Shown: in pieces, positions 1 through 64,000 of the stretch
How the letters are laid out: each line of letters opens with the position of its first letter
How positions within the stretch are numbered: the first letter of the stretch is position 1
IMG/VR virus record: IMGVR_UViG_3300025117_000050
Coordinates: 32,702 to 96,701 of that record
Strand: one strand, 5' to 3'
Length of the DNA stretch: 64,000 nt
Source of the DNA: a virus
The notes under the pieces: model-generated
What the model saw: the letters and a program-made list of their open reading frames with translations, nothing else
Told to the model about the DNA's origin: nothing
Databases searched by the model: none
Position numbers and translations under genes: made by a program

Positions 1-125
1 CTAAAATGGCAGTAAAAGATAGTGAAAAACAGCTTAGTGGACTAGGGTTTTCTTCAACTAAAAGAAATGAATTATTAGTGAAAGTTAAATCTCAGACAGA
101 GAGAATGTTAAAAATTAAATTTTAA
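1..125 (+). CDS. 3' end of a conserved phage hypothetical protein (truncated by window start)
   Basis: Open frame from nt 3: [40 protein letters not shown], stop TAA at 123-125. Confidence 0.7.
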
Positions 126-161
126 ATAAAATATAAAAATAAAAAGGAGAAGTGATTTATT

Positions 162-554
162 ATGACAATGCAAAACGTAAATATGTTTGAGGTAGCAACT
201 AGAAATCAGTTTAGGTTTGCTTTTAAGGGTATGCTTAATGTTGAGGATTTGTGGCAATTATCACCTAGAGATTTAGATGCTATCTTCAAATCTCTTAATT
301 CTGAATTAAAGAAAGTAAAAGAAGAAAGCCTACTTGAAATAAAATCAGCAGAAGATCAGATTCTTGATGTAAAGATTAATATTGTAAAACATATTTTTAA
401 TGTTAAACAAGAAGAAGAGAACCAAAGATTGAAAGCAAAAGAAAATAAAGAGAAGAAGCAGAAATTGATGGAAATTTTAGCGAATAAGGAAGATCAAGAT
501 TTACTAGATAAATCAGCAGAAGACATTCAAAAAATGATTGATGAATTGAATTAA
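162..554 (+). CDS. Conserved phage hypothetical protein, coiled-coil
   Basis: 130-aa ORF, AAAGGAG RBS, followed by a hairpin. Confidence 0.75.
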   Translation: MTMQNVNMFEVATRNQFRFAFKGMLNVEDLWQLSPRDLDAIFKSLNSELKKVKEESLLEIKSAEDQILDVKINIVKHIFNVKQEEENQRLKAKENKEKKQKLMEILANKEDQDLLDKSAEDIQKMIDELN

Positions 555-562
555 GTTTTAAA

Positions 563-596
563 TTTAGGGAGTGATTGTTTTAATTGCTCCCTAAAA
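563..596 (+). terminator. Intrinsic terminator-like hairpin
   Basis: TTTAGGGAGTGATT ... AATTGCTCCCTAAA inverted repeat right after the stop. Confidence 0.65.
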
Positions 597-647
597 ATAC
601 ATAAATAAATTATAAATAAAATACACAATAAAAGGAGAATTAACTAT

Positions 648-3579
648 ATGAATTTAACAAAAGAAGATAAATTATTAATATTAAAGGCATTTGAAGTCAA
701 AGACTATGAATGTGGTTTAGAAGAAAGAGAAAAGAAAATAATGTTGGATATTGCTAAAGAATTAAATATAAAAAGATGCGGATACAATGAAGATACACAG
801 TACGTAGAATGTCCTGTTGAAGATTTTGATTGTGAAAAATGCAAATATTATGTGGAATATTTTATATCTACAGATAGAGAAATATAAATAATGAGATGAA
901 TTTATTATGAAAACTAATATTATGAAAGTTAATTATATGCATACTGATAAATCTCCTGACTGATATATTTGGAATGCATTTTGTGATGAGTGTGGTAAAC
1001 AATTTAGAAATCATAAAATTTATAGTAGCAGTAAACCAGACAAAAGTGAAAAGGATTATTGTTTAGATTGTATGAGGGAAATGATTGATAATAAAATTAA
1101 TAATAAAGGAGCAGAAAATACATATGAAAAATATTGATAAAATAAGATTGAAACTACAAGAAGATTTAGATGATAAAATTAAACATATATTAGAAAATGA
1201 ATGTCCGTTTCATTATGATTTAAAAGGTTTTGAAGATGATAATGATGAAAGATGTTATGAAAATAATAAAGATAAAGAAAGTTGTAAAAAATGTTGGGAT
1301 TTAGAAGACATAGAAGAATAAAAAAATGTAAGTCGTTAGCAAACAAATCTTTGCTCGTGATTCCAGTAGTAAATATTAGGAGAAATATATGCAGACTAAA
1401 AAACTCAATTCATTAATTAAAAGATTAGATTACAAAAATTTAAGTAAGAAAAAGAAAAGAAAATGTTTGCAAGAGATTAATATAATAGAACAAAAAGAAT
1501 CTAACAAAGAAAGAAAATTAAAAATGGAAAATAAAAATCTATGGGACATTGAAGATATTATAAAACAATTAGCATTAGATGAATATGATAAAATAGGTTT
1601 ATTTGAAACAAGTAAATATCTAAAAATATCTCAAGATAAAGTATTAGAATGTTTTATTTATTTATCAGAAAGAGATTATCCTAAACTTAATATTAAAATT
1701 TTAATTACTTGTCCAATACATAGAGAAGTATTATATTCTTATGATTTAAACAAAGGATTAAATCAAATACAGCCTCAATACTATTGTCATTATTGCGAAG
1801 ATATTATAGATGTAAATGCTGAATATGTATATCTACAATTTTTAATTGATAAAAATTATTTAAAATTTGCTAAAGAATGTAGAAGAAAAAGGAAATTAGA
1901 AAAGGCAAAAGAGTTAGCAAAATATATTAATCGGAAAACTGAAGAAGCAGGATTAACTTATGAAGAGATTCAAGAAGATGTGTATAGAGCATGGTTAGAG
2001 ATTAGAAAAGAAAAAGAAGAAAATAAATAATTAATAGGAGGATGAAATTATATGAAAAAGTTTTATTTAGATGATGGTTGTTTCTATTGTAATAAAGAAG
2101 TTGATAGTACACTACATGAAACACATACCGAAGTAAGAACTTTAACAAAGTATGATGTAGAATTTGGGAGAATACAAAAACCTAGTATTATAAATAGACT
2201 TAAGGATAATTATCTTTATTTAGTTTGTTCTTGTGGAGAAATTGAGGACATTTCAGGTGAATTTATGATTAAAGATGATCATATTATGAAAAGAAAAAGA
2301 AGGTGAATAATTTATGAAATCTATTACATTTATTAGTGCAGTATTTGACTATGATAATAAACATAATATGGAATGTTTAGGCATATTAGATGAAAATAAT
2401 GATGAAATTATAGGAACAATTTATTTTGATAATAATTTTGGAAATGAAGAATTTCTTAAAAATTATGCAATTGTTAAAATAGAAAGAAAAGATAAAGGAG
2501 AGAAATAAATTGATTTCTATTGATAAAACAAGGCAACTCAAAGAATTAGGATTAGTATGGAATCCTCAATGTGGTGATTGGTATAAAATAGATTATTGGC
2601 CTACACCTATTTTATTAACTATAGATATATCAAGATTAGATGATAAAGAAATTGAATGTGTAATAGAAAATGTTAAGAATAATACTTGGTTGCCTAGATT
2701 AGATCAAATGTTAGATGAAATTAAAAAATATAATTGGACTTATGCATTATATAGTGAAAATAAAATAGAAATTGAAATTGAAACACGTATCGAGTATGTA
2801 TCAATAATTGATAGGCATAGAAATTTTAAAGGCAATATAATAGAGAATGTAATTGCAGATGCTTTGATTTATATATTAGGAAAAGAGAAGGAGAAAATAT
2901 GATTATACGTGAATTAGACGAACAAGAATGTATTAATGATTTTGGATATAAATATATTATGCTAGATGAATTAATTAAAGATAATATTTTATATATGTAT
3001 GATTTAATTGATAAATGTGATGAGTGTGGTCTTTGTTGGATGAATGAAGAAGAAATTGATTGGTATATAGAAAAGACAAGAAAATTTTAAATTATAACTA
3101 AAGTTTAGTTTGGTGATAATATTAAGGAGATTTTTATTATGAGAGACAAAATAAGATTTCATTTTAGTTCAGGTTGTTATTTTGATAATTTTATGAAAGA
3201 TTTTATAGAAAAAATAAAAAATAGTATTAATAAAAAAGATATATTATTTGAGTATAAAAATATTTTAGTATATAAATCAAGCAATACAGAGGTATCTATT
3301 TCTAATACAGGTTTTGATGTATATTTTTTGGAAATTGAAGAAATAAATATTCAAGAAAATACTAATATATTACTGCAAGAACATAAAAAATTAAAAGACT
3401 TATATGAACATTATCCAAAAATATATGAATTTACAATATTCACAAATCAAAATTATTGTGACAAGATAAGAAAACAATTAATAAAATTAAAAGCTGATTT
3501 TACTGAAAATAATTTTAAATCTTTTGATGAAATGACATATACTTTTCACGTATATACTAAAATAAAATTTTTTGAGTAA
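648..3579 (+). other. Array of small hypothetical CDS (648, ~1124, 1389, 2052, 2314, 2510, 2899, 3139), several with CxxC motifs
   Basis: ORF track, GGAG RBSs, tight co-oriented packing; no recognisable function. Confidence 0.65.
907..1137 (+). pseudogene. Small zinc-finger ORF interrupted by in-frame TGA
   Basis: ...KSPD*YIWNAFCDECGKQF...YCLDCMREM; TGA at 961-963, frame stays open to 1137. Confidence 0.55.
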
Positions 3580-3592
3580 GGAGGAAAATATT

Positions 3593-4006
3593 ATGGAAAA
3601 TGAAAATGAAATTATCCAATATTTTATAGTTAATTCAGAAATTAAAATATCAGCACCTAAGTTATCAGTACAGATAGGACATGTAGCAACTATAATTACA
3701 CATGATATTATAAAAAGAATGTATCAACCAATAAGTGAAAATGAAGAATATATTAATCCTAATATATTGATTAATATTAATGATTGGTTAGAATGGTATA
3801 ACGATGGCAAAAATCAAAAGAAGATTATACTTAGAGGTAAAGAGAAACAATTATTAAAATTGATTGATCAGGGATTTTATTATATTAGAGATAATGGGTG
3901 TAATGAGTTAGAAAAAGGGACACTTACAACGGTAGGTCTGCCACCTATGAAAAGAAGCGAAGCACAAAAATATATAAAAAAATTACAATTATATAAAGGA
4001 GATTAA
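3593..4006 (+). CDS. Peptidyl-tRNA hydrolase, Pth2 type
   Basis: QYFIVNSEIKISAPKLSVQIGHVA, QKKIILRG and IRDNGCNELEKGTLTTVGLPP match the Pth2 pattern; ATG at 3593 follows AAGGAGG. Confidence 0.8.
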   Translation: MENENEIIQYFIVNSEIKISAPKLSVQIGHVATIITHDIIKRMYQPISENEEYINPNILININDWLEWYNDGKNQKKIILRGKEKQLLKLIDQGFYYIRDNGCNELEKGTLTTVGLPPMKRSEAQKYIKKLQLYKGD

Positions 4007-4208
4007 ATATATGTTAGTTGAATTCAAAGCATGTAAAGATTGCTTATGTATATCTTGTTATTGTGTATATGATTGTCCAAAAGTAAAAGGATTAGCATGT
4101 GTAGAATGTAGTGGCAATCCACCAAAATTAGCAGAAGAATGTAAATATTATGAGGAAGGTTCATAAGTATAAATTAAATATAATCAGAAGGAGAAAATAA
4201 AATATAAA

Positions 4209-6237
4209 TTGAGATATATTAAATTAAAATGTGAACAATATGATTGCAAAGCAGAATTTTTAATAGAATTAAATGATTGGTATAATAAAGAATATGAAGA
4301 AATAGTTCAAGATTTTTATATCTGTCCTATTTGTAATTCTTTAGTTCATTCAAATAAAGAAGATTGTATTATTGAAATTAAATCATTATAAAACAGAATC
4401 TATTTAAAAAAATATAAATTAGCCGAAAGGAGTAATTATATATGGATAGACTGACAAAAAGAACACCAAAAGGAATTGCATACATGGCTATCGCAGACAC
4501 ATTACCTAAAATAGAGCAAGAAATAGAAGGTTCAAAACCGATACTTGAAGAATTGTATGCAATGTTTCAAAAATTAGCAGATTATGAGGATAGAGACACT
4601 TCACAAAAACCAAGAGAGCATTATAATTGGGGTGATTTCTCAGATAAAGAAGAATATTCACATTGGTTTTGTGGTAAATGTGGTTGGGAATTGGATGAAG
4701 ATAAAAACTTCTGTAGTGAATGTGGACAAAGGATTGATTGGAGTTATACAAATAAAATTTAACAAAAAGTTCATTTGGTTTTAATTTTAAATAAAAAGGA
4801 GAGAAATAATATGGCGGATAAATCAATTTTCAAATGTCCTAAATGTGGTAAAAAATTTATTAGAGATTTGCATTATAATACAATAGTTGGTATGCAAAAT
4901 CTTATAAGTATTTCTTCTGATGGAGATGGAATTGAAGATATGTGTATGTGTTGTGGTTATATCGTTGTAAACAAAGATGTGGAGGATAAATAATAAATGA
5001 AAATGAATCCATTTAAGTTATATATGATTATGATAGGTTGTTTTATGATGGGTGTTTCCACTGGTATATCAATAGGAATAATTATCAAATAGGACTTTCA
5101 TCACGATTTTAGAAAGGAGTAAATTTTATGAATAATAATATTACTAAAGATATTAAATATCTAATTTTTAAACTTAATTGCGCAGAAGAAGACCAAAACT
5201 GGAGTTTGGTTATAGATGTAAGGGTGGAATTGGAAATGTTGATTGATAAAATTAATAAAGGAGAAGGAGAATAATAATGTTAAAAATTAAATATTATTGT
5301 GGACTAAGTTTAGATTTAAATCAAGAAAAAGAATGTGAGAGTCAAGGGATAATAGAATTGGATGACGATGATATTGAAGAGTATCATGAAGGATTTTATA
5401 GTATGGTATGTCCTTCATGTAAAAGAGAATTATATCAGTCAGAGGATCATTTTGAATTTATTGATGGAATGGAAGGAGAATAACCATGACAACTAAATTG
5501 TTATTAGAATTTACATTTGTAATATTCTTATTGCAAGTATATAAAACTAAATCATACTTCACACCATTAAAAATTAAGCAAGAAAAATTTGATAGTAATA
5601 GAGAAAATGTAGAAAAGTTTATAAATAAGAAAATATTAAATAAGATATTTATAATATTATCAATGTTATATGGCTCAATATATTTTACCTTCTACATAAT
5701 TGGAATAGAATTATTTAAAGAGACAAATTTAGTAGTATTTCCTATATTGATGATTGGATTGTTAACATATGATATTGTTAAAACTTTGTTAGAATTTAAA
5801 AGTGGTATGTTGTGGAATAGTATAATAGATAAATTAGAACATCCAATGACTACAGCATACTTGTTATATTTTGTTTATTATGTTTTGAGATAGGATTATA
5901 ATTAGAAAAAGGAGATAAAAATATGAAACGATTTAAATGCAAAGTAGAAAGAGTAAATGAATACATAATTGAGTTTGATGAAAATATATTAAATGAGGAA
6001 TGGATGGAATACTTTAGAAGTGTATTTTTTAATTATCATGAATTGGATGAACATGCTGAACATATAGCACAAATGAGAGCGAGATTTAAAAAAAGTTTTA
6101 TTGAAGGTTATGGTGTGCCGTTGATTGATGGTAAAGTATCATATTTTGCTAATGAAAAGAGTGTTAATAAAGCAATTAATATTATTATTGTAAGTGAAGA
6201 TGAAGATTATGAAGTAGATGTAGAAGAGATTATTTAA
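4209..6237 (+). other. Array of small hypothetical CDS (4209, 4442, ~4811, 5277, 5486 membrane protein, 5923), mostly zinc-ribbon proteins
   Basis: ORF track, RBSs, CxxC pairs; 5486-5893 has hydrophobic segments. Confidence 0.65.
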
Positions 6238-6250
6238 AGGAGATTAAATT

Positions 6251-6763
6251 ATGAACTTATTATTCAGTTCAGATATGCACTATTATCATAAAAATCTATC
6301 AATACACAGAGGATTTAATTCAATAGAAGAGATGAACGAGTTGATGATTGATAATCACAATGAAAAAGTTACTAAGAATGATCATATTTATATTCTAGGT
6401 GATTTTTCATTTGGTACAGTTGAACAAACATTAAAAATATTAGATAGGTTAAATGGAAATAAATATTTAATTATTGGAAATCACGATGAAAAAATGTTAA
6501 AGAGCAGAGAAGTGGTTAGTAAATTTGCATGGGTTAAAGATTATTATAAGTTAAAACATAATGGATTGAAAATTATATTATCACATTATCCATTTTATAG
6601 ATGGGATTGTAGTCATTATGAATCGTTGATGTTTTATGGGCATATTCATGATCAAAAATTAGATATTGAGATTAAGAATTCTTATAATGTAGGTGTTGAT
6701 GTTAATGATTATGAACCTGTGAGTTTGGAGGAGATATTAGGGAAGATTGATTATAAAAAATAA
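6251..6763 (+). CDS. Calcineurin-like metallophosphoesterase
   Basis: Motifs SDMH, LGDF, GNHD, SHYP, GHIH, NVGVD. Confidence 0.9.
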   Translation: MNLLFSSDMHYYHKNLSIHRGFNSIEEMNELMIDNHNEKVTKNDHIYILGDFSFGTVEQTLKILDRLNGNKYLIIGNHDEKMLKSREVVSKFAWVKDYYKLKHNGLKIILSHYPFYRWDCSHYESLMFYGHIHDQKLDIEIKNSYNVGVDVNDYEPVSLEEILGKIDYKK

Positions 6764-6895
6764 TTACAAAAATTAACATAATATTAATATAAAAAATGAT
6801 TGCATAGGACGAACTCTGGTTATAATATATATTATAAAGCACTATAGAAGTGTTACAAAAGTGTAAAATAATATATATTATAAGGAGTGATTTTA

Positions 6896-7336
6896 ATGAT
6901 TATTAAAACTCAAACTGCTAATGCTGTTAATGCTCAATGTTATAGGAAAGAGGAAGAGGTTGATTGGAGGTCGTGGTGTCCTAAACGTGGAGAGATTTAT
7001 TTGTGTCAGTTAGGAAATGAAGGTTTATTATATTCAGAAATTAAGGGTTATCGTCCAGTTTTAATAGCATCAAATGATATAGCGAACAGGCATAGCCCAG
7101 TAGTTACTATAATTCCATTAACTTCCAGTCAAATAAAAAATAACTTACCTGTTCATGTTAAAGTAGGGGTAGAAGAAGGGTTGCGAAATTTGAGTTTAAT
7201 TTGTTGCGAGCAGACTAAAACTGTGTCAAAAAATAGAATGTTTATAAACGGTAGTTTAGTTAAAATATGCAAATTAAGTAATGAATTAATGTGTAAAGTG
7301 GACAACGCATTAAAAATACAATTCGGATTAGTTTAA
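6896..7336 (+). CDS. PemK/MazF-family endoribonuclease, no adjacent antitoxin
   Basis: KRGEIYL...SEIKGYRPVLIASND..N..SPVVTIIPLTS...HV...CEQTKTVSK.R; ATG at 6896 follows AAGGAG. Confidence 0.88.
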   Translation: MIIKTQTANAVNAQCYRKEEEVDWRSWCPKRGEIYLCQLGNEGLLYSEIKGYRPVLIASNDIANRHSPVVTIIPLTSSQIKNNLPVHVKVGVEEGLRNLSLICCEQTKTVSKNRMFINGSLVKICKLSNELMCKVDNALKIQFGLV

Positions 7337-7483
7337 TTAAAATAGTGTGGTTAGAATGTTAATATAATTATACATATTAATAAAAGGATGTGATGTTATT
7401 TGATTGTGTGAAAATTTATAAAGTATTGTGTTTTTAGTTTATTGGTTTGGATTGAAATAATAAAATATTAAAGGAGGATAAAT

Positions 7484-8842
7484 TTGTTAGTTAAAAATCA
7501 AAAAGTTAAAGTTAAATGGAATGGAGCACATAGAAAATATTATGAAGAAAAAGGTTATCCATTTACTAATTATGGTGATGAATTAGAGATAGACATAAAA
7601 GATTTAGCACCAAAAAGTCAAAAATATGTTTTAGTTAGTTGTGATTATTGCGGTATACCATTTATGAGGAGGTATTGTAATTACAATACAAGAAAAGAAA
7701 AATACGGTAAAGATGATAAAGATTGTTGTGATGATTGCAGAGTACATAAAAGAGAAGAAACATGTTTAGATAAATATGGTTTTAAAAATGCTGTTCAAGT
7801 AGAAGAAATACAAAATAAAATAAAAGAAACTATTAAGGAAAAATATGGAGTAGAATATATATCTCAAGTAGAAGAAATTAAAAATAAAAAGAAACAAACT
7901 TGTTTAGATAGATATGGAGTAGAATATACCTTGCAAGTTCCAGAGATTAGAGAAATGATTATAGAAACTAATATAAATAAATATGGAGTTGAAAATCCAT
8001 TTCAAAATGAAGAAATTAAAGAAAAAATCAGACAAGTCAATATGGATAAATATGGTGTAGAATATCCAATGCAATTACCTGAAATAAGAGAAAAAAGTCA
8101 AGAAACAACTTTTAAAAATCTTGGTGTTAAATATGCTATGCAATCTTATAAAACACAAGAAAAAAATAAACAATCTATTCAAGATAAATACGGATATACA
8201 AATATTTTTCAGATACCAGAGATAAAAGAAAAAATAAAGAAAATTAATATTAAAAAATATGGAGCGGAAAATCCTTTAAATAATAAAGAAATTAGAGAAA
8301 AAGCTAATAAAACTATAAAAGATAAATATGGTGTTGATAATGTTTCACAGAATCCAGAAATACAAGCAAAAATTAGACGTTCATTTTATAAAAATGGTAC
8401 TACTCCTACTTCAATTCAACAAAGATATATTTGTTTTTTAGTAAACGGTAAATTAAATTTTCCTATTGGAAGAACAAATGCAGATATATTGATAAATAAT
8501 AATATAATTATTGAATATGATGGTGGTGGACATAATCTAAGTGTAAAAATAGGAAATATAACGCAAGATCAATTTAATAGAAAAGAAATTAAAAAATATT
8601 ATTTTTTAAAAAGTAAAGGATATAAGATTATTAGAATTGTATCTGCTAAAGATAATTTACCTAAAGAAGAGAAAAGATTAATTGATGCTATAAATATAGC
8701 AATTGATTATTTAAATCAAAATCATTCTTGGTTTGAAATAAATATTGATGATGGAAAATTAAGATGTATTTGTTATGAAAAAGATTATAATTTTGGAGAA
8801 TTAAGAAGAGGAACAAAAGAAAATTTAGCTATAAATACATAA
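7484..8842 (+). CDS. Probable free-standing homing endonuclease: Zn-binding N-terminus, KYGV repeats, Vsr/DUF559-like nuclease C-terminus
   Basis: CDYC...CCDDC; about nine ~20-aa KYG(V)E repeats; C-terminal ADIL...IIEYDGGGH...GYKIIRI. Confidence 0.7.
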   Translation: MLVKNQKVKVKWNGAHRKYYEEKGYPFTNYGDELEIDIKDLAPKSQKYVLVSCDYCGIPFMRRYCNYNTRKEKYGKDDKDCCDDCRVHKREETCLDKYGFKNAVQVEEIQNKIKETIKEKYGVEYISQVEEIKNKKKQTCLDRYGVEYTLQVPEIREMIIETNINKYGVENPFQNEEIKEKIRQVNMDKYGVEYPMQLPEIREKSQETTFKNLGVKYAMQSYKTQEKNKQSIQDKYGYTNIFQIPEIKEKIKKINIKKYGAENPLNNKEIREKANKTIKDKYGVDNVSQNPEIQAKIRRSFYKNGTTPTSIQQRYICFLVNGKLNFPIGRTNADILINNNIIIEYDGGGHNLSVKIGNITQDQFNRKEIKKYYFLKSKGYKIIRIVSAKDNLPKEEKRLIDAINIAIDYLNQNHSWFEINIDDGKLRCICYEKDYNFGELRRGTKENLAINT

Positions 8843-8881
8843 ATATTATATATTAAAAATAAAAGGAGGATTATATATTTA

Positions 8882-9475
8882 TTGATTGAATTTATTATAG
8901 GAGCATTTTTATATGCTAAATTTAAAAAAGGTTATAAGTTAAAATACATATTTAAATACCCATACATATTTGCGATAATACCACCTTTATTATGTGTTTT
9001 ACTATACATATATTTAGAATATTGTGTTTTTAATCAGCAATATTGGTTTTTCCCTTATCAACATATAATAAAGACTACAACGCTTATAAGTTATGTTCCG
9101 TTGATTTATATATATAATTTATATTATAATGATATATATGAAAATGATACATTAAAATCATTTTTAACATCTCCTGCTAGTAAAACTACATTTTGTTTAG
9201 GATTAGGCTCATTTTTAAACTATATGGCAATTATCTCTAACAATATGAAAATGCCAGTATTTCCCAGTAATTGTTATTGGACTGGTTATATTAAACCTGA
9301 ATTCATTAATGATGGTTTACATGTGCTAGGTGATGCTTATACTAAAGCAATCCCCTTATGCGATTGGATCGATTTTGGAATATATGTAGCTAGTCCAGGT
9401 GATATATTAATAAGATCATTTGCATTTTTAATTATTTATCATTCTATAAAAAATTCTAATAAAATGATAAAATAA
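8882..9475 (+). CDS. DUF5317-like integral membrane protein
   Basis: Hydrophobic; GSFLNYMAIISNNMKMPV...H...PLCDWI...SPGDILI pattern. Confidence 0.7.
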   Translation: MIEFIIGAFLYAKFKKGYKLKYIFKYPYIFAIIPPLLCVLLYIYLEYCVFNQQYWFFPYQHIIKTTTLISYVPLIYIYNLYYNDIYENDTLKSFLTSPASKTTFCLGLGSFLNYMAIISNNMKMPVFPSNCYWTGYIKPEFINDGLHVLGDAYTKAIPLCDWIDFGIYVASPGDILIRSFAFLIIYHSIKNSNKMIK

Positions 9476-9478
9476 TTG

Positions 9479-9507
9479 TTGACACATAATTAACTCTGTG
9501 GTAATAT
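9479..9507 (+). promoter_or_regulatory. sigma-A-type promoter for the sensor-agrD unit
   Basis: TTGACA-17 bp-TAATAT with TG extension. Confidence 0.6.
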
Positions 9508-9543
9508 ATAAATAGAAAAAGTTGCTAAGGAGTTGATAGAGAA

Positions 9544-10338
9544 ATGATACATGATATTACAAATGCTTTGTTAAATTTTTTACTTGTAAGTGTTTTGGAG
9601 GAGTTTGTATGGTTGTTAATAACCATAATATTATTAAAAAGATTTGATTTGCTTGATAGATATAGATGGAAAGAGAGTATGCGAGAATTTTTAATACCTA
9701 TCTTACCAACTGCACTTTATATCAATTTATCTAGATATGTTTTACATATGCCTAGAATAATAATATTATTTGGATGTATATTTATATTTTATGGTTTGAC
9801 ATTATATATAATAAAGAAAAATTCATTTATAGATGAAAAATTACCATATTTAAAAATATTAATGTTTGTATTTATAGGTATTCTTATTATAGGAATAACA
9901 GAATTGATTTATATGCCAATAATTTTATATATTATACAACAACCAGTAACAATAATGAATCAAAATATTTTAATGAATTTTGCATTTTCAATACCATCTA
10001 GAATATTTCAAATATTATTAATTCTTGCATTAATTTATAAATATAATGAAATTAAATTATTCAGCAATATAATAAAAGATAAAGTATTATTAATTATTAC
10101 AGTGTTGTTTTTAAGTATTATATTGCTAATAGTATTTATTACAACAAAAATTATTCATAGTTATTGTTTAATTTTAAACTTTTCTTTATATTCACAAATA
10201 TTAATTGGAATTAGCATAACAACAATTATAACATTAATAATATTTTTTTATCTTATTCCAATTAATTATTTAATAAATAAAATGTTTTTACTTAACAAAT
10301 CACATCAAAATATGTTTGATGATGATTATATAGATTAA
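9544..10338 (+). CDS. Multi-pass membrane protein resembling an AgrC N-terminal sensor domain, without HisKA/HATPase
   Basis: About 7 hydrophobic segments over 264 aa; directly upstream of the agrD-like ORF; ends in acidic tail NMFDDDYID. Confidence 0.55.
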   Translation: MIHDITNALLNFLLVSVLEEFVWLLITIILLKRFDLLDRYRWKESMREFLIPILPTALYINLSRYVLHMPRIIILFGCIFIFYGLTLYIIKKNSFIDEKLPYLKILMFVFIGILIIGITELIYMPIILYIIQQPVTIMNQNILMNFAFSIPSRIFQILLILALIYKYNEIKLFSNIIKDKVLLIITVLFLSIILLIVFITTKIIHSYCLILNFSLYSQILIGISITTIITLIIFFYLIPINYLINKMFLLNKSHQNMFDDDYID

Positions 10339-10359
10339 AATAGAAAGGAGGGAAATTTC

Positions 10360-10479
10360 ATGAAAAAGTTTGCAATTATTACTTCTTTAATTGGTATTAT
10401 CGGCATTATCTGTGCAAATTGTATTAATTCTGCTTGGACATTTAACCAACCGAAAGCACCATCTATGTTAGTTAAGTAA
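10360..10479 (+). CDS. agrD: AgrD-like cyclic lactone autoinducer propeptide, 39 aa (not in ORF track)
   Basis: AGAAAGGAGGG RBS, then MKKFAIITSLIGIIGIICANCINSAWTFNQPKAPSMLVK: hydrophobic leader, S-A-W-T-F core, QPKAP tail as in clostridial AgrD; agrB 1.4 kb downstream. Confidence 0.88.
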   Translation: MKKFAIITSLIGIIGIICANCINSAWTFNQPKAPSMLVK

Positions 10480-10496
10480 TTTATAACTACATAGAA

Positions 10497-10536
10497 TATT
10501 TATAGTAGAGGATGATTGTTTTCTCTACTATAAATA
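10497..10536 (+). terminator. 14-bp hairpin after agrD
   Basis: TATTTATAGTAGAG / CTCTACTATAAATA perfect inverted repeat. Confidence 0.7.
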
Positions 10537-10556
10537 CAAAAAATAAATATAAATAC

Positions 10557-10585
10557 TTGTATTCTGGAGGATAGTATGGTAAAAT
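10557..10585 (+). promoter_or_regulatory. sigma-A-type promoter for the HTH-MazF gene
   Basis: TTGTAT-17 bp-TAAAAT with TG extension. Confidence 0.5.
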
Positions 10586-10631
10586 AATAGATGTAATATA
10601 TATAAAATATTAAATTGAGGAGTGATTAATA

Positions 10632-11528
10632 ATGTCAATATTATTTGGTAAGAAGAATGTATTAAAACCTACTTCTACAAATTCTATTTCTGAAATAACA
10701 AAGAAAGAGTTAGCTTACAATATAAGAGTTGCCGTAGGTCATCGAAGTATTACTCAAGTCTGTAATATATTAAAAATGGTCGATCCAAAACCATTAGTTG
10801 ACTTAATAAAAATGAATTATAATGAATTACCTGATAGACAATTACTTAGAAAAATTGCATCTGCAAGCGAAGGTAGGGTTTCTTATCAAAACCTTTATTC
10901 TGTCTGCGGTTATTCCGAATTTGATTCTGAAGAAGATCGTAGTTGGGCAAAGTGGGTTCCTGAACGTGGTAGTTGTTATATGATTGATTTAGGATGGAAT
11001 ATGGATAGTGAGCAAAATTCTGTGCGTCCGGCAATAGTGATGCAAAACAACAAAGGCAATCAATACTCAGGAACAACCGTTATTATCCCTATATCTTCTC
11101 GTTCTAAAAAATTTTCTTCACAGATTCATGTATTATTAGAAAAAGAATTAGGATTTTTACGGGAATGTCAATGTTTTCCAGAACAAATTCGCTGTGTTTC
11201 AAAAAGGAGGTTCTTCTATAATTCTGTACCTTATAAAATCACTACTTTACCAGAACATAAATTATTAGAAATCAAAAACGCACTTGAGTTTGAACTAGGT
11301 TTTGAGCCTTTATATTTTGACGAAGAAAAAATATTTAAATTAATTTCTCATATTCGTTCTTTAGAAAATAATATTAAAATCAAAAAATCACATAATCTAA
11401 TTGATATATTAAATCAAAAAATGGATGATCTAAAAGAATACTGTTCAAAATATCATAAGAATCACAAGATTATCTTACAAGAATACGATAGAATCAACAA
11501 TTGCGGTTACAATGCAGTATCCATATAA
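10632..11528 (+). CDS. XRE-like HTH / PemK-MazF fusion protein with helical C-terminus
   Basis: N-term AVGHRSITQV...PDRQLLRKIASASEGRVSYQNLYSVCGY resembles clostridial XRE repressors; middle ERGSCYMIDLG...SEQNSVRPAIVMQNNKGN...IIPISS...EQIRCVSKRR is PemK/MazF. Confidence 0.8.
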   Translation: MSILFGKKNVLKPTSTNSISEITKKELAYNIRVAVGHRSITQVCNILKMVDPKPLVDLIKMNYNELPDRQLLRKIASASEGRVSYQNLYSVCGYSEFDSEEDRSWAKWVPERGSCYMIDLGWNMDSEQNSVRPAIVMQNNKGNQYSGTTVIIPISSRSKKFSSQIHVLLEKELGFLRECQCFPEQIRCVSKRRFFYNSVPYKITTLPEHKLLEIKNALEFELGFEPLYFDEEKIFKLISHIRSLENNIKIKKSHNLIDILNQKMDDLKEYCSKYHKNHKIILQEYDRINNCGYNAVSI

Positions 11529-11590
11529 AACAACAAATCCAACCAAAATAAACAAATAAAACTAAAACAAAAAAAAGGAGATCAATTAAA

Positions 11591-11932
11591 ATGATAATCT
11601 TTGATGAAAAACAATTAAAATACTTATTTAATAAATACAAAATAAGATATAAAATATTTGAAGAAACAAATATTCTACTTATAGATAGTGGTCTTGATGA
11701 GTGGTTAATCAAGTATCAACATGGAAGAGATCAACCATATTGCCTTATGCACAAAAATAAATTAAAACAAACTAAAAGGTTCCATGTGCAGAGATGGTTG
11801 TCAAATTTTTATCAATCACTTGATAGTCTATTGTCACATAAAAATATTTTTGTAGATCATTCAAGTTCAAAAAATACATATAAAAAATATAGAAATAATA
11901 AAATAAATAATAAAAGGAGAAAAAGTTGTTAA
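11591..11932 (+). CDS. Basic hypothetical protein, overlapping the agrB start
   Basis: 113-aa ORF, AAGGAG RBS. Confidence 0.65.
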   Translation: MIIFDEKQLKYLFNKYKIRYKIFEETNILLIDSGLDEWLIKYQHGRDQPYCLMHKNKLKQTKRFHVQRWLSNFYQSLDSLLSHKNIFVDHSSSKNTYKKYRNNKINNKRRKSC

Positions 11933-12720
11933 AATATATAAAAAACTACATAATAACATTTCGTTATATCAAACTATTCTCATATTGGAATGCAAGATAT
12001 TTGCATAACAAACTAAAAGAAGAAAGAATTAGAGAATCACAAAACTTACATAATCCACATAAAGAAAAACATAAATATTATTATATATTGCAAATGATAA
12101 TTAAAAAATTATTTCAAATAATTAATAAAATAATTTCTTTAACTCCATTAGGAAGAAAACTATCATCGTACATAACTGAAAAATATTCACAATATAAACA
12201 GAAAGAGAAAAAACCTAAAAAAATATACAACAGATACACCTACTATTATGGTCTTCAAATAATCATCGGAGGCATAAATAAATTCCTTCTACTAATCATA
12301 CCAGGCTTACTATTTAACATCTTGCCGCAACTATTACTAACCACGTTATCATTTGTATCACTAAGAATATGGACTGGTGGTCTGCACTACAATTCTTATA
12401 CCAAATGCAGCTACATATCACTATTATCCTTCACACTCACAGCACTACTATCAAAATACATCATATTAAATCAATTTATCACTATGTCAATATTTCTATC
12501 TGTATTTATATTAATTTTAATCTATGCCCCTGTAGAACATCCAAACAGACCAATAAAAGAAAAAGAAAAAATTAAATACAAATTAATCGCATTATTTGTA
12601 TTAAGCACCTTAACTATTATCTATATGTTTACAAATAATGTTATTATCTGTAATTCTATTATATATGGGATATTATTAGCAGGTATAATTATGTTACCAA
12701 TTATAAATAAACTAAGATAA
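11926..12720 (+). CDS. agrB: AgrB autoinducer-processing membrane peptidase with basic N-terminal extension
   Basis: YGLQII, LRIWTGGLH...TKC (catalytic His and Cys), YAPVEHPNRPI signature. Confidence 0.92.
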   Translation: MLKYIKNYIITFRYIKLFSYWNARYLHNKLKEERIRESQNLHNPHKEKHKYYYILQMIIKKLFQIINKIISLTPLGRKLSSYITEKYSQYKQKEKKPKKIYNRYTYYYGLQIIIGGINKFLLLIIPGLLFNILPQLLLTTLSFVSLRIWTGGLHYNSYTKCSYISLLSFTLTALLSKYIILNQFITMSIFLSVFILILIYAPVEHPNRPIKEKEKIKYKLIALFVLSTLTIIYMFTNNVIICNSIIYGILLAGIIMLPIINKLR

Positions 12721-12851
12721 TTATTAACATAATTTCGTAAATGGTCGATAAATGTCGGTAGGTGCGTATTGTTAATATGCTAAATATTATATAGAATAAT
12801 AGTATTAAAACATATTAATCACAAATTAAATTAAAATATGAATTTAGGCTA

Positions 12852-12905
12852 TTGTTTTTTTATTATTAAGGTATTATAATAGAACAAATATACAAACAAA
12901 TGTTC
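12852..12905 (+). promoter_or_regulatory. Promoter with tandem LexA (Cheo)-like boxes just downstream of -10
   Basis: TTGTTT-17 bp-TATAAT, then GAAC-AAAT-ATAC (12882-12893) and AAAC-AAAT-GTTC (12894-12905) versus consensus GAAC-N4-GTTC. Confidence 0.55.
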
Positions 12906-13160
12906 TACAAACAAATAGAGGAGGAGATTGTTACGAATAAAACAGTTTACACAATAAAAGATGAAAATGACAAATATGTACATGGTAATAGTATTAAAAA
13001 AATTAATGAAAAGTATTATTATTCCCCATATTCATGTTTAGAAGATGGTTGTATTGCTTATACTAATAAAATAAGAGTAGAGGAAGCATTGACTACTCTT
13101 AAATTACATAATCAACTAGGTGGGCTAGGTCACAAATTTATTATTACGCTTGTTTCATAA
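12900..13160 (+). CDS. Small hypothetical protein, probably SOS-regulated; start uncertain
   Basis: ORF track; the strong GAGGAGG at about 12918 lies inside the ORF, so the true start may be ATT 12927 or ACG 12933. Confidence 0.55.
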   Translation: MFYKQIEEEIVTNKTVYTIKDENDKYVHGNSIKKINEKYYYSPYSCLEDGCIAYTNKIRVEEALTTLKLHNQLGGLGHKFIITLVS

Positions 13161-13182
13161 TCAATAAATAATAATTTTTCTA

Positions 13183-13211
13183 TTGACATAGCATACTAAT
13201 ACATATATAAT
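13183..13211 (+). promoter_or_regulatory. Consensus sigma-A promoter for the putative repressor operon
   Basis: TTGACA-17 bp-TATAAT. Confidence 0.8.
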
Positions 13212-13258
13212 AATCATTAATGAGATATTATATATAAATAAAAAAGAGGTGAGTAACT

Positions 13259-14635
13259 ATGCTTAATATTAAAAATGCTATGTTGATAAAAGAATTAAAA
13301 CCACTAATAATTAAATATGGAAACAATTCAAAAATTTATAATCTTGTTCACGAATCCTTTATTAAAAAGGGTTTAACGGGTAGTAATGCAAAAAATCTAT
13401 TTACAGGTAAACTACCATTAGAATCTTTAGATATCACTTGTCAAAAAGAATTATATTTATTATTTTCTTTTACTGATAGCATGAGAAAAGCATTAAATTC
13501 ATTTGATGAAATGTCTAAAGATACTTTTGGTTCAGAAGAAGAGTACTCAAAATTAAAACTAGAAAATTATTTTACTCCTATGGAAATTGAAGAGTTTACG
13601 GATTTCGTGATAGAGAAAGAAGAAATAAGTAGATATCCTTACAGATTAAAAAACATGTTAAAAGTTGGGGAAAATCACTATATAGGCATTATATCTGCTA
13701 GAGAATTATCTTGGATAGATGCCTCCAATGACATTGTTTATGATTTCGCTGTACAGCGTGATCCCAAAATTGATATATTTGGCATGAAACGTATTAATAC
13801 TGATTTAAAGAAAATAGATGAAATGACAGAGAAGTTACTTTCTGGCAATTACTTTTCAGATGAAATTAAGTTAAATGTTAAGAATGATGGTGAAGATCAT
13901 ATCGAATTCGATTCAAAAGACGGAATTTATGGTGATCTTATTATTCATTCAGGAACAATAACTTGTTTTGACGGTTATCACAGAAAAGCAGCCAATTCAA
14001 AAGTTATGAATATTAATAATGAATTGCAATTTAATTGGAAACTAGGTGTTACTAACTATCCAGAACCTAAAGCAAAAAAATTCATGATTCAAATTAACAA
14101 ACAAAAACCTATTAAGATTGAACACATCAGAAATATTGATGAAACAAGAAATGAAAATGTAATTGTCAATAATATTATCAATAATTCTAATTCCGAACTT
14201 GCTGATAAGATTAAAGATTCTGATGCAGAATTAAAACATGGTGGATTAACTAAAAAATCTATATTATCTTTAGCAATAGAAGAACAATATAAGGAATTTT
14301 TAGTTACTAAAATCAATAATATTGAAATATCTAATTGGATAGTAGAATTCACAAATCATTTAATGGGATTATATACTAACGAATTTTTATTTAATGTAGA
14401 CAAAACTAAAAAAATAAGTTATATTAATCATAAGAATATGTTTATGGGATATATCGCACTTTCAAGAAAATTGTATAAGCAAGATGATTGGAAAAATAAA
14501 ACTAAAAAAATAATGGAAAGCGTTGATTTTAGCATTGATAATGATATTTGGAAAAGTATTAAAATCAATGAAGATAATTTAAATAAAACATCAAAGAATG
14601 AATTATATAATATATTTATTAAAAAGCAGGTGTAA
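13259..14635 (+). CDS. DGQHR/DndB/ParB-like domain protein, resembling SPbeta YopQ (SroE)
   Basis: YDFAVQRD, FSDEIKLNV, FDGYHR, FMIQINKQKP motifs; sits directly upstream of an integrase-like gene. Confidence 0.6.
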   Translation: MLNIKNAMLIKELKPLIIKYGNNSKIYNLVHESFIKKGLTGSNAKNLFTGKLPLESLDITCQKELYLLFSFTDSMRKALNSFDEMSKDTFGSEEEYSKLKLENYFTPMEIEEFTDFVIEKEEISRYPYRLKNMLKVGENHYIGIISARELSWIDASNDIVYDFAVQRDPKIDIFGMKRINTDLKKIDEMTEKLLSGNYFSDEIKLNVKNDGEDHIEFDSKDGIYGDLIIHSGTITCFDGYHRKAANSKVMNINNELQFNWKLGVTNYPEPKAKKFMIQINKQKPIKIEHIRNIDETRNENVIVNNIINNSNSELADKIKDSDAELKHGGLTKKSILSLAIEEQYKEFLVTKINNIEISNWIVEFTNHLMGLYTNEFLFNVDKTKKISYINHKNMFMGYIALSRKLYKQDDWKNKTKKIMESVDFSIDNDIWKSIKINEDNLNKTSKNELYNIFIKKQV

Positions 14636-14640
14636 AATAA

Positions 14641-15711
14641 ATGGTAAAACATAGAAACGGGAGAAAAAATTTAGCAGAAAGAGTGTTTAAGCATGATAGA
14701 GATGTTAAAGAAGAATTCTTAAAATCATTGAAACCCTCAACTGCTAATACTGTAAGAAGTATACTTTTTAAGGTAGATGAATATGAAGAATTAATTGGGA
14801 AAAGTATATATGATTTTAATTTAGATGATCGTGATGATTTTATTATATCTATGTTCCCTAATAAAAGTAAAGGTGTTATTAATACAACTAGATCATATCT
14901 GGTAGGATATATTAATTATTGTATTGACAATAACCTTGTTAGACATATGGAAAATAGATTTAGTTTAATCTCTAAAGATGATATAGATAATTATGTCAAT
15001 GATATGGCTATGCAAATGAAGTACCTGTCGAAGGAAGAAATTAAAGAAGCACAAAGTAAATTGGTTAATAATTGTGATAAATTAATTTTGCAATTAGTTC
15101 CTTTATCAGCCAGAGGTCGCACCGAAAAGGATAATACTAATGAAGAATTAATAAATTTAAGAGTGCAAGATGCTGTAGAATCTTACGAAAAAGGCAATCT
15201 AAAACTTTGGAATAATGATGGAGATTTTAGGTATATAAAAATTGATGATGAAACAATAGAATTATTAAAGAAAACTATAAATGATGATAAATATATCATT
15301 AATAATGGAAGTGAATATAGTCGTAAAAGACATGATAAAAAACTTGGCAGAGGCATGGGAGAAAAAAGTTTCCCTTTAAATGATACTGGCTATGTTTTTA
15401 GAACTGCTGGCAAGAATAAAAGGGGTAAAGTTAAATCCAATTATTTTAATTCTAAAATTAATATAATAAAAGATTGGGTGGAGAATCCATTTATTAACAT
15501 AACTAATTTACACGCATCAGGTATGATTGATTATGTCATCCAATTAGAAAATGAAAAAGGAGAAGAATTAGATAATAACGACTATATAGATGTTTGTGAA
15601 AAATATTTATTTGGTAAACCTAGAATTTTGCCCAATGGTGAAAATGATTGGAGTATGTCAATATCAAAATTAAAGACAATGGTAAAAGATTATATTAATA
15701 TTAAATCATAA
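14641..15711 (+). CDS. Tyrosine-recombinase-fold protein lacking the HxxR motif; putative master repressor like SPbeta YopR/SroF/MrpR
   Basis: SAM-like N-terminus (KEEFL...EELIGKSIYDFN...YINYCI), box I-like ARG...EELINLRVQD, box II region reads ITNLHASG. Confidence 0.6.
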   Translation: MVKHRNGRKNLAERVFKHDRDVKEEFLKSLKPSTANTVRSILFKVDEYEELIGKSIYDFNLDDRDDFIISMFPNKSKGVINTTRSYLVGYINYCIDNNLVRHMENRFSLISKDDIDNYVNDMAMQMKYLSKEEIKEAQSKLVNNCDKLILQLVPLSARGRTEKDNTNEELINLRVQDAVESYEKGNLKLWNNDGDFRYIKIDDETIELLKKTINDDKYIINNGSEYSRKRHDKKLGRGMGEKSFPLNDTGYVFRTAGKNKRGKVKSNYFNSKINIIKDWVENPFINITNLHASGMIDYVIQLENEKGEELDNNDYIDVCEKYLFGKPRILPNGENDWSMSISKLKTMVKDYINIKS

Positions 15712-15723
15712 GGATGTGAAAAA

Positions 15724-16578
15724 ATGGCGAAAAATAGTATTAACTTATCTGACTATGAAGATATAGAAGTTTATAATATGGTTAGGTTTGGAATTATAGG
15801 TAGATTTCCTAATAATTTTTGGGGTGGATTAGATACTTATAAAACTGCAAAAGACCTGACTAGATATATGTTTGAAAATATTCTTGAATGGAGTATAGAA
15901 GATATTAAGCATAAGGTAACAGCAGATATTTTTTATGAAAATAAACTTGGTAATATGCTAAAAACACTTTTTGATAATAATTTATTAGATGCATTGCTTA
16001 ACGCATACCCAGAATTAGCAGATTGGGTAGAAGAAAAAAAGAATAAAATTATTATCGAAAAAGAACCAAGAGAAAAATATACAGATGAAGAGTTAATAGA
16101 AAATTTACAGCAAAAATATAAGGAATTAAATAGAACACCTTATATAAGAGAAATGTCTGAACCAGAAGGAAATGTTTATATATCAAGATTTGGTAGTTGG
16201 AGTAATGCTTTAATTCTTGCTGAGTTAATTGAGGACATATGTGTAGATGTAGATAATTCAGAAGAAGCAATTAATAAAGCGCAAAGGGAAATTAAAGATT
16301 TTGCGTATAAAGTAGAAAGATTACCAACTAAAAAAGAAGTAGATAATTTATTTTCTCCTGGAGAATTAATATCATATTTCGGTTCTTTAAAAGGACTTTA
16401 TGATTATTTAAGTGAAGGTTATACAGAAGAAGAATTAATAAATATATTAATTGATAAAAGAAATAAATTAGGGAGAAATCCAATAAATAAGGATATAAAA
16501 TTCCCAAGACCAATTATCTTTATTGATAAATTCAATAGTTGGGAGAATGCCTTAAAAGAAGCAAGATTAGATGAATAA
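15724..16578 (+). CDS. DUF4046-like domain plus homing-endonuclease-associated repeats, no nuclease domain seen
   Basis: FPNNFW...RYMFENILEW...ALLNAYP, then three YTDEELI...RTP...FGSW..AL-type repeats. Confidence 0.6.
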   Translation: MAKNSINLSDYEDIEVYNMVRFGIIGRFPNNFWGGLDTYKTAKDLTRYMFENILEWSIEDIKHKVTADIFYENKLGNMLKTLFDNNLLDALLNAYPELADWVEEKKNKIIIEKEPREKYTDEELIENLQQKYKELNRTPYIREMSEPEGNVYISRFGSWSNALILAELIEDICVDVDNSEEAINKAQREIKDFAYKVERLPTKKEVDNLFSPGELISYFGSLKGLYDYLSEGYTEEELINILIDKRNKLGRNPINKDIKFPRPIIFIDKFNSWENALKEARLDE

Positions 16579-16595
16579 TTTAATCTTGCTTCTTT
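16555..16595. terminator. Bidirectional terminator between convergent genes
   Basis: AAAGAAGCAAGATTA ... TAATCTTGCTTCTTT. Confidence 0.75.
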
Positions 16596-16598
16596 TAT

Positions 16599-16832
16599 TT
16601 ATGTCAAACCCTTAATCCATTTTTCAGCAGCTAAACAGCATCCTTCAAAACTATTGAATTTAATATCTTCATTCAAAGAAATATAAATAATATCGTTATC
16701 ACGATCTATCTGAAAGTGATAGTAATATGTATCAGGCATATAATAAATATACGCTTTACATCCTTTTGCTCATCTTGCTATGCTGACCCACGTAGGGTAT
16801 ACTTTACGCTTTAATATTCTTTTAAATTTCAT
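16599..16832 (-). pseudogene. Minus-strand small gene with in-frame TGA at codon 21
   Basis: AAGGAAGTG RBS; MKFKRILKRKVYPTWVSIAR*AKGCKAYIYY...AAEKWIKGLT; ends at the shared terminator. Confidence 0.55.
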
Positions 16833-17446
16833 TATGTCACTTCCTTGATGATAAATTGGTTAAGCTATAAATGTTGTTTTTTGTCGATATTTATAAGAAT
16901 TTGCTGAATATTAATTAATATTATATCATTAAGTTAATATTTTGGGAATATTATAAGAGATATTGTAGTTTTGATGGTAATATATGATAATATATAGAAA
17001 AATATGGTAATAATCAATAAAAATACTAAAAATCTTGTTTTTCTATATTCAGAAACCCTTGTTTTATAAGGGTTTGTGGGATCGGATTTCGTGATAAAAT
17101 AACTCTTTTGTGTTGAGTTAAATATTTGAAAAATAATTGAAATATTTCTTGCATTTATTTTTACATTGTGTTATTATATGTGTAAGGTAAAAGTAAGTAA
17201 ATAAAATATTAAAGAGAAGGAGAGATAATTTAATGAGTAGCATACATGACAAACCAGAATTATTAATTCCACCAAAAGGTGTTTGTATGAACCCACCGAG
17301 ATTACATAATTTTAATTGTGAAGGGTGTAAGTATTTTGAGGGATGCACTAATGAAAAGAAAGGTAATTATAAGAAGACTAAATAGAAATAAATTGAATTA
17401 TTCAAAAAACAGTAGTATAATATAAGTAAACATTATTCAATAAAGG

Positions 17447-17695
17447 ATGTTGCAAATGACTACAAACAACAATGAATCCAATATATATATTATTTGCTCA
17501 GGAGATAATTCAGGGAACATAGAAACATTCGATTATAGGTGTCCCAAGGAAGGGATTAATAAAGGTGATTGCAGACTAAATGGTAAAACATGTGAATATT
17601 TTATAGGTATTAAAAATGATAAGTTAAATTTTGATATTATGAATATTAAGGGTTATTGTGAGTTTATATTGAATATAAAAAGTAAGTTTAGGTGA
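17447..17695 (+). CDS. Cys-rich hypothetical protein
   Basis: ORF track. Confidence 0.55.
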   Translation: MLQMTTNNNESNIYIICSGDNSGNIETFDYRCPKEGINKGDCRLNGKTCEYFIGIKNDKLNFDIMNIKGYCEFILNIKSKFR

Positions 17696-17704
17696 TATAA
17701 TATA

Positions 17705-18316
17705 ATGAAACCTATAAACAAAGAATTAATCATCAAAGTATGTGAGCATATAATAGAACACAATCTTTCTTATAGAAAAATAGCTGATATATTCGGAATC
17801 AATTTCAAAACTGTTTACAATTATACACAAATGATTGAAAGTATTGATTCCGAATTACATATAAAAGTCCAAAAATGTTTAAAAGAGAGAAAGGAAAAAC
17901 ATCATAAACATTTATTGAAAAACTTAAACAATATCTATAAAGAAATTTGTGAATATTTTATTTGTGGAAGTACCATGAAACAGACTGGAATACATTTTAA
18001 TTCCAGTAATCGCTCTATACACTATTTATTCCATAATTATGTTAAATATAATGATCCTGAATTATATGTTATGATTTTAGAAATGATAGAATTAAATAAA
18101 CTTAAATCAATTAAGACACGTTCTGGAATAAGAAAGATGAAAAACATTGAAGAAAGATTAAATCTTTGTAAGACTATTATTAGTGACAAATTAACTTTGA
18201 AAGCAACAAGTGAAATATTTGATTTAGATGTAAAGACGATAAAAAGTTATATTAATAGTATAAGAGATGTGGATTATGGATTGCATGATGAAGTTTATAA
18301 ACATTTGTGGAGATAA
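17705..18316 (+). CDS. Protein of three tandem SpoIIID-like HTH units
   Basis: IIKVCEHIIEHNLSYRKIADIFGINFKTVY...IDSELHIKV and two further copies resemble SpoIIID (IGKYIVETKKTVRVIAKEFGVSKSTVH...INPDLANEV). Confidence 0.65.
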   Translation: MKPINKELIIKVCEHIIEHNLSYRKIADIFGINFKTVYNYTQMIESIDSELHIKVQKCLKERKEKHHKHLLKNLNNIYKEICEYFICGSTMKQTGIHFNSSNRSIHYLFHNYVKYNDPELYVMILEMIELNKLKSIKTRSGIRKMKNIEERLNLCKTIISDKLTLKATSEIFDLDVKTIKSYINSIRDVDYGLHDEVYKHLWR

Positions 18317-19725
18317 GGAGGAATGAATATGTGGAATCAAAGCATTAAAACTGATTTTGAAATTAAAGGATTTAAATTAATTGGTAAAATTCATCAAGTA
18401 GAATATCTAGCAAAAATCAATGAAGATAGAGAATTAATATATGTGACTATGTACAATGACAAATCAACAGGTAATCCAAGAAGTTTAAGTGTGGATGAAA
18501 TTGAATTATTTTATAATGCATTGAAAATGTTAAAGGAGATTAAATAATGAAAATATTAAAAGTAATTGTAGATGAAGAATTGCCTAAATCGTGTAAAGAA
18601 TGTGGATTTAGGCATAATTGGGAAACAAAATGTTATTGTCATATAAAATCATATACTACTAGTAAAAGGAATCATTTCATAGGTAAATATGATGATATTA
18701 AAGGTAGACATAAAAATTGTCCGTTAGTATATAATGGTTAATATTTAAAGGAGAAATAAATATGAAAAACATTCAATTAGATATGATTGTTGAAACTAAA
18801 TTATCAGTTATTGAATTTAATAAAAAATTTATTGAATGGGTAGAATTTAATAATTGGACTTGTGGTGGGATAATGATTGAAGTAGATGATGATGGTAATA
18901 AAATTAAGAAAAGTAGTCTAAAACAAACAATTATAAATCAATAGTATAAACTAGAAAACGCAAAACATTTAAAAGATGTGCTAATTATTTTACCTGAAGT
19001 AGAAGATAATTTGGATAAAAATTTATTTGATAATGAAGATGATTGAAATTTAATAGATTATTTATTATGTTTTAAGTGAAAGGATAAAACAATGAATATA
19101 AAATTACCCATAGAGAAACAACAAAAATTTCAAATAGGTGATATATGTAAAATTGTTGAAAAGGGAATTTTTGAAGTTATAGTACAGTATCCTCCTTCAG
19201 AATTAGAAGATTATAAAAAAGACAGAGAATGTATTATTCTTCATACCTATTCACAAGTTTATTGGGGAAGTAATTTTAGTAATTATAGTGTATATTTGCT
19301 TCCAAGAAATAAAAATGAATATGCTGGAAATTTAGCATGGATAGAAGAAAATCAATTGAGATTCATAAGAAAATCAACAGAAAAAGAAATTACAATAGTG
19401 ATTCAAGAAGATAATAAGATGCTATCTTATAAAAATTGTCCTTATACATCAATTTTTAATGAAACAAAACATGATTAAACTTATATTTTATGTCGATCTT
19501 GAAAGGATATTAAAATTATGAAACAAATTGATCAAGAAATAATAAATGATATACAATATTTATTAAATATGTATGAAGCATATATTGATGATATAGTTGG
19601 CGAAGCATGGGAAGATGAAAGGTTTATAAAACTTACTACTAAATATAGATTTACAAAAGAAAATTTACATAAAGGATTAGAAGATTTACATTGTTAATAA
19701 TAAATATATAGAGGAGGAAAAGTTT

Positions 19726-19902
19726 ATGTTTGATTGGTAAGAAGAATATGACAAAATGTATGAGGTAAGTGGCAACATGTGGAGTAACGAGCAATGTCTA
19801 CAATTACAACATTCTCTTCTTGAGTATCAAGAATTAGGATGTCCTAATGGAGAGAATATTGGTGGTTGGATTACATGGAAAGTAAATAATAAAAATATAT
19901 AA
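19726..19902 (+). pseudogene. Small ORF with TAA at codon 5
   Basis: GAGGAGG RBS; MFDW*EEYDKMYEV...WITWKVNNKNI. Confidence 0.55.
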
Positions 19903-22184
19903 ATTAAGAGGTATAATATTATGTCAAAACAAACTGATAGAGATGTAAGGATGGTTGGTTTAGTTATTGAGCAACAATTAAAAGAAAAGAACGAAATATT
20001 AAATATTTTAAAAGAGTTATATTATTGTTCTTCTAATCCTTGGACTGATGAACAAACACAAAGAAAATTAATTGCTCAGGTTAATGCAGAGGAAATTTTG
20101 AAAAAATATAATATGATCAATTAAAAATTTTACAATGAGGATATCATCATGCAAAAATTAAGAAACAATCGTAAACAAAAAGGTTTATAATATATATTGT
20201 GGTGAAAAGATGGATAGAGAAGGAATCCATTGTACGTCTTGCAATAAACAATATAATATATGGGAAAATGAATACAGAACAATTCTAATTGAAAATTCTT
20301 TATGTCCTCAATGTGGTGAGCAATTAGATCGTGAAGGTTTATTTTGCTCAGAATGTTGTAAAAATTCTAGATTTAAGGCAAGGATTAGAAATGCAGAGAG
20401 AAGAGCGTTAGGTTTATGCGTTCAATGTGGAGAGAAAGCAGAAGAAGATAGGTCATACTGTCGTAGATGTTTGGATGCGAGAATGGATAGGTATAGGAAG
20501 AAGAAAGGAGGATAAATATGATTTTGATTGTAAAAAATTATTTACATACTAACAAAACAGAACCAGTTAGATTGTGTTTTACAGAAATTGAAGCACATCA
20601 ATGGATAAAAGAAAATGAACCAGAAATAGGTATTGTGTATAGGTATATAAATTATTAGATGATCAAAATAGTATTTATATTGAAATTTAACAAATATATA
20701 AAGGAGAGAATATTATGATAAGATTAAGAGATATTTATTTAAATGAAGGAGAATTATTAGTCGTTTATTTAAAATGTTTTGATGGTACATTTGAGAGAGT
20801 AGAAATAAGTGTTGATAAAGATTGCAATAAAGAAATTAAACATGGTATAAGTGTTACTGGAAGATGTATTTTAGGATTAAATAATAATTATAAAAAGGAG
20901 AATAATCTATGAAAAATAAATGCGAATGTTGCGATAAACTTGTAGAGCAAGAATGGGAATTATTTCAAAGTGGAAATTGTAAAATTTGTGGTGATTGTGC
21001 TATTAAAGAAATTATGATAGTTCATGGTGTTTCTGAAAATGAAGCATATCATATTCTTGAGAGAATTCAATTTGGAAATGGATATGGGTATTAAGGAGGT
21101 TAATAGGCATGGAAGATATGATTAAACAAACTAATTCTATTAATAAATGTATTTGTCCGTATTGTAATGTAATGTTTTATGTTTACCCACCACCAGCACA
21201 TGGTCAGGATAAAATTATAGTATGTTCTTCATGTAAAAAAAGAAATTAAAGTTACAGCTACAATTGAATTTACGTGCTATACTATTAAAGACCAATCAAA
21301 ATCTACAACTCCTGTGATGAAAGAAAATAAATGTAATGATTATGACTATGAAAGAGAAATGTATTTAGCAGGACATAGGGATGCTTATAGGAATTTTGCA
21401 AGAAAAATATTTTAAGGAGAAAATTATTATGGAGATAAATGAAATAGAAAAACATTTAATTACTATATATGGAGAGAATGTATTTGAAGAAATGTTTAAT
21501 GAAGTTAAGTATTTAAAGAAATATTCAAATATTACTTTTGACCAAAAATATATAAAACTAAGTTTATCTTTTTGTGCTATAAAAGCAGAGCAAATAATTA
21601 ATGGTGAAAAGAAAAAATGTAGTTTACGGTCATTGGTTAGTGAAAGTTTTGGAGAGGCAGAAATATATAGGAGTAATGTTTGTGGTGGTGTATTGTAATT
21701 TATAAACGAAGATATGTTTTAAGGAGGATTTTAATATGAATGCAATTAAAGCAAGAATATTATTAGAACAAATAAAACCAACTCATCTAAATAATAAAAA
21801 TATGACAGAAACAATTAACCTAGCAATTCAAGCATTAAATAAACAAATACCAACAAGTCCAAAAATACAATCTTATTGCCCTGCGCTATGTCCTTCGTGT
21901 GGTAATGAATTGAGTGAAGATTTAGATGATGGGTATTATAAACATTATTATGGTTTAAGTATTTGCGAGTGTGGACAAAAATTGAAATGGAGTGATTAAT
22001 TAATTTAGGAGGAAATTTATATGACTGATGAATTATATGATGATTTAAAATTATTCGTATTAGTTAGAGATTATCTTAAAAAAGATAGTCAAAAATGTAT
22101 TAGAAATATTGGTGCATGTAACGAATGTGGTTTATGTTGGATGAGTGAAGATGAAATATTTTATCTTTTAGGGTATTTTAATGC

Positions 22185-22213
22185 TTGACAAATTAACAAA
22201 ATATAAATATAAT
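22185..22213 (+). promoter_or_regulatory. Consensus sigma-A promoter
   Basis: TTGACA-17 bp-TATAAT. Confidence 0.8.
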
Positions 22214-24922
22214 AATAAACAAAAGAAGGAGTAAATAAATATGAACAAACAAATTAGATTCTTAAAATGTAGTAATTGTGGATATGAAGATAGTTCTATT
22301 CTTACAATGTCTTTACCTATCGGGAATGGCATATTAAAATGTCATAATTGCAAAGAAGAAGTTAAATTTAATGAATTTTATTGTGAACAAGGCAAAGGAA
22401 TGACATTTAAAGAATATGCTGAATTACTTAAATACATAGTAGATAATCATGGGTGGAGAAATTTTCTTAAAGAAGGTTCAAAACATATCAAATATATGAG
22501 AAATTCATTTGATACTAGGACGAATTTAATATTTTCTATTCAATTAGATAATGAGGATTTTACAATTGTAAATCAGAATAGACATAGAAATTTAAAAGAA
22601 TGGATTTATGAGTATTTGAAAAGTTAATAGAATAATAAATATAAAGGAGATTCAATGGATAATATAATCAATAATTTTATTTGTAGTAAGTGTAATGGAA
22701 CATCTGTATTTATTAAAAAGACTAATACACAAACAGGTTTGTATTGTTCTAAATGTGGTAAGTGGATTAAATGGTTAGGAAAAGAAGAAATTAGGTTATA
22801 TGAAAGACAATTGGAAATAGACAAAATGAAGTCTGAAGTAGTTATGGAAGTAGAAGAACCTGAAATATAAATTAGTTTATCGCAATTTAGTAATGAAGAA
22901 TTGATTGATGAAATTAGAAAAAGAATGAATTAAAATATTAAAAAAATAAAGGAGAAAAATACATATGAACGACAATGATAATATTACTAGTATTTTTAGA
23001 GGAACAGTAGCAAGAAAAATATTTAGAGTTGTAAATAGATATTCACAATATAATATATACCATGATAAACCATACATACAAGGATATAAAGAGTTTATTA
23101 AACATGATATATTTTATAAGTGTGAAATAGAAAGACCACCGTTTGAAGCAGGTGAAAAGGTTTATATAAATGATCTTGATTTAACAGTTACAATTAAAGA
23201 AGCAATTAGAAGTACAAATGGAGAATATGTTTATAATACAGATTATTATTATGATATTATTGAAGATGAAAAAACTAAAGAATCTAAAATAGAAGCAGAA
23301 AAAATGTTAAAAGAAGAATTAATTAAATATAATGAATGTTTATCACAGCAATTAAAGCGAAATAAAAAGTGGTATCAGTTTTGGAAATAAATAGGAGGTA
23401 TACATATGACTAGAGAAGAAACAATTAATAAAATAAATGAAGTAAAAGCAATGAATTTACCACATATGAGTTATGCAAAACTAAAAGAATATTATGGTAA
23501 AATATCAGGATTCAAAGAAACAGAAGAAAATATTATAATAATGGATGAATATTTAAATAATTATCTCGATCCTAAAAATAAAGCATTTGAAAATGGATGT
23601 TGGTTTTGTGGTAATAAAGATGTATATTTATCTTGGGGAATAATTCATGGTGTCGCACATTCCAATTGTTGTGGATTATCATATAAGTGTTATCATTATT
23701 CAGATGATATTTGTGAAGATAAAAAGTTGTTTAATGGTAGAATAGATATAATTCTTCAATATCATCCTGATGGGTTTGAGATTGATGAAGAATGATGAAG
23801 AATAATGAATAATATGGAAAGGAAGAATATTATTATGCTCAAACAATTAGTAGAAAACATTAAAAATGCCAAAACAAATGAAGATATTAAGAAAGTATTG
23901 TGTGAAATGTATGTGGTAATACTATTGGATTCAAAAGTTAGAAAAGAATTTGATGAGTATATTAATAAAAATACATATTAAGATTAAAGGAGTGGCAGTC
24001 TTATTTATACATAAGAATATTTTTAAAGGAAAAGTATTAAGAAAAATATATTCTATAAGAAAAAATACATGCACTGAAAAAATTACACAAGAAGAATTTG
24101 TAGAATATAAAATATTAAATGAACGTGAAGAAGATAAAATCTATAGAATTGGAGAAAAAATTTATATCAACAAATTAGATGTAAATATTACAATTGAAGA
24201 TACAATTAAAAATACAAATAATGAATATATTTATTATACTAATTACATAAGTATAATCGAAGATGAAAAAAGTAAATTATCAGAACAAGAAACAAATAAA
24301 ATAATAAAAGAATATTTAGATATGGTTAAAAAGAAAGATAAAGAAAGAGAAGAAAGAATTAAACAATCAATGATTGAACCTATTAAAGAAGTAATGACAA
24401 ACGGATATTATTATATTGCTAGAGGTTATTTTAGTTACTGTGGAATACAAAAACCATATCTAACGCAAAGTATAATTGAAGCATATGATTTTAGTTGTCG
24501 TCATGATTATATTGATCATAGAAATTTATCTATAGACATTAGGTTTATGTTAGAAAAATATAGTATTCCAGATAAATTTGAATATAAAAAAATATACGAA
24601 AATGTATTTAATGAATTATGCGAAAAAGAAGGAAAATATATTGGAGAAAATGGATTACATGATTTTTATCCATATTATAAGAAAGATAATAAAGTGTATA
24701 CATATAAAGATTTAAATAAAACAAGAAATACAATATTACGCGCAACTGCAATTATAGAAGGGCAAGGATTTATGATTAAACATGGTTCCAAAGTAATAAG
24801 AAAAATAACAAAAAACAATTGTAATAATATAAATATGTATGCATTTAATTACTTAATTAAAATTTGTGATTATAATTTTTAAAAAATATTATATTATATA
24901 TTATTGAAAAGGAGAATATATT

Positions 24923-25084
24923 ATGAAAATTTTAATTGGTTATTGTAAATAATGTGGTTCACCTGTTTATAATACTGACGAATTAATTCCTGATTACAAA
25001 AATGTATTTGAATGTTCTAATTGTAGTCAACCACATGCAAAAGATGAATTGTGGGATGAAGTGCCATATTATATTGAGAAATAA
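24923..25084 (+). pseudogene. Zinc-ribbon ORF with TAA inside the CxxC motif
   Basis: AAGGAG RBS; MKILIGYCK*CGSPVY...FECSNCSQPH. Confidence 0.65.
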
Positions 25085-25492
25085 TTTAATGAATTGTCAC
25101 TTCTGTAATAATATTAGAAAGGAGGTTAGTAATCTGAAAGGAAAAATTAAATTAAAACTACATGATAGAGATTATACTAAATGGTTAGAAATATATCTTA
25201 AAATGGAAGATGAATGGTTTTATTGGCATTCTGGTACTATTGTTAGTCATTGGGATAAGACAGAGGAAGAATTCTATGATGCAGTAATTAAATATCTATC
25301 AGATGTTAATAATATAAAAATGTCTGGAGAAGAATTAATGAGAGAGGTTATTGAAAATAAAATGAAAAATGCAAAAAATAATAATAAAGATAAAATAGTA
25401 AAAGATATGTTAAAGAAACTTAAAGAACCAATTGAGATTGAAGTGAAAATGTAATAGTATAAAAAATAAATATAATAAAGGAGACATGTATT

Positions 25493-26345
25493 ATGAATTT
25501 AAATCACAAGGGTAGAAAAGTAAGGATTATCAACACTAAAGGTTTCATCAGAGATGATTATAAATATTTAGAAAAGTATATTGATCAAACAGGAATCATC
25601 AGATATGATTATGGGAAAGGTAGTGAACATAGATTATCAATTAAATTTGATGATGAAATATTAGATAATATAAATGATAATAATGGAAGATTATGTTTTA
25701 GGATTGATAGTGTTGAGTTTATTGATGATACATATGTGAAACCTTTAGAAAATGATAGTAAATTAAATATAAATCATGCTAAATTAGGTGATATTGTAGA
25801 ATTATCAAATGGTTTAAAAATGGAAATATGTGAAGATGAAAAATATCCACAATGCTATAGGACAGTGGATATATCTACAAAAGAAAATGTAACAACAATA
25901 ATATCAAAACATAGTTTGAAAACATATTGTATAGGTAATAAAGTTTGGGGGATATGGTTCAGATAAATTTAAAATAGTAAATATTAAACGTGAAGAACAA
26001 AAAGTTAAAAACAAAGATATTAAAGAAAAGAAAAATAAATTAGAATCAAAAACAAAACAAAAACCAACAAATAAAGTATATACATATGAAATGATGCCAC
26101 ATAAAATCAATTGGAAAATAACGCATAATGGTGAAATCATAAATCAAACGATTGATTCAGGCAATGAATCATATAAATTAATTATCAATGGAAATACTAC
26201 TATTGTTATTTTAGATGATGGATGCAAGGGTGTGGCAAAATGTTTACCTAGTAATGAGTATGATTTGGATAAAGGTGTAGATATCGCTTATACAAAAGCA
26301 ATTATTAAGAGTAATCAGAAAAAGTTAAAAGGATTAGTTAGATAA
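25493..26345 (+). pseudogene. One gene split by a frameshift at the G5 run near 25947-25951 (ORFs 25493 and 26091)
   Basis: The shifted frame GYGSDKFKIV... runs unbroken into ORF 26091, which has no RBS of its own. Confidence 0.55.
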
Positions 26346-26614
26346 AATAATTAATTAAAATAAAATTATGAAAAATTTAGGTAAAGAAGCGAAAGATAAA
26401 ATTACAGGATTTGAAGGTATCATTATTGGTAAGATTAATTATTTATTCGGTTGTGCTCAATATGGAATTGCACCAAAAAGCAAAGATGGAAAAATAAATG
26501 ATACTAATTGGTTTGACGAAGGAAGAATTGAAATTATCGGGAATGGTATTGTTCCTGAAGAAGTTAAGGTAGAAAAGAATGGTGGAGTGAATAGGGATTG
26601 TCCTAGATAGGTAC

Positions 26615-26643
26615 TTGACAGAATATAAATATAATCGTATAAT
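26615..26643 (+). promoter_or_regulatory. Consensus sigma-A promoter
   Basis: TTGACA-17 bp-TATAAT. Confidence 0.8.
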
Positions 26644-29503
26644 ATAATCAGTTATTAAATAATAAAACTTACGAAAGGAGGAAAATACATATGATTGATA
26701 TAGAACATAAAAACGAACCTAAAGTTAAAATTGATTTTGCTTACACTGACGAATTCGACAATAATAGTAGACTTATCAAAACACTTATGAAAGTAGATTC
26801 AAACATTCAAACTCAATTAGAATTATTAATAGAAGAATTTAAATGTTTTTTAATGGGTGTTGGATTTTCGCCTGAAACAGTTGATGCTATACAGATTGTA
26901 GAGAATTAGATTAAATATTAGAAAGGATAAATATGAATAAAATTATATTTGAAAATGGTAGTGAAGTAAAAATAGTTGAATCTGCATCTACTTTTAGAAG
27001 TAAGAGAAGTGAATTGATTAGTTTTTATTGTACAGAATGTAGAGATATGCATATAGATGTTCCTATATCAGAAATGTTGCATATTAAAGATGATATTTTT
27101 ATATGTAAAACAAGTTTTGAAAATAATTTATATCAATATTTTACTGAAGAATCATATTTATATTTACCACCGAAAGAAAATTAAGTTGTTATCAATCTTA
27201 TCTTTGGTTTTAATTTAATAAACAAAAAAAGGAGAAAATGAATATGTATAAAATTAAAATAGAAAATAATAATAATTCTAAAAAAATAGAAATACCAGAA
27301 ACACCATTCTTTCTATCTCATTGTGATGGTAAAAGTTATTATATTGTTTCAAAAAATTCAGATAAAGATAGATATTTATTAACTGCTGTTGACAATGGAA
27401 TTACATATGATAATAATTATGTAGGAAAACAAGTTTATAATAATTTAAATAATGGCACTTGGATATTGCATGAATCTAAAATTGTAATAATTTAATAAAC
27501 AAAAAAAGAGATTGAAAATATGTACGATTATTATGAAGAACCACCTTATTATGAACCAACTTTAGCGGATGAAATTTTAATAGAATATCAACAAAAAATG
27601 AAAGATGCTTTGTTAGATAGTGTTAAGTCACAAATTGAGAATATCAAGGATGAAAATGTAAGATTAAAAGAAGAAAATGGAAACTATAAACAACGTGAAA
27701 GAGATATTATAAATAAAGAAAATGATTTAAAATACAAAGAAGAAAATCTTAAAAGAGAAGTTACTAATGAATTTTATCAAAGTAATATTGGTGATACTTT
27801 AAAGCAATATGTAGAAGAGTGTGAAGTATGGTTTGCTGATATAAATCGTTATCAAAATGAAAAATGTAATTTATGTAACGAAGAAAGAAAATTAGTTGCA
27901 AATTTTCCAAATGGTGAAATTATTAAAACTGCATGTGCTTGTGCAAAAATGTTAAGTAAATATGTTCCTGCTATAAGCACAACTACAATGATTAAATTTA
28001 GTAAACGAGATAGTAGGTATTCTTCAGAAAGAATATTTTATTTTAGTAGAAGTTATTCTCCTAATAATGATAGAAATAGTTATGATTATGATTATCAAGA
28101 ATTTAAAATATATCATGTTGTTAATGAATTTAATGAAAGTATTATTGAATTGCATAAAAATAAATCATATGGCGAGAGACTAGGATTTAAAAGCAAAGAA
28201 GAATGTCAGAAGTATTGTGACTGGCTGAATAAAAAAGATGATAATTGCGAAGAAATTGAATTAGATGATGAATAAAAGGAGCATAAATACATGATCGTTA
28301 AAATAGGAAACACTTATTACAATTCCACAGAACAATTAATATTACTAATACTTAGCAAAGAAGAAAAATCTCATATTGCTAATATGGAAGAAAATAAAAA
28401 GAAATATTTATCTTTTCCTAGTGATTATAATATAAATAATGCTAAGATGATTTTAGAAAATGTACCTGAGTGGATACTTAAGTGTATTGATTGTTAGAAT
28501 ATAAAAATAAATAAGGTATAAAATAAATAGTAAAGGAGAATATATTATGTCAGAATATATAGATAAAGTAGTAAAAGTAATAAATACAGATGGATTTCAA
28601 TTTCAAGACAGTAATGAATTAGAAATGTACATAGGTAAAATAGGAATAATTAAAATTGATCATAATTATGGATTTAGAAATAGATTTATTGTAGAATTTT
28701 ATGATAAAAATGTAAATGATATTGATAATCAAAAAGGTAAAATATGTTTTGCTATAGATAATTTAGAGTTTATAGGTAAAAATGAAGAAAAAGATAAAGA
28801 AGATGTAAATGATAATACTTTACCAGATGATAATATAAATAAAAATAATTTGCAAGACATAATTAAACAAATGCTAAATGTAATAGGTGACTACGAAGGA
28901 AGTAAAATATCAATGGGTATTTGGCCTCCAAATGAAATATATTTTTTAGTTTATGAAACTGAAGCATTAATTGAAATAGATAAAAAAGAAAAATGTGCTT
29001 ATTTAAATACTGATACAATGACACATCATTTGACTAGTAGTATGTTAGATGAATTGAATCAGATTGTTAAAATAATTGATGATAATATTGATGTTATTTT
29101 AGAGTGTGTAAAATAGTAATACATTATAACGTATTATTATTAAATAAAATATAAAAAAGAAAAGGAGAAATGAAAACATGAACGAATTATTAACTAGTTT
29201 ATTGGAGAATCCAGAGGCATTAAAAGAAATGATTAAAGAACAAGTAGGTCAGTACAAACCATTAGTTTATATGATTGGGACAGAATTATTAGAAGTTTAT
29301 AAAGACTTCGCAAATAATACTGAATATTTTATTGTCAAAGCAAAAGTAAGAAAGAATCAATTTGATGCATATGTTGAAGTAGGATTTACAAAAGAACAAG
29401 CAATGATGTTTTTACTTGCTGATATGGATAGTATGAAAAAATCAATTAGTAATGTTACAAACAGTGTAGGGAATAAGAGTAAAAAAGAAAAATAAAATGA
29501 TAC

Positions 29504-29551
29504 ATATTATATGTTGTGGTTGATGTCTATTATAACCACAACATATAGTTA
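29504..29551. promoter_or_regulatory. Tandem NrdR-box-like pair
   Basis: ATATTATATGTTGTGG and CCACAACATATAGTTA, starts 32 bp apart. Confidence 0.55.
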
Positions 29552-30768
29552 AATGTTTGAATAAAATGAATGTTTTGAGATGAAACTAAAAAGGAGTAGA
29601 AATAATATGTCATTAAAACACTACAAATATAATAATAACCAATGTATTATTAATAATCATTCAGAATCATAAAATTATTAAAATGGTTTTTACATCATGG
29701 AGCAGAAAATTATTGTGGTGGAGATATTCCAATGTTTAATAATTTATATGATATGTTAGATGAATTAGATGTAATATATAAGAATTTTAATTATGAAAGT
29801 GACAATGAAGATGATTCTTATCTAATAAATGATGTTTCTGAATTAGAAGAATTCTTATTAAATAATATTAATGAAAATACATTAATTCCATCAGAAGATG
29901 AATATCCTATATTAGTATCATGGTATAGAGTGGAAAGTTTTGATAGACATGGAGATGTTAGTATTAAATTAATGAATTTTACTTCTATGAAGGAAATTAA
30001 AAGTGTGAATGATTTTATTGATGAATATAAAAAATAAATAGAATGGAGAAATAATATAAAACATGAATAAAAACTTTATAATCGAATGTATTGATATCGT
30101 AGAACAAATAAAATTAAATTCAATAGTAGCAATAACTAAGGATAACGAAGAATTAAAATATCAACTTAAATATGATGAAGAATTTAAAGATTTAAATTTA
30201 GAATGTTTAGACAAAGAAAATGAAATATGGGATTTTGGTGATACGATAGAAAATGTTAAAGAAGGGTTAGTATGTGATGCTGTTAGATATAAATATCAGA
30301 AAATAAGATTAATAAAGGAGGATTAATATTATGATTGATAAATCATGTTATACTTGTAAAAGTGCTAATTTATCAAAGGACAAATTTCCTTGCAATAAAT
30401 GTCATAATCAGAATAATTGGAGTTATAGATTCGATGTTCAATTATTATGTTTAGTCGGAGTAGGTATAATAGTTGCTGGATTTATATTGTTATAGTAATA
30501 ATAAAATAAGTTAATAAGGAGGAATAATACATAATATGAAAGTTAAAATTTTAAAAATTAAGAATAGTATTTCTAAAAGAAAAATTGGAGAAATAATTGA
30601 AGCAAAGAGACTTTATGAATTAACCAATGAAGAATTAGAAGAATCTATAGGTTATATTCCTAATGATGAATCGTTATGGGAGAAGAATGATATATTTATC
30701 CATGAAGAAGGAAATTATTATGTATATATGCTTGAAAATGAAATAGAGATTATTGGAGAATAATTTTA

Positions 30769-30816
30769 TTACTACATATAGTTATTATTATATTATTAAA
30801 TAACTATATGTAGTAA
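30769..30816. promoter_or_regulatory. Tandem NrdR-box-like pair upstream of the MTase-helicase operon
   Basis: TTACTACATATAGTTA and TAACTATATGTAGTAA, starts 32 bp apart. Confidence 0.55.
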
Positions 30817-30836
30817 AATATTCACATAGAAAAGAG

Positions 30837-32189
30837 ATGATTATTATAGGTAGTACAATTTATAGTGACCAAAAACTCATGTATTTTCCTACACAAGAAT
30901 ATGAGACACATAGATTATTAGCATTATTAGGAGATATTCAATTAGACTATATGCAAGAAAGATATTTGAAAGAATATGTATTTAGTAAAGAAGAATATAA
31001 TGAATTATTTATACAAAGTGCTAATAGTAGTGTCCCAATGAAATTTGTTCTATACGATAAATGGTTAAAAGAAAACAAATACGATTATATTAAATCATAT
31101 TTTACTATTAAATTTGGCAGTAAGGGAAATAATACTAATAGCAATGATAATTTTCCTATTACAATTTGTGATCCATTTTCTGGAGAAGGAAATTTCTTAG
31201 ATGTATTCAAGTCATTCATCCCTAAAAATGATTATGGCAGTGATATACTATTAATTGGAAATGAATTAGAGGAAAATCGTTTTAATTTTATAAAAGAAAA
31301 TATTAATATTGATGAAAAATATAATAAATCATTTGAAGAATTGAATTTACCTACTTCTAGTTGTAGTTTAATATTGTTCAATCCTCCATATGGATCGCAA
31401 TCAAATGGCATTCGTAATGTAAAATTCTACTTAAACCAAATCTTGGAAAGAAAACTACTCTATAACCCAACCACATCAAAAGATTATAAAACAGGTTATA
31501 TGGTATTTGTTATCCGCAAAGATGATTTTCTTGATAGTTTAGATATAATCTGTCAACATTTTAATGTATTAAAAAATGCAATCTATAAAGTAAATGCAGA
31601 AGAATATGCAAAATTTAAACAATATATTTTCATTGCTAGATTAAATAATAGACCATATGATTTAAATAATATCACAGATGCAATGGATTATAAAAATAAT
31701 TATAATGACATAAAAAGAATTATTGAATCAGAACCAGAATTTGAATTGTCAATGTACAATACATATAGGATGATGAATTATCCTTATATTGATTATCAAA
31801 CTTTAAAAGAGAATTATCAATATGTAGAAGTATCAAATAATTATATAAGTAAAAATGATAGTATATGGAAATGGGTAAAGGATATTACTGAATTAAAGAA
31901 TCTTGGTGAAGAAAAACTAACTGTACCTAAACCTTTAAAATTAGGTGAGATTGCAAATATATTGGCAAGTGGAATGATTAATGGAGAAATAGATTTAGAT
32001 GGAAAAGGAAAACATGTGGTTATAGGTGGTACTAAGAGTATTGAGAAGAAAGAAGTATCAAATTATAAAGATGATAATGGAGAGAAGATTACAGAGACAA
32101 AAATAATTAAGATGAGTTTACCTTATCTTAATATTTTATGTTCAGAAAATGGAGAATTGAAGATAAAAGAGTTAGGAGAAACTGAATAA
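30837..32189 (+). CDS. Amino (probably N6-adenine) DNA methyltransferase, DUF6094-like
   Basis: YFPT, DPFSGEG (SAM binding), GNELE, FNPPY; C-terminal PKPLKLGEIANILASGMING. Confidence 0.8.
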   Translation: MIIIGSTIYSDQKLMYFPTQEYETHRLLALLGDIQLDYMQERYLKEYVFSKEEYNELFIQSANSSVPMKFVLYDKWLKENKYDYIKSYFTIKFGSKGNNTNSNDNFPITICDPFSGEGNFLDVFKSFIPKNDYGSDILLIGNELEENRFNFIKENINIDEKYNKSFEELNLPTSSCSLILFNPPYGSQSNGIRNVKFYLNQILERKLLYNPTTSKDYKTGYMVFVIRKDDFLDSLDIICQHFNVLKNAIYKVNAEEYAKFKQYIFIARLNNRPYDLNNITDAMDYKNNYNDIKRIIESEPEFELSMYNTYRMMNYPYIDYQTLKENYQYVEVSNNYISKNDSIWKWVKDITELKNLGEEKLTVPKPLKLGEIANILASGMINGEIDLDGKGKHVVIGGTKSIEKKEVSNYKDDNGEKITETKIIKMSLPYLNILCSENGELKIKELGETE

Positions 32190-34750
32190 TGATACCATAT
32201 ATTCAAACAGATGGTAAAAATAAAATTAATTGCAATGTAGATTTAATTATTTTAGATGAAAGTGAACCAATATTAATTTCTTTATGTGATTTAAACATTA
32301 AGAATAAAAAAATATGTGCAGATTTAATTTCTCATTCTTATGAATTATCACTAAGAGATAGAGAAGATACATTTTATAGTAAGAATTTATATGGTAGAGA
32401 TAATCATTATAGATATAAGTCAGATAAAATGGAGAATAATTTAACTCATACAATTATATATAATACTAAAATTAATCAGTATTGCATTAATTGGAATAAT
32501 GAAGATAAAAGTAAGATTCTTACTAAGTATTTTAGAAATATTCATTATTTACCTGTTACAAGTGAAATTGTAAAAATAATTTTAGACAAAGATAAAATTG
32601 AACAAGACAAATATAAATATAGTAGTTATGGTTATGTTAGTGAATGTACAGTTTATACTAATAATCCAATGTTTGCAGAGTTAAAAGTATATAAAATTAA
32701 TGTAACTTGGTTTAAAGAGAAGTTAAATAATTTGAAATTAGAAGGTTTTAAAGATGATTTTGATTGGAGTACAATTGAGGATATTGAAGGATATATTTTC
32801 AAATTTTTAGAACAAATTAAAGAAAGATTAAAGAATAATATTAAGATATTGTATAATAAGGATAATATTAATCCTAAAATATTTGAGGGTAAATTAAAAC
32901 CTTTTGATGGTCAAATACCTGTGATTCAAGCAGGGTTAGAAGTGTTGAAGAGAGATAGAGTTGTTTATTTAAATTGTGAACAAGGATTCGGAAAAACATT
33001 ATGTGCAACAAAAATTAATCATTGTTTTTTATATCAACATAATAAAAATTATGTAACATTTATGACCATACCATCTATTACATTAACTCAATGGAAAGAT
33101 GAAATAAAAAATAGTATTAAAGATAAAGTATATATACATATTATTAAGAAAACTACAGATTTTATTAAACTATATAATCAAACTAATTTACAATTTGATA
33201 AACCTACTTATATTCTTGTTGGTAAAGAAACATTTAAACTTGATGCTAAAAAAGTATCAGGAGTAAATATAAAAACTAGAGAAATAAAAATGAAAAAAGA
33301 AGTGCAACATAATTATTACTATAAAACTATTGAAATAGTTAAAGAAAAAATCACTATTGCTTGCTGTCCTGATTGTGGAGTACCATTAAGAAATGAATTA
33401 AGGAAAAAAGAAGATGTATTTTTTACAGAAAAAGAATTTCAAGGTAATCCTAAGAAATCAAATTATAAATGTTATAATTGTAATAGTGTCTTGTGGCAGA
33501 AAACATATGATAAAACAAAGAAAGTAAGTTTAATAAATTTTATTAAAGTAAAAAATATTCATTTTGATAGTGTAATTATTGATGAAATACATCAGGCAAA
33601 TGGTATAGAAACAATAATTTCAAATGCTACTAGAACTTTATTTAACTATAGTAAAAAAATAATATGCCTTACAGGAACCTCAAATTCAGGATATGCTTCG
33701 TCAATTCATAATATTCTTTTAGGATTATTCCCTAATAAACTTAAAAAGAATGAAGTATTAGATATTAAACAATTCATAAAAACATATGGAACATTAATGG
33801 CAGTTAGCAAGAAAAGAGATGGAGAATATTATCGTTATGGCAGAAGTGAGATTAAAGATAGCGATTATAAAGAGGTCGAAGGGATAAATAGTATCGCTTA
33901 TACAAAATATCTAGCAGAAAATTATATATTTGCAACATTAGACGATTTAGGAAAAGACTTACCAGAATTAATTGAAACATATATTCCAATTAAACAAAGT
34001 GACATTATGGAATCTAATGAAAAAAGACTATGGGATGATATTAAATCAGCAAATGCATTTAATTCAAAAATGTATGAGGATTCAATTGTAAAACATTACA
34101 TTAATAATCCTTTTAATTGGGATAGTATATCTATTGAAGGGAAAGATGTAACAAATATTGTTCAACCAATTTGTATTCCCAATATTATTTTACCAAAAGA
34201 AAGATTGCTTCTATTAGATATTGTTCAACAAGAATTATTAGAAAATAGGAAATGTTGCATTTATACATTCTTTAATAACGGTGGAATGTATATGCAAAGT
34301 GATACTATATCAAAAAGAATTGAATATTTACTAAATAAAAATAATATTAGAACATTTACATTGAAACAATCTGTCCCTACATATGAAAGAAGAGATTTAA
34401 TTGAAAAGAAAAAAGATAATTTTGATGTATTAATAACTAATCCTCAACTAGTTGAATGTGGAATTAATATGGTATTTATTCCAAGTTATATAAATTATAT
34501 GCCAAGTTATCATATTAATATGGTAGATCAATCTAATAGAAGAGGGTATCGTGCAAATAGTACGTTAGAAAATAGAATTTTTCATTTGTATTATGACAAT
34601 TCATGTGAAAATAGTATTATCAAAAGATACCAAAGAAAGAAAGCAGAAAGTAAGGCAATTGTAGGACAATTCAATATTGCATTAGAAAATGATGATTCAA
34701 TTAGAACTGCAAGTAAGTTTGGTAAGAAAATTAATGATGGAGTTGTGTAA
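32189..34750 (+). CDS. SF2 (SNF2-like) helicase with zinc-ribbon insertion
   Basis: EQGFGKT, CPDC...CYNC, IIDEIH, LTGT, VECGIN, QSNRRGYR; coupled to the MTase by TAATG overlap. Confidence 0.85.
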   Translation: MIPYIQTDGKNKINCNVDLIILDESEPILISLCDLNIKNKKICADLISHSYELSLRDREDTFYSKNLYGRDNHYRYKSDKMENNLTHTIIYNTKINQYCINWNNEDKSKILTKYFRNIHYLPVTSEIVKIILDKDKIEQDKYKYSSYGYVSECTVYTNNPMFAELKVYKINVTWFKEKLNNLKLEGFKDDFDWSTIEDIEGYIFKFLEQIKERLKNNIKILYNKDNINPKIFEGKLKPFDGQIPVIQAGLEVLKRDRVVYLNCEQGFGKTLCATKINHCFLYQHNKNYVTFMTIPSITLTQWKDEIKNSIKDKVYIHIIKKTTDFIKLYNQTNLQFDKPTYILVGKETFKLDAKKVSGVNIKTREIKMKKEVQHNYYYKTIEIVKEKITIACCPDCGVPLRNELRKKEDVFFTEKEFQGNPKKSNYKCYNCNSVLWQKTYDKTKKVSLINFIKVKNIHFDSVIIDEIHQANGIETIISNATRTLFNYSKKIICLTGTSNSGYASSIHNILLGLFPNKLKKNEVLDIKQFIKTYGTLMAVSKKRDGEYYRYGRSEIKDSDYKEVEGINSIAYTKYLAENYIFATLDDLGKDLPELIETYIPIKQSDIMESNEKRLWDDIKSANAFNSKMYEDSIVKHYINNPFNWDSISIEGKDVTNIVQPICIPNIILPKERLLLLDIVQQELLENRKCCIYTFFNNGGMYMQSDTISKRIEYLLNKNNIRTFTLKQSVPTYERRDLIEKKKDNFDVLITNPQLVECGINMVFIPSYINYMPSYHINMVDQSNRRGYRANSTLENRIFHLYYDNSCENSIIKRYQRKKAESKAIVGQFNIALENDDSIRTASKFGKKINDGVV

Positions 34751-34883
34751 TATTCATATTTATATTGAAGAAAATAGAATATATCAATTGAAAAACGGAG
34801 TAAATCGAAGAAAACGGGAGGTAAACAGAGTTTTATAGTAAGTAAATCATTACCAAATATTGGTTTGGTCATGAAAATAATTC

Positions 34884-34912
34884 TTGACAAAGTAATAACA
34901 GAATGTTAAAAT
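34884..34912 (+). promoter_or_regulatory. sigma-A promoter, preceded by the repeated intergenic site
   Basis: TTGACA-17 bp-TAAAAT with TG; site ACCAAA-TATTGG-TTTGGT-CATGA at 34852-34874. Confidence 0.75.
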
Positions 34913-34958
34913 AATTATAGTAAAAAAACAATAAAATAATAAAAAGGAGATTAAATTT

Positions 34959-35245
34959 ATGAAAAAATTATTAGTTGTTGGGACTATTGTATTATCTCTT
35001 GCGTTAACAGGTTGCAATGCAGGAAGTAGACATTTTGGTGGAACAATAAATATAGACCTTCCAAAAAATCAAAAATTAATCACTGCAACATGGAAAGAAG
35101 ATAGTTTATGGTATTTAACTAAACCAATGAATAATAATGAAATTGCAGAAACATATGTATTCCAAGAAGATAGTAATTTGGTGTTTTAGAAGGCAAAGTT
35201 ATATTTAAAGAAAATAAAGAAGAATTAGTTATAAAAAGTAAATAA
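34959..35245 (+). pseudogene. Lipoprotein gene with apparent frameshift near 35178
   Basis: Lipobox LALTGC; frame ends DSNLVF* while the shifted frame continues GVLEGKVIFKE. Confidence 0.55.
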
Positions 35246-35295
35246 AATAATGTATGCACAAAATATAATAAAAATACAAAAAGGAGAAATGAATT

Positions 35296-35817
35296 ATGAA
35301 AATTAGAAAGATTGTTTTAGTAGTTATATTATCTACAATGTTATTTGTTTTAGTTGGGTGTGAAGAAACCACAAGAAATAAAATAGACAATCAAGCAGAG
35401 AAAAAAGCAGAACAAGCAGTAAGGATGATGGAACAAACTCCTACTCCATCATTAGAACGTAGTCTTGAACGTGAAAATATTGTTAAAAGATTAAAAATTA
35501 CAAATGATGCTAATACATTACAATGGATTTATCCTATGAGCGCAGGTAGAGTTATTGGAAGATTTCCTGTACTTGGTAAAATAACTAGCGGTTCAAAAAA
35601 ACTAACTCCTGATATGGATGTTTATAATAGCAATAGACCAATGCCAGATGAAATGGGAGCATATGGTAGTAGTGACGGTTATGTATTTTGGTTCGACCCT
35701 GCTGGACGATATCATCAACATAAAGGAGATTATTTTTTAAGTCCTGTGCCATATAAAATTGATTTAAATTATGGAACCATTTCAGTAGAAATTGATAAAT
35801 CAGTTCAAGATAAATAA
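35296..35817 (+). CDS. Lipoprotein
   Basis: Signal peptide with lipobox VLVGC. Confidence 0.75.
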   Translation: MKIRKIVLVVILSTMLFVLVGCEETTRNKIDNQAEKKAEQAVRMMEQTPTPSLERSLERENIVKRLKITNDANTLQWIYPMSAGRVIGRFPVLGKITSGSKKLTPDMDVYNSNRPMPDEMGAYGSSDGYVFWFDPAGRYHQHKGDYFLSPVPYKIDLNYGTISVEIDKSVQDK

Positions 35818-35842
35818 ATTATAAAAAGGATAAGGTGATATT

Positions 35843-36298
35843 ATGAAAATATTATTAATTGGATTAGCAATAATTTTCAGTCTAGGATTTATAAGTGCAG
35901 GATTAGGATTAATTACTTTACCAGGACATGTAGCAAGCAATAGTGTCCAAACGGCACATGATGTAGTAGATAAAACTATTAATGCAAATAATGCATTATT
36001 TAATTATGAAGAATTCTTTAATAAATATGAAGGTGCTAAGATGCAAGCAACAAATATCAAGAATACAGAAAAAGCAATTCAAACATTAAAAGATACTTAT
36101 GGTGAAGATGCAATAAAGTGGTCTAAAGATGTTCGTAATGATTATTCTAATCTTCAACAAAATATTGAAGGATATAAAATGATGTATCAAAAAACTGTTC
36201 AAGAGTATAATGCAGATAGTCAAAAATTAAATAGAAATTTATTTAAATCAAAAAGTTTACCTTATATGCTGCCAGATTATTATAAGATGATTGATTAA
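35843..36298 (+). CDS. N-terminally anchored membrane protein with coiled coil
   Basis: Hydrophobic N-terminus, helical C-terminus. Confidence 0.7.
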   Translation: MKILLIGLAIIFSLGFISAGLGLITLPGHVASNSVQTAHDVVDKTINANNALFNYEEFFNKYEGAKMQATNIKNTEKAIQTLKDTYGEDAIKWSKDVRNDYSNLQQNIEGYKMMYQKTVQEYNADSQKLNRNLFKSKSLPYMLPDYYKMID

Positions 36299-38032
36299 AT
36301 AATTATATATTAATTATAGGAATTTAATAAACTATTGTAAATTTAAGTATTTATTAAATTCCTATTAAAGCAAAATTTTGCTTTAATACTAAGATTATAA
36401 GGGGGAATATTATTATGGAAAATCTAGAAACTATTCGTGCTAATTACGAAAGAGAATATCATCAAACTGCTGAAGAATTATTACAATTAAAGTTGAAAGT
36501 TGAAACTATGATTGAAAATCTATTTGTTGATGGATTTACTATAGACACTAAAAAAGAAATGGTTGAAATTCTGAGAAAATGTAGATAAATATCATTACAT
36601 ACATTTTATTAAAATATAAAGGAGATTTAATATATGCAAGATATTAAATGTGGAGAAATAAATATTATGTTTGAGCATGTTTATTGCACCGAATGTAAAT
36701 ATGGAGAAGAATTAATAGAAAGTATTATAAATTTAAGTGATACACCAACTATATGTGAAAAATGTTGTCCATATGATCCTGAAGATAGTAGACCATTTCA
36801 TAAAAGAAAAAATTATATTTTAAAGGAGAATAAAACTATGAAAAATCAAACAGAAAATTACATAATTCTAAAACCTATCGCTGAGAGATTTAATAGAATT
36901 GCAAATTCTATCTCAGATGATGAAATTAGATCATTAATCAAAGATGAAATGAGAGATCAGCTTAAACGAATTAATTTTTCATCTCAAATTGAAGAAATTA
37001 TTTTTGATTATATTGATAATAATCAAGAAGATATGTTGGATTTGTATAAGCAAGAATTGAAGAATAAGTTTAGATAATATAAAAAGAGAAGTTGGTAGTA
37101 ATATATGCAATAAAACATAGGAAGTAATATTGCTATAAAAGTAGTTATACCAACTTCTCTAATAAGATTATAACCAGTGGCAATGTAAAATATGCATACA
37201 TAATATTTAAGAAAGGATTATCTATGAAAATAGCAGAAACATATATTTATTATGTCATATATAATATAACTAAAGATGGATATTACTCAAGAATTGATAA
37301 ATTTAATGATTTTAAAGCTGAATATGAATTTAATAAGTTAATTAGTGAAGCAATTCCTTTTGATAATAGAGCAGAAGCAAATGAATATGTAAGAGAATGG
37401 ATAGATAGAGATAACAAAGATAAATATATTGTTAAGAAAGTTAAGGTAGATTATTCTATAAATAATTGAAGGAGTAGATAAATTATGTATGACTATATTA
37501 TTTGCATGAAAAGTGGCAAAGAGTATAAAATTAAAACACAGTTTAAATTTGAGGAATTAATTATGAAGATAATGCCTAAACAAACTAATGAAATTAAAAT
37601 ATCACATTTTGAATTAATAGAATGTGCAGAAAGAATGTTGCGATTATAGGGAGCGAAATATCTAGTATTGAATATTTTATTAAAGTAGATTAAGGAGGAT
37701 TAATTATGCAAATTGAAGATTTTAGTTATTACACTGTGCCAATGAATAATATTAAAAAGCATCAGAAAATTATATTATATTCAATTAATAATCTTACTAA
37801 TATTATTGGTTTTAATAATGCAGTGAAATTTGTAATGCAATCTGTATTAATAGAAATACTAATGTATGATAGTAAGTATGTATATCATTATGATTTTGAT
37901 TATTGGTGTGATGAGATTATGAAATGTCCTTATATAGATTGAAACATGATAAAAAATTAGTTTGGTTGTGATTTAGGGTATTGATAATATAATTGTATAA
38001 TAAATACACAATAGAAAAAGGAGGATTAAATT

Positions 38033-39130
38033 ATGAGTAGAAAATTAGCAAGCATTAAAACTATCTCAGATATTCAACCAATTGAAAATAGAGATAGGAT
38101 AGAATTGGTGATTGTGGATGGATGGCAAATTATTGTTAAAAAAGGTGAATACAAAATAGGTGATAAAACTATTTTTGTAGAAATTGATTCGGTATTACCT
38201 GAAATACCAGAGTTTGAATTTTTAAGATCGAAGAAATTCAGAATCAAAACAATGAAAATGGCAGGTACATTATCTCAAGGTATTTGTTTACCACTATCTA
38301 TTTTGCCTACAAATAGACAATATAAATTAGAAGATGATGTTACAGAGATAATTGGAATTAAACAATATGAAACAACAAGGGATATTGAACCAGAAGAAAT
38401 AATACCTAAAAATAATAAAAAATTTCAACATCCTATTTTTAAGTATTTATTTAAATATTCATTGTTTAGAAATTTATTATTACCTAAAAAACAAAATAAA
38501 GATTTTCCTGAATTCATATATAAAACTGATGAGACAAGAATTCAAAATATGCCATTTATATTAAAGAATAAAGATAATACATATGTTGTTCGTGAGAAAA
38601 TAAATGGTCAATCAGGCACATTCTTTCTAAAGAAAATGAATAAAAAGTGGTCTTGGCAAAAACAAAATTATGATTTTGGTGTATGTTCAAGAAATCTTAG
38701 ATTATGGAACGAAACAGATAATAGTTATTGGTTTGTTGCAAAGAAGTATAATATAAAAGAAGTGCTTAAAAATTTAATTGGAGATAATGATTTTGTAGCA
38801 ATTCAAGGAGAATGTATATCTCCAAAAGTACAAGGTAATAAATATAAAGTTTCTGAAGCAGATTTATATACTTTTAATCTTATTTATCCAGATGGTAAAG
38901 TATCTTGTCTATGGGGAGAAGAAATATTAAAGCATCATGGGATTAAATGGTGTCCTTTGATTGAGAAGAATTTTATATTACCTGATTCAGTTAATGAATT
39001 ACTTGATTATTCAACAGGCAAATCAAAATTATATAATACTTTAAGAGAAGGTTTAGTATTTAGAAATTATGAAAAGAATTTATCATTTAAAGCGGTAAGT
39101 CCTGAATTTTTGATTAAGAATGATGAATAG
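38033..39130 (+). CDS. RNA ligase, DRB0094/Rnl2-like
   Basis: N-term RKLASI...DRIE...VDGWQ...EIDS; KTDETRIQN, EKINGQS (motif I), QGE, REGLV, SFKAVS.EFL. Confidence 0.88.
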   Translation: MSRKLASIKTISDIQPIENRDRIELVIVDGWQIIVKKGEYKIGDKTIFVEIDSVLPEIPEFEFLRSKKFRIKTMKMAGTLSQGICLPLSILPTNRQYKLEDDVTEIIGIKQYETTRDIEPEEIIPKNNKKFQHPIFKYLFKYSLFRNLLLPKKQNKDFPEFIYKTDETRIQNMPFILKNKDNTYVVREKINGQSGTFFLKKMNKKWSWQKQNYDFGVCSRNLRLWNETDNSYWFVAKKYNIKEVLKNLIGDNDFVAIQGECISPKVQGNKYKVSEADLYTFNLIYPDGKVSCLWGEEILKHHGIKWCPLIEKNFILPDSVNELLDYSTGKSKLYNTLREGLVFRNYEKNLSFKAVSPEFLIKNDE

Positions 39131-39185
39131 ATTAATAAAATAAATTTAATTGGTTTAACTTAAATGAAAGGAGAATATAATAATA

Positions 39186-40283
39186 TTGAAAACAAATATC
39201 TTCATACCTAAAACTATCAAAGTAGGTTTTCAAAATAGGTCTGATACATATACTCAAAAATTAGCCTACGTGATTTATTATGATCAAAAAAATGTATTAC
39301 GTAAAGAAAAATCCTGGGAAGGCTGGCGGGATAAAAATATTGAACCACAAGAATTTTCTAATGAACCAACGTCAGGATTTGTGTTGAATAAGAAAGTCGG
39401 CGATTATAGATCGGATTGGAATCACAGACATGCTTATTGTAGAGTATATGATTCAAGAGGAGATTTTGAGTTTGAAATAACAATAGAAAATCTACTTTAC
39501 ATCTTAGAAAATGCAACGTCTACAAAAGGAAAAGGGTTAGAAGGAGAATTCATTTATGGTTGGAGTAGCAAGGATATCCTATTAATTCCTTGTGAATCTC
39601 CAGATTATAAAGAAATTACTCAATATAACAATATGATTCATGAGAAAAACTATGTAAAGGTTAAAGACTTGACATTAGGTGGTACATATAAAACTAAATC
39701 AGATGAAGAATATATTTATATGGGTAGATTTGATTATTATGATACTAAAGATGAAAGAATATATAAATCAAATAGTCGTTATGATTATGAATGGGTAACG
39801 AATAAAATAAACAAAGGTAAACATCATTATTTTATCAGAAGGTATGATGATAATGATAAATATAGTAGTAAATGGATTAGTTTATTAACATTAAAAAGTT
39901 TAGGAGAAAGATTTATCTCAATAGTATCTTTAGAATGTGTCGATAATTACGCAGAATTATTTAATAAACTTGAATGTAACGAACATTATTCTCCTGTTGA
40001 TGATAGTAAGGATGAATATATAGAATATACTTTTGAAGAATTTAGTAAAAAGGCAACAAATAGAGGGATATATTTTTATGATACAGATAAAAGATATATT
40101 TCTGTAGAAAAAATGTATAATAATACAGGTAAATATTATCTTAGAGATGGTAATACTTATGGTTTTCTTAATAATAATAGAACATATATAGAGTATACTT
40201 TGGAGGAAATATACAATAAATATAAACCAATGTATAAAAACACATATCTAACAAATGGAAAATTATATTCGGAGGGAAAATAA
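39186..40283 (+). CDS. Conserved phage hypothetical protein
   Basis: 365 aa; VGFQNRSDTYTQKLAYVIY...RKEKSW..WRD; TTG start after AAAGGAG. Confidence 0.7.
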   Translation: MKTNIFIPKTIKVGFQNRSDTYTQKLAYVIYYDQKNVLRKEKSWEGWRDKNIEPQEFSNEPTSGFVLNKKVGDYRSDWNHRHAYCRVYDSRGDFEFEITIENLLYILENATSTKGKGLEGEFIYGWSSKDILLIPCESPDYKEITQYNNMIHEKNYVKVKDLTLGGTYKTKSDEEYIYMGRFDYYDTKDERIYKSNSRYDYEWVTNKINKGKHHYFIRRYDDNDKYSSKWISLLTLKSLGERFISIVSLECVDNYAELFNKLECNEHYSPVDDSKDEYIEYTFEEFSKKATNRGIYFYDTDKRYISVEKMYNNTGKYYLRDGNTYGFLNNNRTYIEYTLEEIYNKYKPMYKNTYLTNGKLYSEGK

Positions 40284-40284
40284 T

Positions 40285-40707
40285 ATGAGTGAAAAACAAA
40301 TGACAAATGATGATAAGATTATGTTGTTAAAATCGCAGATTGCAGAGAAGAAGAAGAAAGGTTTAAAAACTAAAAAGAAATTTTCACCATTAACAAATTG
40401 TTCTATAGAAATTGATGGAGTAAGATTGAATTTACAAGTATTGAACAAAGAAAATTTAATTCATTTATTAGTTAAATTAAATTCATATTTATTATCTGCT
40501 GTTGATTTAGGTTTAGAAGATGAATATAATTTTTCTGGTTATAGTATTGATCAATGGATTACTGATGTTAAATTGAAATTAGATATTTTAAAGTATGAGG
40601 AAGAGGATAGAAAGTTGAAGGAATTGGAACGGAAACTTCATGTGCTGCTATCCTCCGAAAAACAGGTCGAATTAGCGATTAATGAAATTGAATCTTTGAT
40701 TAAATAG
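40285..40707 (+). CDS. Conserved phage hypothetical protein
   Basis: ORF track; ATG 40285 after GGAGGG. Confidence 0.65.
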   Translation: MSEKQMTNDDKIMLLKSQIAEKKKKGLKTKKKFSPLTNCSIEIDGVRLNLQVLNKENLIHLLVKLNSYLLSAVDLGLEDEYNFSGYSIDQWITDVKLKLDILKYEEEDRKLKELERKLHVLLSSEKQVELAINEIESLIK

Positions 40708-41123
40708 TCTGGTAAAATGATATTAAAAAGGAGATTATTATGGAAGTAATTATAAATGGTATAAAATATATTCCCGATGTGGGAGAAGTGAATAAATCTA
40801 ATAATTGTTCTTCTAATTTGGTGTCTAGTTGTAGAACTTGTGATAGGCAGATAAATAGAGGAGGTTATAAGTGTGCTTTACATATAGATAGATATGTTGA
40901 ATGTTTGGAAAATAATCGAAAATATTATGAAAAAACATCAGGTGGAAAAGTAATAGACTTACAAGGATTAGTATTACCTGAACCTGTTTTTCCTTATAAG
41001 ATATGGTTTTAATTACATGATATGAATAAATAGAGAAAATTGTGTTTTCGCAAATCATTGATTTTATTGGGTTTGTGAAAACAAAACTCACAACCAAACA
41101 TAAATTTCATGCTGAAATTATAT

Positions 41124-41152
41124 TTGACATACTACTAACAAAATGTTAAAAT
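41124..41152 (+). promoter_or_regulatory. sigma-A promoter, preceded by the repeated intergenic site
   Basis: TTGACA-17 bp-TAAAAT with TG; similar to the 34884 promoter; site at 41096-41115. Confidence 0.75.
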
Positions 41153-41442
41153 AAATACAACATCAAAAAGGAGATAATACATAATGCAAAAATGTAAAAT
41201 TTGTGGTAAATGGATAGATTGGGATAACCAAAATATTCATTATGGTGGACATGTTTGTAATATTACTACAGGGAAAGAAACTCCTTGGAGTAAAGAAGAA
41301 ATAATAAATAATGATAAATATAAAAATGCAATTGAAACAATTAGAAGTAATTATCCACCAGAAAATTATACTGCACTGAGAGAAGCATTAGATTTGGCTA
41401 TGGAATGTTTAAGTGAGAAATTAGTATAAATATATTTTGTAA

Positions 41443-41490
41443 ATACTATATGTAGTATTTTAATATTATCTTACATACTACATATAGTAC
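41443..41490. promoter_or_regulatory. Tandem NrdR-box-like pair
   Basis: ATACTATATGTAGTAT and ATACTACATATAGTAC, starts 32 bp apart. Confidence 0.55.
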
Positions 41491-43666
41491 CAGAATATGT
41501 CCAAATCACAGATTGGTAATGAAAGGTAGATAATATTGAAAAATTATATATTATGGCAATATCATAAAAAAGAAGATGGAACAGTAATTCAAACACCAGT
41601 AGAAATAAATTCTGAAGATAAAAAATCATGCCCTAAATGTAATACATATTTTTTAATTGAAGAAAAAAATATAATGCGTTGTGCAGGTTGTTTTTATATA
41701 ACCTGTTATATATCTAATAATGATAATAAATGTGAAAAAATAGATAAAATTAAAAATTGTTTTCATATCCCTATTGAATTAGTAGAAGAAAATAAAAATT
41801 GGTTTGAAGTAAAATATGAATTAAATAGTGCTAAAGAAATCAATATATTAAAATATAAAATAAATAATATATTAAATAATTATAAATGAAAGATTTTATT
41901 AAAACATTAAAGAAAAAGGAGAAATTATGGATAAAGAGTACATGAAGTTTCTAAATTTCAGGACAGAATTAATTGAGTTATTAGATAAGTATAGGTATGA
42001 AATATCAGGTACAGGTTATGAAGATGGTTCAATGAACATAGAAAATAAAAATGGTGTTGCTTATATGCTAAAAGATGTTTATTCAGATTATAGAGCATTA
42101 GATTCTGATTGGAATGAATTATCCACAGATTATATATTAAATATGTTTTCAGAAGATAATACATCACCTATTGAAAATAATAATATTGGAATATTCACTA
42201 ATAATTATAATAAAGCATATGCATTATTTAATGATTTACATAATAAGAATAAAGATAATGTAGAAAGATTTAGACAAAGTAAAGAAGAAATGAATTTATT
42301 ATTAAAAGATGGCAGATATTTTGTATGGATTAAACTAAGAGATTCTTCAAGAGGTCATAGATGTTCAAAAGTAGTTTATATTGATAGAAATTTAACCTTA
42401 AATGAGTTACAATATTACATTAAACCTATTTGTTGTTATTGTAGAAGGGAAGATATAAGAGTATTTTAATAAAAGGAGAACATAAATTATGGAAAATGAT
42501 AAGATATTAGAAAGAATAGATAATACATATCAAACTAACTTAGAACATATTGAAAAAGTATTATTAAATGTTGGAATTAATATAAGAAAAGATAAATATG
42601 AATTAAAATCATTATCAGAAGTACTTGAAGAAATATCTACGAAATGGGATGAATTATCTACAGAAGAAAATAAATTTATTAATAAATGGATTTGTATGAG
42701 TATAGCAGGTATAAAAGATGAGAATTATTTAAGAGTATTAATTGATAAAACAAGTAAAGGAGATAACTTATGGAAATCAAAAACAAACAAGATAAACAAA
42801 AATATTTAGATTATCATATCAAAGAAAAAGATATTGGTTGTTATGCACTTGTAACTTATAATAATTATACTAAAGCTATTTATTTAGCTAATTTAGGAAA
42901 ATCAAATATTAAAGGTGATAATTGGTATTTAGAATATCCTTGTGAATTAAGAGAATTTATTTTAAATAATAAAAAGGATTTAAAATATCTTAAAGAACAA
43001 GGATATATTATTAAAAATGGAAAGGTATATGAAATTTATAATACACAAACTGCACCATTTTTACCAGATATGTTGGATGATTTAACTTTGATTTCTGAAG
43101 AATATTGTTTAGAATGGATGTTAGAGAATAGGAAGTAAAATAATATAATTTAAAGGAGAGTATAAATTATGAATAATGAAAAACTTATGGAAGAATATTT
43201 ACAATGGAGAAAAGATACTGGTAGATTTAAGCAAGAATTAACAGATGTAATTGTAAATGATAACGGCGTAATTAAAACAGAAAAGAAAATGTCATGGGTT
43301 GTAAAGACTTCACCTGATGATTGGAGAGAATTTTGTAGGGATAGAGGTATAGAGTACGAAGGTGAAATGAAATTATTGGCAATGTATTAATTGCTTTGAA
43401 ATTCCTCTTTGCTTATGATATTTTTAAAGAAAGGAATGATAGTTATGTGGAATGATAATGAATCTGAAGGATGTATTTATGATACAGTAGATTGTAATTA
43501 TTGTAATAGTTGCGGTAAATTATATAAAATAAGATGTAAACAATTTGGTAATTTAGATGGTATGAATGGTTCATGGTGTATTTGTAGTGAAGATTCACCA
43601 GAATTATTTAAAGCATGTTGGAATGAAAAATATAAAAATATTGAACCAAAAATCAAAAAATAAATC

Positions 43667-43696
43667 TTGACAGAATGATAAAATAAATGTTATAAT
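43667..43696 (+). promoter_or_regulatory. sigma-A promoter upstream of the ligase unit
   Basis: TTGACA-18 bp-TATAAT with TG. Confidence 0.7.
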
Positions 43697-44011
43697 GTTA
43701 ATAGAAAATTAATCTGTCAAGGAGGTAAAATTATGAGTGAAAATACTTTTAAAGTTTGGATTACTAAATATGCTTTAACGCAAGGAATTCTTGAAAAAGT
43801 AGCAGAAAATGCAAGTGTTGAAGGTTTAATTAATATAGTGGATAATAGATATGAAACTTATATTAATGAAGGTAAAGATTGGCATAAAACCAAAGAATCT
43901 GCAATTAAACGTGCAGAAAAAATGAGATTAAAGAAGATTGCTAATGTAGAGAAACAATTGCAAAAGTTGAAGGAAATGAAGTTTGAGTAAAAAATATAAA
44001 GGAGGTTACAT

Positions 44012-45973
44012 ATGAATAAGATTAAGAGAATTCAAGAATTGGTGAAAGAGTTAAATATTCATAGGCATAATTATTATAATCTTAATAAACCAACTATTTC
44101 GGATAAAGAGTATGATATTATATTTGATGAATTATCTAATCTTGAGAAAGAATATGATTTTGTTTTATCAAATAGTCCAACACAAACTGTAGGGTATGAA
44201 GTAATATCAAAACTACAAAAAGTAGAACATCCTATTCCACTTAAATCATTATCGAAAACTAAATCTATTGATGAAATTAATCAATGGAGAAAAAATCAAG
44301 ATATTTTAGCAATGTTAAAGGCAGATGGATTAACAAATGAAATAGTATATCAAAATGGAACACTAATTGAAGGTTCAACCAGGGGCAATTCTTTTATCGG
44401 CGAATTAATCACTCATAATTGTAAAACATATAGAAATCTACCAAAAGTAATACCATTCAAAGGATTTTTAAGATTAGCAGGAGAATCAATTATTCATAAA
44501 GATGATTTTGATAAAATTAATTCAAAGTTATCAGATGAAGATAAATATGCAACTCCAAGAAATTTAGTTTCAGGATCTTGTCGTCAGTTAAATAGTAAAA
44601 TTTGCTCACAAAGAGAAGTATATTACTATGCTTTTGGAATACTTGAATGTGATGAAGAATTATCTGATTCTAAATTTGAGCAATTTAAATGGTTAAATGA
44701 ATTAGGAATCACAACAATTAATCATATTAAAATTAACAAAGGTGAAAATATTGAACAATATGTTGATAAATTATATCAAATAGCAGAAGAAACTAACACT
44801 CCAATTGATGGATTAGTATTTAGCATGGATTCAGTTGAATACTCTAAATCATTAGGTGAAACATCTCATCATCCTCATCATAGTGTAGCTTTAAAGAGAA
44901 TTGACTTAGCAGAAACAACGCAATTAAAAGAAATTGAATGGTCTGTTGGTAGAACTGGAGTTATTACACCTGTTGCTATTTTTGATACTGTTCTTTTAGA
45001 TAATACCGAAGTATCAAGAGCAAGTCTTCATAATTTAAGTATTATTGAAGAATTAGAATTAGGGATTGGAGATTCTGTATCTATAATAAAAGCAAACCAA
45101 ATTATTCCTCAAATTGAAGAAAACTTTACAAGAAGTAATAATATAGGAATTCCTAAAGTATGTCCTGTTTGTGGTGCTATTACAATTATTGAGCAATTAA
45201 ATGAAAGTAAAGTATTATATTGTACTAATCCTAATTGTTCTGCTAAATTATTGAAAAAGTTTTCTCATTTTGTTTCAAGAGATGCAATGAATATCGAAGG
45301 ATTATCAGAGCAAACCCTAGAAAAGTTTATTAATCAAGGTTGGTTAAAAACTTTTGATGATATTTATAATTTAGATAAATATAAAAGTCAAATCATTAAA
45401 TTAGAAGGTTTTGGAAGTAGATCGTACACCAAATTAATTACTAATATTGAAAAATCTAAAAAAGTTAAAATGCAAAATTTTCTGTATGGATTAGGTATTC
45501 CTAATATTGGGAAAGGTTCAAGTAAAATCATTGCTAAATATTTTAATAATGATTGGTTTGCATTTGAAAAGGCATTATTAGATGGATTTAAATTTACTGT
45601 ATTAACTGATTTTGGTGAAGTTACTAATCAAAGTTTACATGATTGGTATAATGATGAAAATGAAAGAAAAATGTGGACTGAGTTGAGTTATATGGTTGAA
45701 TTTATAAAGGAGGAAAAGAAAATTATGATTAATACAGATAATTTCTTTAATGGGAAGAAGATTTACGCCACTGGTAGTTTTAATAACTATAAAAAAGATG
45801 AAATTAAACAATTATTGGAAAGTTTAGGTGCTACATTTGCTTCAGGTTATTCTAAATCTCTTGATTGTTTGATCGAAGGAAGTTTGAAAAGTAGTAGTAA
45901 AGTTGAAAAAGCTAAGAAAGATGGAATACAGGTCATCGGAGAAGATGAATTTATTAGAATGATTAATAATTAA
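44012..45973 (+). CDS. ligA: NAD-dependent DNA ligase
   Basis: KADG adenylation motif, TRG, PRNL, VGRTG, ASLHN, C4 zinc finger, HhH and C-terminal BRCT. Confidence 0.95.
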   Translation: MNKIKRIQELVKELNIHRHNYYNLNKPTISDKEYDIIFDELSNLEKEYDFVLSNSPTQTVGYEVISKLQKVEHPIPLKSLSKTKSIDEINQWRKNQDILAMLKADGLTNEIVYQNGTLIEGSTRGNSFIGELITHNCKTYRNLPKVIPFKGFLRLAGESIIHKDDFDKINSKLSDEDKYATPRNLVSGSCRQLNSKICSQREVYYYAFGILECDEELSDSKFEQFKWLNELGITTINHIKINKGENIEQYVDKLYQIAEETNTPIDGLVFSMDSVEYSKSLGETSHHPHHSVALKRIDLAETTQLKEIEWSVGRTGVITPVAIFDTVLLDNTEVSRASLHNLSIIEELELGIGDSVSIIKANQIIPQIEENFTRSNNIGIPKVCPVCGAITIIEQLNESKVLYCTNPNCSAKLLKKFSHFVSRDAMNIEGLSEQTLEKFINQGWLKTFDDIYNLDKYKSQIIKLEGFGSRSYTKLITNIEKSKKVKMQNFLYGLGIPNIGKGSSKIIAKYFNNDWFAFEKALLDGFKFTVLTDFGEVTNQSLHDWYNDENERKMWTELSYMVEFIKEEKKIMINTDNFFNGKKIYATGSFNNYKKDEIKQLLESLGATFASGYSKSLDCLIEGSLKSSSKVEKAKKDGIQVIGEDEFIRMINN

Positions 45974-46033
45974 GTGTTAATTAAATTTTGTTCAAGGGAA
46001 AATAAATTTTAAGAATAAATAAAATTTTCCCCC

Positions 46034-46062
46034 TTGACAGAATAAAAAAATAAATATATAAT
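46034..46062 (+). promoter_or_regulatory. Consensus sigma-A promoter of the replication operon
   Basis: TTGACA-17 bp-TATAAT. Confidence 0.8.
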
Positions 46063-46157
46063 AGTAAAGGATTAAGAAGTAAGAAATTAATCCAAAAACA
46101 AAAAATTAAATTGAAAAGGAGAAATGATTTATTTATGATTGTAAAAGGAGGAGTTTA

Positions 46158-47351
46158 TTGAGTAATAAATATACATATGATTTTGTTAAAAATTACATAG
46201 AAATTGAAAGTGATTCTGGATGTGAACTTATTTCAAAAGAATATAATGGTGTAAAAGAAAATTTAGATATTAAATGTAAATGTGGAAATGATTTTACAAC
46301 TACATTCGATTGTTTTAAAAATCAAAATAAAAGACAATGTAATACTTGTAGTGGATTCACAAATTGGGATCTAGAAAAAGTAATAAATCTATTTAAAAAA
46401 TATAATTATGAAGTTTTATTTGCAGATGAATATAAAGGCAACAAACAAAAATTTACACTAATAGACAAAGATGGTTATTTCTATTATATAAGTGTTGAAC
46501 ATTTCTTAATACATACACCTAAAAAATTTCAAAAATCTAATCCATATACAATTCAAAATATAAAATTATGGCTTAAAATAAACAATAAACAATTTGAATT
46601 ATTAAGTGAAAATTTTGAAGGTGCAATAAAAAATCTTAAATGGAAGTGTTTGAAAGAAGAATGTGGTGAGACATTTGAAATGATTTGGAGTAATATTTAT
46701 AATGTCGAACATGAATGTCCTTTTTGTACTGGTCAACAAGTAGGATTATCTAATTGTTTAGCAACAAAGAATTCTGAATTGGCAAAAGAATGGCATCCTA
46801 CTAAAAACGATTTAATTCCTTTTGATGTAACATGTGGTAGTGGAAAATATGTTTGGTGGAAGTGTAAAGAATGTGGTCATGGGTGGGGAGCAATGGTTTG
46901 TGATAGAACTAGTAAAAATAAAAGTGGTTGCCCTGAATGTAATAAATCTAAAGGTGAAAAGAAAATAGATGAAGTATTAATAAATAATAATTGGATTAAA
47001 ATATCTCAAGAAGAATTTAATAAATTAATTGATGAAGATAAATATAGTAAGAATTATTTTATTCCACAAATGAAATATAATGACTTAATTGGTCTTGGTG
47101 GTGGTTTTTTACTTTATGATCATTATATTCCTAAATTAAATCTTCTTATAGAATATGATGGAGAATTTCATTATAAACCAATCCAAAATTATAAAAATGA
47201 ACCAATGGAATACGCAGAAGAAAGATTAAGAAAACAACAAGAACATGATAGATTGAAAGATAAGTATACACAAAATAAAAATATAAATTTATTAAGAATT
47301 CCTTATTGGGAATTTGATAATATTGAAGAAATATTAAAAAAATACATTTAA
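46158..47351 (+). CDS. Probable free-standing homing endonuclease (zinc ribbons plus Vsr/DUF559-like domain)
   Basis: Repeated CxC/CxxC, EWHPTKN...WWKC, SKGEK, IEYDGEFH...HDRLKD...LLRIPYWE. Confidence 0.75.
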   Translation: MSNKYTYDFVKNYIEIESDSGCELISKEYNGVKENLDIKCKCGNDFTTTFDCFKNQNKRQCNTCSGFTNWDLEKVINLFKKYNYEVLFADEYKGNKQKFTLIDKDGYFYYISVEHFLIHTPKKFQKSNPYTIQNIKLWLKINNKQFELLSENFEGAIKNLKWKCLKEECGETFEMIWSNIYNVEHECPFCTGQQVGLSNCLATKNSELAKEWHPTKNDLIPFDVTCGSGKYVWWKCKECGHGWGAMVCDRTSKNKSGCPECNKSKGEKKIDEVLINNNWIKISQEEFNKLIDEDKYSKNYFIPQMKYNDLIGLGGGFLLYDHYIPKLNLLIEYDGEFHYKPIQNYKNEPMEYAEERLRKQQEHDRLKDKYTQNKNINLLRIPYWEFDNIEEILKKYI

Positions 47352-47368
47352 AAGGAGGAAATGTTTTT

Positions 47369-47689
47369 ATGATTAATGTAGAAAAAGTCCCGTACAAAAG
47401 TATTGAAGTAGAGGTTAAATCTGGAAAATTACAAACCATTTCTACAGGAGACAAGATTAGTTTTGTTGTAGAAGATACTGGAGTATTAAAACAAGGTACT
47501 GTAACTGGTTTTAAAGGTACGAAACCTGAAAAAGTAGAAATTGAATTTATTCCAAGTGATGGAAAGCATAAGGAAACTTGGTCAGTGATTGAGATGTTGG
47601 ATGGAAGTTTAAGATTGGTTGAAGATGAAGATAGTGAAGAAGAAGATGGAGAAGATGAAAAAGAAAATGATATTGAGAATGATGAATAG
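47369..47689 (+). CDS. Hypothetical protein with acidic tail
   Basis: 106 aa, AAAGGAGG RBS. Confidence 0.7.
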   Translation: MINVEKVPYKSIEVEVKSGKLQTISTGDKISFVVEDTGVLKQGTVTGFKGTKPEKVEIEFIPSDGKHKETWSVIEMLDGSLRLVEDEDSEEEDGEDEKENDIENDE

Positions 47690-47771
47690 GGTTTAGTGAA
47701 TAGGTTGATTAGTTACATAATAGAAATACAAAATAAATAAAATAATAAATACATAGGAGGAAATTATTTAT

Positions 47772-48701
47772 ATGAGTGACAAAATTAGAAGTTTGGTAAA
47801 TTCTGTAGTATTATCAGGAAAAGTAACAGAAGTAGAAGTAAAAAAAGGAATAAATACAAATAAATCACCAGATGTTAGAATTAAAGGTGAAATTCAATTT
47901 GGAGATACTAAAGTTCATACTAAAAAATTTGAAGTATATGCAGCAGAATTTAATAAAGATAAAAAAGAAAGTAAAACATATGATAAAGTTTTAGCATTCG
48001 CAAATACTGTTAAATCTGTTGCTAAAGTAGGAGAAGATGAAGCAACAATGGTATCTATTCAAGCAGAGTTTGGTACAAATGATTATGTAAATCAGAAAGA
48101 TAAACTTGTTGAGGGATTAAAAATTATTGCTAAATTTTTTAATGACCCCAAAGTAGGAGAAGAATTTAAAGGCGTCGCTGATATAGAAGGTTATATTCAA
48201 TCTATTATACCAGAAGTTAAAGGCGAAGAAGAAAAAGAAACAGGTAGATTGAGAGTTACTGTTATCACTACAGATTTCTTTGGCAATATTATTCCTGTTA
48301 AAAACATCATTGTACCAGCAGAATTTAGAGAAGCATTTGAAGAAGGATATCAAGAAGGTCAAACTGCTAAATTATTTATTGATTTTGTAGTTAATCAACC
48401 AGAAAGTAAACCTGTTAAAAGTGGTGGAATTGGCAAACAAAGAGTAACACAAGGCAAATCATATGTAGAAATGATACTTACTGGTGCCGATCCTGCATTT
48501 GATGAAGATGATGAAGTAATGGGTATTAGTTCAGAAGCTATTAGAATTGCATTATCAGAAAGAAAAGCAATGTTAGATGATTTAAAAGCAAAAGGATATC
48601 AAGGCGGTAAAAGTGGCGATAGTGGAAAATCAGATAATAGAAAAGGATTAGGGAATGGTAAACCAAAACCTATTGAGGAAGATGGAGATATTCCTTTTTA
48701 A
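47772..48701 (+). CDS. Putative single-stranded DNA-binding protein
   Basis: OB-like beta pattern, Gly-rich linker, C-terminal EEDGDIPF SSB tail. Confidence 0.7.
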   Translation: MSDKIRSLVNSVVLSGKVTEVEVKKGINTNKSPDVRIKGEIQFGDTKVHTKKFEVYAAEFNKDKKESKTYDKVLAFANTVKSVAKVGEDEATMVSIQAEFGTNDYVNQKDKLVEGLKIIAKFFNDPKVGEEFKGVADIEGYIQSIIPEVKGEEEKETGRLRVTVITTDFFGNIIPVKNIIVPAEFREAFEEGYQEGQTAKLFIDFVVNQPESKPVKSGGIGKQRVTQGKSYVEMILTGADPAFDEDDEVMGISSEAIRIALSERKAMLDDLKAKGYQGGKSGDSGKSDNRKGLGNGKPKPIEEDGDIPF

Positions 48702-48732
48702 ACATCAAAATTAAGAAAATTTAAAAAATAAT

Positions 48733-48773
48733 TTCTCATAGGATAAAAATATTGTTAATTATCCTATGAGAAA
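48733..48773 (+). terminator. Hairpin between SSB and ATPase genes
   Basis: TTCTCATAGGATAA / TTATCCTATGAGAA. Confidence 0.6.
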
Positions 48774-48814
48774 CAATATAAAAAATATAAAATAAAAAGG
48801 AGATTAATTATTAT

Positions 48815-49825
48815 ATGACAACAACTATGGAAATGGATTTTACACAACCAAGTATTACAGTAGTAGAAAAATCTTTAAAAGGTAAAAGTATATTTATTTA
48901 CGGCCCAAATGGAACGGGAAAAACTGCCAATTCTGTAAAATCTTCTAGACCATTCGCTATTCCTTTTGAAAATGGATTAAATGCGATTGCAGGATTACCA
49001 TATTTCAAACCTACTAAATGGGCAGATACTAAAAAAATTAGTAAGCAGTTTAAAAGACCAGAAGTAAAAGCATTATATGATACAATTTTAATTGATACAG
49101 CAGATAAAATGGGTGATATGCTTGAAAAATACATATGTAGTACATTTGGTGTGACCGATTTAAGTGAAACAGAGAATGGTGCAGGATATTTAGCAGTAAC
49201 TAAATATGTTAATGAATTTATTGATAGTTTAACAGATGAAGGATATACAGTAATAATTATCGGACATGATACTGAAAAACAAATGAAAGATGCACAGGGA
49301 AGAAAATATACTAGAAATGTTCCTAGAGGAAATAAAAGAGTTATTGCTGCTATTTGTGATGCAGTTGATATTATAGGTTACTGTCAACCAAATGGATTTA
49401 ATGAAGAAACGGGAGAAGAAGAATTATCTACAATCTATCTAAAAGACGGAAAATATTTTAAAGCAAGGTCAAGATGGATTAATATACAAAATTCTATTAC
49501 TCCTTTTACCATGAAAGGGATAGAAAAAGCACTTGTAGATGCCATTGCTAAAGGCGAAGAAGAAGACGGTAGTGAATTTTATGTTGATAAAAAAGCACCC
49601 ACTCCTTCTACTACAATAATGACTTTTGAAGAATTATTAGAAGAGATAAAAGAGACAGCAAAACAAATTAAAGAAATAACTGATGAATATACTATTTATA
49701 CTACAGCAGTTGAAAAAAGATTAGGAGAAGGTATGAAAGTTAGTGATTGTACTGGAAAACATCAAGAAGTATTAGAGGAATTATTAGAAGAATTAAAAGA
49801 AAAAGTATTAGAACTACAAAAGTAA
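48815..49825 (+). CDS. AAA_24 / Sak4-like P-loop ATPase
   Basis: YGPNGTGKT, FENG, LIDTAD, IIGH, DIIGY. Confidence 0.8.
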   Translation: MTTTMEMDFTQPSITVVEKSLKGKSIFIYGPNGTGKTANSVKSSRPFAIPFENGLNAIAGLPYFKPTKWADTKKISKQFKRPEVKALYDTILIDTADKMGDMLEKYICSTFGVTDLSETENGAGYLAVTKYVNEFIDSLTDEGYTVIIIGHDTEKQMKDAQGRKYTRNVPRGNKRVIAAICDAVDIIGYCQPNGFNEETGEEELSTIYLKDGKYFKARSRWINIQNSITPFTMKGIEKALVDAIAKGEEEDGSEFYVDKKAPTPSTTIMTFEELLEEIKETAKQIKEITDEYTIYTTAVEKRLGEGMKVSDCTGKHQEVLEELLEELKEKVLELQK

Positions 49826-49842
49826 AAATATAAAGGTAAATT

Positions 49843-49871
49843 GTAGAGAGGGCTAATCATATCCTCTCTAC
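49843..49871 (+). terminator. Hairpin after the ATPase gene
   Basis: GTAGAGAGG ... CCTCTCTAC followed by a T-rich tract. Confidence 0.6.
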
Positions 49872-49900
49872 TTTATACTATTGATGAATTAGGTGATATT

Positions 49901-50401
49901 ATGAAAAATGAAAGGAAAGTTAAATGTCCAGTATGTGAATCTTATAATCATAAAGAAGAAACTATATATTATCAAAAAAGATATTATTGTAAAATTTGTT
50001 ATGAAAATAAAATAAAAGAATCTGATGATTATAAAAATTTAATTCAATATATTTGCGAACTTTATGAAATTGATGCTCCTACAGGTTTTATGCTTACACA
50101 AATAAAAAATTTTAAAGAGCAATATAATTATACATATAAAGGAATGGAATTAACTATAGATTATTTTTATAATGTAAAAACAAATAATACTCCAGAGGTA
50201 GATAGGGGATTGGGTATTATTCCTTACATCTATGAAGAAGCGAAAAAGTATTTTATAGAGACAAGAGATATAAAAAAGAATTTAGAAGGTGTTAATATTC
50301 AAGATATTATTAATAATATTAATATTATATCTATTAAAAACTCAGATAGAAAGAAAGAAAATTATAAAAATATTGCAATAATTAATATTAATGAAATTTA
50401 A
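49901..50401 (+). CDS. Zinc-finger protein upstream of the helicase (SPbeta YorH-like)
   Basis: CPVC...CKIC; GLGIIPYIYEEAKKYF; synteny. Confidence 0.6.
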   Translation: MKNERKVKCPVCESYNHKEETIYYQKRYYCKICYENKIKESDDYKNLIQYICELYEIDAPTGFMLTQIKNFKEQYNYTYKGMELTIDYFYNVKTNNTPEVDRGLGIIPYIYEEAKKYFIETRDIKKNLEGVNIQDIINNINIISIKNSDRKKENYKNIAIININEI

Positions 50402-50424
50402 AGTTTCTATTATGGAGGTTTTTC

Positions 50425-53400
50425 ATGTCAAAAAAGAAACTAACTAACTATGTAAATAAACAAGCAATTAGAGAAGTATTAGGTTGTCTAATTCAGACTC
50501 CAAAATTATTAAGAGAGTATAAAATTTCAAAATCTGATTTTCCTGAAGATTTTCATAAATTAATATTCGCAGCAATTAATAATCTATATAAAAATGGAAT
50601 TGAGAATATTGATGCAGTAGCAATAGATGAATATCTTTCTCATTATGAAACACAGTATAAAATATTTGAAAAAAATCAGGGAATAGAGTTTATTAATAAT
50701 ATTGAAGAATTGTCAAGTGTAGCAAATATTAAATATTATTATGAACAATTAAAGAAATTTTCATTATTAAGAAGATATATGGAGCATGGTATTGATGTAT
50801 CAGATTTTTTTAATCCAAATGAAATAGACCCTGTGACAATTGAAAGTCAACAAGAAAAATTAGATAGTAGTTCAATACAAGATATAATTAATCATTTTAA
50901 AAGAAAACATTTAGAAGTTGTTGCACCATTTAGTATAGGAGAAGGTAGAGATACTAAAAAAGCAGGAGTAGGAGGATTAGAGCAAAAAGAACGATGGAAA
51001 AAAGATACTGCATGGGGAATTGGATATTCAAGTGCTTATTTAACTACTGTTTTTCATGGATTGAGAAAAAGAAGATTTACTGTTAAATCTGCTGGAACAG
51101 GTGTGGGCAAAGCAATACCTAATTATACAATTATTCCTACTCCTGATGGATACAAAACAGTTGGAGAAATACAAAAAGGAGATTTTCTATTTGGTCAAAA
51201 TGGAGAAAAAACTAAAGTTTTAGAGGTTTATCCACAGTCAGAAAAAAAGCAAGTTTATAAAATAACATTTTCTGATGGAAGAACCGCAGAATGTTGTAAG
51301 GATCATTTGTGGACTTATATATACGAAGGACATAGAGAAAAAAAACATAGAACAGAATCTATAGAAGATATTATTAAAAGAAGTAAAGGAACATATCAAA
51401 ACAAAAAAGGATGTTATAAATACAAAATACCTCTTAATGAACCTATTAAATATACTGAAAAGCAATATTCAATAGAACCTTATATATTAGGTTTATTATT
51501 AGGAGATGGAAGTTTTAGATATAATAAGACTAATAAATCTCTACCATTTTCTTCTATAAATGAAGAACTTCCTAGTGCTATTGCTAAATCATTAAATTAT
51601 AATTATAAAAAAAATAAAGCAAAAAATTATACTTATACTTTTGGCACACAAGGGAAAAATTTGTGGATTTCAGAAATTTTAAAAGATTACCCTGAATTAT
51701 GGCAATCTAAATCAGAAACTAAATTTATTCCTCGTAATTATTTAGAAGGTTCTATAGAACAAAGATATGATTTACTTGCTGGTTTATTGGATACAGATGG
51801 AAGCATTGGGGAAAAAGGAAGAATTCAATATACTACAACTTCTTCTTTATTAAGAGATAATGTTATTGAGTTATGTAGAAGTCTTGGTATGATTGCTACT
51901 TATTCAATTGATAAAAGAAAAGAAAAATATACCATTGGTGAATGTTATACAGTTCGTATTCAATGCAAAGCAAAAGAAAAAATAAAATTATTTAAATTAT
52001 TAAGAAAAGTTAAAATAGCTAAATCATATCTTAATAATAATAAAAGAAAAGAATTAAAAAACTATATTTCAATAAAAAATATTGAAATACTTGACAAATA
52101 TGAAGATATGACTTGTTTTACAGTAGATAATGAATCTCATTTATTTTTAATGAATGATTTTATAGTAACTCATAATACTCGCACAACAATAGCAGATATA
52201 GGATACTCTTGTTCTCCTGCTTATTATGATAAAAACAAAAAAGCATGGATTCAAAATCCTAACGGTATAAATAATGGGGCGTTATACATAGGTACAGAAA
52301 TGGAATTACTTGAAGAAATTGACCCTATTTTATGGGCATATATAGCGGATGTTCCACAAGAACATATTGAATTTAATATGTATGAAGGCAATGAAGAAGA
52401 AAGAGTTGATGAGGCAATTAGGATCTTAGAAGAAGATGCAAATATATGGTTTGAATATCTTCCAAATTATGATTCTGAAATGCTTGCTGATGTAATAGAA
52501 GAACATAAAATACAACATAATATTTCTCATGTATGGTTTGATTATATACATACAACTGTTGAATTGAGTGCTGAATTTGGTGCTGAGTCTAAAGTAAAAA
52601 TGGTAGTTAGAGAGGATCAGATACTAGCAAATTTATCTAGTAAACTTAAAAATTATACACGAAAATTTGATGTTTCTATAGATGCAGGAACACAAGTAAA
52701 TGATAAGTCTAAAGATGAAAAAAATAGAGATGAAACAATTGTTCGTGGTTCAAAGGCATTAATTGATTAAAGAAATATACTTCTTCACTTTTATAAAATA
52801 AAAAATAAGAAAGGAGAATTATTGAAAAAAATAATTATTCCAGATGAAGAGAAAGATAGAATATTAATTTTATATTCACAAGGTTTTGGTTATAGAATAA
52901 TACATAAAATATTAAAACCAAATTATTCAGAAGGTATAATTTTAAGATATTTAAGAGAAAGCAAAGCAATAGAAACAGATCGATTATATAGAAAATATGA
53001 ATATAATAAACTATTTTTTAAAATAATAGACAATGAAGAAAAAGCATATTGGTTGGGATTCCTATACGCAGATGGAAATGTTAGTGATAGAGAAGTTAGA
53101 ATAAATTTAAATTCAAGAGATAGGAATCATCTTGAGAAATTTTTACAATCAATAGAAGGCAACAACACAATTGAAGATGGCATTCAAAATTCTTTTGGAA
53201 CAATAACTAATTATAGTAGAGTGTCTATTAATAGTATTGAAATGATAAGAGACTTAACTAAGTTAGGATGCATCCCTAGAAAATCTCAAATATTAAAATA
53301 TCCCAATGAAGAACAAGTTCCTAAATATTTAATTAATCATTTTATTAGAGGATATTTAGATGGAGATGGAAGTATAATAATTTCAAGTAAAAATCAATGG

Positions 53401-54334
53401 AGTATAGGGATACTTGGAACAGAATTGTTTTTAAAAGGATTGAAGAAAGAATTACTAATTGATAATGAGATTGGTTTTGACAAAAGAAATGGTCATCCAT
53501 ATTTAAATTTTGGTGGTAATCTTCATGTGTTGGAAATATTATCTCGTTTATATGAAAATAGTAAAATATATTTAGATAGAAAATATAATCGGTATTTAAA
53601 ATTAAAAAGTATATATAGTGAAGAAATTATAAAAGAAAGAAGTATATTTTCTAGTCGTTTACGAAAGTAATTTTGTAAATAATTAGGTGGTGAACCTAGA
53701 AATCTAGGGTGTATGATTCACGTTTAGGAACTGTAGGAAATGACAGTTAAGAATCATGCTAACAGGGGAAGTCTAAGTCAGAAATGATATGATAATCCTG
53801 TGCCAAGTTAGAATAGAAATATTCTTAAAGGTGCAACGACTATTCCGTAAGGAAGTACATTGTAGATGAAATTTCTACTTTGGAAGTGCCACCCTCCTAT
53901 ATTTAATAGGATGAAGATATAGTCTAGTCCCACTTTTAAATAAGTGTTAAAGTATGCTGAAAAGCAGGGTGCAAACGAAATCAGATGGAGCAGTAATTGC
54001 AATGCCTCCAACAGAAAAAGAATTAAAGAAAATAGAACCTATTTTAAGAACATTAATAAATTGTCCTACCCCTAATTTAGTTTATTCTATCTATAAAAAT
54101 AGAGGTGGTAAATGGAATAAGGTAAAAATATGGTTATATATTGACTATGACACTATGAGAACATATGATTTATTTGTTACAGATTATGAATATAAAATTG
54201 ATAGTGAAACTGTTAGAGGTTTGAAAAAAACATACATAAATATTGAAGATGATGAAATGGTTTCAAATACTCCTACTGTTAAAATAGTAGATAAGAAAGA
54301 AACACAAATTGCTAATATAAACACTATTTTTTAA
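50425..54334 (+). CDS. dnaB: DnaB-like replicative helicase; exons 50425-52767 and 53978-54334; contains an intein
   Basis: P-loop SAGTGVGK|T split by the intein; TEME, FDYIH, GTQ; spliced junction reads RGSKALID|KSDG; then YKNRGG. Confidence 0.88.
51112..52176 (+). mobile_element. Class 3 intein (355 aa) with LAGLIDADG domain in the helicase P-loop
   Basis: Starts Ala (AIPNYT..PTPDG), block B CCKDHLW, block F MTCFTV, ends IVTHN before Thr; LGLLLGDG and LAGLLDTDG motifs. Confidence 0.9.
52768..53977 (+). mobile_element. Group I intron in the helicase gene
   Basis: Exon 1 ends in U, intron ends in G; core elements AATCCTGTGCCAAG, GCAACGACTA and GAAGATATAGTCT; removal restores the reading frame. 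Confidence 0.9.
52822..53670 (+). CDS. Intron-encoded LAGLIDADG homing endonuclease
   Basis: AYWLGFLYADG and FIRGYLDGDG, LDRKY; own AAAGGAG RBS. Confidence 0.9.
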   Translation: MKKIIIPDEEKDRILILYSQGFGYRIIHKILKPNYSEGIILRYLRESKAIETDRLYRKYEYNKLFFKIIDNEEKAYWLGFLYADGNVSDREVRINLNSRDRNHLEKFLQSIEGNNTIEDGIQNSFGTITNYSRVSINSIEMIRDLTKLGCIPRKSQILKYPNEEQVPKYLINHFIRGYLDGDGSIIISSKNQWSIGILGTELFLKGLKKELLIDNEIGFDKRNGHPYLNFGGNLHVLEILSRLYENSKIYLDRKYNRYLKLKSIYSEEIIKERSIFSSRLRK

Positions 54335-54349
54335 AAGGAAGGTGATCAA

Positions 54350-55474
54350 TTGATTGATAAAGATTACCTTCTTGAAAATATCACAGAAGAGAATGTATTA
54401 AATATATTAGCAGATTTTAATATTGCACCACATACAACAAAAAATAATGAAATATGGTTTAAAACTGTTTGTCATAGTGGAGAGAGTAATAAACTTTGTT
54501 ATTTTAGAGATTCAAAAACTTTTTATTGTTTTACTAATTGTGGTTTTATGAATATATTTTCTTTTTTAATGAAAATAATTCATGCTAGTTTTACAGATGT
54601 ATTAAAAATAATTGCTAAAGAATTGGGTATAAACAATAGGCAAGGATTTAATAACCAAATTTATAATAAAGAAATAAGAAGTGAATTTAGTACAATTAAT
54701 AAATATCTATCTATTAGAAGAAAAAAACATAAAGAATTAATTCATTTACCTAAAATAAACAATCCAAATATTTTAAATTATTTTGAAAATAATGTATTTT
54801 ATCAAGGGTGGATAGATGAAGGTATTTCTATTCCTACAATGCAAAAATTTGGAATAAGTTGGTACGAATCAGGTAAATCAATAATAATACCTCATAAGAA
54901 TATTAATGGTGAAATTATAGGAATTAGAAGAAGAAGTAGTTTACTAGAAGAAGATAAAGACAATAAATATATGCCATTAATATTAGAAGGAGAAATATAT
55001 TCTCATTCTCTAAATATGAATTTCTATGGATTATGGGAGCATTTAGAAGCAATAAAAAAATTTAAAAAAGTTGTAATTGTTGAGAGTGAGAAAAGTTGTA
55101 TGTTAGCACAAGAATTCTATGGTGACAATGCTTTTGTTATTGCAACGTGTGGATTTAATATATCAAATTGGCATAGAGATATATTGTTAAAATTAGGAAT
55201 TAAGGAAATTATTTTAGGCTTCGATAAGGATTTCAATATTTTGGAATTCGATGAGTATGATGAAAATGATCCAGAGTATTTGAAATTTACTAGATATGTA
55301 AATCGGATTAATTCATTAGCACAAAAATTTACATCATTTTTTACTACATATGTATTATGGGACACTGATAGTAAATTATTAAATAAAAAAGATTCTCCAT
55401 TTGACCAAGGAAAAGAAGTTTTAGAATATTTAATGAAAAATAAAATTGAAATAACGACAAATGATATAAATTAA
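54350..55474 (+). CDS. DNA primase (zinc-binding domain plus TOPRIM)
   Basis: CH...CFTNC, IIIPH...GIRRR, VESEKS, GFDKD, KDSP. Confidence 0.85.
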   Translation: MIDKDYLLENITEENVLNILADFNIAPHTTKNNEIWFKTVCHSGESNKLCYFRDSKTFYCFTNCGFMNIFSFLMKIIHASFTDVLKIIAKELGINNRQGFNNQIYNKEIRSEFSTINKYLSIRRKKHKELIHLPKINNPNILNYFENNVFYQGWIDEGISIPTMQKFGISWYESGKSIIIPHKNINGEIIGIRRRSSLLEEDKDNKYMPLILEGEIYSHSLNMNFYGLWEHLEAIKKFKKVVIVESEKSCMLAQEFYGDNAFVIATCGFNISNWHRDILLKLGIKEIILGFDKDFNILEFDEYDENDPEYLKFTRYVNRINSLAQKFTSFFTTYVLWDTDSKLLNKKDSPFDQGKEVLEYLMKNKIEITTNDIN

Positions 55475-55486
55475 AGGAGGAATAAT

Positions 55487-57310
55487 TTGAAAAAGTTATT
55501 ATGGAATACAATTCACAAAGTAAATTTTAACAAAGAATATGATTATTTAGAGACAATTCTATCTGCCGTAGGCATTAAAGATATTGAAAGTTTCCTTAAT
55601 GTAAATATAAACCATACATATAATCCATTTCTATTTAGAAACATGAAAGAAGGATTAGAATTATTACATAGAAGCTTAGGTAAAAAAATAGTTATTAAAG
55701 TAGATAGTGATGCAGATGGTCATACATCTTCTGCATATAAATATCAATTTATAAAAGATATTTCACCTGAAACTGAAATTATATGTAAATTTAATTTTAA
55801 GAAAGAGCATGGATTAATATATAAAGATGTAGAAGGAATAGAAGATTTAAGTTTAATAATTGTTCCTGATGCTGGATCAAGTGAAGAAAGTATTAAAGAG
55901 TATGAAGAAATTAAAAATAATATAAATGTACCCATCCTAATTTTGGATCATCATGAGATATATAAAGATATTTATAATTGTGAAAATGTAACTTTAATAA
56001 ATTGCATGGATGGTCAATATCCCAATTCTAATCTTTCTGGTGTTGGAGTAGTACATAAGTTTTGTTTAGCATATTGTGATACATATAATATAGATAAAAA
56101 AATAGCAAATAAATATCTAGATTTAGTCGCATTAGGGATGGTTGCTGATATGATGGATATGAGAGAATTAGAAACTAGATATTATACTTTAGAAGGACTA
56201 AAAGAAGAGAATAAACATAATTTACTTATTAAAGAAATGACAGAAAAATATGCAGAAGAAATGAAATTAGGAAATACAATCACATCATTTGGCTGGTCGA
56301 TTGCCCCAAAAATTAACGCTACTTGTCGGTATGGAAAAGATGATGAACAAAAAGATTTATTTAGAGCATTAATAGGTGAAGTAGAAGATAGAGAATACCA
56401 ACCAAGAAGAAAAAATAAAAATGATCTCAAACCACCAATAGAAATTCATTCACTACAAAAAACTATGGCAAGAGTAGCAGGGAATGTTAAGGCAAGACAA
56501 GATAAGCAAGTCAGAACATTTATGGAGGAAATTGATAAACAAATTATTGAACAAAAATTAGAGAATGATAAAGTTATTATATTAGACGGAACAGATATAT
56601 TAGAAAAGAAATCTGTTAGTGGATTAGTTGCTAACAAATTAGTTTATAAATATAATCGCCCTATTGTAATATTAAAAAGACAAAAGAAGAATAGTGAAAT
56701 CTTTGGTGGTTCTATTAGAGGATATGAAAAGGGAAGTATTAAGGATTTTAGACAATTTCTAGAAGATACAAAATTATTTGAAAAGGTGGCCGGACATAGT
56801 AACGCTGCTGGAATCGAATTAAAACAAGACAGAGTTCAAATTGTAAGAGATAAATGTAATGAATTACTTAAGAATGAAGAGATTATTACCAAACATGATG
56901 TTGATTATGAAATATCTGCTGATAAACTTTCACCTAAAAATATTTTAGAAGTTGCTAATGCATATCAAATATGGGGAAACAAAGTTAATGAACCAACATT
57001 TGCAATCACCAATATAGATATAGTAGGCAAAGACATAGTAGGATATGGAGATAATAATATATTTATAAAATTTACATATAGAGATATTGAATTTATAAAG
57101 AAATATTGTAGTAAAGGTGAATATGCAGAAATGTCATTAAGAGATAGAAATATGTTAGGAGAAAATTTAAAATTACTAAGATTAACTGTAATAGGCAATT
57201 TTGTTTTTAATGAATGGAGTGGAGTTAAACATCCACAAGTTAAGATTAAATATTATCATGTAGAAGAAAGAAAAAGTAAAATTGATATAGATATTGATGA
57301 TATATTTTAA
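55487..57310 (+). CDS. recJ: RecJ-like DHH ssDNA exonuclease
   Basis: DSDADG, VPD, LDHH, GMVADMM, PKINA..R, GSIRG, AGHSNAAG. Confidence 0.9.
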   Translation: MKKLLWNTIHKVNFNKEYDYLETILSAVGIKDIESFLNVNINHTYNPFLFRNMKEGLELLHRSLGKKIVIKVDSDADGHTSSAYKYQFIKDISPETEIICKFNFKKEHGLIYKDVEGIEDLSLIIVPDAGSSEESIKEYEEIKNNINVPILILDHHEIYKDIYNCENVTLINCMDGQYPNSNLSGVGVVHKFCLAYCDTYNIDKKIANKYLDLVALGMVADMMDMRELETRYYTLEGLKEENKHNLLIKEMTEKYAEEMKLGNTITSFGWSIAPKINATCRYGKDDEQKDLFRALIGEVEDREYQPRRKNKNDLKPPIEIHSLQKTMARVAGNVKARQDKQVRTFMEEIDKQIIEQKLENDKVIILDGTDILEKKSVSGLVANKLVYKYNRPIVILKRQKKNSEIFGGSIRGYEKGSIKDFRQFLEDTKLFEKVAGHSNAAGIELKQDRVQIVRDKCNELLKNEEIITKHDVDYEISADKLSPKNILEVANAYQIWGNKVNEPTFAITNIDIVGKDIVGYGDNNIFIKFTYRDIEFIKKYCSKGEYAEMSLRDRNMLGENLKLLRLTVIGNFVFNEWSGVKHPQVKIKYYHVEERKSKIDIDIDDIF

Positions 57311-57353
57311 AGGTTAAAATATAAAAGTATTAATAAAGAAAGGAGGTTTTTAT

Positions 57354-60300
57354 ATTTATTCATTACATAATCATACATCATATTCAAATGGTAGTAGAGG
57401 TTTTGCAGACTCTAGTATAAAACTAAAAGATTTAATTAAAACTGCTAAAGAATATAATTTAAAAGGTGTTTGCATCACAGACCATGAAATTTGTGGTTCA
57501 TTTGTTAAAGCAAAAAAATTAGAAAAAGAATTAGATTTTCCTGTATTACTAGGCAATGAAATATACTTAGTTAGTCAAATTCAATCTGAACAATTAAAAA
57601 AAGAATATAATAGTGAAACAATGTATTACCCTCACTTTCTTTTAATTGGTTTGGATATGATTGGCAATGATCAAATAAGAGAATTATCTACAATTGCTTG
57701 GGAAAATGCTTATATGCAAAAAGGCATGATTAGAACAGTAACTTTAATGGAAGATATAGAAAAAATTATAGGTAACAATAAAGGGCATGTTATAGGATCG
57801 ACAGCTTGCCTTGGCTCATCTCTAAATCGTTGGATTTTAGATAGAGAAATTAATAATAATCTAAAAAGAGATAAGCAAATAGAAAAATTTATTAATTGGG
57901 GAATTAGTACATTTGGAGATAATAATTTTTATTTAGAATGCCAACCTGCATATTCTGATAATGTAGAACAGTGGACAGTAAACAATTATATATTAAAATT
58001 ATCAGAAAAATATAATGTTCCATATATTATCACTACTGATTCTCATTATCTATCTAAAGAATTATTATCTCTTCATGCTTCTTTTTTAAATAGCGATGAT
58101 AATGCTAAAGAAAGAGAAGTAGATAAATTTTATGCAACTGCATACCTAATGAAAGAAGAAGAAATATACGAATACTTTAAACCTTTCTGGACAGATAAAC
58201 AAATTGCTATTGCTATTGAAAATACATGTAAAATAGGAGATAGAGGAGAAAGGTTTACATTTAATAAAAAACAAATCATTCCTAAAATTAAATTTGATGA
58301 AAATTGGGAGAAGAAATTTAATAAAAAAATATTCCCTGATAAAGATTGTATTCAAAAAACTATTTATTCAAAGTTTGAAGATGATAGATATTTAATGTAT
58401 TTAATTCAAAAAGGAATAGAAAAATTAATTCCTAAAGAAGATTATGAAGAAACATTTAATAGATTAGAAGAAGAGATAGAGCAATTTTGGAAGGTATCAG
58501 AAAAAATAGAAGATAGATTACATGGTTATTTTATTACTGTTGCTAAAATAATAGACATTATATGGAATGAAGGAGATAGCATTGTTGGTGTCGGGAGAGG
58601 CAGCGTAGTTTCTAGTATCATTAGTTATCTCCTTGAAATATCACAAATTAATCCTTTAAAGATGCCTGTAGATATGCCATTTTATCGTTTTATTACTGAA
58701 TTTAGGAGTGAGCTTGCGGATATAGATATAGATAGCCAAAGTGATAAAAGAGAGCAAATATTTAACGCTGTTAAGAATTATTTTAATAGTATAGGTGGAG
58801 ATGTAATAAATTGTTGTACATATACTACACTTTCAGCAAAAGCAGCAATACAAACTGCGTGCAGAGGATTAAAAATAGACACTGATACAGCACAAATGAT
58901 GTCTTCAATGATTCCAATAGAAAGGGGATTTGTATGGTCATTAAAAGATACCTATTATGGCAATGAAGATAAAAACAGACCACCTGTTAAAGAATTTAAA
59001 AATGAAGTAGATAAATATGAAAAGTTATTAGAAACTGCATTGCTAGTAGAGGATTTAATTATTAATAGAAGTATTCATGCTGCTGGAGTATTTATTGTAA
59101 ATGATGATTTTCATAAATTTAATGCTATTATGAGAAGTGCGAAATTAGTCAGAACTAGCCAATGGGATTTACATGACTCAGAAGAATTTTACTTAGTTAA
59201 ATACGATCTTCTTACAACTAAAGCATTAACTAAAATAAGAAAAACATTAGATTTTCTTATTAATGATAATATCATACAATCAGAAAAGACACTTAAAGAT
59301 ACATATAATAAATATATAAATCCTATGACTATGAAATATGATACAAATAAAACATGGGAATTAGTGGGTAATAATGAAATCATAGATTTATTTCAGTTTG
59401 ATACTGATGTATCTGTTGATGCATTATCAAAAGTTAAACCTAAATCTATGATTGAATTAGCACAGACTAATTCATTAATGAGATTACAACAACAGCCTGG
59501 AGCGATAGAATCACCTACTGAAACTTATGCAAGATTTAAAAATGATATTAATGAAGCATACAAAGAAATGGATGAATATAAAGTACCTAAAAAAGATCAG
59601 AAAATACTTGAAAAAGTATTAGGAGATTTTAAATTTGTTGCAGATACTCAAGAAGCAATTATGGCATTAGTAAGAATACCAGAATTAACAAATTTTACAG
59701 TAAATGACAGTCACAAATTAAGGAAAGCAATTGGGAAAAAAAGTGAGACTGTATTTGAAGAAACAAGAGTGATGTTTTATGAAAAAGGCAAAGAGTATAA
59801 TATTAATATTAATACTTTAAATTATATATGGGAAGTACAAGTAACTAGACAGAAAGGTTACGCATTCTCAATTTTGCATTGCATAGCATACACATTTATA
59901 GCATTGCAAGAGTTATATTTATATCAAAATTATTCCCCTATATATTGGAATACTGCATGTCTTACAGTAAATGCAGGAGCAGATGATGAAGATCACGATA
60001 AAACTACTAATTATGGGAAAATTGCCAAAGCAATAGGAGATATTCAATATAAAGGAATTAAAGTAGCACTTCCTAATATAAATACTGCTAGTTTTGGATT
60101 TAAACCAGATGTAGAAAATAATCAAATTATATTTGGATTAAAAGGAATATGTGGTATAGGAGATTCAATAGCAAAGGCAATAATTGAAAATAGACCATAT
60201 GAGAATTTAGATGATTTTCTAAATAAGATGAATAAATATAAAAATGCAGAAGAAGAAAATAAATTTGGTGATAGTGCTATAATTACTTTAATAAAATCAG

Positions 60301-61301
60301 GTTCATTTGATGAATTATTAAATATGGACAGAATTGATATAATGAAATTATTTGTTGAAAAAATATCAAATCCATTGAGTGAATTAAAGATGAGCAATAT
60401 AGAAACATTAAAAGAATTAAATTTACTTACTAAAGATCAAATTGAATTTGAATTAAGATTATATAAATTCAGAAAATATTTATATACATCTAAATTCTTT
60501 GTAAAACAAACAGGTAAAAGTGATTCAACTAAATATTACATATTAGATAGTAAATTTGCCGAGCCATTTTTCTTTCAATATTTTGAAACTAATATGATAG
60601 AAGATAAAGATTATGAATATGATGAAAATGGTAGTGTATTAGTAAAAAAAGGTAGTTTAGATAGAGAGTATAATAAATTAATAGCAAAATTTAAAGAATA
60701 TATATCAAATAATGAAAAATTAATTAATGTAGTAAACGAATATAGATTTAATATTTTATGGGATGAAAAAGTAAAAGGTACAATATCTAAATGGGAGATG
60801 GATGCACTAAGTTTTTATTATCACGAACACGAACTATCACATGTCAACAAAGAGAAGTATTTAATTAGTATATATGAAAACTTGCCAAGAGTGCCTATAG
60901 TTACTGAAAAATATATATATAAAGGATTAGAAAGACCAAGATTTAAACTTTGTAGAATTTGTGGAACTGTATTAGACAAAAACAAAACAAAACATACTGT
61001 AACATTATTAACACCTACAGGAATTACTACAATAAAATTATATAAAGGACAATTTGGATTTTATGACAAGCAAATTTCATATACTTTTGAAGGAGATACA
61101 AAGAAAACAGTATTAGAAAAATCATGGTTTTCAAGAGGTAATAAATTATTAGTCACAGGATACAGAAGAGATGACCAATTTGTACCTAAAAAATATATTG
61201 ATTCAGCATATAGACACACATTGCAATTAATTAAAGAGATTGATGAACAAGGTGATTTAATATTACAAACTGAAAGGGTAAATGTAGATGAACTTGAATA
61301 A
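57354..61301 (+). CDS. dnaE: DNA polymerase III alpha subunit; probable ATT start
   Basis: PHP motifs LHNHTSYS, ITDHE and GNEIY lie in frame upstream of ATG 57621; GRGS, DIDID, HAAG, GYAFS, C-terminal OB fold. Confidence 0.92.
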   Translation: MYSLHNHTSYSNGSRGFADSSIKLKDLIKTAKEYNLKGVCITDHEICGSFVKAKKLEKELDFPVLLGNEIYLVSQIQSEQLKKEYNSETMYYPHFLLIGLDMIGNDQIRELSTIAWENAYMQKGMIRTVTLMEDIEKIIGNNKGHVIGSTACLGSSLNRWILDREINNNLKRDKQIEKFINWGISTFGDNNFYLECQPAYSDNVEQWTVNNYILKLSEKYNVPYIITTDSHYLSKELLSLHASFLNSDDNAKEREVDKFYATAYLMKEEEIYEYFKPFWTDKQIAIAIENTCKIGDRGERFTFNKKQIIPKIKFDENWEKKFNKKIFPDKDCIQKTIYSKFEDDRYLMYLIQKGIEKLIPKEDYEETFNRLEEEIEQFWKVSEKIEDRLHGYFITVAKIIDIIWNEGDSIVGVGRGSVVSSIISYLLEISQINPLKMPVDMPFYRFITEFRSELADIDIDSQSDKREQIFNAVKNYFNSIGGDVINCCTYTTLSAKAAIQTACRGLKIDTDTAQMMSSMIPIERGFVWSLKDTYYGNEDKNRPPVKEFKNEVDKYEKLLETALLVEDLIINRSIHAAGVFIVNDDFHKFNAIMRSAKLVRTSQWDLHDSEEFYLVKYDLLTTKALTKIRKTLDFLINDNIIQSEKTLKDTYNKYINPMTMKYDTNKTWELVGNNEIIDLFQFDTDVSVDALSKVKPKSMIELAQTNSLMRLQQQPGAIESPTETYARFKNDINEAYKEMDEYKVPKKDQKILEKVLGDFKFVADTQEAIMALVRIPELTNFTVNDSHKLRKAIGKKSETVFEETRVMFYEKGKEYNININTLNYIWEVQVTRQKGYAFSILHCIAYTFIALQELYLYQNYSPIYWNTACLTVNAGADDEDHDKTTNYGKIAKAIGDIQYKGIKVALPNINTASFGFKPDVENNQIIFGLKGICGIGDSIAKAIIENRPYENLDDFLNKMNKYKNAEEENKFGDSAIITLIKSGSFDELLNMDRIDIMKLFVEKISNPLSELKMSNIETLKELNLLTKDQIEFELRLYKFRKYLYTSKFFVKQTGKSDSTKYYILDSKFAEPFFFQYFETNMIEDKDYEYDENGSVLVKKGSLDREYNKLIAKFKEYISNNEKLINVVNEYRFNILWDEKVKGTISKWEMDALSFYYHEHELSHVNKEKYLISIYENLPRVPIVTEKYIYKGLERPRFKLCRICGTVLDKNKTKHTVTLLTPTGITTIKLYKGQFGFYDKQISYTFEGDTKKTVLEKSWFSRGNKLLVTGYRRDDQFVPKKYIDSAYRHTLQLIKEIDEQGDLILQTERVNVDELE

Positions 61302-63642
61302 TAATGGTAATGGAATAATAAAAGTTGAAGCAAGACATGAATTTACTCTCTTCCCTAAATACCCTATTGTATTGGGGAAGGGAGATGATAATTATGGAAT
61401 TGTTAAATGGTCTATTTCAAATGTGATTGAAGGTGAACCAATTGCTGATAAAAATGATTGTATTACTGTGACTGGTGGTTATGATGAAGAAATAGACAGT
61501 TTGAAAACTTATACTATATTAGCAAAAGAAATTGAACATTCTCAATATGGGAAACAATATCAACTTATTTTTATTGGAGAAATATTAGATTTATCCAATG
61601 TAGGGAATCAAAAAGCATTTTTAAAAACATTCCTTACAACTGGTCAAATAAATGAAATGTTTAAAGTATTGGAAAATCCTCTAAAAACTATTCAAGAACA
61701 TGATATTGAATCTTTAAAAAAAGTACATGGCGTAGGTGACTATATAAGTGAAACAATAATAAGAAGATATGAGAAAACCAAAGATTATTGTAATGTTTAT
61801 TTAGAATTAGATGAATTAGGTTTAACTCCTAACTTTATTCAAAAATTAATAAGTAAATATCATAATCCAAATAAAATAATTAAAATAGTAAAAGAAAATC
61901 CATATCAGCTAAGTTTTGATATTGAGGGAATAGGTTTTAAAAATGCTGATAAAATTGCTTTAAAAAATGGCATGAATGAAAAATCACCAGAAAGAATAAA
62001 AGGGTATATTAATTATTTATTAAATGAATTAGGGGAAAAAGGAAATTCTTTTATTACTGCTGGAGAATTAGCTGCATATATATACGATGAATTTGATGGA
62101 ATGGAAAATATTGTTGAAGTTTACATAGACGAAGAAGGGAATAAAACTACTAATATTGGAGTAGCAATTGAAGAATTAGAAAATAAAAATATAATAATAA
62201 TGGAGAAAAATGAAAAGAAAACGCAAAGAAGAGTGTATCTAAAGAAATATTGGGATTTAGAAAATGCAGTTGCTAAAGAATTGAAAAGAATAGGGAATGC
62301 TAAAAATGAATTTGAATTTATTGATTGGCAAGATGTAGTTAAAAATCAAGAATTAAAACAAGGATGGAAATTTACAGACGAGCAAAGGGAAGGTATTAAA
62401 GAATGTTTAGATAATCAAATAATATTTATTACAGGATTGCCAGGTTCAGGTAAATCAAGTGTTCTTACAGGTGTATTGCAAGCACTAAGATGTTATGAAG
62501 GTAAATATTCTTTTGCTCAATGTGCATTAGCAGGTCGTGCAGGTGCTAGAATGCAAGAAATCACAGGTGAGGAAGGAAGTACCATATATAGGTTGCTAGG
62601 CTATAAACCAGGGAAAGGTTTTAAATTTAATAAAGGAAATAAATTGCCATATGACATCATAATTCTTGATGAAATTTCTTTAGTAGGTGGAGAAATATTC
62701 TTATCGTTAATAGAAGCAATTAAAACAGGATCAAAATTAATTTTATTAGGTGATATGCATCAATTAAGTGCTATTGGATGCATGAATTTGGCAGAAGATA
62801 TGTATAATTCAAAATATATTAAAGTTGTTGAATTAACTAAAATACATCGACAAGCACAAAAATCAGGCATTATTGTTGCTGCACGTAATATTAAAGACAA
62901 TGAAAAAATATTTGACAATGATTTTACTGGTAAATTAACTATAGGTGAATTACAAGATATGCATTTCTCTATACATCAAGATAAAGATGAAATAAGAAAA
63001 GATGTAATTGAACACTTTAAAAATTATTGGAATAGTGATCTTGTTAATGATATTATGGATATTCAAATTTTAGTTCCTGTAAAAGAAAGAGGAGATACAT
63101 GTGTATTTAATTTAAATTCAGATATACAAGAGATATATAATCCTCCACATAGAAGTAAAGCAGAATTCAATATTAAAATTGATAAAGAAAAATCCTTTAT
63201 TCTTAGAGTAGGGGATAAAGTAATGAATTTAAAAAATAATTATAAATTGTTTAATACTAAAGGAGAAGAAGCATTTGTTTTTAATGGATGGATAGGAACA
63301 TTAGAAACAATTAATACATGGAATAGTTCTGCTATTATATATTTTCCTATTATAAATGACAGAGTAATTTTTGATTATAGCACTCTAAAAGAAAATATAA
63401 CATTAGGTTACTCTAGTACAATTCATAAGATGCAAGGATCTAGTGCTAAAGTAATTATAGGTGCAATTGATTATTCAACACCTCCTAATATGAGAGTAAA
63501 AGAATTAGTATATACATTATTAACTAGAGCAGAAAAAGAATGTGTTCTAATCGGTCAAAATAAAGCAATTAATGAAGCAATAAAAACAAGTGGGATATCA
63601 TATAAACAAACATTTTTATGTGAATTATTAGATGCTGCCTAA
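61288..63642 (+). CDS. recD2: RecD2-like SF1B helicase
   Basis: HhH motifs, GIGFKNAD, TGLPGSGKS, LDEISL, GDMHQL, HRQ, GDKVM, TIHKMQGS, YTLLTRA. Confidence 0.9.
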   Translation: MNLNNNGNGIIKVEARHEFTLFPKYPIVLGKGDDNYGIVKWSISNVIEGEPIADKNDCITVTGGYDEEIDSLKTYTILAKEIEHSQYGKQYQLIFIGEILDLSNVGNQKAFLKTFLTTGQINEMFKVLENPLKTIQEHDIESLKKVHGVGDYISETIIRRYEKTKDYCNVYLELDELGLTPNFIQKLISKYHNPNKIIKIVKENPYQLSFDIEGIGFKNADKIALKNGMNEKSPERIKGYINYLLNELGEKGNSFITAGELAAYIYDEFDGMENIVEVYIDEEGNKTTNIGVAIEELENKNIIIMEKNEKKTQRRVYLKKYWDLENAVAKELKRIGNAKNEFEFIDWQDVVKNQELKQGWKFTDEQREGIKECLDNQIIFITGLPGSGKSSVLTGVLQALRCYEGKYSFAQCALAGRAGARMQEITGEEGSTIYRLLGYKPGKGFKFNKGNKLPYDIIILDEISLVGGEIFLSLIEAIKTGSKLILLGDMHQLSAIGCMNLAEDMYNSKYIKVVELTKIHRQAQKSGIIVAARNIKDNEKIFDNDFTGKLTIGELQDMHFSIHQDKDEIRKDVIEHFKNYWNSDLVNDIMDIQILVPVKERGDTCVFNLNSDIQEIYNPPHRSKAEFNIKIDKEKSFILRVGDKVMNLKNNYKLFNTKGEEAFVFNGWIGTLETINTWNSSAIIYFPIINDRVIFDYSTLKENITLGYSSTIHKMQGSSAKVIIGAIDYSTPPNMRVKELVYTLLTRAEKECVLIGQNKAINEAIKTSGISYKQTFLCELLDAA

Positions 63643-63669
63643 AAAATTAACAAAATATAAAAATAAATA

Positions 63670-63698
63670 TTGACAAACAAATCGGAAACAATTATAAT
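63670..63698 (+). promoter_or_regulatory. Consensus sigma-A promoter
   Basis: TTGACA-17 bp-TATAAT. Confidence 0.8.
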
Positions 63699-63785
63699 AA
63701 TACCCAAGGGAAGAGATAAAATCCATAATTAATTTTAAACACAACAATCTCTTCCCAAAATAAAATATTAAAAGGAGAATATATA

Positions 63786-64000
63786 ATGAAATATAAATAC
63801 AATGATTTAATATATATTAAAAATGGTCAAATGTTAGGTAGATTTTTATTATACAGAGAAGACAAAAAGACAATTCTCGTTGAAAGAATACTATCTAATA
63901 GTTATTTTGGAGGAGGATATAGTGATAAAATAGTAGAAATATCTGAGAAATATGACATATTAACAAATAAAGAAGATATTAAAATTGATTTTGAAATTAA
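63786..64000 (+). CDS. Hypothetical protein, truncated by window end
   Basis: AAAGGAG RBS; MKYKYNDLIYIK..., open to the window end. Confidence 0.6.
   Translation, partial: MKYKYNDLIYIKNGQMLGRFLLYREDKKTILVERILSNSYFGGGYSDKIVEISEKYDILTNKEDIKIDFEI

Follow-up and report, generated by a model that had tools for sequence, protein, structure and literature searches.

A candidate Agr-type peptide, 7-TM receptor and MazF switch beside the repressor operon of large SPbeta-like phages

In SPbeta and phi3T, the arbitrium peptide module (aimR-aimP in SPbeta) lies just upstream of the operon encoding YopQ (SroE), the second repressor in SPbeta-like phages, and YopR (SroF), the master repressor. The arbitrium signal, a linear hexapeptide, enters through Opp; the host MazEF system is involved, MazF activity promoting lysogeny in phi3T (PMC10769878), and a separate LexA-controlled small gene lies downstream of sroF, Sar being the precedent for a LexA-controlled antirepressor (bioRxiv 10.1101/2025.11.27.690993). 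The locus described here, found in a 64,000-nucleotide stretch (the window) of the 96.7-kb IMG/VR virus record IMGVR_UViG_3300025117_000050, likewise has a phage peptide module just upstream of sroE-sroF, a MazF RNase as presumed participant and a separate LexA-boxed small gene beside the repressor. No relative of AimR or AimP, however, was found, nor any AimX-like inhibitor. Here the peptide is predicted to be a lactone cyclised by AgrB, a membrane protein is the receptor candidate, the phage itself encodes MazF, which in predicted structure is fused to an HTH domain, and the LexA-boxed gene precedes sroE.

With the agrBDCA systems of Staphylococcus and Clostridium the locus shares the His/Cys dyad of AgrB, a five-residue AgrD ring and hypervariable allele groups that span processing enzyme, peptide and membrane partner; a QPxxP follower is also found in C. 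perfringens AgrD. The cassette differs in having neither an AgrC kinase nor AgrA, in carrying Ser instead of Cys, which predicts a lactone, and in its membrane partner, which is an unrelated 7-TM protein. The Clostridium phage phiCDHM1 also carries Agr signalling genes (agrB-agrD-agrC) without agrA, but it encodes a full AgrC kinase, its agr genes lie between lysis genes and lysogeny module on the opposite strand, and it has neither MazF nor yopQ/yopR. When phiCDHM1 was searched by tblastn with the cassette proteins, neither its AgrB nor a TM7 relative matched. Finally, type II MazEF modules share the MazF fold with the phage locus, where MazF is 33 to 36% identical to the B. subtilis and S. 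aureus enzymes and retains the catalytic Arg and Thr/Ser. In the phages, by contrast, no MazE is adjacent or present in complete relatives, and one MazF copy carries an HTH-like domain at its N terminus and a helical tail at its C terminus.

A conserved cassette adjoining the repressor operon

All the genes listed in the sequence-only reading were located, on the + strand throughout. The repressor operon and the small gene preceding it comprise the following features.

12873..12906, + strand: TATAAT followed by a LexA-type operator (AGAACAAATATAC-AAACAAATGTTCT)
12900..13160, + strand: small gene under the LexA box, start codon uncertain
13183..13211, + strand: perfect sigma-70-type promoter of the repressor operon (TTGACA-17-TATAAT, 12/12 matches)
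13259..14635, + strand: YopQ/SroE homologue with a DGYHR motif (tblastn against yopQ, 1e-14 for SPBc2 and 1e-21 for phi3T; phrog_5732, 1.8e-62)
14641..15711, + strand: homologue of the master repressor YopR/MrpR/SroF, whose fold is integrase-like (PF22822 MrpR_N_CB, 4.2e-13; tblastn against yopR, 1e-9; phrog_5830, 2.7e-46)
15724..16578, + strand: HNH-repeat/DUF4046 gene, last in a UACAU-free transcription unit; homologues follow yopR in three related loci (L013, L020 and L027)

The suspected identity of the genes at 13259 and 14641 was thus borne out by tblastn and profile matches, and the two lie adjacent in the SPbeta order. Together with a PolIII-alpha/DnaB/RecJ/RecD2 replication set, this pair upholds the assignment to SPbeta-like phages, and the cassette occupies the position that aimR-aimP has in SPbeta.

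The recurrent gene order is MazF, (homing endonuclease), DUF5317, 7-TM protein, AgrD, HTH-MazF fusion, AgrB, LexA-boxed small gene, YopQ/SroE and YopR/SroF. It was found again in about 30 related contigs (16 from IMG/VR, 2 MAG and about 15 metagenome contigs) at 25 to 80% protein identity, always with the repressor operon adjoining, so that the synteny which the earlier reading had called for does exist; judged from gene order, the cassette is no accident. Two genes of the window stand apart from this core.

7484..8842, + strand: inserted homing endonuclease (DUF7487, 9.8e-54; phrog_12131, 8e-78) with 69-nt (23-aa) tandem repeats of repeat family D1
11591..11932, + strand: accessory basic 113-aa protein of no family, present in only 4 of the relatives

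Since the endonuclease gene is missing between MazF1 and DUF5317 in two loci (L016 and L018), it is an insertion and no part of the switch.

In the window alone, the LexA-type box is no better than chance, with 2 matches against 1.33 expected; 13 of the 18 dereplicated loci, however, have GAAC-N4-GTTC in this position, usually as the sole such site in 11 to 21 kb, which bears out the SOS-boxed small gene. The relatives carry homologous genes of 83 to 135 aa after the box, and by analogy to Sar/YopT the small gene is a candidate SOS-induced antirepressor.

The absences noted from the window extend further. Neither an AgrC-type ATPase domain (HATPase_c_5, PF14501) nor LytTR occurs in the 96.7-kb record, and three complete relatives (167 to 230 kb) contain no HATPase_c_5, LytTR, MazE or relative of the SPbeta AimR. 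An AbrB/MazE-type ORF of 74 aa does occur in this record alone, 12 kb upstream of the window.

The predicted peptide and its putative 7-TM partner

The signalling part of the cassette is made up of the following features.

8882..9475, + strand: DUF5317 membrane protein (PF17248, 9.2e-13)
9479..9507, + strand: promoter-like site ahead of the 7-TM/agrD unit (TTGACA-17-TAATAT with TG; consensus match only)
9544..10338, + strand: 7-TM protein of 264 aa, TM7 (AF2 pLDDT 81, about 7 long helices)
10360..10479, + strand: agrD, 39-aa propeptide, with a homologous ORF at the same place in every relative
10479..10554, + strand: AT-rich inverted repeat I8, possible terminator of the TM7-agrD unit (32-nt arms, 75% complementary), not picked up by the terminator scan
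11926..12720, + strand: agrB, membrane peptidase and cyclase for AgrD (PF04647, 9.1e-37)

The His-x6-Cys dyad of AgrB (G-G-x-H-x6-C) was kept in 14/14 orthologues. The AgrD-like ORF itself gave no HMM match; a homologous ORF of 37 to 47 aa nevertheless lies between TM7 and the MazF fusion at every locus, always with an invariant Ser six residues ahead of QPxxP and a hypervariable five-residue ring. Judged from these motifs, AgrB and AgrD are a real pair, and the predicted AIP ring is a Ser-Ala-Trp-Thr-Phe lactone, followed by N-QPKAP.

TM7 is a candidate kinase-less AIP receptor of a new family. It had no match in Pfam, NCBIfam or PHROG, no fold match in the PDB and no detectable similarity to any known receptor. 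Nor did it resemble an AgrC sensor detectably (hhalign probability 0.1%), so that the 7TM sensor of the sequence-only reading is not supported as a protein of that type; it belongs to a separate, unnamed family. This family comprises 227 representative clusters at E ≤ 0.001, and among the 150 of them that were listed no kinase fusion occurred, all being fragments or proteins of 240 to 326 aa that leave no room for a kinase. The TM7 Atlas cluster is 76% viral. Conserved are S-x-P-E-E within TM1, KRFDLLD in a cytoplasmic loop and Q/H-Q-N-M-x-DDD in the acidic tail, likewise cytoplasmic; loop and tail are the best-conserved parts, and the remainder varies with the ring. In phage cassettes the 7-TM gene is always directly preceded by the gene for DUF5317, a family of which we found no mention in the literature. 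In bacterial-looking contigs, distant TM7 relatives occur in agrB-TM7-agrD loci with a convergent HTH_3 (XRE) gene beside them, and some phages carry a second TM7 paralogue without its own peptide gene. We counted both this linkage and the peptide-less paralogues in favor of TM7 being an Agr component, as gene neighborhoods suggest.

Between close phages, the repressors were 97 to 100% identical while the 7-TM, AgrB and AgrD alleles were only 45 to 66% identical. L018 and L019 have YopQ and YopR at 100% but TM7 at 45%, AgrB at 65% and XMazF, the HTH-MazF fusion, at 59%, with rings WLFT and WFWL; for L014 and L057 the values are 97% (YopQ), 100% (YopR), 90% (XMazF) and 47% (TM7). TM7 is the most divergent gene between near-identical phages. 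AgrD ring similarity followed TM7 similarity (Mantel r 0.61, P 3e-4; partial r 0.49 controlling for YopQ), in line with the co-variation of AIP core and sensor that the earlier reading proposed to look for. On allele comparison, divergence at identical repressors is a pherotype-like, signal-specificity pattern.

With AgrB likewise co-varying with AgrD (r 0.40), TM7 could be a processing or export protein. It might be a functional counterpart of MroQ, supplying the second AgrD-processing enzyme or the exporter that is otherwise missing, with the cytoplasmic HTH-MazF or a stand-alone XRE protein sensing the peptide after uptake, in the RRNPP/arbitrium manner. AgrD requires a leader peptidase in S. 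aureus, TM7 is linked to agrB and agrD everywhere, and some of its TM helices contain invariant acidic residues (S-x-P-E-E in TM1 and E120). We nonetheless judge this very improbable: TM7 contains neither a conserved His nor a known protease motif, its best-conserved parts are cytoplasmic, second copies exist without a peptide, and we know of no uptake of a cyclic AIP.

It is also conceivable, if unlikely, that the AgrB/AgrD peptide acts on the AgrC/AgrA of the host, as proposed for phiCDHM1, with TM7 and DUF5317 serving in processing or export only and the MazF genes being an unrelated toxin, host-shutoff or addiction function nearby. Phages with agr genes but no agrA are known and are presumed to draw on host components (review PMC11945551), the layout of phiCDHM1 is a precedent, TM7 is unlike any receptor, and in the MAG containing L027 a LytTR gene adjoins an AgrC-type kinase gene, away from the cassette. 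Against such manipulation of the host, the HTH-MazF gene separates agrD from agrB at every locus and shares their divergence, and the cassette always abuts the repressor operon, unlike the moron position near the lysis genes in phiCDHM1. Moreover, sharply different alleles at identical repressors fit phage-specific signals better than one host receptor, and a second TM7 with no peptide gene of its own would serve no purpose in processing.

MazF proteins and UACAU depletion in the repressor operon

Two MazF-domain proteins and a long UACAU-free stretch lie in the region.

6887..7336, + strand: stand-alone MazF/PemK RNase, MazF1 (Pfam PF02452, 4.9e-23; phrog_1936; alternative ATG start at 6896)
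10632..11528, + strand: HTH-MazF fusion, XMazF, the candidate effector (PF02452, 3.4e-17, PemK residues 111-219; AF2 pLDDT 79)
13200..16757, + strand: UACAU-free stretch of 3,557 nt, the longest in the 96.7-kb record, from the repressor promoter to beyond the terminator at 16553-16597

MazF1 has no adjacent antitoxin, and its orthologues kept the Arg of the RPxhh motif in 8/8 and P-[LI]-[TS]-S, by a simple pattern, in 6/8. It is missing from the flanks of five loci (L011, L012, L015, L017 and L027), and one complete genome (G002) has a single PemK gene; the fusion is therefore the core MazF. Wherever the contig of a phage cassette extends far enough, XMazF is present between agrD and agrB. It consists of an XRE-like five-helix domain (residues 21-91), a MazF core (111-222) and a three-helix tail (231-290). 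Foldseek matched it to the MazF proteins of B. subtilis and S. aureus (E about 1e-11), and catalytic Arg and Thr/Ser were each kept in 14/14 orthologues. Of the XRE-MazF fusion that had been read from the sequence, the MazF domain thus stood firmly, while the XRE part is seen in the predicted structure only: the N-terminal domain had no HTH match at the sequence level and resembles a repressor-like HTH domain in its model (TM 0.60 to 0.72 against HTH_3 clusters).

We took UACAU, the motif of B. subtilis, S. aureus and C. difficile MazF, as the presumed cleavage motif of the phage enzymes. In 16 dereplicated yopQ+yopR orthologue pairs, with expectations from synonymous-codon shuffling, TACAT was the most depleted of 686 pentamers (13 observed versus 41 expected, z -5.2), a statistic that overstates independence because the orthologues are related. 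In 9 of 14 related loci the longest TACAT-free stretch was likewise the repressor transcription unit; SPbeta itself showed no such depletion. The mazF genes were not depleted in UACAU, agrB was mildly so, and the DUF5317 mRNA was enriched about 1.7-fold (79 observed versus 45 to 46 expected, z +7, second highest of 375 pentamers). The family-wide avoidance in the repressor operon supports the link to MazF that had been proposed, but it could equally serve against host MazF.

The same operon would also shield a resident prophage during toxin action if the peptide marked cells with related prophages and the fusion were a toxin switched on, or off, against superinfecting or competing phages, with no role in the resident's own lysis-lysogeny choice. 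MazEF is a phage defence modulated by arbitrium phages, and pherotype diversification would be equally expected. We consider such a kin-recognition, superinfection or abortive-infection role decidedly unlikely, since the cassette stands exactly where arbitrium does, followed by sroE/sroF as there and accompanied by a small gene under SOS control, and since Pfam and PHROG searches of the cassette revealed neither an antitoxin nor a typical defence gene.

A proposed peptide-controlled switch

We put about even odds on the region being the lysis-lysogeny control of large SPbeta-like phages (about 150 to 230 kb) of low-GC anaerobic Firmicutes, in which a non-canonical Agr-type peptide system, with its kinase-less receptor and HTH-MazF switch, stands in the place of arbitrium. 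AgrB would cut and cyclise AgrD into a five-residue Ser-lactone peptide, perhaps with help from DUF5317 in processing or export, and the peptide would build up outside infected or lysogenic cells. We infer that the phage's own TM7 senses it and, through its cytoplasmic loop and acidic tail, controls the HTH-MazF fusion, which it might hold, release or activate. The MazF RNase would then cut UACAU-bearing phage and host mRNAs and spare the UACAU-free yopQ-yopR (sroE-sroF) operon, so that at high peptide, that is, with many related phages or lysogens, repressor would accumulate and lysogeny would be favored, as with host MazF for phi3T. DNA damage would be a separate input, through the small gene under LexA control immediately before the repressor operon, probably a Sar-like antirepressor. 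Read in this way from its genes, the cassette looks like a second, independent form of phage "talk" before the choice of lysogeny.

Gene content and position of the cassette

The window spans bases 32702-96701 of an IMG/VR virus record of 96.7 kb whose completeness is estimated at 49%; its GC content is ~25% and every gene lies on the + strand. Gene families were called by Pfam, NCBIfam and PHROG scans, which gave the following layout.

Genes of the cassette and of the adjacent operon (window coordinates, strand, description)
6887-7336, +, stand-alone MazF/PemK protein, MazF1 (PF02452)
7484-8842, +, DUF7487 homing endonuclease (Pfam/NCBIfam/PHROG scans)
8882-9475, +, DUF5317 protein (family scans)
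9544-10338, +, protein with ~7 transmembrane (TM) helices and no family match, TM7
10632-11528, +, 298-aa protein with an internal PemK domain, the HTH-MazF fusion (PF02452)
11926-12720, +, AgrB (PF04647, 9.1e-37)
13259-14635, +, YopQ homologue (tblastn against GenBank phages, 1e-14 for SPBc2 and 1e-21 for phi3T; phrog_5732)
14641-15711, +, YopR homologue with an MrpR-type core-binding domain (PF22822, 4.2e-13; tblastn with yopR, 1e-9)

The sequence-only reading had proposed that the genes starting at 13259 and 14641 correspond to SPbeta YopQ and YopR, and both were indeed homologues by tblastn, PF22822 and phrog_5732, with E values of 1e-14 to 1e-25 for the YopQ homologue against SPbeta-like phages. 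The yopR gene lies directly 3' of yopQ, and this adjacency was kept in the loci whose contigs extend that far. Since the SPbeta order, yopK(aimR)-yopL(aimP)-yopM-N-O-P-Q-R, has aimR-aimP upstream of yopQ-yopR, the cassette occupies the arbitrium position. In recent work, YopR is the master repressor SroF or MrpR (PMC10516654; bioRxiv 10.1101/2025.11.27.690993) and the second SPbeta-type repressor is SroE (same preprint), which we equate with YopQ from gene order, the name yopQ not occurring in the preprint text consulted. Lysogeny repressor function is established for SPbeta MrpR (PMC10516654) and for SroF/SroE (bioRxiv 10.1101/2025.11.27.690993), and by homology yopQ-yopR of the window phage is a candidate lysogeny repressor operon.

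Downstream of the cassette lie genes for a PolIII-alpha-type polymerase, a DnaB helicase with an intein, RecJ, RecD2 and NAD ligase, a replication gene set resembling that of SPbeta. A gene for a large serine recombinase, found also in SPbeta, is present in the related records G001 and G003, which fits a temperate life style. The DnaB-type helicase gene (50425-52770) is split by the intein, which contains a LAGLIDADG homing endonuclease (Hom_end, LAGLIDADG_3, Intein_splicing). The DUF7487 endonuclease contains seven tandem repeats of 69 nt (23 aa) at 7743-8371, and its relatives occupy varying positions across related phages. A SpoIIID-like HTH protein (17705-18316) is 91% identical to its counterpart in the related locus L017 (L017:8960-9571), while YopQ/YopR of the same pair are only 33-36% identical, indicating strong mosaicism around the switch region.

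Conserved synteny was then sought in phage, MAG and metagenome contigs. An alignment of 17 TM7 relatives, used as query, retrieved 16 IMG/VR contigs (25-230 kb) and two MAG contigs, from a Clostridium sp. and a Bacillota bacterium, and a scan seeded with distant TM7 relatives added ~15 further metagenome contigs. As established by tblastn and family HMMs, the cluster seen in the window recurred in these contigs in the order MazF1–(endonuclease)–DUF5317–TM7–agrD–HTH-MazF–(113-aa gene)–agrB–(second TM7)–small gene–yopQ–yopR, with identities between cassette proteins of different loci as low as 25-30%. The endonuclease is an insertion, because it is absent in loci L016 and L018, and the HTH-MazF fusion is the core MazF, because MazF1 is missing in several loci and the complete record G002 has a single PemK gene. 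Among GenBank phages, neither megablast with the region nor tblastn with AgrB and TM7 gave a match. When the fusion or TM7 served alone as query, viral contigs gave no match, so that alignments were needed as queries, and in one class of genomes TM7 occurred in only 1 of 399, the MAG known beforehand.

The absence of AgrA and of a histidine kinase, noted from the window, extended to the whole record and to three complete relatives (167, 167 and 230 kb, two of them with terminal repeats), in which no HATPase_c_5 (AgrC kinase) or LytTR (AgrA) domain was found. A weak single-sequence search without a positive control gave no match to SPbeta AimR (YopK) in five records, including the three complete ones. 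One rival explanation is that a peptide made by such phages serves to manipulate the host through the host's own AgrCA.

Peptide, cyclase and the 7-TM protein

The AgrB motif G-G-x-H-x6-C, containing the catalytic His and Cys, was kept in 14/14 orthologues. Pfam and NCBIfam scans gave no HMM match for AgrD. An ORF of 37-47 aa with an MKK start and a hydrophobic leader lies between TM7 and the fusion in every locus, and in all of them a Ser is invariant six residues before QPxxP, with four highly variable residues in between. This conserved position and the invariant Ser, together with the PF04647 match of AgrB, bear out the earlier identification of agrB and agrD. We take the spacing from Ser to QPxxP to be that of the Cys in C. 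perfringens AgrD, and it leads us to predict a five-residue lactone ring, Ser-Ala-Trp-Thr-Phe in the window phage, whose predicted product would be a secreted cyclic lactone peptide. Ser-lactone AIPs are known and rare (PMC8251862).

We then compared the variable ring residues with the divergence of the other proteins of the cassette.

Protein identities and ring residues in pairs of loci (YopQ; YopR; TM7; AgrB; HTH-MazF; rings)
L018 / L019: 100%; 100%; 45%; 65%; 59%; WLFT / WFWL
L014 / L057: 97%; 100%; 47%; 66%; 90%; YFIS / WLVA
window / L013: 81%; 75%; 39%; 61%; 56%; AWTF / FMGL

Over 21 loci, the identity of TM7 was the strongest correlate of ring identity (Mantel r 0.61, P 3e-4; partial r 0.49 when controlled for YopQ), and weaker correlations were seen with that of AgrB (r 0.40) and the fusion (r 0.37), so that the suspected co-variation of AIP core and 7-TM protein was found. 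In agr specificity groups, peptide, cyclase and receptor change together, and the same pattern in the phage loci argues for phage-specific signals.

TM7 has no Pfam family. Its AF2 model (pLDDT 81) has about seven membrane helices, and by the positive-inside rule we place the N terminus outside and the KRFDLLD loop and acidic tail in the cytoplasm. When 1.84 billion representatives were searched with a profile of TM7, 227 clusters scored at E <= 0.001; the best 150 of these were fragments or proteins of 240-326 aa, none long enough for a kinase domain. In the Atlas, TM7 falls in a cluster of 637 proteins, of which 76% are viral. PDB comparisons by Foldseek and VIA-align yielded nothing beyond generic helical similarity (highest Z 8.2 across ~100 residues), and Atlas structures matched with TM < 0.4. 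No similarity of TM7 to an AgrC sensor was detected: no PDB fold matched, and hhalign gave a probability of 0.1% against the N terminus of the one AgrC compared, that of phiCDHM1.

A distant TM7 subgroup (~310 aa) was found in agrB–TM7–agrD loci of bacterial-looking contigs; in the case of L038, the source is a 328-kb contig that also carries housekeeping genes. Beside these loci, an HTH_3/XRE gene in convergent orientation was kept. In the resulting four-gene module (L038:6235-9136; also L029, L031-L034, L037 and L040), the TM7 relative is 310 aa long with an extra C-terminal helical domain, and the agrD genes are mostly of the Ser type, with one of the Cys type. No agrC or agrA was found near these modules, and we found no description of an agrB-membrane protein-agrD-XRE module in the literature; it may represent a type of Agr system that has yet to be described. 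These loci indicate that TM7 regularly accompanies AgrBD at loci lacking AgrCA and that it travels with an XRE-type protein, whose XRE-like domain would be fused to MazF in phages and separate in the bacterial-looking contigs. A transfer of the helical domain at the C-terminal end of bacterial TM7 to the C terminus of the fusion was considered and rejected (hhalign probability 1.6%).

TM7 could alternatively be a processing enzyme. Some related phages carry a second TM7 paralogue after agrB (L014:12764-13597, L021:10001-10852, L022:12611-13432 and L051:6451-7314), 35-54% identical to the first and without an adjacent AgrD-like ORF, and such peptide-less copies make more sense if TM7 is a receptor than if it processes the peptide. 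Eavesdropping, in which the second TM7 would match the first copy of another phage, was rejected, since the second copies cluster only with each other. We infer that TM7 would be the sensor of the peptide.

MazF proteins, UACAU sites and the SOS box

The AF2 model of the fusion (pLDDT 79) comprises five helices (21-91), a PemK core and three helices (231-290). By Foldseek the core matched B. subtilis, B. anthracis and S. aureus MazF structures (E ~1e-11, 33-36% identity), and structural comparison with the Atlas related the N-terminal part to HTH_3/XRE and CI/LexA-like N-domains (TM 0.60-0.72). At the sequence level, its profile had no credible match among PDB sequences and Pfam and no HTH signal, and a transferrin-binding-protein match (E 0.012) was rejected as chance. 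The catalytic Arg was present in 14/14 fusions and 8/8 MazF1 proteins, and the Thr/Ser of the P-[LI]-[TS] site was present in 14/14 and 6/8, respectively, the latter count by a simple pattern. Both proteins are putative sequence-specific (UACAU) RNases, for which the UACAU avoidance in yopQ/yopR (below) is indirect evidence. Their role might also be that of a kin-recognition or defence toxin. The lack of MazE noted in the window held in part: no MazE antitoxin is adjacent to these genes and MazE_antitoxin is absent from the three complete relatives, while a 74-aa ORF of the AbrB/MazE type (G000:C1:20492-20629; PF04014, 4e-10) occurs in the window's record, 12 kb upstream of the window. This ORF, missing from four relatives, may encode either an antitoxin against the phage MazFs, similar to MazE, or a regulator similar to AbrB. 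Besides the two MazF RNases, the phage encodes an RNA ligase (38033-39130; PHA02142 OB-fold and RNA_ligase domains), which might repair cleaved RNAs.

TACAT was counted as UACAU, which we take to be the site of B. subtilis, S. aureus and C. difficile MazF, and compared with synonymous-codon shuffles preserving each protein and its codon usage. The orthologues being related, these statistics overstate independence.

TACAT counts (observed; expected; z; rank or remark)
yopQ + yopR, 16 dereplicated pairs: 13; 41; -5.2; most depleted of 686 pentamers
DUF5317: 79; 45; +7; second most enriched of 375 pentamers
TM7: 77; 62; +2.7
AgrB: 34; 47; -2.5
mazF genes: 35; 27; +2.0; mild excess, no depletion

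That precisely UACAU should rank first is hard to ascribe to chance. Window positions 13200-16757, from a perfect promoter (13183-13211) to past a terminator (16553-16597), form the longest TACAT-free stretch of the record, and in 9/14 related loci the longest such stretch overlaps yopQ-yopR. SPbeta yopQ and yopR showed no TACAT depletion. In phi3T, MazF activity favours lysogeny, a result which the depletion in yopQ/yopR fits (PMC10769878). The DUF5317 genes (8882-9475 in the window, and orthologues) were enriched in TACATA (ACATA, z +8.6; TACAT, z +7.0); their mRNA would be a preferred target if phage MazF cuts UACAU, and otherwise this enrichment has no explanation. Literature searches gave no description of DUF5317.

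A box, AAACAAATGTTC, lies at 12894-12905 and is not significant within the window alone. A GAAC-N4-GTTC box was present between agrB and yopQ in 13/18 dereplicated loci, usually as the sole such site within 11-21 kb, just past a TATAAT and ahead of a homologous gene of 83-135 aa. A 26-nt inverted repeat, AGAACA-N14-TGTTCT, was rejected as LexA box for its wrong spacing, the real box being the embedded AAAC-N4-GTTC. Sar/YopT is a LexA-controlled antirepressor of SroF (bioRxiv 10.1101/2025.11.27.690993). The small gene mirrors Sar/YopT in its LexA box and, unlike in the Sar/YopT arrangement, lies upstream of the repressor operon; by this analogy it is a candidate Sar-type SOS antirepressor.

A candidate phage communication system

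A peptide-communication switch is the best reading of the cassette. AgrBD would produce a lactone AIP, TM7 would sense it, the HTH-MazF fusion would be the output, MazF cleavage would spare the repressor operon and LexA would supply the damage input. Gene families, synteny, co-divergence, absences and motif statistics are what the data show directly; sensing, coupling, RNase specificity and the direction in which lysogeny would shift belong to the model. In its full form, which we consider possible and still doubtful, a cyclic Agr peptide would be sensed without a two-component system, the 7-TM protein, of a receptor family not recognised before, acting by protein contact on an XRE-type regulator that is separate in bacteria and MazF-fused in phages. 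The quorum signal would thereby directly gate an mRNA interferase that reprogrammes the transcriptome around a site-free repressor operon and sets lysis versus lysogeny. Phages would in that case have evolved communication a second time and independently, complete with pherotypes.

To our knowledge, the only well-understood peptide language with which phages decide between lysis and lysogeny is arbitrium, which occurs in Bacillus-type phages alone. We found no description of agr and MazF in a phage switch in the literature, and reviews only mention phage agrB/C/D, leaving their role unassigned. If the reading is true, an additional system assembled from Agr parts and used by phages of anaerobes would mean that phage communication evolved more than once, and the use of MazF in the decision, described in 2024 for host MazF, would go deep enough that phages carry their own. 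The TM7 module is a candidate answer to how agrBD loci without agrCA are sensed, which the agrB-7TM-agrD-XRE module of bacterial-looking contigs makes directly testable, and the UACAU-free repressor operon offers a simple, falsifiable model for how an RNase may bias a genetic switch.

Follow-up and report, generated by a model that had tools for sequence, protein, structure and literature searches.

In a large groundwater phage, the gene directly upstream of an agrD-type peptide gene encodes a stand-alone protein with seven transmembrane helices (the 7TM protein), a member of a family that is probably homologous to the membrane sensor module of AgrC, the receptor kinase of Agr quorum sensing. 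The best reading of this protein is that of a kinase-independent receptor for the cyclic peptide, which would signal by protein contact, and we consider the chances of its being correct to be about even. This reading rests on the pairing with agrD, the hypervariable rings of the partner peptides, the paired duplications, the existence of orphan paralogues, the adjacent gene for a helix-turn-helix (HTH) protein, and the absence of a kinase and of a LytTR regulator from complete related phage genomes.

Among Gram-positive bacteria, Agr is the textbook example of quorum sensing by cyclic peptides, and a histidine kinase reads the peptide in all described cases known to us. To our knowledge, agrB and agrD, or agrD alone, are present in many Clostridia for which no receptor is known. 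The agrD-tied, sensor-only family described here, which occurs in bacterial operons and in a clade of phages of 150-230 kb, is a candidate for this missing receptor, and it points to a signalling route that does not involve phosphorylation.

The 7TM protein and its phage cassette

The window that was analysed, a stretch of 64,000 nucleotides, is part of a 96.7-kb IMG/VR virus record (IMGVR_UViG_3300025117_000050) with a CheckV completeness of approximately 49%. Sequencing runs that contain the sequence are of metagenome DNA from groundwater, soil, and sediment, and a phage database yielded neither a DNA nor a protein match. The 7TM gene occupies positions 9544-10338 of the forward strand, ends in a TAA stop codon (10336-10338), and encodes 264 amino acids with no DHp or ATPase domain. 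An AlphaFold2 model built with 17 homologues as input consists of seven long helices (mean pLDDT 81, pTM 0.74), the final membrane segment being placed at residues 215-245, within a helix (215-261) that reaches into the cytoplasm. Lys and Arg residues number 6, 1 (+3), 3, and 2 in the segments predicted to lie inside and 0 in all four outside segments, and the protein is thus predicted to adopt an N-out, C-in topology. Its cytoplasmic C-terminal tail (residues 246-264; 10279-10335, forward strand) is composed of a conserved amphipathic helix followed by the acidic end DDDYID; the original prediction of an acidic tail of about 15 residues was therefore right as to its character and roughly right as to its length, which is of 19 residues past the last membrane segment.

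Conservation within the family is concentrated in a small number of sites. The middle of helix 1 carries an S-x-P-E-E motif, whose two glutamates, E19 and E20, are encoded at 9598-9603 (forward strand), and E19 is the sole residue that is invariant across the 91 family members. Position 18 is a proline in at least 90% of members and a leucine in the window protein (9595-9597); its two closest relatives carry Ser and Pro, which indicates that this position is relaxed in the sub-clade of the window protein while E19 remains invariant. The conserved polar residues N11, S16, E19/E20, N61, E120, R153, and Q218 lie within the membrane and towards its outer leaflet, E120 being located in helix 4 (codon at 9901-9903, forward strand) and aligned with E98 of the AgrC-type sensor set described below. 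On the cytoplasmic face, conservation involves the C-terminal helix with its acidic end and the first loop, with the motif K-R-F-D-L-L-D (residues 32-38; 9637-9657, forward strand), of which every residue except L36 is invariant among close phage-type relatives. Alignments of the close relatives and of the 91 members reveal no conserved His.

Two other identities were considered for the protein and rejected. A CPBP/Rce1-like protease would be expected to show features that are absent here: the E19-E20 pair is not accompanied by an Arg at +4 or by a conserved His, and the F-x-x-x-H and H-x-x-x-N/D motifs are lacking; in addition, PF02517 is matched by a single member of the 91 (E 0.036), and hhalign comparison with 19 CPBP proteins gives P values of 0.009-0.18. 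Neither is the protein an AgrB (PF04647), as judged by the lack of a Pfam match, a P value of 0.48 against cassette AgrB proteins, and the fact that AgrB is encoded separately.

That the protein is complete rather than broken, and that it has no kinase domain, had been proposed from the sequence, and both statements are borne out. The window protein has no counterpart in Pfam or NCBIfam, even though a genuine AgrC-like kinase is picked up by the NCBIfam model for AgrC (NF046015), and the clean stop codon lies only 19 residues after the last helix. A word-indexed search of 5.8 billion proteins returned 17 homologues, 16 of 263-279 aa and one 162-aa fragment, and the close homologues have the C-terminal helix and acidic end in common, so that the short tail is indeed a shared feature of the 16. 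When 1.8 billion cluster representatives were searched exhaustively with phmmer, 102 matches were obtained, none longer than 326 aa, and a search with the 91-member family profile produced 53, none longer than 361 aa. AgrC kinases measure about 430 aa, a size that falls inside the length ranges of these searches, and a further search limited to proteins of 490-2000 aa found no relative of the 7TM protein. A kinase domain is absent from all of the approximately 100 relatives detected in the two very large protein searches; Pfam analysis of the 91 members identified no family common to them, and HATPase_c_5 (PF14501) was not consistently matched in any. A search of the ESM Atlas with the 7TM protein retrieved no kinase cluster; the only cluster returned was that of the protein itself, with 637 members of which 76% are viral. 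Since every relative is short, the 7TM protein is not a truncation, and it is not the case that close homologues all carry a kinase domain, as a recent loss in this one copy would imply; none of them carries one.

The agrD gene that follows (10360-10479, forward strand) encodes an AgrD-type propeptide of 39 aa, with the predicted ring S-A-W-T-F followed by N-Q-P-K-A-P. Its ATG, at 10360, lies 21 nt past the 7TM gene and is preceded by a GGAGG sequence at 10347-10351. A promoter-like site (9479-9507, forward strand), consisting of TTGACA, a 17-nt spacer, and TAATAT with a TG before the -10 element, is found in the 68-nt gap between the upstream DUF5317 gene and the 7TM gene; matches of this type are not enriched over shuffled sequences in this AT-rich region, and the site can therefore be taken only as a plausible start of a 7TM-agrD transcript. 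Together, the 21-nt gap and the promoter-like site suggest that the two genes are co-transcribed. Between agrD and the next gene, a 14-bp perfect inverted repeat with a 12-nt spacer (10497-10536) would form, as RNA, a 16-bp hairpin of -19.4 kcal/mol (z -4.8), which is not followed by a U-run and was not called by a terminator scan. This repeat could be the end or a stabilizer of a transcript, or an operator for the HTH protein.

The genes that surround this pair form a recognizable cassette. Directly upstream lies the gene of a DUF5317 membrane protein (8882-9475, forward strand), which is conserved in most phage-type cassettes. Downstream of agrD are the gene of a 298-aa protein (10632-11528, forward strand) that associates an N-terminal domain, a PemK/MazF core (residues 111-219; PF02452, 3e-17), and a helical tail; that of AgrB, the membrane peptidase/cyclase that processes AgrD (11926-12720, forward strand; PF04647, 9e-37); and that of a 458-aa protein (13259-14635). 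Relatives of the 7TM protein are carried by 16 IMG/VR contigs of 24-230 kb and by two contigs of metagenome-assembled genomes (MAGs), and tblastn comparisons define a conserved order: (MazF), (DUF7487), DUF5317, 7TM, agrD, HTH-MazF fusion, (small ORF), agrB, (small ORF), and 458-aa protein. Of the 18 matched 7TM copies, 17 are succeeded by an AgrD-like ORF (37-54 aa), the exception being an orphan second copy in contig L015, and the HTH-MazF gene directly follows agrD in all 18 phage-type loci. Second 7TM copies without agrD are present at L008:8764-9597, L015:6001-6852, and L016:8611-9432, as well as in contigs L017-L019, and these orphans adjoin, on its upstream side, a homologue of the 458-aa gene of the window; such a copy might be an eavesdropping receptor. 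The phage cassette is kinase-less: neither HATPase_c_5 nor LytTR (PF04397) is matched in the window's own record, in four related phage genomes of 166-230 kb that are rated as 100% complete and of which two have terminal repeats, or in a fifth that is rated 82% complete.

Peptide partners and bacterial operons

The association between the 7TM gene and agrD extends well beyond the window. There are 37 loci in which the 7TM gene is followed by an AgrD gene, and the peptides of these pairs share a motif made up of [S/C], four residues, and [N/H/Y/S]-Q-P-[K/R/E]-x-P, in which the Ser or Cys is invariant and the other ring residues are hypervariable. The product of the agrD gene of the window qualifies as an AgrD both by this motif and by the presence of an AgrB gene in the cassette. 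In many of these peptides an A-x-A-type cleavage site lies directly before the ring Ser/Cys, and a dedicated leader protease is therefore not needed. Variation in the ring is weakly correlated with variation in the outer half of the 7TM protein among 17 phage-type pairs (partial r 0.41, as compared to 0.00 for the inner half), and no co-variation was detected in 11 bacterial pairs; this correlation and the strict pairing with agrD are indirect, suggestive hints of peptide binding.

The family also includes a bacterial subfamily of approximately 315 aa, which shares the N-terminal motif and whose cytoplasmic tail is about 50 aa longer. One of its members is a hypothetical protein of Anaerobacterium chartisolvens (WP_114296864.1), which provides the family with a cultured carrier. 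Metagenome contigs, the longest of 328 kb, show the bacterial gene order to be agrB (PF04647, 4e-40), 7TM, agrD. In five of the seven bacterial loci with sufficient flanking sequence, a divergent small HTH_3 (XRE) regulator is encoded downstream of agrD, directly after it in four loci and one gene further in L054; the N-terminal domain of the phage HTH-MazF protein bears no significant similarity to these XRE proteins (P 0.06). No DUF5317 gene was seen in the bacterial operons, and those examined have no adjacent gene for a LytTR response regulator. One contig carries two tandem 7TM-agrD pairs (L063:4491-5447 and 6001-6951), with the rings C-F-W-F-L and S-L-W-G-W, and the 7TM gene and its peptide gene thus appear to duplicate as a unit. 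On another (L060:6022-10582), a 7TM-agrD pair is followed, 1.5-3 kb downstream, by an AgrC-type kinase (HATPase_c_5 and SPOB_a) and a second agrB, an arrangement which indicates that receptors with and without a kinase occur in one genome, each encoded by a gene of its own.

One of the MAGs (G001), which carries a cassette copy on a 176-kb contig, offers a view of a potential host. Its canonical chromosomal locus (L020:32-2592) encodes a LytTR regulator, an AgrC-like kinase, and a divergent agrB, and the likely host lineage therefore runs an Agr system of its own. Among 399 genomes of the phylum of this MAG, the 7TM family was found in that MAG only, in a survey that perhaps misses the Clostridia in which the bacterial subfamily occurs.

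This genomic setting also evokes the question of whether the 7TM protein participates in making the peptide rather than in reading it. It could be a maturation or export factor that works with AgrB, either moving the cyclized AgrD intermediate across the membrane or cutting its leader, while sensing is left to the AgrC-AgrA system of the host. The canonical agrA-agrC-agrB locus of the cassette-bearing MAG would fit such a division of labour, as would the location of the bacterial 7TM gene between agrB and agrD, its duplication together with agrD, and the presence of an invariant, membrane-embedded E19 and conserved E120 and R153, which are reminiscent of membrane enzymes or carriers. However, no protease or transporter family is matched, the comparison with CPBP profiles remains at the level of the controls, and no conserved His, Ser, or Cys is available as a possible catalytic residue. 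Moreover, orphan 7TM copies exist without agrD, many of the AgrD peptides have a signal-peptidase-type A-x-A site before the ring, and the only detectable relatives of the family are sensor modules. A role in maturation or export is thus a possibility that we regard as improbable, while still giving it some weight.

Relationship to AgrC sensor modules

The relationship between the 7TM protein and AgrC appears to be distant, and it emerges only at the level of family profiles. A sensor set was prepared by cutting the sensor regions from 24 AgrC-like kinases (HATPase_c_5) that stem from relatives of the cassette-bearing MAG, and the 91-member 7TM profile was compared to it by hhalign. Local alignment yielded a probability of 92.4% (P 5e-7, score 51), matching positions 102-184 to 80-170, and global alignment a probability of 95.9% (P 2.6e-9), in a colinear arrangement (2-259 against 1-230) that stops at the linker before the DHp domain. 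A repeat of the profile comparison on fresh alignments gave a probability of 93.6% (E 2.2e-7) over 169 columns. Controls included the reversed profile (P 0.017), ten column shuffles (0.5-0.9), and 24 block shuffles (at least 0.0025), as well as the membrane families AgrB (0.48), DUF5317 (0.054), and CPBP, rhomboid, and DedA (at least 0.009), the last three drawn from the same low-GC genomes; the best P value among the approximately 60 shuffled and real-membrane-family controls was 0.0025. The mutual comparison of two AgrC subgroups, which served as a positive control, reached 97% and 7e-11. Each of three disjoint AgrC subsets matched the 7TM profile with a P value of approximately 6-9e-5, and the phage-type and bacterial-type profiles matched the AgrC sensors separately (4.6e-7 and 3.2e-5, respectively). 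The alignment register is identical for the whole-family profile, the phage-type profile, and alignment A3, and is shifted for the bacterial-type alignments. It is of note that the conserved E120 of the 7TM family pairs with E98, the position with the highest conservation among the AgrC sensors (17 of 24).

With an HMM of the AgrC sensors, 12 of the 91 family members scored above the best of 80 controls, in colinear alignments, with high bias scores. In the reverse test, the 7TM-family HMM did not rank AgrC sensors above controls (p 0.15). The window protein alone displays no similarity to AgrC, the close profile of 17 sequences finds nothing when set against a single AgrC, and no resemblance to the AgrC cytoplasmic/DHp region is seen in the extended tail of the bacterial subfamily (P 0.25). 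At the structural level, an AlphaFold2 model of an AgrC-like sensor (pLDDT 83) and that of the 7TM protein present the same order of elements, namely TM1-3, a long TM4, a short outer helix, TM5, a cytoplasmic helix, TM6, and TM7, with TM7 running on into a cytoplasmic helix in both cases, and these elements sit where the profile alignment predicts. The S-x-P-E-E motif of helix 1 has no counterpart in AgrC. Foldseek provided no link between the 7TM protein and AgrC, in a setting where solved AgrC structures are of cytoplasmic modules only. The AgrC-like character put forward in the original prediction is consequently upheld in part: the profile comparison (92-96%, against some 60 controls) and the matching helix layouts, the latter answering the AlphaFold check that had been suggested, speak for it, while the window protein on its own gives no signal and the Foldseek side of that check could draw on cytoplasmic AgrC modules only.

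The contrary view is that the protein is an unrelated seven-helix protein with some other role in the cassette, whose match to the AgrC profile reflects hydrophobic composition. Single-sequence, Pfam, NCBIfam, Foldseek, and ESM Atlas searches all fail to give a link to AgrC, the bias scores of the HMM test are high, and the P values of HH-suite are optimistic for membrane proteins, all of which count in its favour. Nevertheless, the composition-matched controls, some 60 in number, all fell short of the real comparison by more than 3.5 orders of magnitude, the register recurs with independent subsets (with the exception of the bacterial-type alignments, which are shifted), the top conserved residue of the AgrC sensor set pairs with E120, and the secondary-structure elements correspond one for one. 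A chance match is thus unlikely, and homology between the 7TM family and the AgrC sensor module is the probable explanation.

Kinship with AgrC could also be turned against the host, in that the 7TM protein could be a decoy or modulator that soaks up the peptide or pairs with the host AgrC, blocking or retuning the quorum sensing of the host. The family is related to AgrC-like sensors from relatives of the cassette-bearing MAG, that MAG possesses its own AgrC-like kinase and LytTR regulator, and the phage cassette has no kinase. However, the same family is found in chromosomal agrB-7TM-agrD operons of bacteria, for which self-jamming would make little sense and which therefore disfavour a role purely in jamming the host. 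In addition, the strong conservation of the cytoplasmic loop and tail would be superfluous in a passive sink, and the bacterial contig mentioned above encodes a 7TM protein and a full AgrC-type kinase as separate genes; we hold this explanation to be decidedly unlikely.

A proposed signalling route and comparison with known systems

In the mechanism that we propose, the 7TM protein would be derived either from the sensor module in the membrane part of AgrC-type (HPK10) histidine kinases or from an ancestor common to both, and the 7TM gene and the agrD gene after it would jointly constitute the core of an Agr variant that lacks a kinase. The cyclic lactone peptide made by AgrB, with the predicted ring SAWTF, would be bound at the outer face of the 7TM protein, and the signal would be passed on by protein contact instead of phosphorylation, via its conserved cytoplasmic face, which comprises the KRFDLLD loop and the acidic-tailed C-terminal helix. 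The HTH protein encoded just after agrD, here fused to a MazF RNase, would be the most probable partner, and the effect may be on the lysis-lysogeny decision. Gene context favours an output through this adjacent HTH protein, and the tandem 7TM-agrD pairs, orphan copies, and hypervariable rings form a pattern that is typical of receptor diversification.

Several observations weigh against a receptor. The S-x-P-E-E motif, which holds the only invariant residue of the family, is without an AgrC counterpart; the invariant Glu and the Arg embedded in the membrane would suit an enzyme or a transporter equally well; the bacterial gene lies between agrB and agrD, as the gene of a biosynthetic enzyme might; the co-variation between the ring and the outer half is weak and confined to the phage subfamily; and the window protein, the 17-sequence profile, and the reverse HMM (p 0.15) are all devoid of an AgrC signal.

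A very unlikely alternative is an immunity protein that shields the producer from a growth-inhibiting cyclic peptide, for which the co-duplicating peptide and membrane protein genes recall the classic bacteriocin-immunity layout and the lactone pentapeptide of Clostridium thermocellum, of the same AgrD subtype, slowed growth at 50 µM (PMC5322536), but against which stand the resemblance of five-residue AgrB-made rings to known signalling peptides, the HTH regulator adjacent to agrD (always in phage-type and usually in bacterial loci), the orphan copies directly upstream of the homologue of the 458-aa gene, and the relationship to a sensor module.

The receptor reading can be extended into a more specific scheme, which we consider unlikely to hold in full. 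Binding of the lactone would alter the manner in which the loop and acidic tail of the 7TM protein hold or inhibit HTH-MazF, the tail acting as a membrane-anchored equivalent of the tail of a MazE antitoxin, such that phage-to-phage signalling would gate RNA cleavage and the choice between lysis and lysogeny. In Clostridia, a receptor of this type would act via a small XRE protein, which would explain the existence of orphan AgrD peptides such as that of C. thermocellum.

In the papers that were searched, neither a kinase-less AgrC-type protein nor an agrB-7TM-agrD operon is described, and what is reported here looks like an undescribed way of reading cyclic-peptide signals and a variant of the Agr system. 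The closest point of comparison is AgrC itself (HPK10; the S. aureus protein, NF046015, and its clostridial relatives). Both possess a polytopic, N-out, C-in sensor module of approximately 200-250 aa, with the same helix order, colinearity at the profile level, and a membrane Glu in helix 4, and both are encoded beside agrD in a cassette with agrB. Unlike AgrC, the 7TM protein has no DHp domain, phospho-accepting His, or HATPase_c_5 domain, and the phage has no cognate LytTR regulator; it displays an additional S-x-P-E-E motif in helix 1 and the conserved K-R-F-D-L-L-D loop, and its gene precedes agrD, whereas that of AgrC follows it.

Signalling by contact has precedents among polytopic membrane proteins, such as PtsG, which holds Mlc at the membrane, and the co-sensors UhpC and BceAB, which work with a separate partner. 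By analogy, the ligand state of the 7TM protein may likewise be relayed to a regulator by direct contact, as it is to a regulator or kinase in these systems, although none of them has a sequence relationship with it.

Among phages, the agr3 locus of the Clostridioides difficile phage phiCDHM1 reportedly comprises agrB, agrD, and a receptor gene, agrC, that encodes a full histidine kinase, with no agrA. The two phages thus resemble each other in carrying agrB, agrD, and a receptor-type gene with no agrA, and differ in that the kinase half is here absent throughout the family and that the cassette includes an HTH-MazF gene.

A comparable arrangement exists in Clostridium autoethanogenum, whose Agr system 1 has the order agrB1-agrC1-agrD1, also with no agrA (PMC8748961). 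As in the bacterial operons of the 7TM family, a membrane receptor gene is located between agrB and agrD, with no adjacent response regulator; the difference, in a comparison made by description only, is that AgrC1 and AgrC2 are described as putative histidine kinases (PMC8748961).

Finally, the peptide itself has a well characterized counterpart in C. thermocellum. The AgrD encoded by Clo1313_2818 is cleaved between A24 and S25, with a ring that extends from S25 to F29 and is followed by Y30 and P35, and its tail-less lactone pentapeptide has been confirmed by LC-MS/MS (PMC5322536). The AgrD peptides of the two systems are alike in their succession of Ala, cleavage site, Ser, four residues, an aromatic residue, and Q-P-x-x-P. 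Clo1313_2818 is an orphan, for which no AgrB, AgrC, or AgrA was identified and no neighbouring agr genes were reported (PMC5322536), whereas in the phage the 7TM gene and agrB belong to the same cassette as agrD; a member of the 7TM family may be the missing neighbour or receptor of the C. thermocellum peptide.

Follow-up and report, generated by a model that had tools for sequence, protein, structure and literature searches.

The peptide gene and its source

The question raised by this locus is whether a 39-codon open reading frame (ORF) in the DNA of a large phage encodes an AgrD propeptide and, if so, which ring would be made from it, by which enzyme, and which protein would read the product. 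The source is a 96.7-kb IMG/VR virus record with a CheckV completeness of about 49%, and its bases 32702-96701, the whole stretch of 64,000 nucleotides that was analysed, are referred to here as the window. The GC content of this phage DNA is 25% and the + strand carries all the long ORFs of the window. PHROG matches to a DNA polymerase, an NAD-dependent ligase, helicases and an integrase-fold protein confirmed that the sequence belongs to a large phage.

The initial annotation had proposed a 39-aa ORF with a strong ribosome-binding site, and both are present as claimed:

10345-10352, + strand: ribosome-binding site AAGGAGGG, read from the sequence and kept in the related loci L002 and L003
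10360-10479, + strand: peptide ORF of 39 aa, MKKFAIITSLIGIIGIICANCINSAWTFNQPKAPSMLVK

The GGAGG of the ribosome-binding site ends 8 nt before the ATG. The same ORF has also been called, without a name, by gene callers in metagenomes, and a word-based search returned two unnamed 39-aa proteins that are 97% and 87% identical to the window peptide. A metagenome scan gave three related loci, namely L002, with 87% peptide identity, and L003 and L004, with 62% along its full length. Compared with that of L002, the peptide gene of the window differs synonymously at 14 codons and non-synonymously at 5; third positions account for 17 changes and second positions for 0, and its NG86 dN/dS is 0.03 as against 0.28 for the adjoining gene of a 264-aa protein, here called X. 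The other two frames of the ORF are closed by stops in all three sequences compared. The low dN/dS, the balance of synonymous over non-synonymous differences and the conserved ribosome-binding site argue for a real gene, and on this comparison of codons the ORF is judged to be translated and under strong selection.

Assignment to the AgrD family

An AgrD HMM had been named in the initial annotation as one means of checking its reading, and in curated form it does not recover the peptide. No match to Pfam AgrD, NCBIfam or TIGR04223 was obtained with the window peptide even at E 10 (for TIGR04223, with the whole record), so that it lies below the TIGR04223 cut-off of 19 bits. The L003 peptide reaches 13 bits with this model, 7 of the 10 phage homologues tested pass the cut-off, and the L052 peptide scores 21.9 bits; its identity to the window peptide is 49%, and the two have VINSAAWLHQPKAPSMLVK-type sequence in common.

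The AgrD reading itself is upheld by profiles made from bacterial sequences, which align the ORF from end to end. An independent HMM was built from 30 bacterial AgrDs taken from TIGR04223-positive genomes of one Bacillota order, and with it the peptide ORF ranked first among the 583 small ORFs of the window (13.6 bits, E 1.6e-3), the runner-up scoring 4.2 bits. The alignment was global and brought S24 to the position of the ring Cys, with N-Q-P-K-A-P matched to Y-Q-P-K-x-P. Using hhalign, the window sub-clade (4 sequences) matched 24 bacterial AgrDs with a probability of 94.1% (E 1.2e-7), and the whole phage family (14 sequences) matched bacterial AgrDs with 99.0% (E 6e-18) in the same register. 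Simpler searches returned little: BLASTP of the window peptide against one bacterial AgrD gave no alignment, the one PHROGs match, to the unnamed family phrog_17065, was weak (E 0.006), and comparison with GenBank phages gave no match, either by megablast of the region or by tblastn with the peptide (limit E 10) or the AgrB (limit E 1e-3).

From these profile alignments the ORF product is assigned to the AgrD family as a propeptide of the clostridial type, and it was filed there although the threshold of the curated HMM was missed. It resembles the clostridial TIGR04223 AgrDs in length, MKK start, hydrophobic leader, five-residue core and QPKxP follower, and differs from them in having N-Q-P for Y/H-Q-P, P-S-M-L for P-K-x-L and I-N for x-A before the ring.

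Ring residue, core and follower

The peptide can be divided into three parts:

10360-10428, + strand: AgrD leader, residues 1-23 (MKK and a hydrophobic helix, ending C-I-N), aligned to bacterial AgrD leaders
10429-10443, + strand: predicted core S24-A-W-T-F28, the ring residues, with S24 on the ring Cys column and 25-28 variable
10444-10479, + strand: C-terminal follower N29-QPKAPSMLVK and stop, matching the bacterial consensus and presumed to be the part recognised and removed by AgrB

Ser24 stands five residues ahead of N29-Q-P-K-A-P, as the initial annotation had noted, and its designation there as the ring residue agrees with its place on the ring-Cys column in both the HMM and hhalign alignments. 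The alignment of 14 phage sequences is invariant at M1, K2, K3, S24, Q30, P31 and P34 and nearly so at K32. S24 is the sole invariant residue of the core; positions 25-28 read AWTF, AWSF, AAWF, FMWL, WFFA and others among the phage peptides. An invariant Ser followed by variable positions 25-28 is what one expects of a core that determines specificity and contains a fixed nucleophile. The tail had been described as basic and acid-free, which is correct (two Lys, no Asp or Glu), but it is not a peculiarity of this peptide, as the follower consensus of 24 bacterial AgrDs is YQPKxPKxLxK, likewise basic and without acidic residues, and this is the norm for the clostridial class.

Ser occupies the ring position in two (L039 and L040) of the 30 best-scoring bacterial AgrDs and in at least 10 of 41 lower-scoring bacterial matches, and two further Ser-type AgrDs were seen beside the sampled ones (L012, and the second peptide of L044, with ring SAWVF). 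Overall the Ser type makes up about 17-20% of the 71 AgrDs sampled in one Bacillota order, and by these counts it is a common minority form in bacteria. Since this type is known from clostridia as a minority form, the window peptide is an ordinary member of its family in an unusual place, a phage. All aligned phage AgrDs are of the Ser type; since these phages share ancestry, this uniformity counts as one maintained event and not as many.

A different core was met in several bacterial AgrDs of the sampled order (L073, L075, L078, L084, L086 and L089), where six residues, CWFWSY or near variants, are followed by YQRECPK and not by YQPK. The same CWFWSY has been reported as the core of Rc-AIP1 in Ruminiclostridium cellulolyticum (PMC8251862).

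A conserved cassette around the peptide gene

The peptide gene is part of a cassette with the following further elements:

8882-9475, + strand: DUF5317-family membrane protein (Pfam PF17248, 9e-13), first gene of the cassette, in the same position in 11 of 14 viral loci
9479-9507, + strand: promoter-like site (TTGACA, 17 nt, TAATAT with TG) ahead of X and the peptide gene, from a consensus scan (10 of 12 matches)
9544-10338, + strand: X, membrane protein of 264 aa with seven helices, from an uncharacterised family, its gene immediately preceding that of the peptide
10497-10536, + strand: hairpin after the peptide gene, with a 16-bp stem and without a U-tract, from folding
10632-11528, + strand: MazF/PemK-core protein of 298 aa between agrD and agrB (PF02452, 3e-17), with a homologue in 14 of 14 viral loci
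11591-11932, + strand: 113-aa protein from the ORF list, its end overlapping the agrB start, with weak homologues in 5 of 14 viral loci
11926-12720, + strand: AgrB, presumed processing enzyme (membrane endopeptidase-cyclase; PF04647, 9e-37)

The order X, peptide, HTH-MazF, AgrB is kept in 17 loci of related phage or metagenome DNA outside the window, which are L002, L003, L004 and 14 IMG/VR loci; these 14 viral loci, each with a homologous peptide, lie on contigs of 25-230 kb. The scan of viral contigs worked with a 13-sequence alignment, a 50-sequence one being too diverse, and gave no match when X alone was the query. Two genes were noted upstream of the cassette in the window: a second, stand-alone MazF/PemK gene at 6887-7336 (PF02452, 5e-23) and, just before the cassette, the gene of a 452-aa DUF7487 repeat protein at 7484-8842.

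The promoter-like hexamers and their flanking motifs are kept in L002 and L004. Within 9479-9543 the blocks AACTCTGTG ... AATAGAAAAAGTT, between the hexamers and the X start, are also kept in these two loci; together they make up an imperfect AACT/AGTT palindrome spanning the -10, which could be an operator. The initial annotation had given the peptide gene its own hairpin, and this is indeed found, with a stem counted as 16 bp in place of the 14 bp first stated (15 Watson-Crick pairs and 1 G-U, an 8-nt loop, -20.9 kcal/mol, z -5.5 against shuffles). L002 has retained it, as has L003 by means of compensatory changes, and an Rfam search of 9300-10800 gave no match. The stretch from the agrD stop to the hairpin contains a TACAT motif, and a conserved extended -10-like element, TGGTAAAAT, is found at about 10557-10585, after the hairpin and before the MazF-fusion gene. 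Judged by the promoter-like site before X, and by the hairpin and the extended -10 behind the peptide gene, these two genes seem to form one unit.

The AgrB of the cassette scores 126.6 bits against a Pfam cut-off of 23. It carries LRIWTGGLHYNSYTKCSY, in which the GGLH-x6-C catalytic motif is present, and R-GG-H-x6-C is kept in the 11 related phage AgrBs examined. In S. aureus numbering the catalytic residues of AgrB are H77 and C84. The nearest bacterial relatives are 31-37% identical to the phage AgrB, and a sequence search for a solved AgrB relative found none. The gene is not adjacent to the peptide gene but lies 1.45 kb downstream on the same strand, with two genes between, and no AgrD was found in 12720-12900, immediately behind agrB. 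Translational coupling is suggested by the TTG start of agrB, which overlaps the stop codon of the gene for the 113-aa protein. The phage AgrB also has an extension of some 70 residues at its N-terminus (YIK.YIITFRYIKL..., window 11926-12130), conserved with L003.

Protein X, a probable partner of AgrD

No Pfam, NCBIfam or PDB sequence match was found for X. Its profile recovered 163 representatives, all of 240-330 aa and none of kinase length. The AlphaFold model (pLDDT 91) shows seven helices in the membrane and, at the C-terminus, a long helix, and with it neither Foldseek (best E 1.6) nor a wide VIA-align search (best Z 7.5, on partial helical overlaps) gave a credible match. The ESM Atlas holds X in "hypothetical protein" clusters only, 76% of them viral. 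The one invariant residue of the family is E19, with P18, P151 and P229 close to invariant, and no Cys, His or Ser is conserved. A comparison by hhalign of the X family with an AgrC-type kinase, for which the template was a single sequence, gave a probability of 0.45%; weak as such a test is, it lends no support to homology between the two. X was also considered as a divergent AgrB, a candidate that was rejected on finding that the His/Cys of the window protein (LHMPR...GC) are not conserved in L004. A complex prediction of X with the propeptide, run without controls, returned a score of 0.00 and was counted neither for nor against an interaction.

The gene neighbourhood is more informative. 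The gene immediately before AgrD is X in at least 24 of 30 bacterial loci and in 14 of 14 viral loci, whereas AgrB has this position in just 2 of the 30 bacterial loci. Of 149 genomes of the same Bacillota order, 125 are TIGR04223-positive and 129 have an AgrB. Bacterial AgrDs outnumber AgrBs and equal X in number; the MAG G001, for example, has 6 AgrD, 7 X and 2 AgrB, and other genomes have 10-11 AgrD with 2 AgrB. Judged by gene order and gene counts, X pairs 1:1 with AgrD genes in bacteria and phages, and the simplest reading of this would be that AgrB is a shared cyclase and X a peptide-specific partner. X is then most likely the receptor for the released peptide, judging from the same gene arrangement, and a part in export or leader processing is a possible alternative. 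The 96.7-kb record, about half the genome, contains no HATPase_c_5 (PF14501) or LytTR (PF04397) domain, and with neither an AgrC-type kinase nor a LytTR regulator in this record the locus does not qualify as canonical agrBDCA.

Some further arrangements of X were seen. One MAG has three tandem X-AgrD pairs (L007, L009 and L011; G001:C2:62521-65751), and XRE-type HTH genes often stand just upstream of bacterial X-AgrD (L008, L010 and L016). A second X after agrB, without an AgrD-like ORF behind it, occurs in several phage loci (L049, 6764-7597; L054, 4001-4852; L055, 3998-4861; L056-L058, 6611-7432), and such second copies could be orphan partners that read a foreign peptide.

Proposed processing and alternative explanations

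The best explanation of the locus as a whole, and one that we consider likely, is that the ORF encodes a clostridial-type AgrD propeptide with a Ser24 ring that is processed by the AgrB of the cassette. Coding, homology over the whole length, the invariant Ser24 and a co-resident AgrB with its His and Cys are established, and the processing steps are drawn from the established chemistry of AgrB and the precedent of Clostridium thermocellum. The leader would insert in the membrane, and the phage AgrB would cut between F28 and N29 and hold S24-F28 as an acyl-enzyme, which would be attacked by the Ser24 hydroxyl to give the five-residue lactone S-A-W-T-F. A cut of the signal-peptidase type would then remove the leader. 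If made directly before S24 it would release cyclo-SAWTF (predicted [M+H]+ 593.27), and if made after A19, a residue that is Gly in L003, it would release NCIN-c(SAWTF) with a four-residue tail (predicted [M+H]+ 1037.45). For a ring with an IN tail the predicted [M+H]+ is 820.40. At -1, Ala is found in 10 of the 14 phage sequences aligned and in the majority of bacterial AgrDs, and the window sub-clade has I-N|S. In those 10 phage peptides x-A|S looks like a classic -3,-1 site and would give a tail-free ring; for the window peptide the leader cut is uncertain because Asn, not Ala, precedes Ser24. The released peptide would most likely be read by X, presumably co-transcribed with it, and AgrB would be common to several AgrDs.

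Other products of the same gene have to be weighed against this lactone. One is a homodetic cyclic pentapeptide, which would arise from the same precursor and AgrB step if an O-to-N acyl shift followed a cut before Ser24. O-to-N acyl shifts are slower than S-to-N shifts, which counts against this product, as does the -1 Asn of the window peptide, with which a tail may remain and block the shift; the Ala directly before Ser in 10 of the 14 aligned phage homologues fits a tail-free product and so speaks for it. Tail-less clostridial thiolactone AIPs do rearrange to lactams by an S-to-N shift, and the fate of tail-free Ser-lactone AIPs is stated as open (PMC8251862), whereas the product in C. thermocellum was reported as a lactone (PMC5322536). 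We regard the rearranged product as rather unlikely. The initial annotation had also allowed a larger thiolactone from the two Cys of CANC, closed through Cys21 (C-I-N-S-A-W-T-F) or Cys18 instead of Ser24. Cys is a better nucleophile than Ser, and both the window and L002 have C18 and C21, but positions 18 and 21 are Phe and Val in L003 and L004, where the whole peptide is Cys-free, and Cys upstream of the ring is absent from most other phage homologues. With both upstream Cys lost in relatives the larger ring is unsupported; moreover the AgrD profile assigns C18 and C21 to the leader and the bacterial set has rings of five, rarely six, residues, so that we give this thiolactone hardly any credence.

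Two further explanations concern the roles of the proteins. The peptide could be matured by X, as a new AgrD-processing or export protein, with AgrB serving something else. This would suit the position of X, and not AgrB, directly upstream of AgrD in most of the bacterial loci and all of the phage ones, and 5 of the 125 AgrD-positive genomes show no AgrB, these being drafts that are maybe incomplete. It is nevertheless improbable, since X has no conserved Cys, His or Ser for an acyl intermediate and AgrB is found in 129 of the 149 genomes and in every phage cassette, with its catalytic motif intact in the window and the 11 others examined. Finally the ORF could encode a small non-secreted membrane protein, either a subunit or anchor of X or a membrane toxin, its likeness to AgrD being a relic. 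The N-terminal two thirds are indeed a plain hydrophobic helix and the curated AgrD models do not match the window peptide. Conservation is however concentrated in the C-terminal I22-K39 (ring Ser, QPK-P and tail), which argues for a processed propeptide and not a membrane anchor, and AgrB is always co-resident; we hold this explanation to be very unlikely.

Comparison with known systems and significance

The closest precedent for an AgrD propeptide with a Ser24 lactone is Clo1313_2818 of Clostridium (Acetivibrio) thermocellum, for which a Ser-lactone pentapeptide was confirmed by LC-MS/MS, with cuts at A24|S25 and F29|Y30 (PMC5322536). Likened to it by its published description and not by direct sequence alignment, the window peptide shares the Ser ring, the five residues ending in Phe and the x-Q-P-K-x-P that follows, and neither gene is adjacent to its agrB, that of C. 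thermocellum being beside no recognisable agrB or agrC (PMC5322536). The two differ in that Clo1313_2818 is chromosomal with Ala at -1 and Tyr at +1, whereas the window peptide is encoded by a phage and has Asn at both positions. The Clostridioides difficile phage phiCDHM1 carries agr3, composed of agrD, agrB and agrC with no response regulator, and is therefore similar in having phage-borne agrD and agrB without such a regulator (PMC3901668). It has however a full AgrC histidine kinase (PMC3901668), in place of which the window cassette has the seven-helix X and the HTH-MazF gene. The bacterium with the most similar ring, SAWVF in L044, has 34% GC and an X that is 26% identical to the window X.

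The AIP of Staphylococcus intermedius/pseudintermedius is a Ser-lactone, not a thiolactone, made by AgrB. The AgrD of these staphylococci has an acidic follower and belongs to an agrBDCA operon, and it has no sequence relation to the window peptide beyond the family. Ser-lactone AIPs have been cited as "rare cases" (PMC8251862).

Phage-borne agr genes, as in phiCDHM1, and Ser-lactone AIPs, as in staphylococci and C. thermocellum, are thus already known. It is less expected that such a cassette should run through a whole clade of large environmental phages, with the Ser type throughout and X at its centre in place of AgrC; its presence in at least 17 loci outside the window makes agr signalling a clade-wide trait of these phages. 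What is newer is that AgrD genes pair 1:1 with an undescribed protein, X, rather than with AgrB or AgrC, and this pairing may explain "orphan" AgrDs such as that of C. thermocellum.

The cassette stands between genes of the MazF type and one with a recombinase fold, a setting that suggests signalling among phages, or between phage and host, with an effect on the phage life cycle. As a tentative extension, possible but doubtful at present, the large, very low-GC phages of this clade, with contigs of up to 230 kb, would make a Ser-lactone AIP by means of a phage AgrB and read it through the kinase-less X, wired to an HTH-MazF nuclease beside lysogeny genes. If it proves true, it would be phage-phage communication based on agr chemistry, an analogue of arbitrium, and X would supply the receptor so far lacking for the many bacterial AgrDs without a neighbouring AgrC.

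Follow-up and report, generated by a model that had tools for sequence, protein, structure and literature searches.

What would a nuclease domain of the MazF toxin family, joined on one chain to a repressor-type domain and a helical tail, be doing among the agr genes of a phage? The question is raised by a gene at positions 10632-11528 of the window, by which we mean the whole 64,000-nt stretch analysed here (bases 32702-96701 of an IMG/VR virus record of 96.7 kb, with a CheckV completeness of 49%). The window has a G+C content of about 25%, and its long ORFs are nearly all on the + strand. Because it is encoded near agr genes and just upstream of a phage repressor, the fusion protein may link cell-to-cell signalling to the choice between lysis and dormancy. 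The reading that we favour, with a probability of roughly 0.45, is that the fusion is a phage-borne, self-regulated MazF forming the nuclease arm of an SPbeta-like lysis–lysogeny module, with an agr-type peptide in place of arbitrium. The features on which the argument draws are the following.

6887..7336, + strand: second, stand-alone MazF paralogue, 149 aa (Pfam, E 4.9e-23), present in most relatives
8882..9475, + strand: DUF5317 membrane protein (Pfam, E 9e-13), belonging to the 7-TM/AgrD cassette
9479..9507, + strand: promoter of the 7-TM–agrD unit (TTGACA, 17 nt, TGgTAATAT; scan match 10/12 plus TG)
9544..10338, + strand: 7-TM membrane protein with an acidic cytoplasmic tail and without a kinase domain (alignment; co-variation with AgrD)
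10360..10479, + strand: AgrD-like propeptide, 39 aa (alignment of 11 homologues; HMM)
10501..10532, + strand: stem-loop 3' of agrD, parting two transcription units (read from the sequence; 11 loci)
10557..10585, + strand: promoter of the fusion–orf113–agrB unit (TTGTAT, 17 nt, extended -10 TGgTAAAAT; read from the sequence)
10632..11528, + strand: gene of the HTH–MazF–helical-tail fusion, an open ORF of 298 aa (ATG at 10632, TAA stop at 11526-28)
10683..10919, + strand: predicted XRE/lambda-repressor-like HTH domain, residues ~18-96 (fold and profile)
10944..11297, + strand: PemK/MazF endoribonuclease domain, activity predicted, residues ~105-222 (Pfam, PDB profile, Foldseek)
11307..11525, + strand: C-terminal three-helix domain, residues ~226-298 (model helices 231-251, 254-273 and 278-295)
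11591..11932, + strand: small basic ORF of 113 aa (orf113) between the fusion and agrB, in some relatives only
11926..12720, + strand: AgrB peptidase (Pfam AgrB, E 9e-37)
13183..13211, + strand: repressor-operon promoter (consensus, 12/12 match in the scan)
13259..14635, + strand: YopQ (SroE)-like gene, 458 aa (BLASTP to SPbeta YopQ, E 1e-24)
14641..15711, + strand: YopR/MrpR (SroF)-like master repressor gene, 356 aa (tblastn, BLASTP, Pfam)

The middle part of the fusion is a MazF domain. Pfam PemK_toxin (PF02452) matches residues 111-219 (E 3.4e-17; 63 bits, cut-off 23.1), and a profile of 33 family members retrieved S. aureus MazF and B. subtilis EndoA from the PDB with E values of 9e-29 to 7e-27. 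The AlphaFold model (pLDDT 81.7) has here the SH3-like barrel fold of MazF/CcdB and aligned in Foldseek with 1NE8, 4MDX and 7BXY at TM 0.88-0.92 and rmsd 1.6-2.4 Å. The original prediction, made from the sequence alone, had placed here a PemK/MazF domain with an RP motif and a serine at the catalytic threonine position, and all three are found: the RP motif is R132-P133, and S155 aligns with Thr48 of B. subtilis MazF (BsMazF). R132, which aligns with BsMazF R25, is invariant in 52/52 distinct relatives, and at position 155, 37 of the same 52 have Ser and the other 15 have Thr. R25 and T48 have catalytic roles in BsMazF, which is a UACAU-specific enzyme (PMC8634880). The window copy also retains E127, Q128, N143, E184, Q185 and R187, which align with BsMazF residues (counterparts E20, Q21, N36 and E78-Q79-I80-R81). 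We infer from these residues that the domain is a sequence-specific endoribonuclease, perhaps one that cuts at UACAU. The positions aligned with E20/Q21/N36/E78-R81 vary in other subfamilies, so their specificities may differ.

With the MazF/EndoA proteins of the Bacillota B. subtilis and S. aureus, the domain thus shares the fold (TM 0.9), 32-36% of its residues, the catalytic Arg and Thr/Ser, and an E-Q-I-R stretch aligned with BsMazF 78-81. Unlike them, the fusion is phage-encoded, carries an XRE-type HTH, a helical tail and an acidic-Trp extension, and has no mazE gene adjacent to it. The acidic-Trp N-terminal extension is common to the MazF domain of the fusion and to the stand-alone MazF paralogue of the window.

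The N-terminal domain had been described as a repressor-type HTH. Direct family searches were blank: no Pfam HTH model matched the fusion protein at E<=0.1; of 12 N-terminal domains searched against Pfam at E<=10, 11 gave no HTH and the twelfth only HTH_DeoR (E 0.03); and a PDB sequence-profile search with this domain returned nothing significant. Five helices are present at residues 21-92 in both AlphaFold models, and nearly all of the top 50 matches of an exhaustive structural search (VIA-align) are XRE, Cro or cI domains. The best match is 2OFY (Z 9.1 over 76 residues, rmsd 2.6 Å), C.AhdI was retrieved with Z 8.1 and CapH with Z 8.0, and SinR, ImmR, HigA, HipB, ComR, PrgX and Xre antitoxins are among the other fold matches. 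Foldseek found the same kind of proteins but at non-significant values (E of at least 0.09). A HMMER profile of the domain matched 639 proteins at E<=1e-3 among 1.84 billion representatives. Twenty of these matches were sampled: Pfam HTH_3 (PF01381) was detected in nine, in seven of them above the Pfam threshold, and PemK/MazF in six. Where the HTH_3 stretch is listed (for example in P0076, P0087, P0090 and P0093), it falls inside the profile-matched region. A LexA/cI-like match (P0124) combines Peptidase_S24 with HTH_3 at 21.2 bits, just below the 23-bit cut-off.

Because of the five-helix fold, the XRE/Cro/cI structural matches and the HTH_3-bearing profile matches, the N-terminal domain is accepted here as an XRE/lambda-repressor-type HTH, an assignment by fold and profile under which the protein would bind DNA. 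A domain search, named in the original prediction as a check, therefore supports the MazF part directly and the HTH part through structure and intermediate sequences, not through a direct Pfam match. Counted on the translation, residues 1-92 (the N-terminal core) sum to a net charge near +7, and the recognition helix of the predicted HTH is atypical. With XRE antitoxins and repressors (HigA, HipB, C-proteins, SinR, ImmR) the domain shares the five-helix fold (Z 6-9) and a typical P-x-x-x-L-L-x-K-I-A helix 4; it differs from them in lacking a direct Pfam HTH_3 match, in its recognition helix and in being joined to a toxin rather than paired with one. Homology of the HTH to SPbeta YopO was also considered, as was that of orf86 to SPbeta YopN, and neither comparison gave support.

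The C-terminus is helical, as had been claimed, with three long helices at residues 231-295 of the AlphaFold model. K263, Y270 and C271 are invariant in this domain, which is absent from the subfamily L007/L009/L010/L011. It had no match among PDB profiles, and a search of a protein atlas returned generic helical bundles only. On the model, it is an orphan three-helix bundle without known relative.

The fusion gene has a GAGGAG ribosome-binding site at 10617-22 and, as originally proposed, a promoter of its own. The latter consists of TTGTAT at 10557-62, a 17-nt spacer and TGgTAAAAT with the -10 hexamer at 10580-85; it was absent from the list of a simple scan because its -35 hexamer matches the consensus at only 3/6 positions. 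In 11 diverged loci, the two hexamers are conserved, and so is the hairpin that precedes them. All 11 aligned loci have this hairpin, which follows agrD, and compensatory changes support 4/6 of its consensus pairs; no T-run follows it, and the terminator scan was therefore blank at this place. A conserved UACAU lies at 10488-10492. The promoter at 9479, which precedes the 7-TM gene and agrD, is near-consensus. Three units can thus be read: 7-TM–agrD from 9479, fusion–orf113–agrB from 10557 and the next operon from 13183.

The position of the fusion between agrD and agrB was described correctly, with the addition that orf113, for which Pfam and further family searches gave no match, also lies between them. 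The statement that a response regulator would normally occupy this place is wrong, as the canonical agr gene order is agrB-D-C-A.

The H-x6-C pair of AgrB, which we take to be catalytic by comparison with S. aureus AgrB, is invariant in 41/41 sequences. No GenBank phage matched the AgrB of the window by tblastn at E<=1e-3. The AgrD-like ORF has no Pfam match; across 11 homologues the peptides contain an invariant Ser plus four residues, followed by [NHS][QE]PxxP (in its narrower form [NH]QPxxP), and HMM matches were obtained in about 60 loci. A Ser five residues before the tail predicts a lactone ring. Neither an AgrC-type kinase (PF14501, HATPase_c_5) nor an AgrA LytTR domain (PF04397) was detected in six phage records, comprising the source record and five related ones, two of them complete (100%). 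A hydropathy reading of the 7-TM protein gives seven helices, an outside N-terminus and the acidic cytoplasmic tail; a motif near the N-terminus is conserved. This protein had no match in Pfam, in PHROG or, by tblastn, in GenBank phages, and a structure atlas returned only unnamed, mostly viral clusters at TM<0.4. Kinase-fused relatives were absent among the longer or near-length matches listed, a comparison of limited sensitivity. The name 'AgrC-like' would therefore describe its predicted topology alone. In the C. difficile phage phiCDHM1, agrB and agrD are likewise part of a phage genome; that phage also has an agrC kinase and no MazF fusion (PMC3901668).

The fusion family comprises 66 full-length homologues with 41-99% identity, all uncharacterised and almost all metagenomic, and all three regions of the fusion are conserved over this range. 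About 75 loci from large phages were compared: 63 came from metagenomes, 11 from viral contigs measuring 42-167 kb, and one from a contig in a Bacillota MAG. They follow one gene order: (MazF paralogue, homing endonuclease), DUF5317, 7-TM protein, AgrD-like peptide of 39 aa, fusion, (small ORF), AgrB, 458-aa gene, 356-aa gene. This order is shared by 12 loci according to BLAST and by about 60 more according to HMM searches. Homologues bearing the HTH are linked to agr genes, as the original prediction implied: in all 64 loci with this form, the 7-TM gene and agrD lie upstream and agrB downstream wherever the flank suffices. Two exceptional loci lack the HTH-bearing form. In one (L008), MazF and the tail occur without the HTH in a phage without agr genes; the other (L073) lacks agrD, the 7-TM gene and the fusion together, its stand-alone MazF lying directly against orf113 and what is left of AgrB. 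Across 399 sampled genomes of the phylum of the MAG, the full-length fusion was found only on the phage-like contig of that MAG, the others having plain MazF. Neither the phages nor the plasmids of GenBank gave near-identical DNA. The loci all come from a single clade whose phages are collinear, and their adjacency is therefore not independent evidence; it could be inherited synteny.

Sequence variation within this clade bears on partnerships. Pairwise identities over 57 non-identical loci separate two cassettes, one made up of DUF5317, the 7-TM protein and AgrD, the other of the three fusion domains and AgrB. When 7-TM proteins are at least 70% identical, the AgrD peptides are 62-100% identical; when they are 45% identical or less, mean AgrD identity is 44%. 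DUF5317 identity correlates with that of the 7-TM protein (Spearman 0.68). In the second cassette, the three fusion domains vary together and the identity of the N-terminal domain tracks that of AgrB (Spearman 0.77), which fits one operon. The two cassettes recombine freely relative to each other. L023 and L063, for example, have 7-TM proteins that are 99% identical, AgrD peptides that are 100% identical and fusions that are 41-45% identical, and L014 and L017 share 88-100% identity in the fusion and 28% in the 7-TM protein. Nothing therefore indicates that the fusion is fitted to a particular signal or reads the identity of the peptide, and the 7-TM protein, which co-varies with AgrD, is the natural candidate for the peptide-specific partner. 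These patterns suggest that the fusion is a generic, exchangeable component, acting downstream of the signal or independently of it. The earlier proposal that it is the best candidate effector of the cluster gains from its operon with agrB and from their co-occurrence, and loses from the lack of co-variation with the 7-TM/AgrD pair and from the restriction of the loci to one clade.

About 540 nt past agrB, two genes resembling those of the SPbeta repressor operon begin. The 458-aa product matches SPbeta YopQ (E-value in the list above), and the 356-aa product matches SPbeta YopR (tblastn E 1e-9, BLASTP E 2e-16) and Pfam MrpR_N_CB (50.2 bits, cut-off 27). In SPbeta itself, aimR-aimP lies upstream of the yopM-R repressor operon. 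A Pfam scan of the ORFs in 3139-19478 matched no family other than those given here, among them DUF5317, PemK/MazF, AgrB and MrpR_N_CB.

These SPbeta-type repressor genes, directly downstream, are the most informative part of the context and were missed in the original prediction.

The repressor genes also avoid the MazF site. In synonymous-codon shuffles of 16 non-redundant YopQ-like and 18 YopR-like genes, TACAT was the most depleted of the 1,024 pentamers in the former (6 observed, 21.8 expected, z -4.1) and the third most depleted in the latter (9 observed, 24.3 expected). The repressor operon is therefore under real selection from a UACAU-specific nuclease. The depletion could be driven by host MazF or by the stand-alone phage MazF rather than by the fusion. 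DUF5317 genes are enriched in UACAU (99 observed, 51 expected). Self-immunity by avoidance of UACAU in the fusion gene was considered and rejected, as 27 sites were observed and 28.7 expected across 33 genes (rank 454). The copy of the fusion gene in the window has zero UACAU sites.

The conserved two-cassette block of DUF5317–7-TM–AgrD and HTH–MazF–(orf113)–AgrB adjoins the yopQ/yopR-like operon on its upstream side, and under the favoured reading it would be a signalling module. The fusion would be transcribed together with agrB from the conserved extended -10 promoter, and the HTH would let it regulate its own operon, agrB included, taking the part that the DNA-binding domain of MazE has in a two-gene system. 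AgrB and AgrD would give infected cells an autoinducing peptide of the Ser-lactone type, sensed either by the 7-TM protein that co-varies with AgrD or by an AgrC of the host. The output would pass through MazF activity: transcripts containing UACAU would be cut and the UACAU-depleted repressor operon spared, which would favour lysogeny, as host MazF does for phi3T. In that phage, host MazF is under the control of arbitrium, and its activity promotes lysogeny (PMC10769878; Guler et al., bioRxiv 10.1101/2023.04.27.537455). With a serine recombinase in just one of the five records searched, the clade of the window is a candidate temperate one. Against the favoured reading count the free recombination between the cassettes, the lack of UACAU avoidance in the fusion genes themselves and the atypical recognition helix; nor was an antitoxin or inhibitor identified.

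The likeness to the arbitrium system (AimR-AimP-AimX) of SPbeta and phi3T lies in a secreted-peptide module upstream of YopQ and YopR/MrpR homologues, in the involvement of MazF (PMC10769878) and in a UACAU content that differs between phage genes (bioRxiv 10.1101/2023.04.27.537455 for arbitrium; TACAT counts here). The differences are that the peptide would be an AgrB/AgrD cyclic ester and not AimP, that MazF is phage-encoded and HTH-fused, that no AimX-like gene was recognised and that equivalents of yopM-P are lacking. The phage clade combines MazF genes of its own, one of which includes an HTH, with a different, agr-type signal, the same kind of repressor operon and avoidance of the MazF site. 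If the link is true, MazF-based control of the life cycle would be an ancient, portable design rather than a peculiarity of phages of Bacillus, the clade would offer a first case of agr signalling that does without AgrC and AgrA, and the fusion would be a compact one-protein, three-domain system for testing how a toxin is tamed for regulation. Our literature search found no paper on an HTH–MazF fusion, nor on an agr module beside an MrpR-type repressor.

The most serious rival, which we consider possible but unlikely, is that the fusion is a self-contained single-chain toxin–antitoxin. The XRE domain and the acidic linker would then be antitoxin and autorepressor, MazF the toxin, and the whole would serve prophage maintenance, superinfection exclusion or abortive infection, its siting among agr genes being an inherited order. 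XRE domains are common as the DNA-binding domains of antitoxins, and HigA, HipB and Xre antitoxins are indeed among the fold matches. Pfam scans of the neighbouring ORFs found no separate mazE-like gene, the fusion recombines independently of the 7-TM/AgrD pair, and MazF-like 'growth inhibitor' morons are common in phages. Covalently linked toxin–antitoxin proteins are also known: in those of the EzeT type (PMC4826407), a toxin and a regulatory antitoxin-like domain share one chain, as they would in the fusion. The toxin family is a different one, the fusion adds a DNA-binding-type domain and a third domain, and neutralisation in cis is only putative in the fusion. Against an independent toxin–antitoxin stands the tie to agrB, with which the fusion shares a conserved promoter and co-evolves. 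The two exceptional loci argue in the same direction, as the HTH is missing where agr is absent (L008) and the fusion, agrD and the 7-TM gene are missing together (L073). The acidic-Trp linker is also present in HTH-less paralogues and is therefore not specific to an antitoxin role, and PADLOC defence-system models gave no match.

A more specific form of the favoured reading, in which the agr-type peptide replaces arbitrium, is somewhat less probable than this rival and should be regarded as doubtful. [quoted passage not shown]

It is improbable that the fusion, rather than being the working nuclease, manipulates a host MazEF system, with its MazF domain capturing host MazE and so freeing host MazF, or forming mixed dimers. 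The idea has a precedent in phi3T, several proteins of which act on host MazE/MazF by molecular mimicry, phi3T_93 capturing host MazE and freeing host MazF (PMC10769878), and the 32-36% identity of the domain to Bacillota MazF would suit such mimicry. A pure decoy would need neither the catalytic Arg nor the Ser/Thr, and yet both are kept in 52/52 relatives; the phage, moreover, carries a second complete MazF.

Slightly less probable again is that the fusion is a nuclease for host shutoff in a strictly lytic programme, without any role in lysogeny. MazF-like growth inhibitors of phages are filed under host takeover, and of the five phage records searched, only one contained a serine recombinase (1/5), two complete relatives having none. 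Such an enzyme would need no HTH domain, and it would be out of place beside a master repressor operon of the MrpR type in which UACAU is specifically avoided.

Least likely of all is a mainly transcriptional role in which the MazF fold would be a dimerisation or peptide-binding module and the fusion an intracellular AgrD-peptide receptor like those of the RRNPP family: the HTH domains of the peptide receptors ComR and PrgX are among the fold matches and MazF grooves bind the MazE tail, AimX and YosL (PMC10769878), but the fusion does not co-vary with AgrD, its catalytic residues are conserved, and agr peptides leave the cell as cyclic esters with no import route evident.

A search for viral loci of the distant HTH–MazF fusions P0081 and P0085 and of P0010 found none. 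P0010 is a chimera and counts against the favoured reading, as it suggests a lineage where the fusion and the upstream MazF are joined, neither the 7-TM gene nor agrD lying between them.

The DUF5317, 7-TM and AgrD genes make up a hypervariable cassette (8882-10479 in the window, with counterparts in the related phage and metagenomic loci L001-L076). Across these loci, this cassette has been swapped between phages independently of the cassette carrying the HTH-MazF fusion and AgrB, and also of the flanking genes. Between one relative (L024) and the window, the YopQ-like proteins are 97% identical, whereas the 7-TM proteins share only 34% identity. The pattern resembles agr specificity groups. 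In two phages, a second 7-TM paralogue with a longer, very acidic tail lies directly 3' of agrB (L009:9620-10483 and L011:9622-10473).

The MazF-related content of the region includes UACAU, the cleavage site of Bacillus subtilis MazF. It occurs at 10488-10492, immediately past the agrD stop codon and ahead of the stem-loop, and was found at the matching position in 8 of 11 diverged loci. This recurrence points to a possible conserved cut site for MazF, at which cleavage would take the 3' hairpin off the 7-TM-agrD transcript. UACAU is also about twice as frequent as expected in the DUF5317 genes (8882-9475 and homologues; 99 observed vs 51 expected from synonymous shuffles, n=26 genes). In the repressor genes (13259-15711 and homologues), TACAT is depleted, ranking first of the 1,024 pentamers in the YopQ-like genes and third in the YopR-like genes. 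Pentamers containing GATC (GATCT and GGATC) are likewise strongly depleted in these genes, perhaps because a restriction enzyme that recognises GATC is being evaded.

Other genes and elements of the window are as follows:
3572-4006, PTH2-type peptidyl-tRNA hydrolase
6887-7336, second, stand-alone MazF (149 aa)
7484-8842, DUF7487/homing-endonuclease-like gene, between the stand-alone MazF and DUF5317
12735-12770, short, unusually G+C-rich stretch with the near direct repeat GTCGATAAATGTCGGTA, between agrB and orf86
17705-18316, SpoIIID-like HTH protein

The stand-alone MazF has an acidic-Trp N-terminal extension in common with the fusion. No antitoxin gene adjoins it, and upstream of it lie a calcineurin-like phosphoesterase gene and unknown ORFs. 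P0010, a fusion homologue of 404 aa found on 19 contigs, begins with a shortened stand-alone MazF that runs in frame into the N-terminus of the fusion. Its existence implies that in some lineage the endonuclease, DUF5317, 7-TM and agrD genes do not separate the two. Among relatives, the endonuclease-like gene varies in both presence and position.

An agrB gene adjoining a HATPase_c_5 histidine kinase (L079/L081; G007 contig C6, about 260-262 kb) was detected in the Bacillota MAG that also includes the phage-like contig L012, as this MAG's own copy. If the binning of this MAG is right, there is a host AgrC that the phage peptide could either activate or block.

The SpoIIID-like HTH protein is 91% identical between the window and L001, but the repressor genes share only ~35% identity. 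The G+C-rich stretch at 12735-12770 might be an operator or a recombination site. Finally, one locus is present twice (L064 and L067) on contig Ga0209518_1000004 (540,969 bp). Since the two copies lie ~270 kb apart and have identical scores, the contig is probably a concatemer produced in assembly, from a phage genome about 270 kb long.
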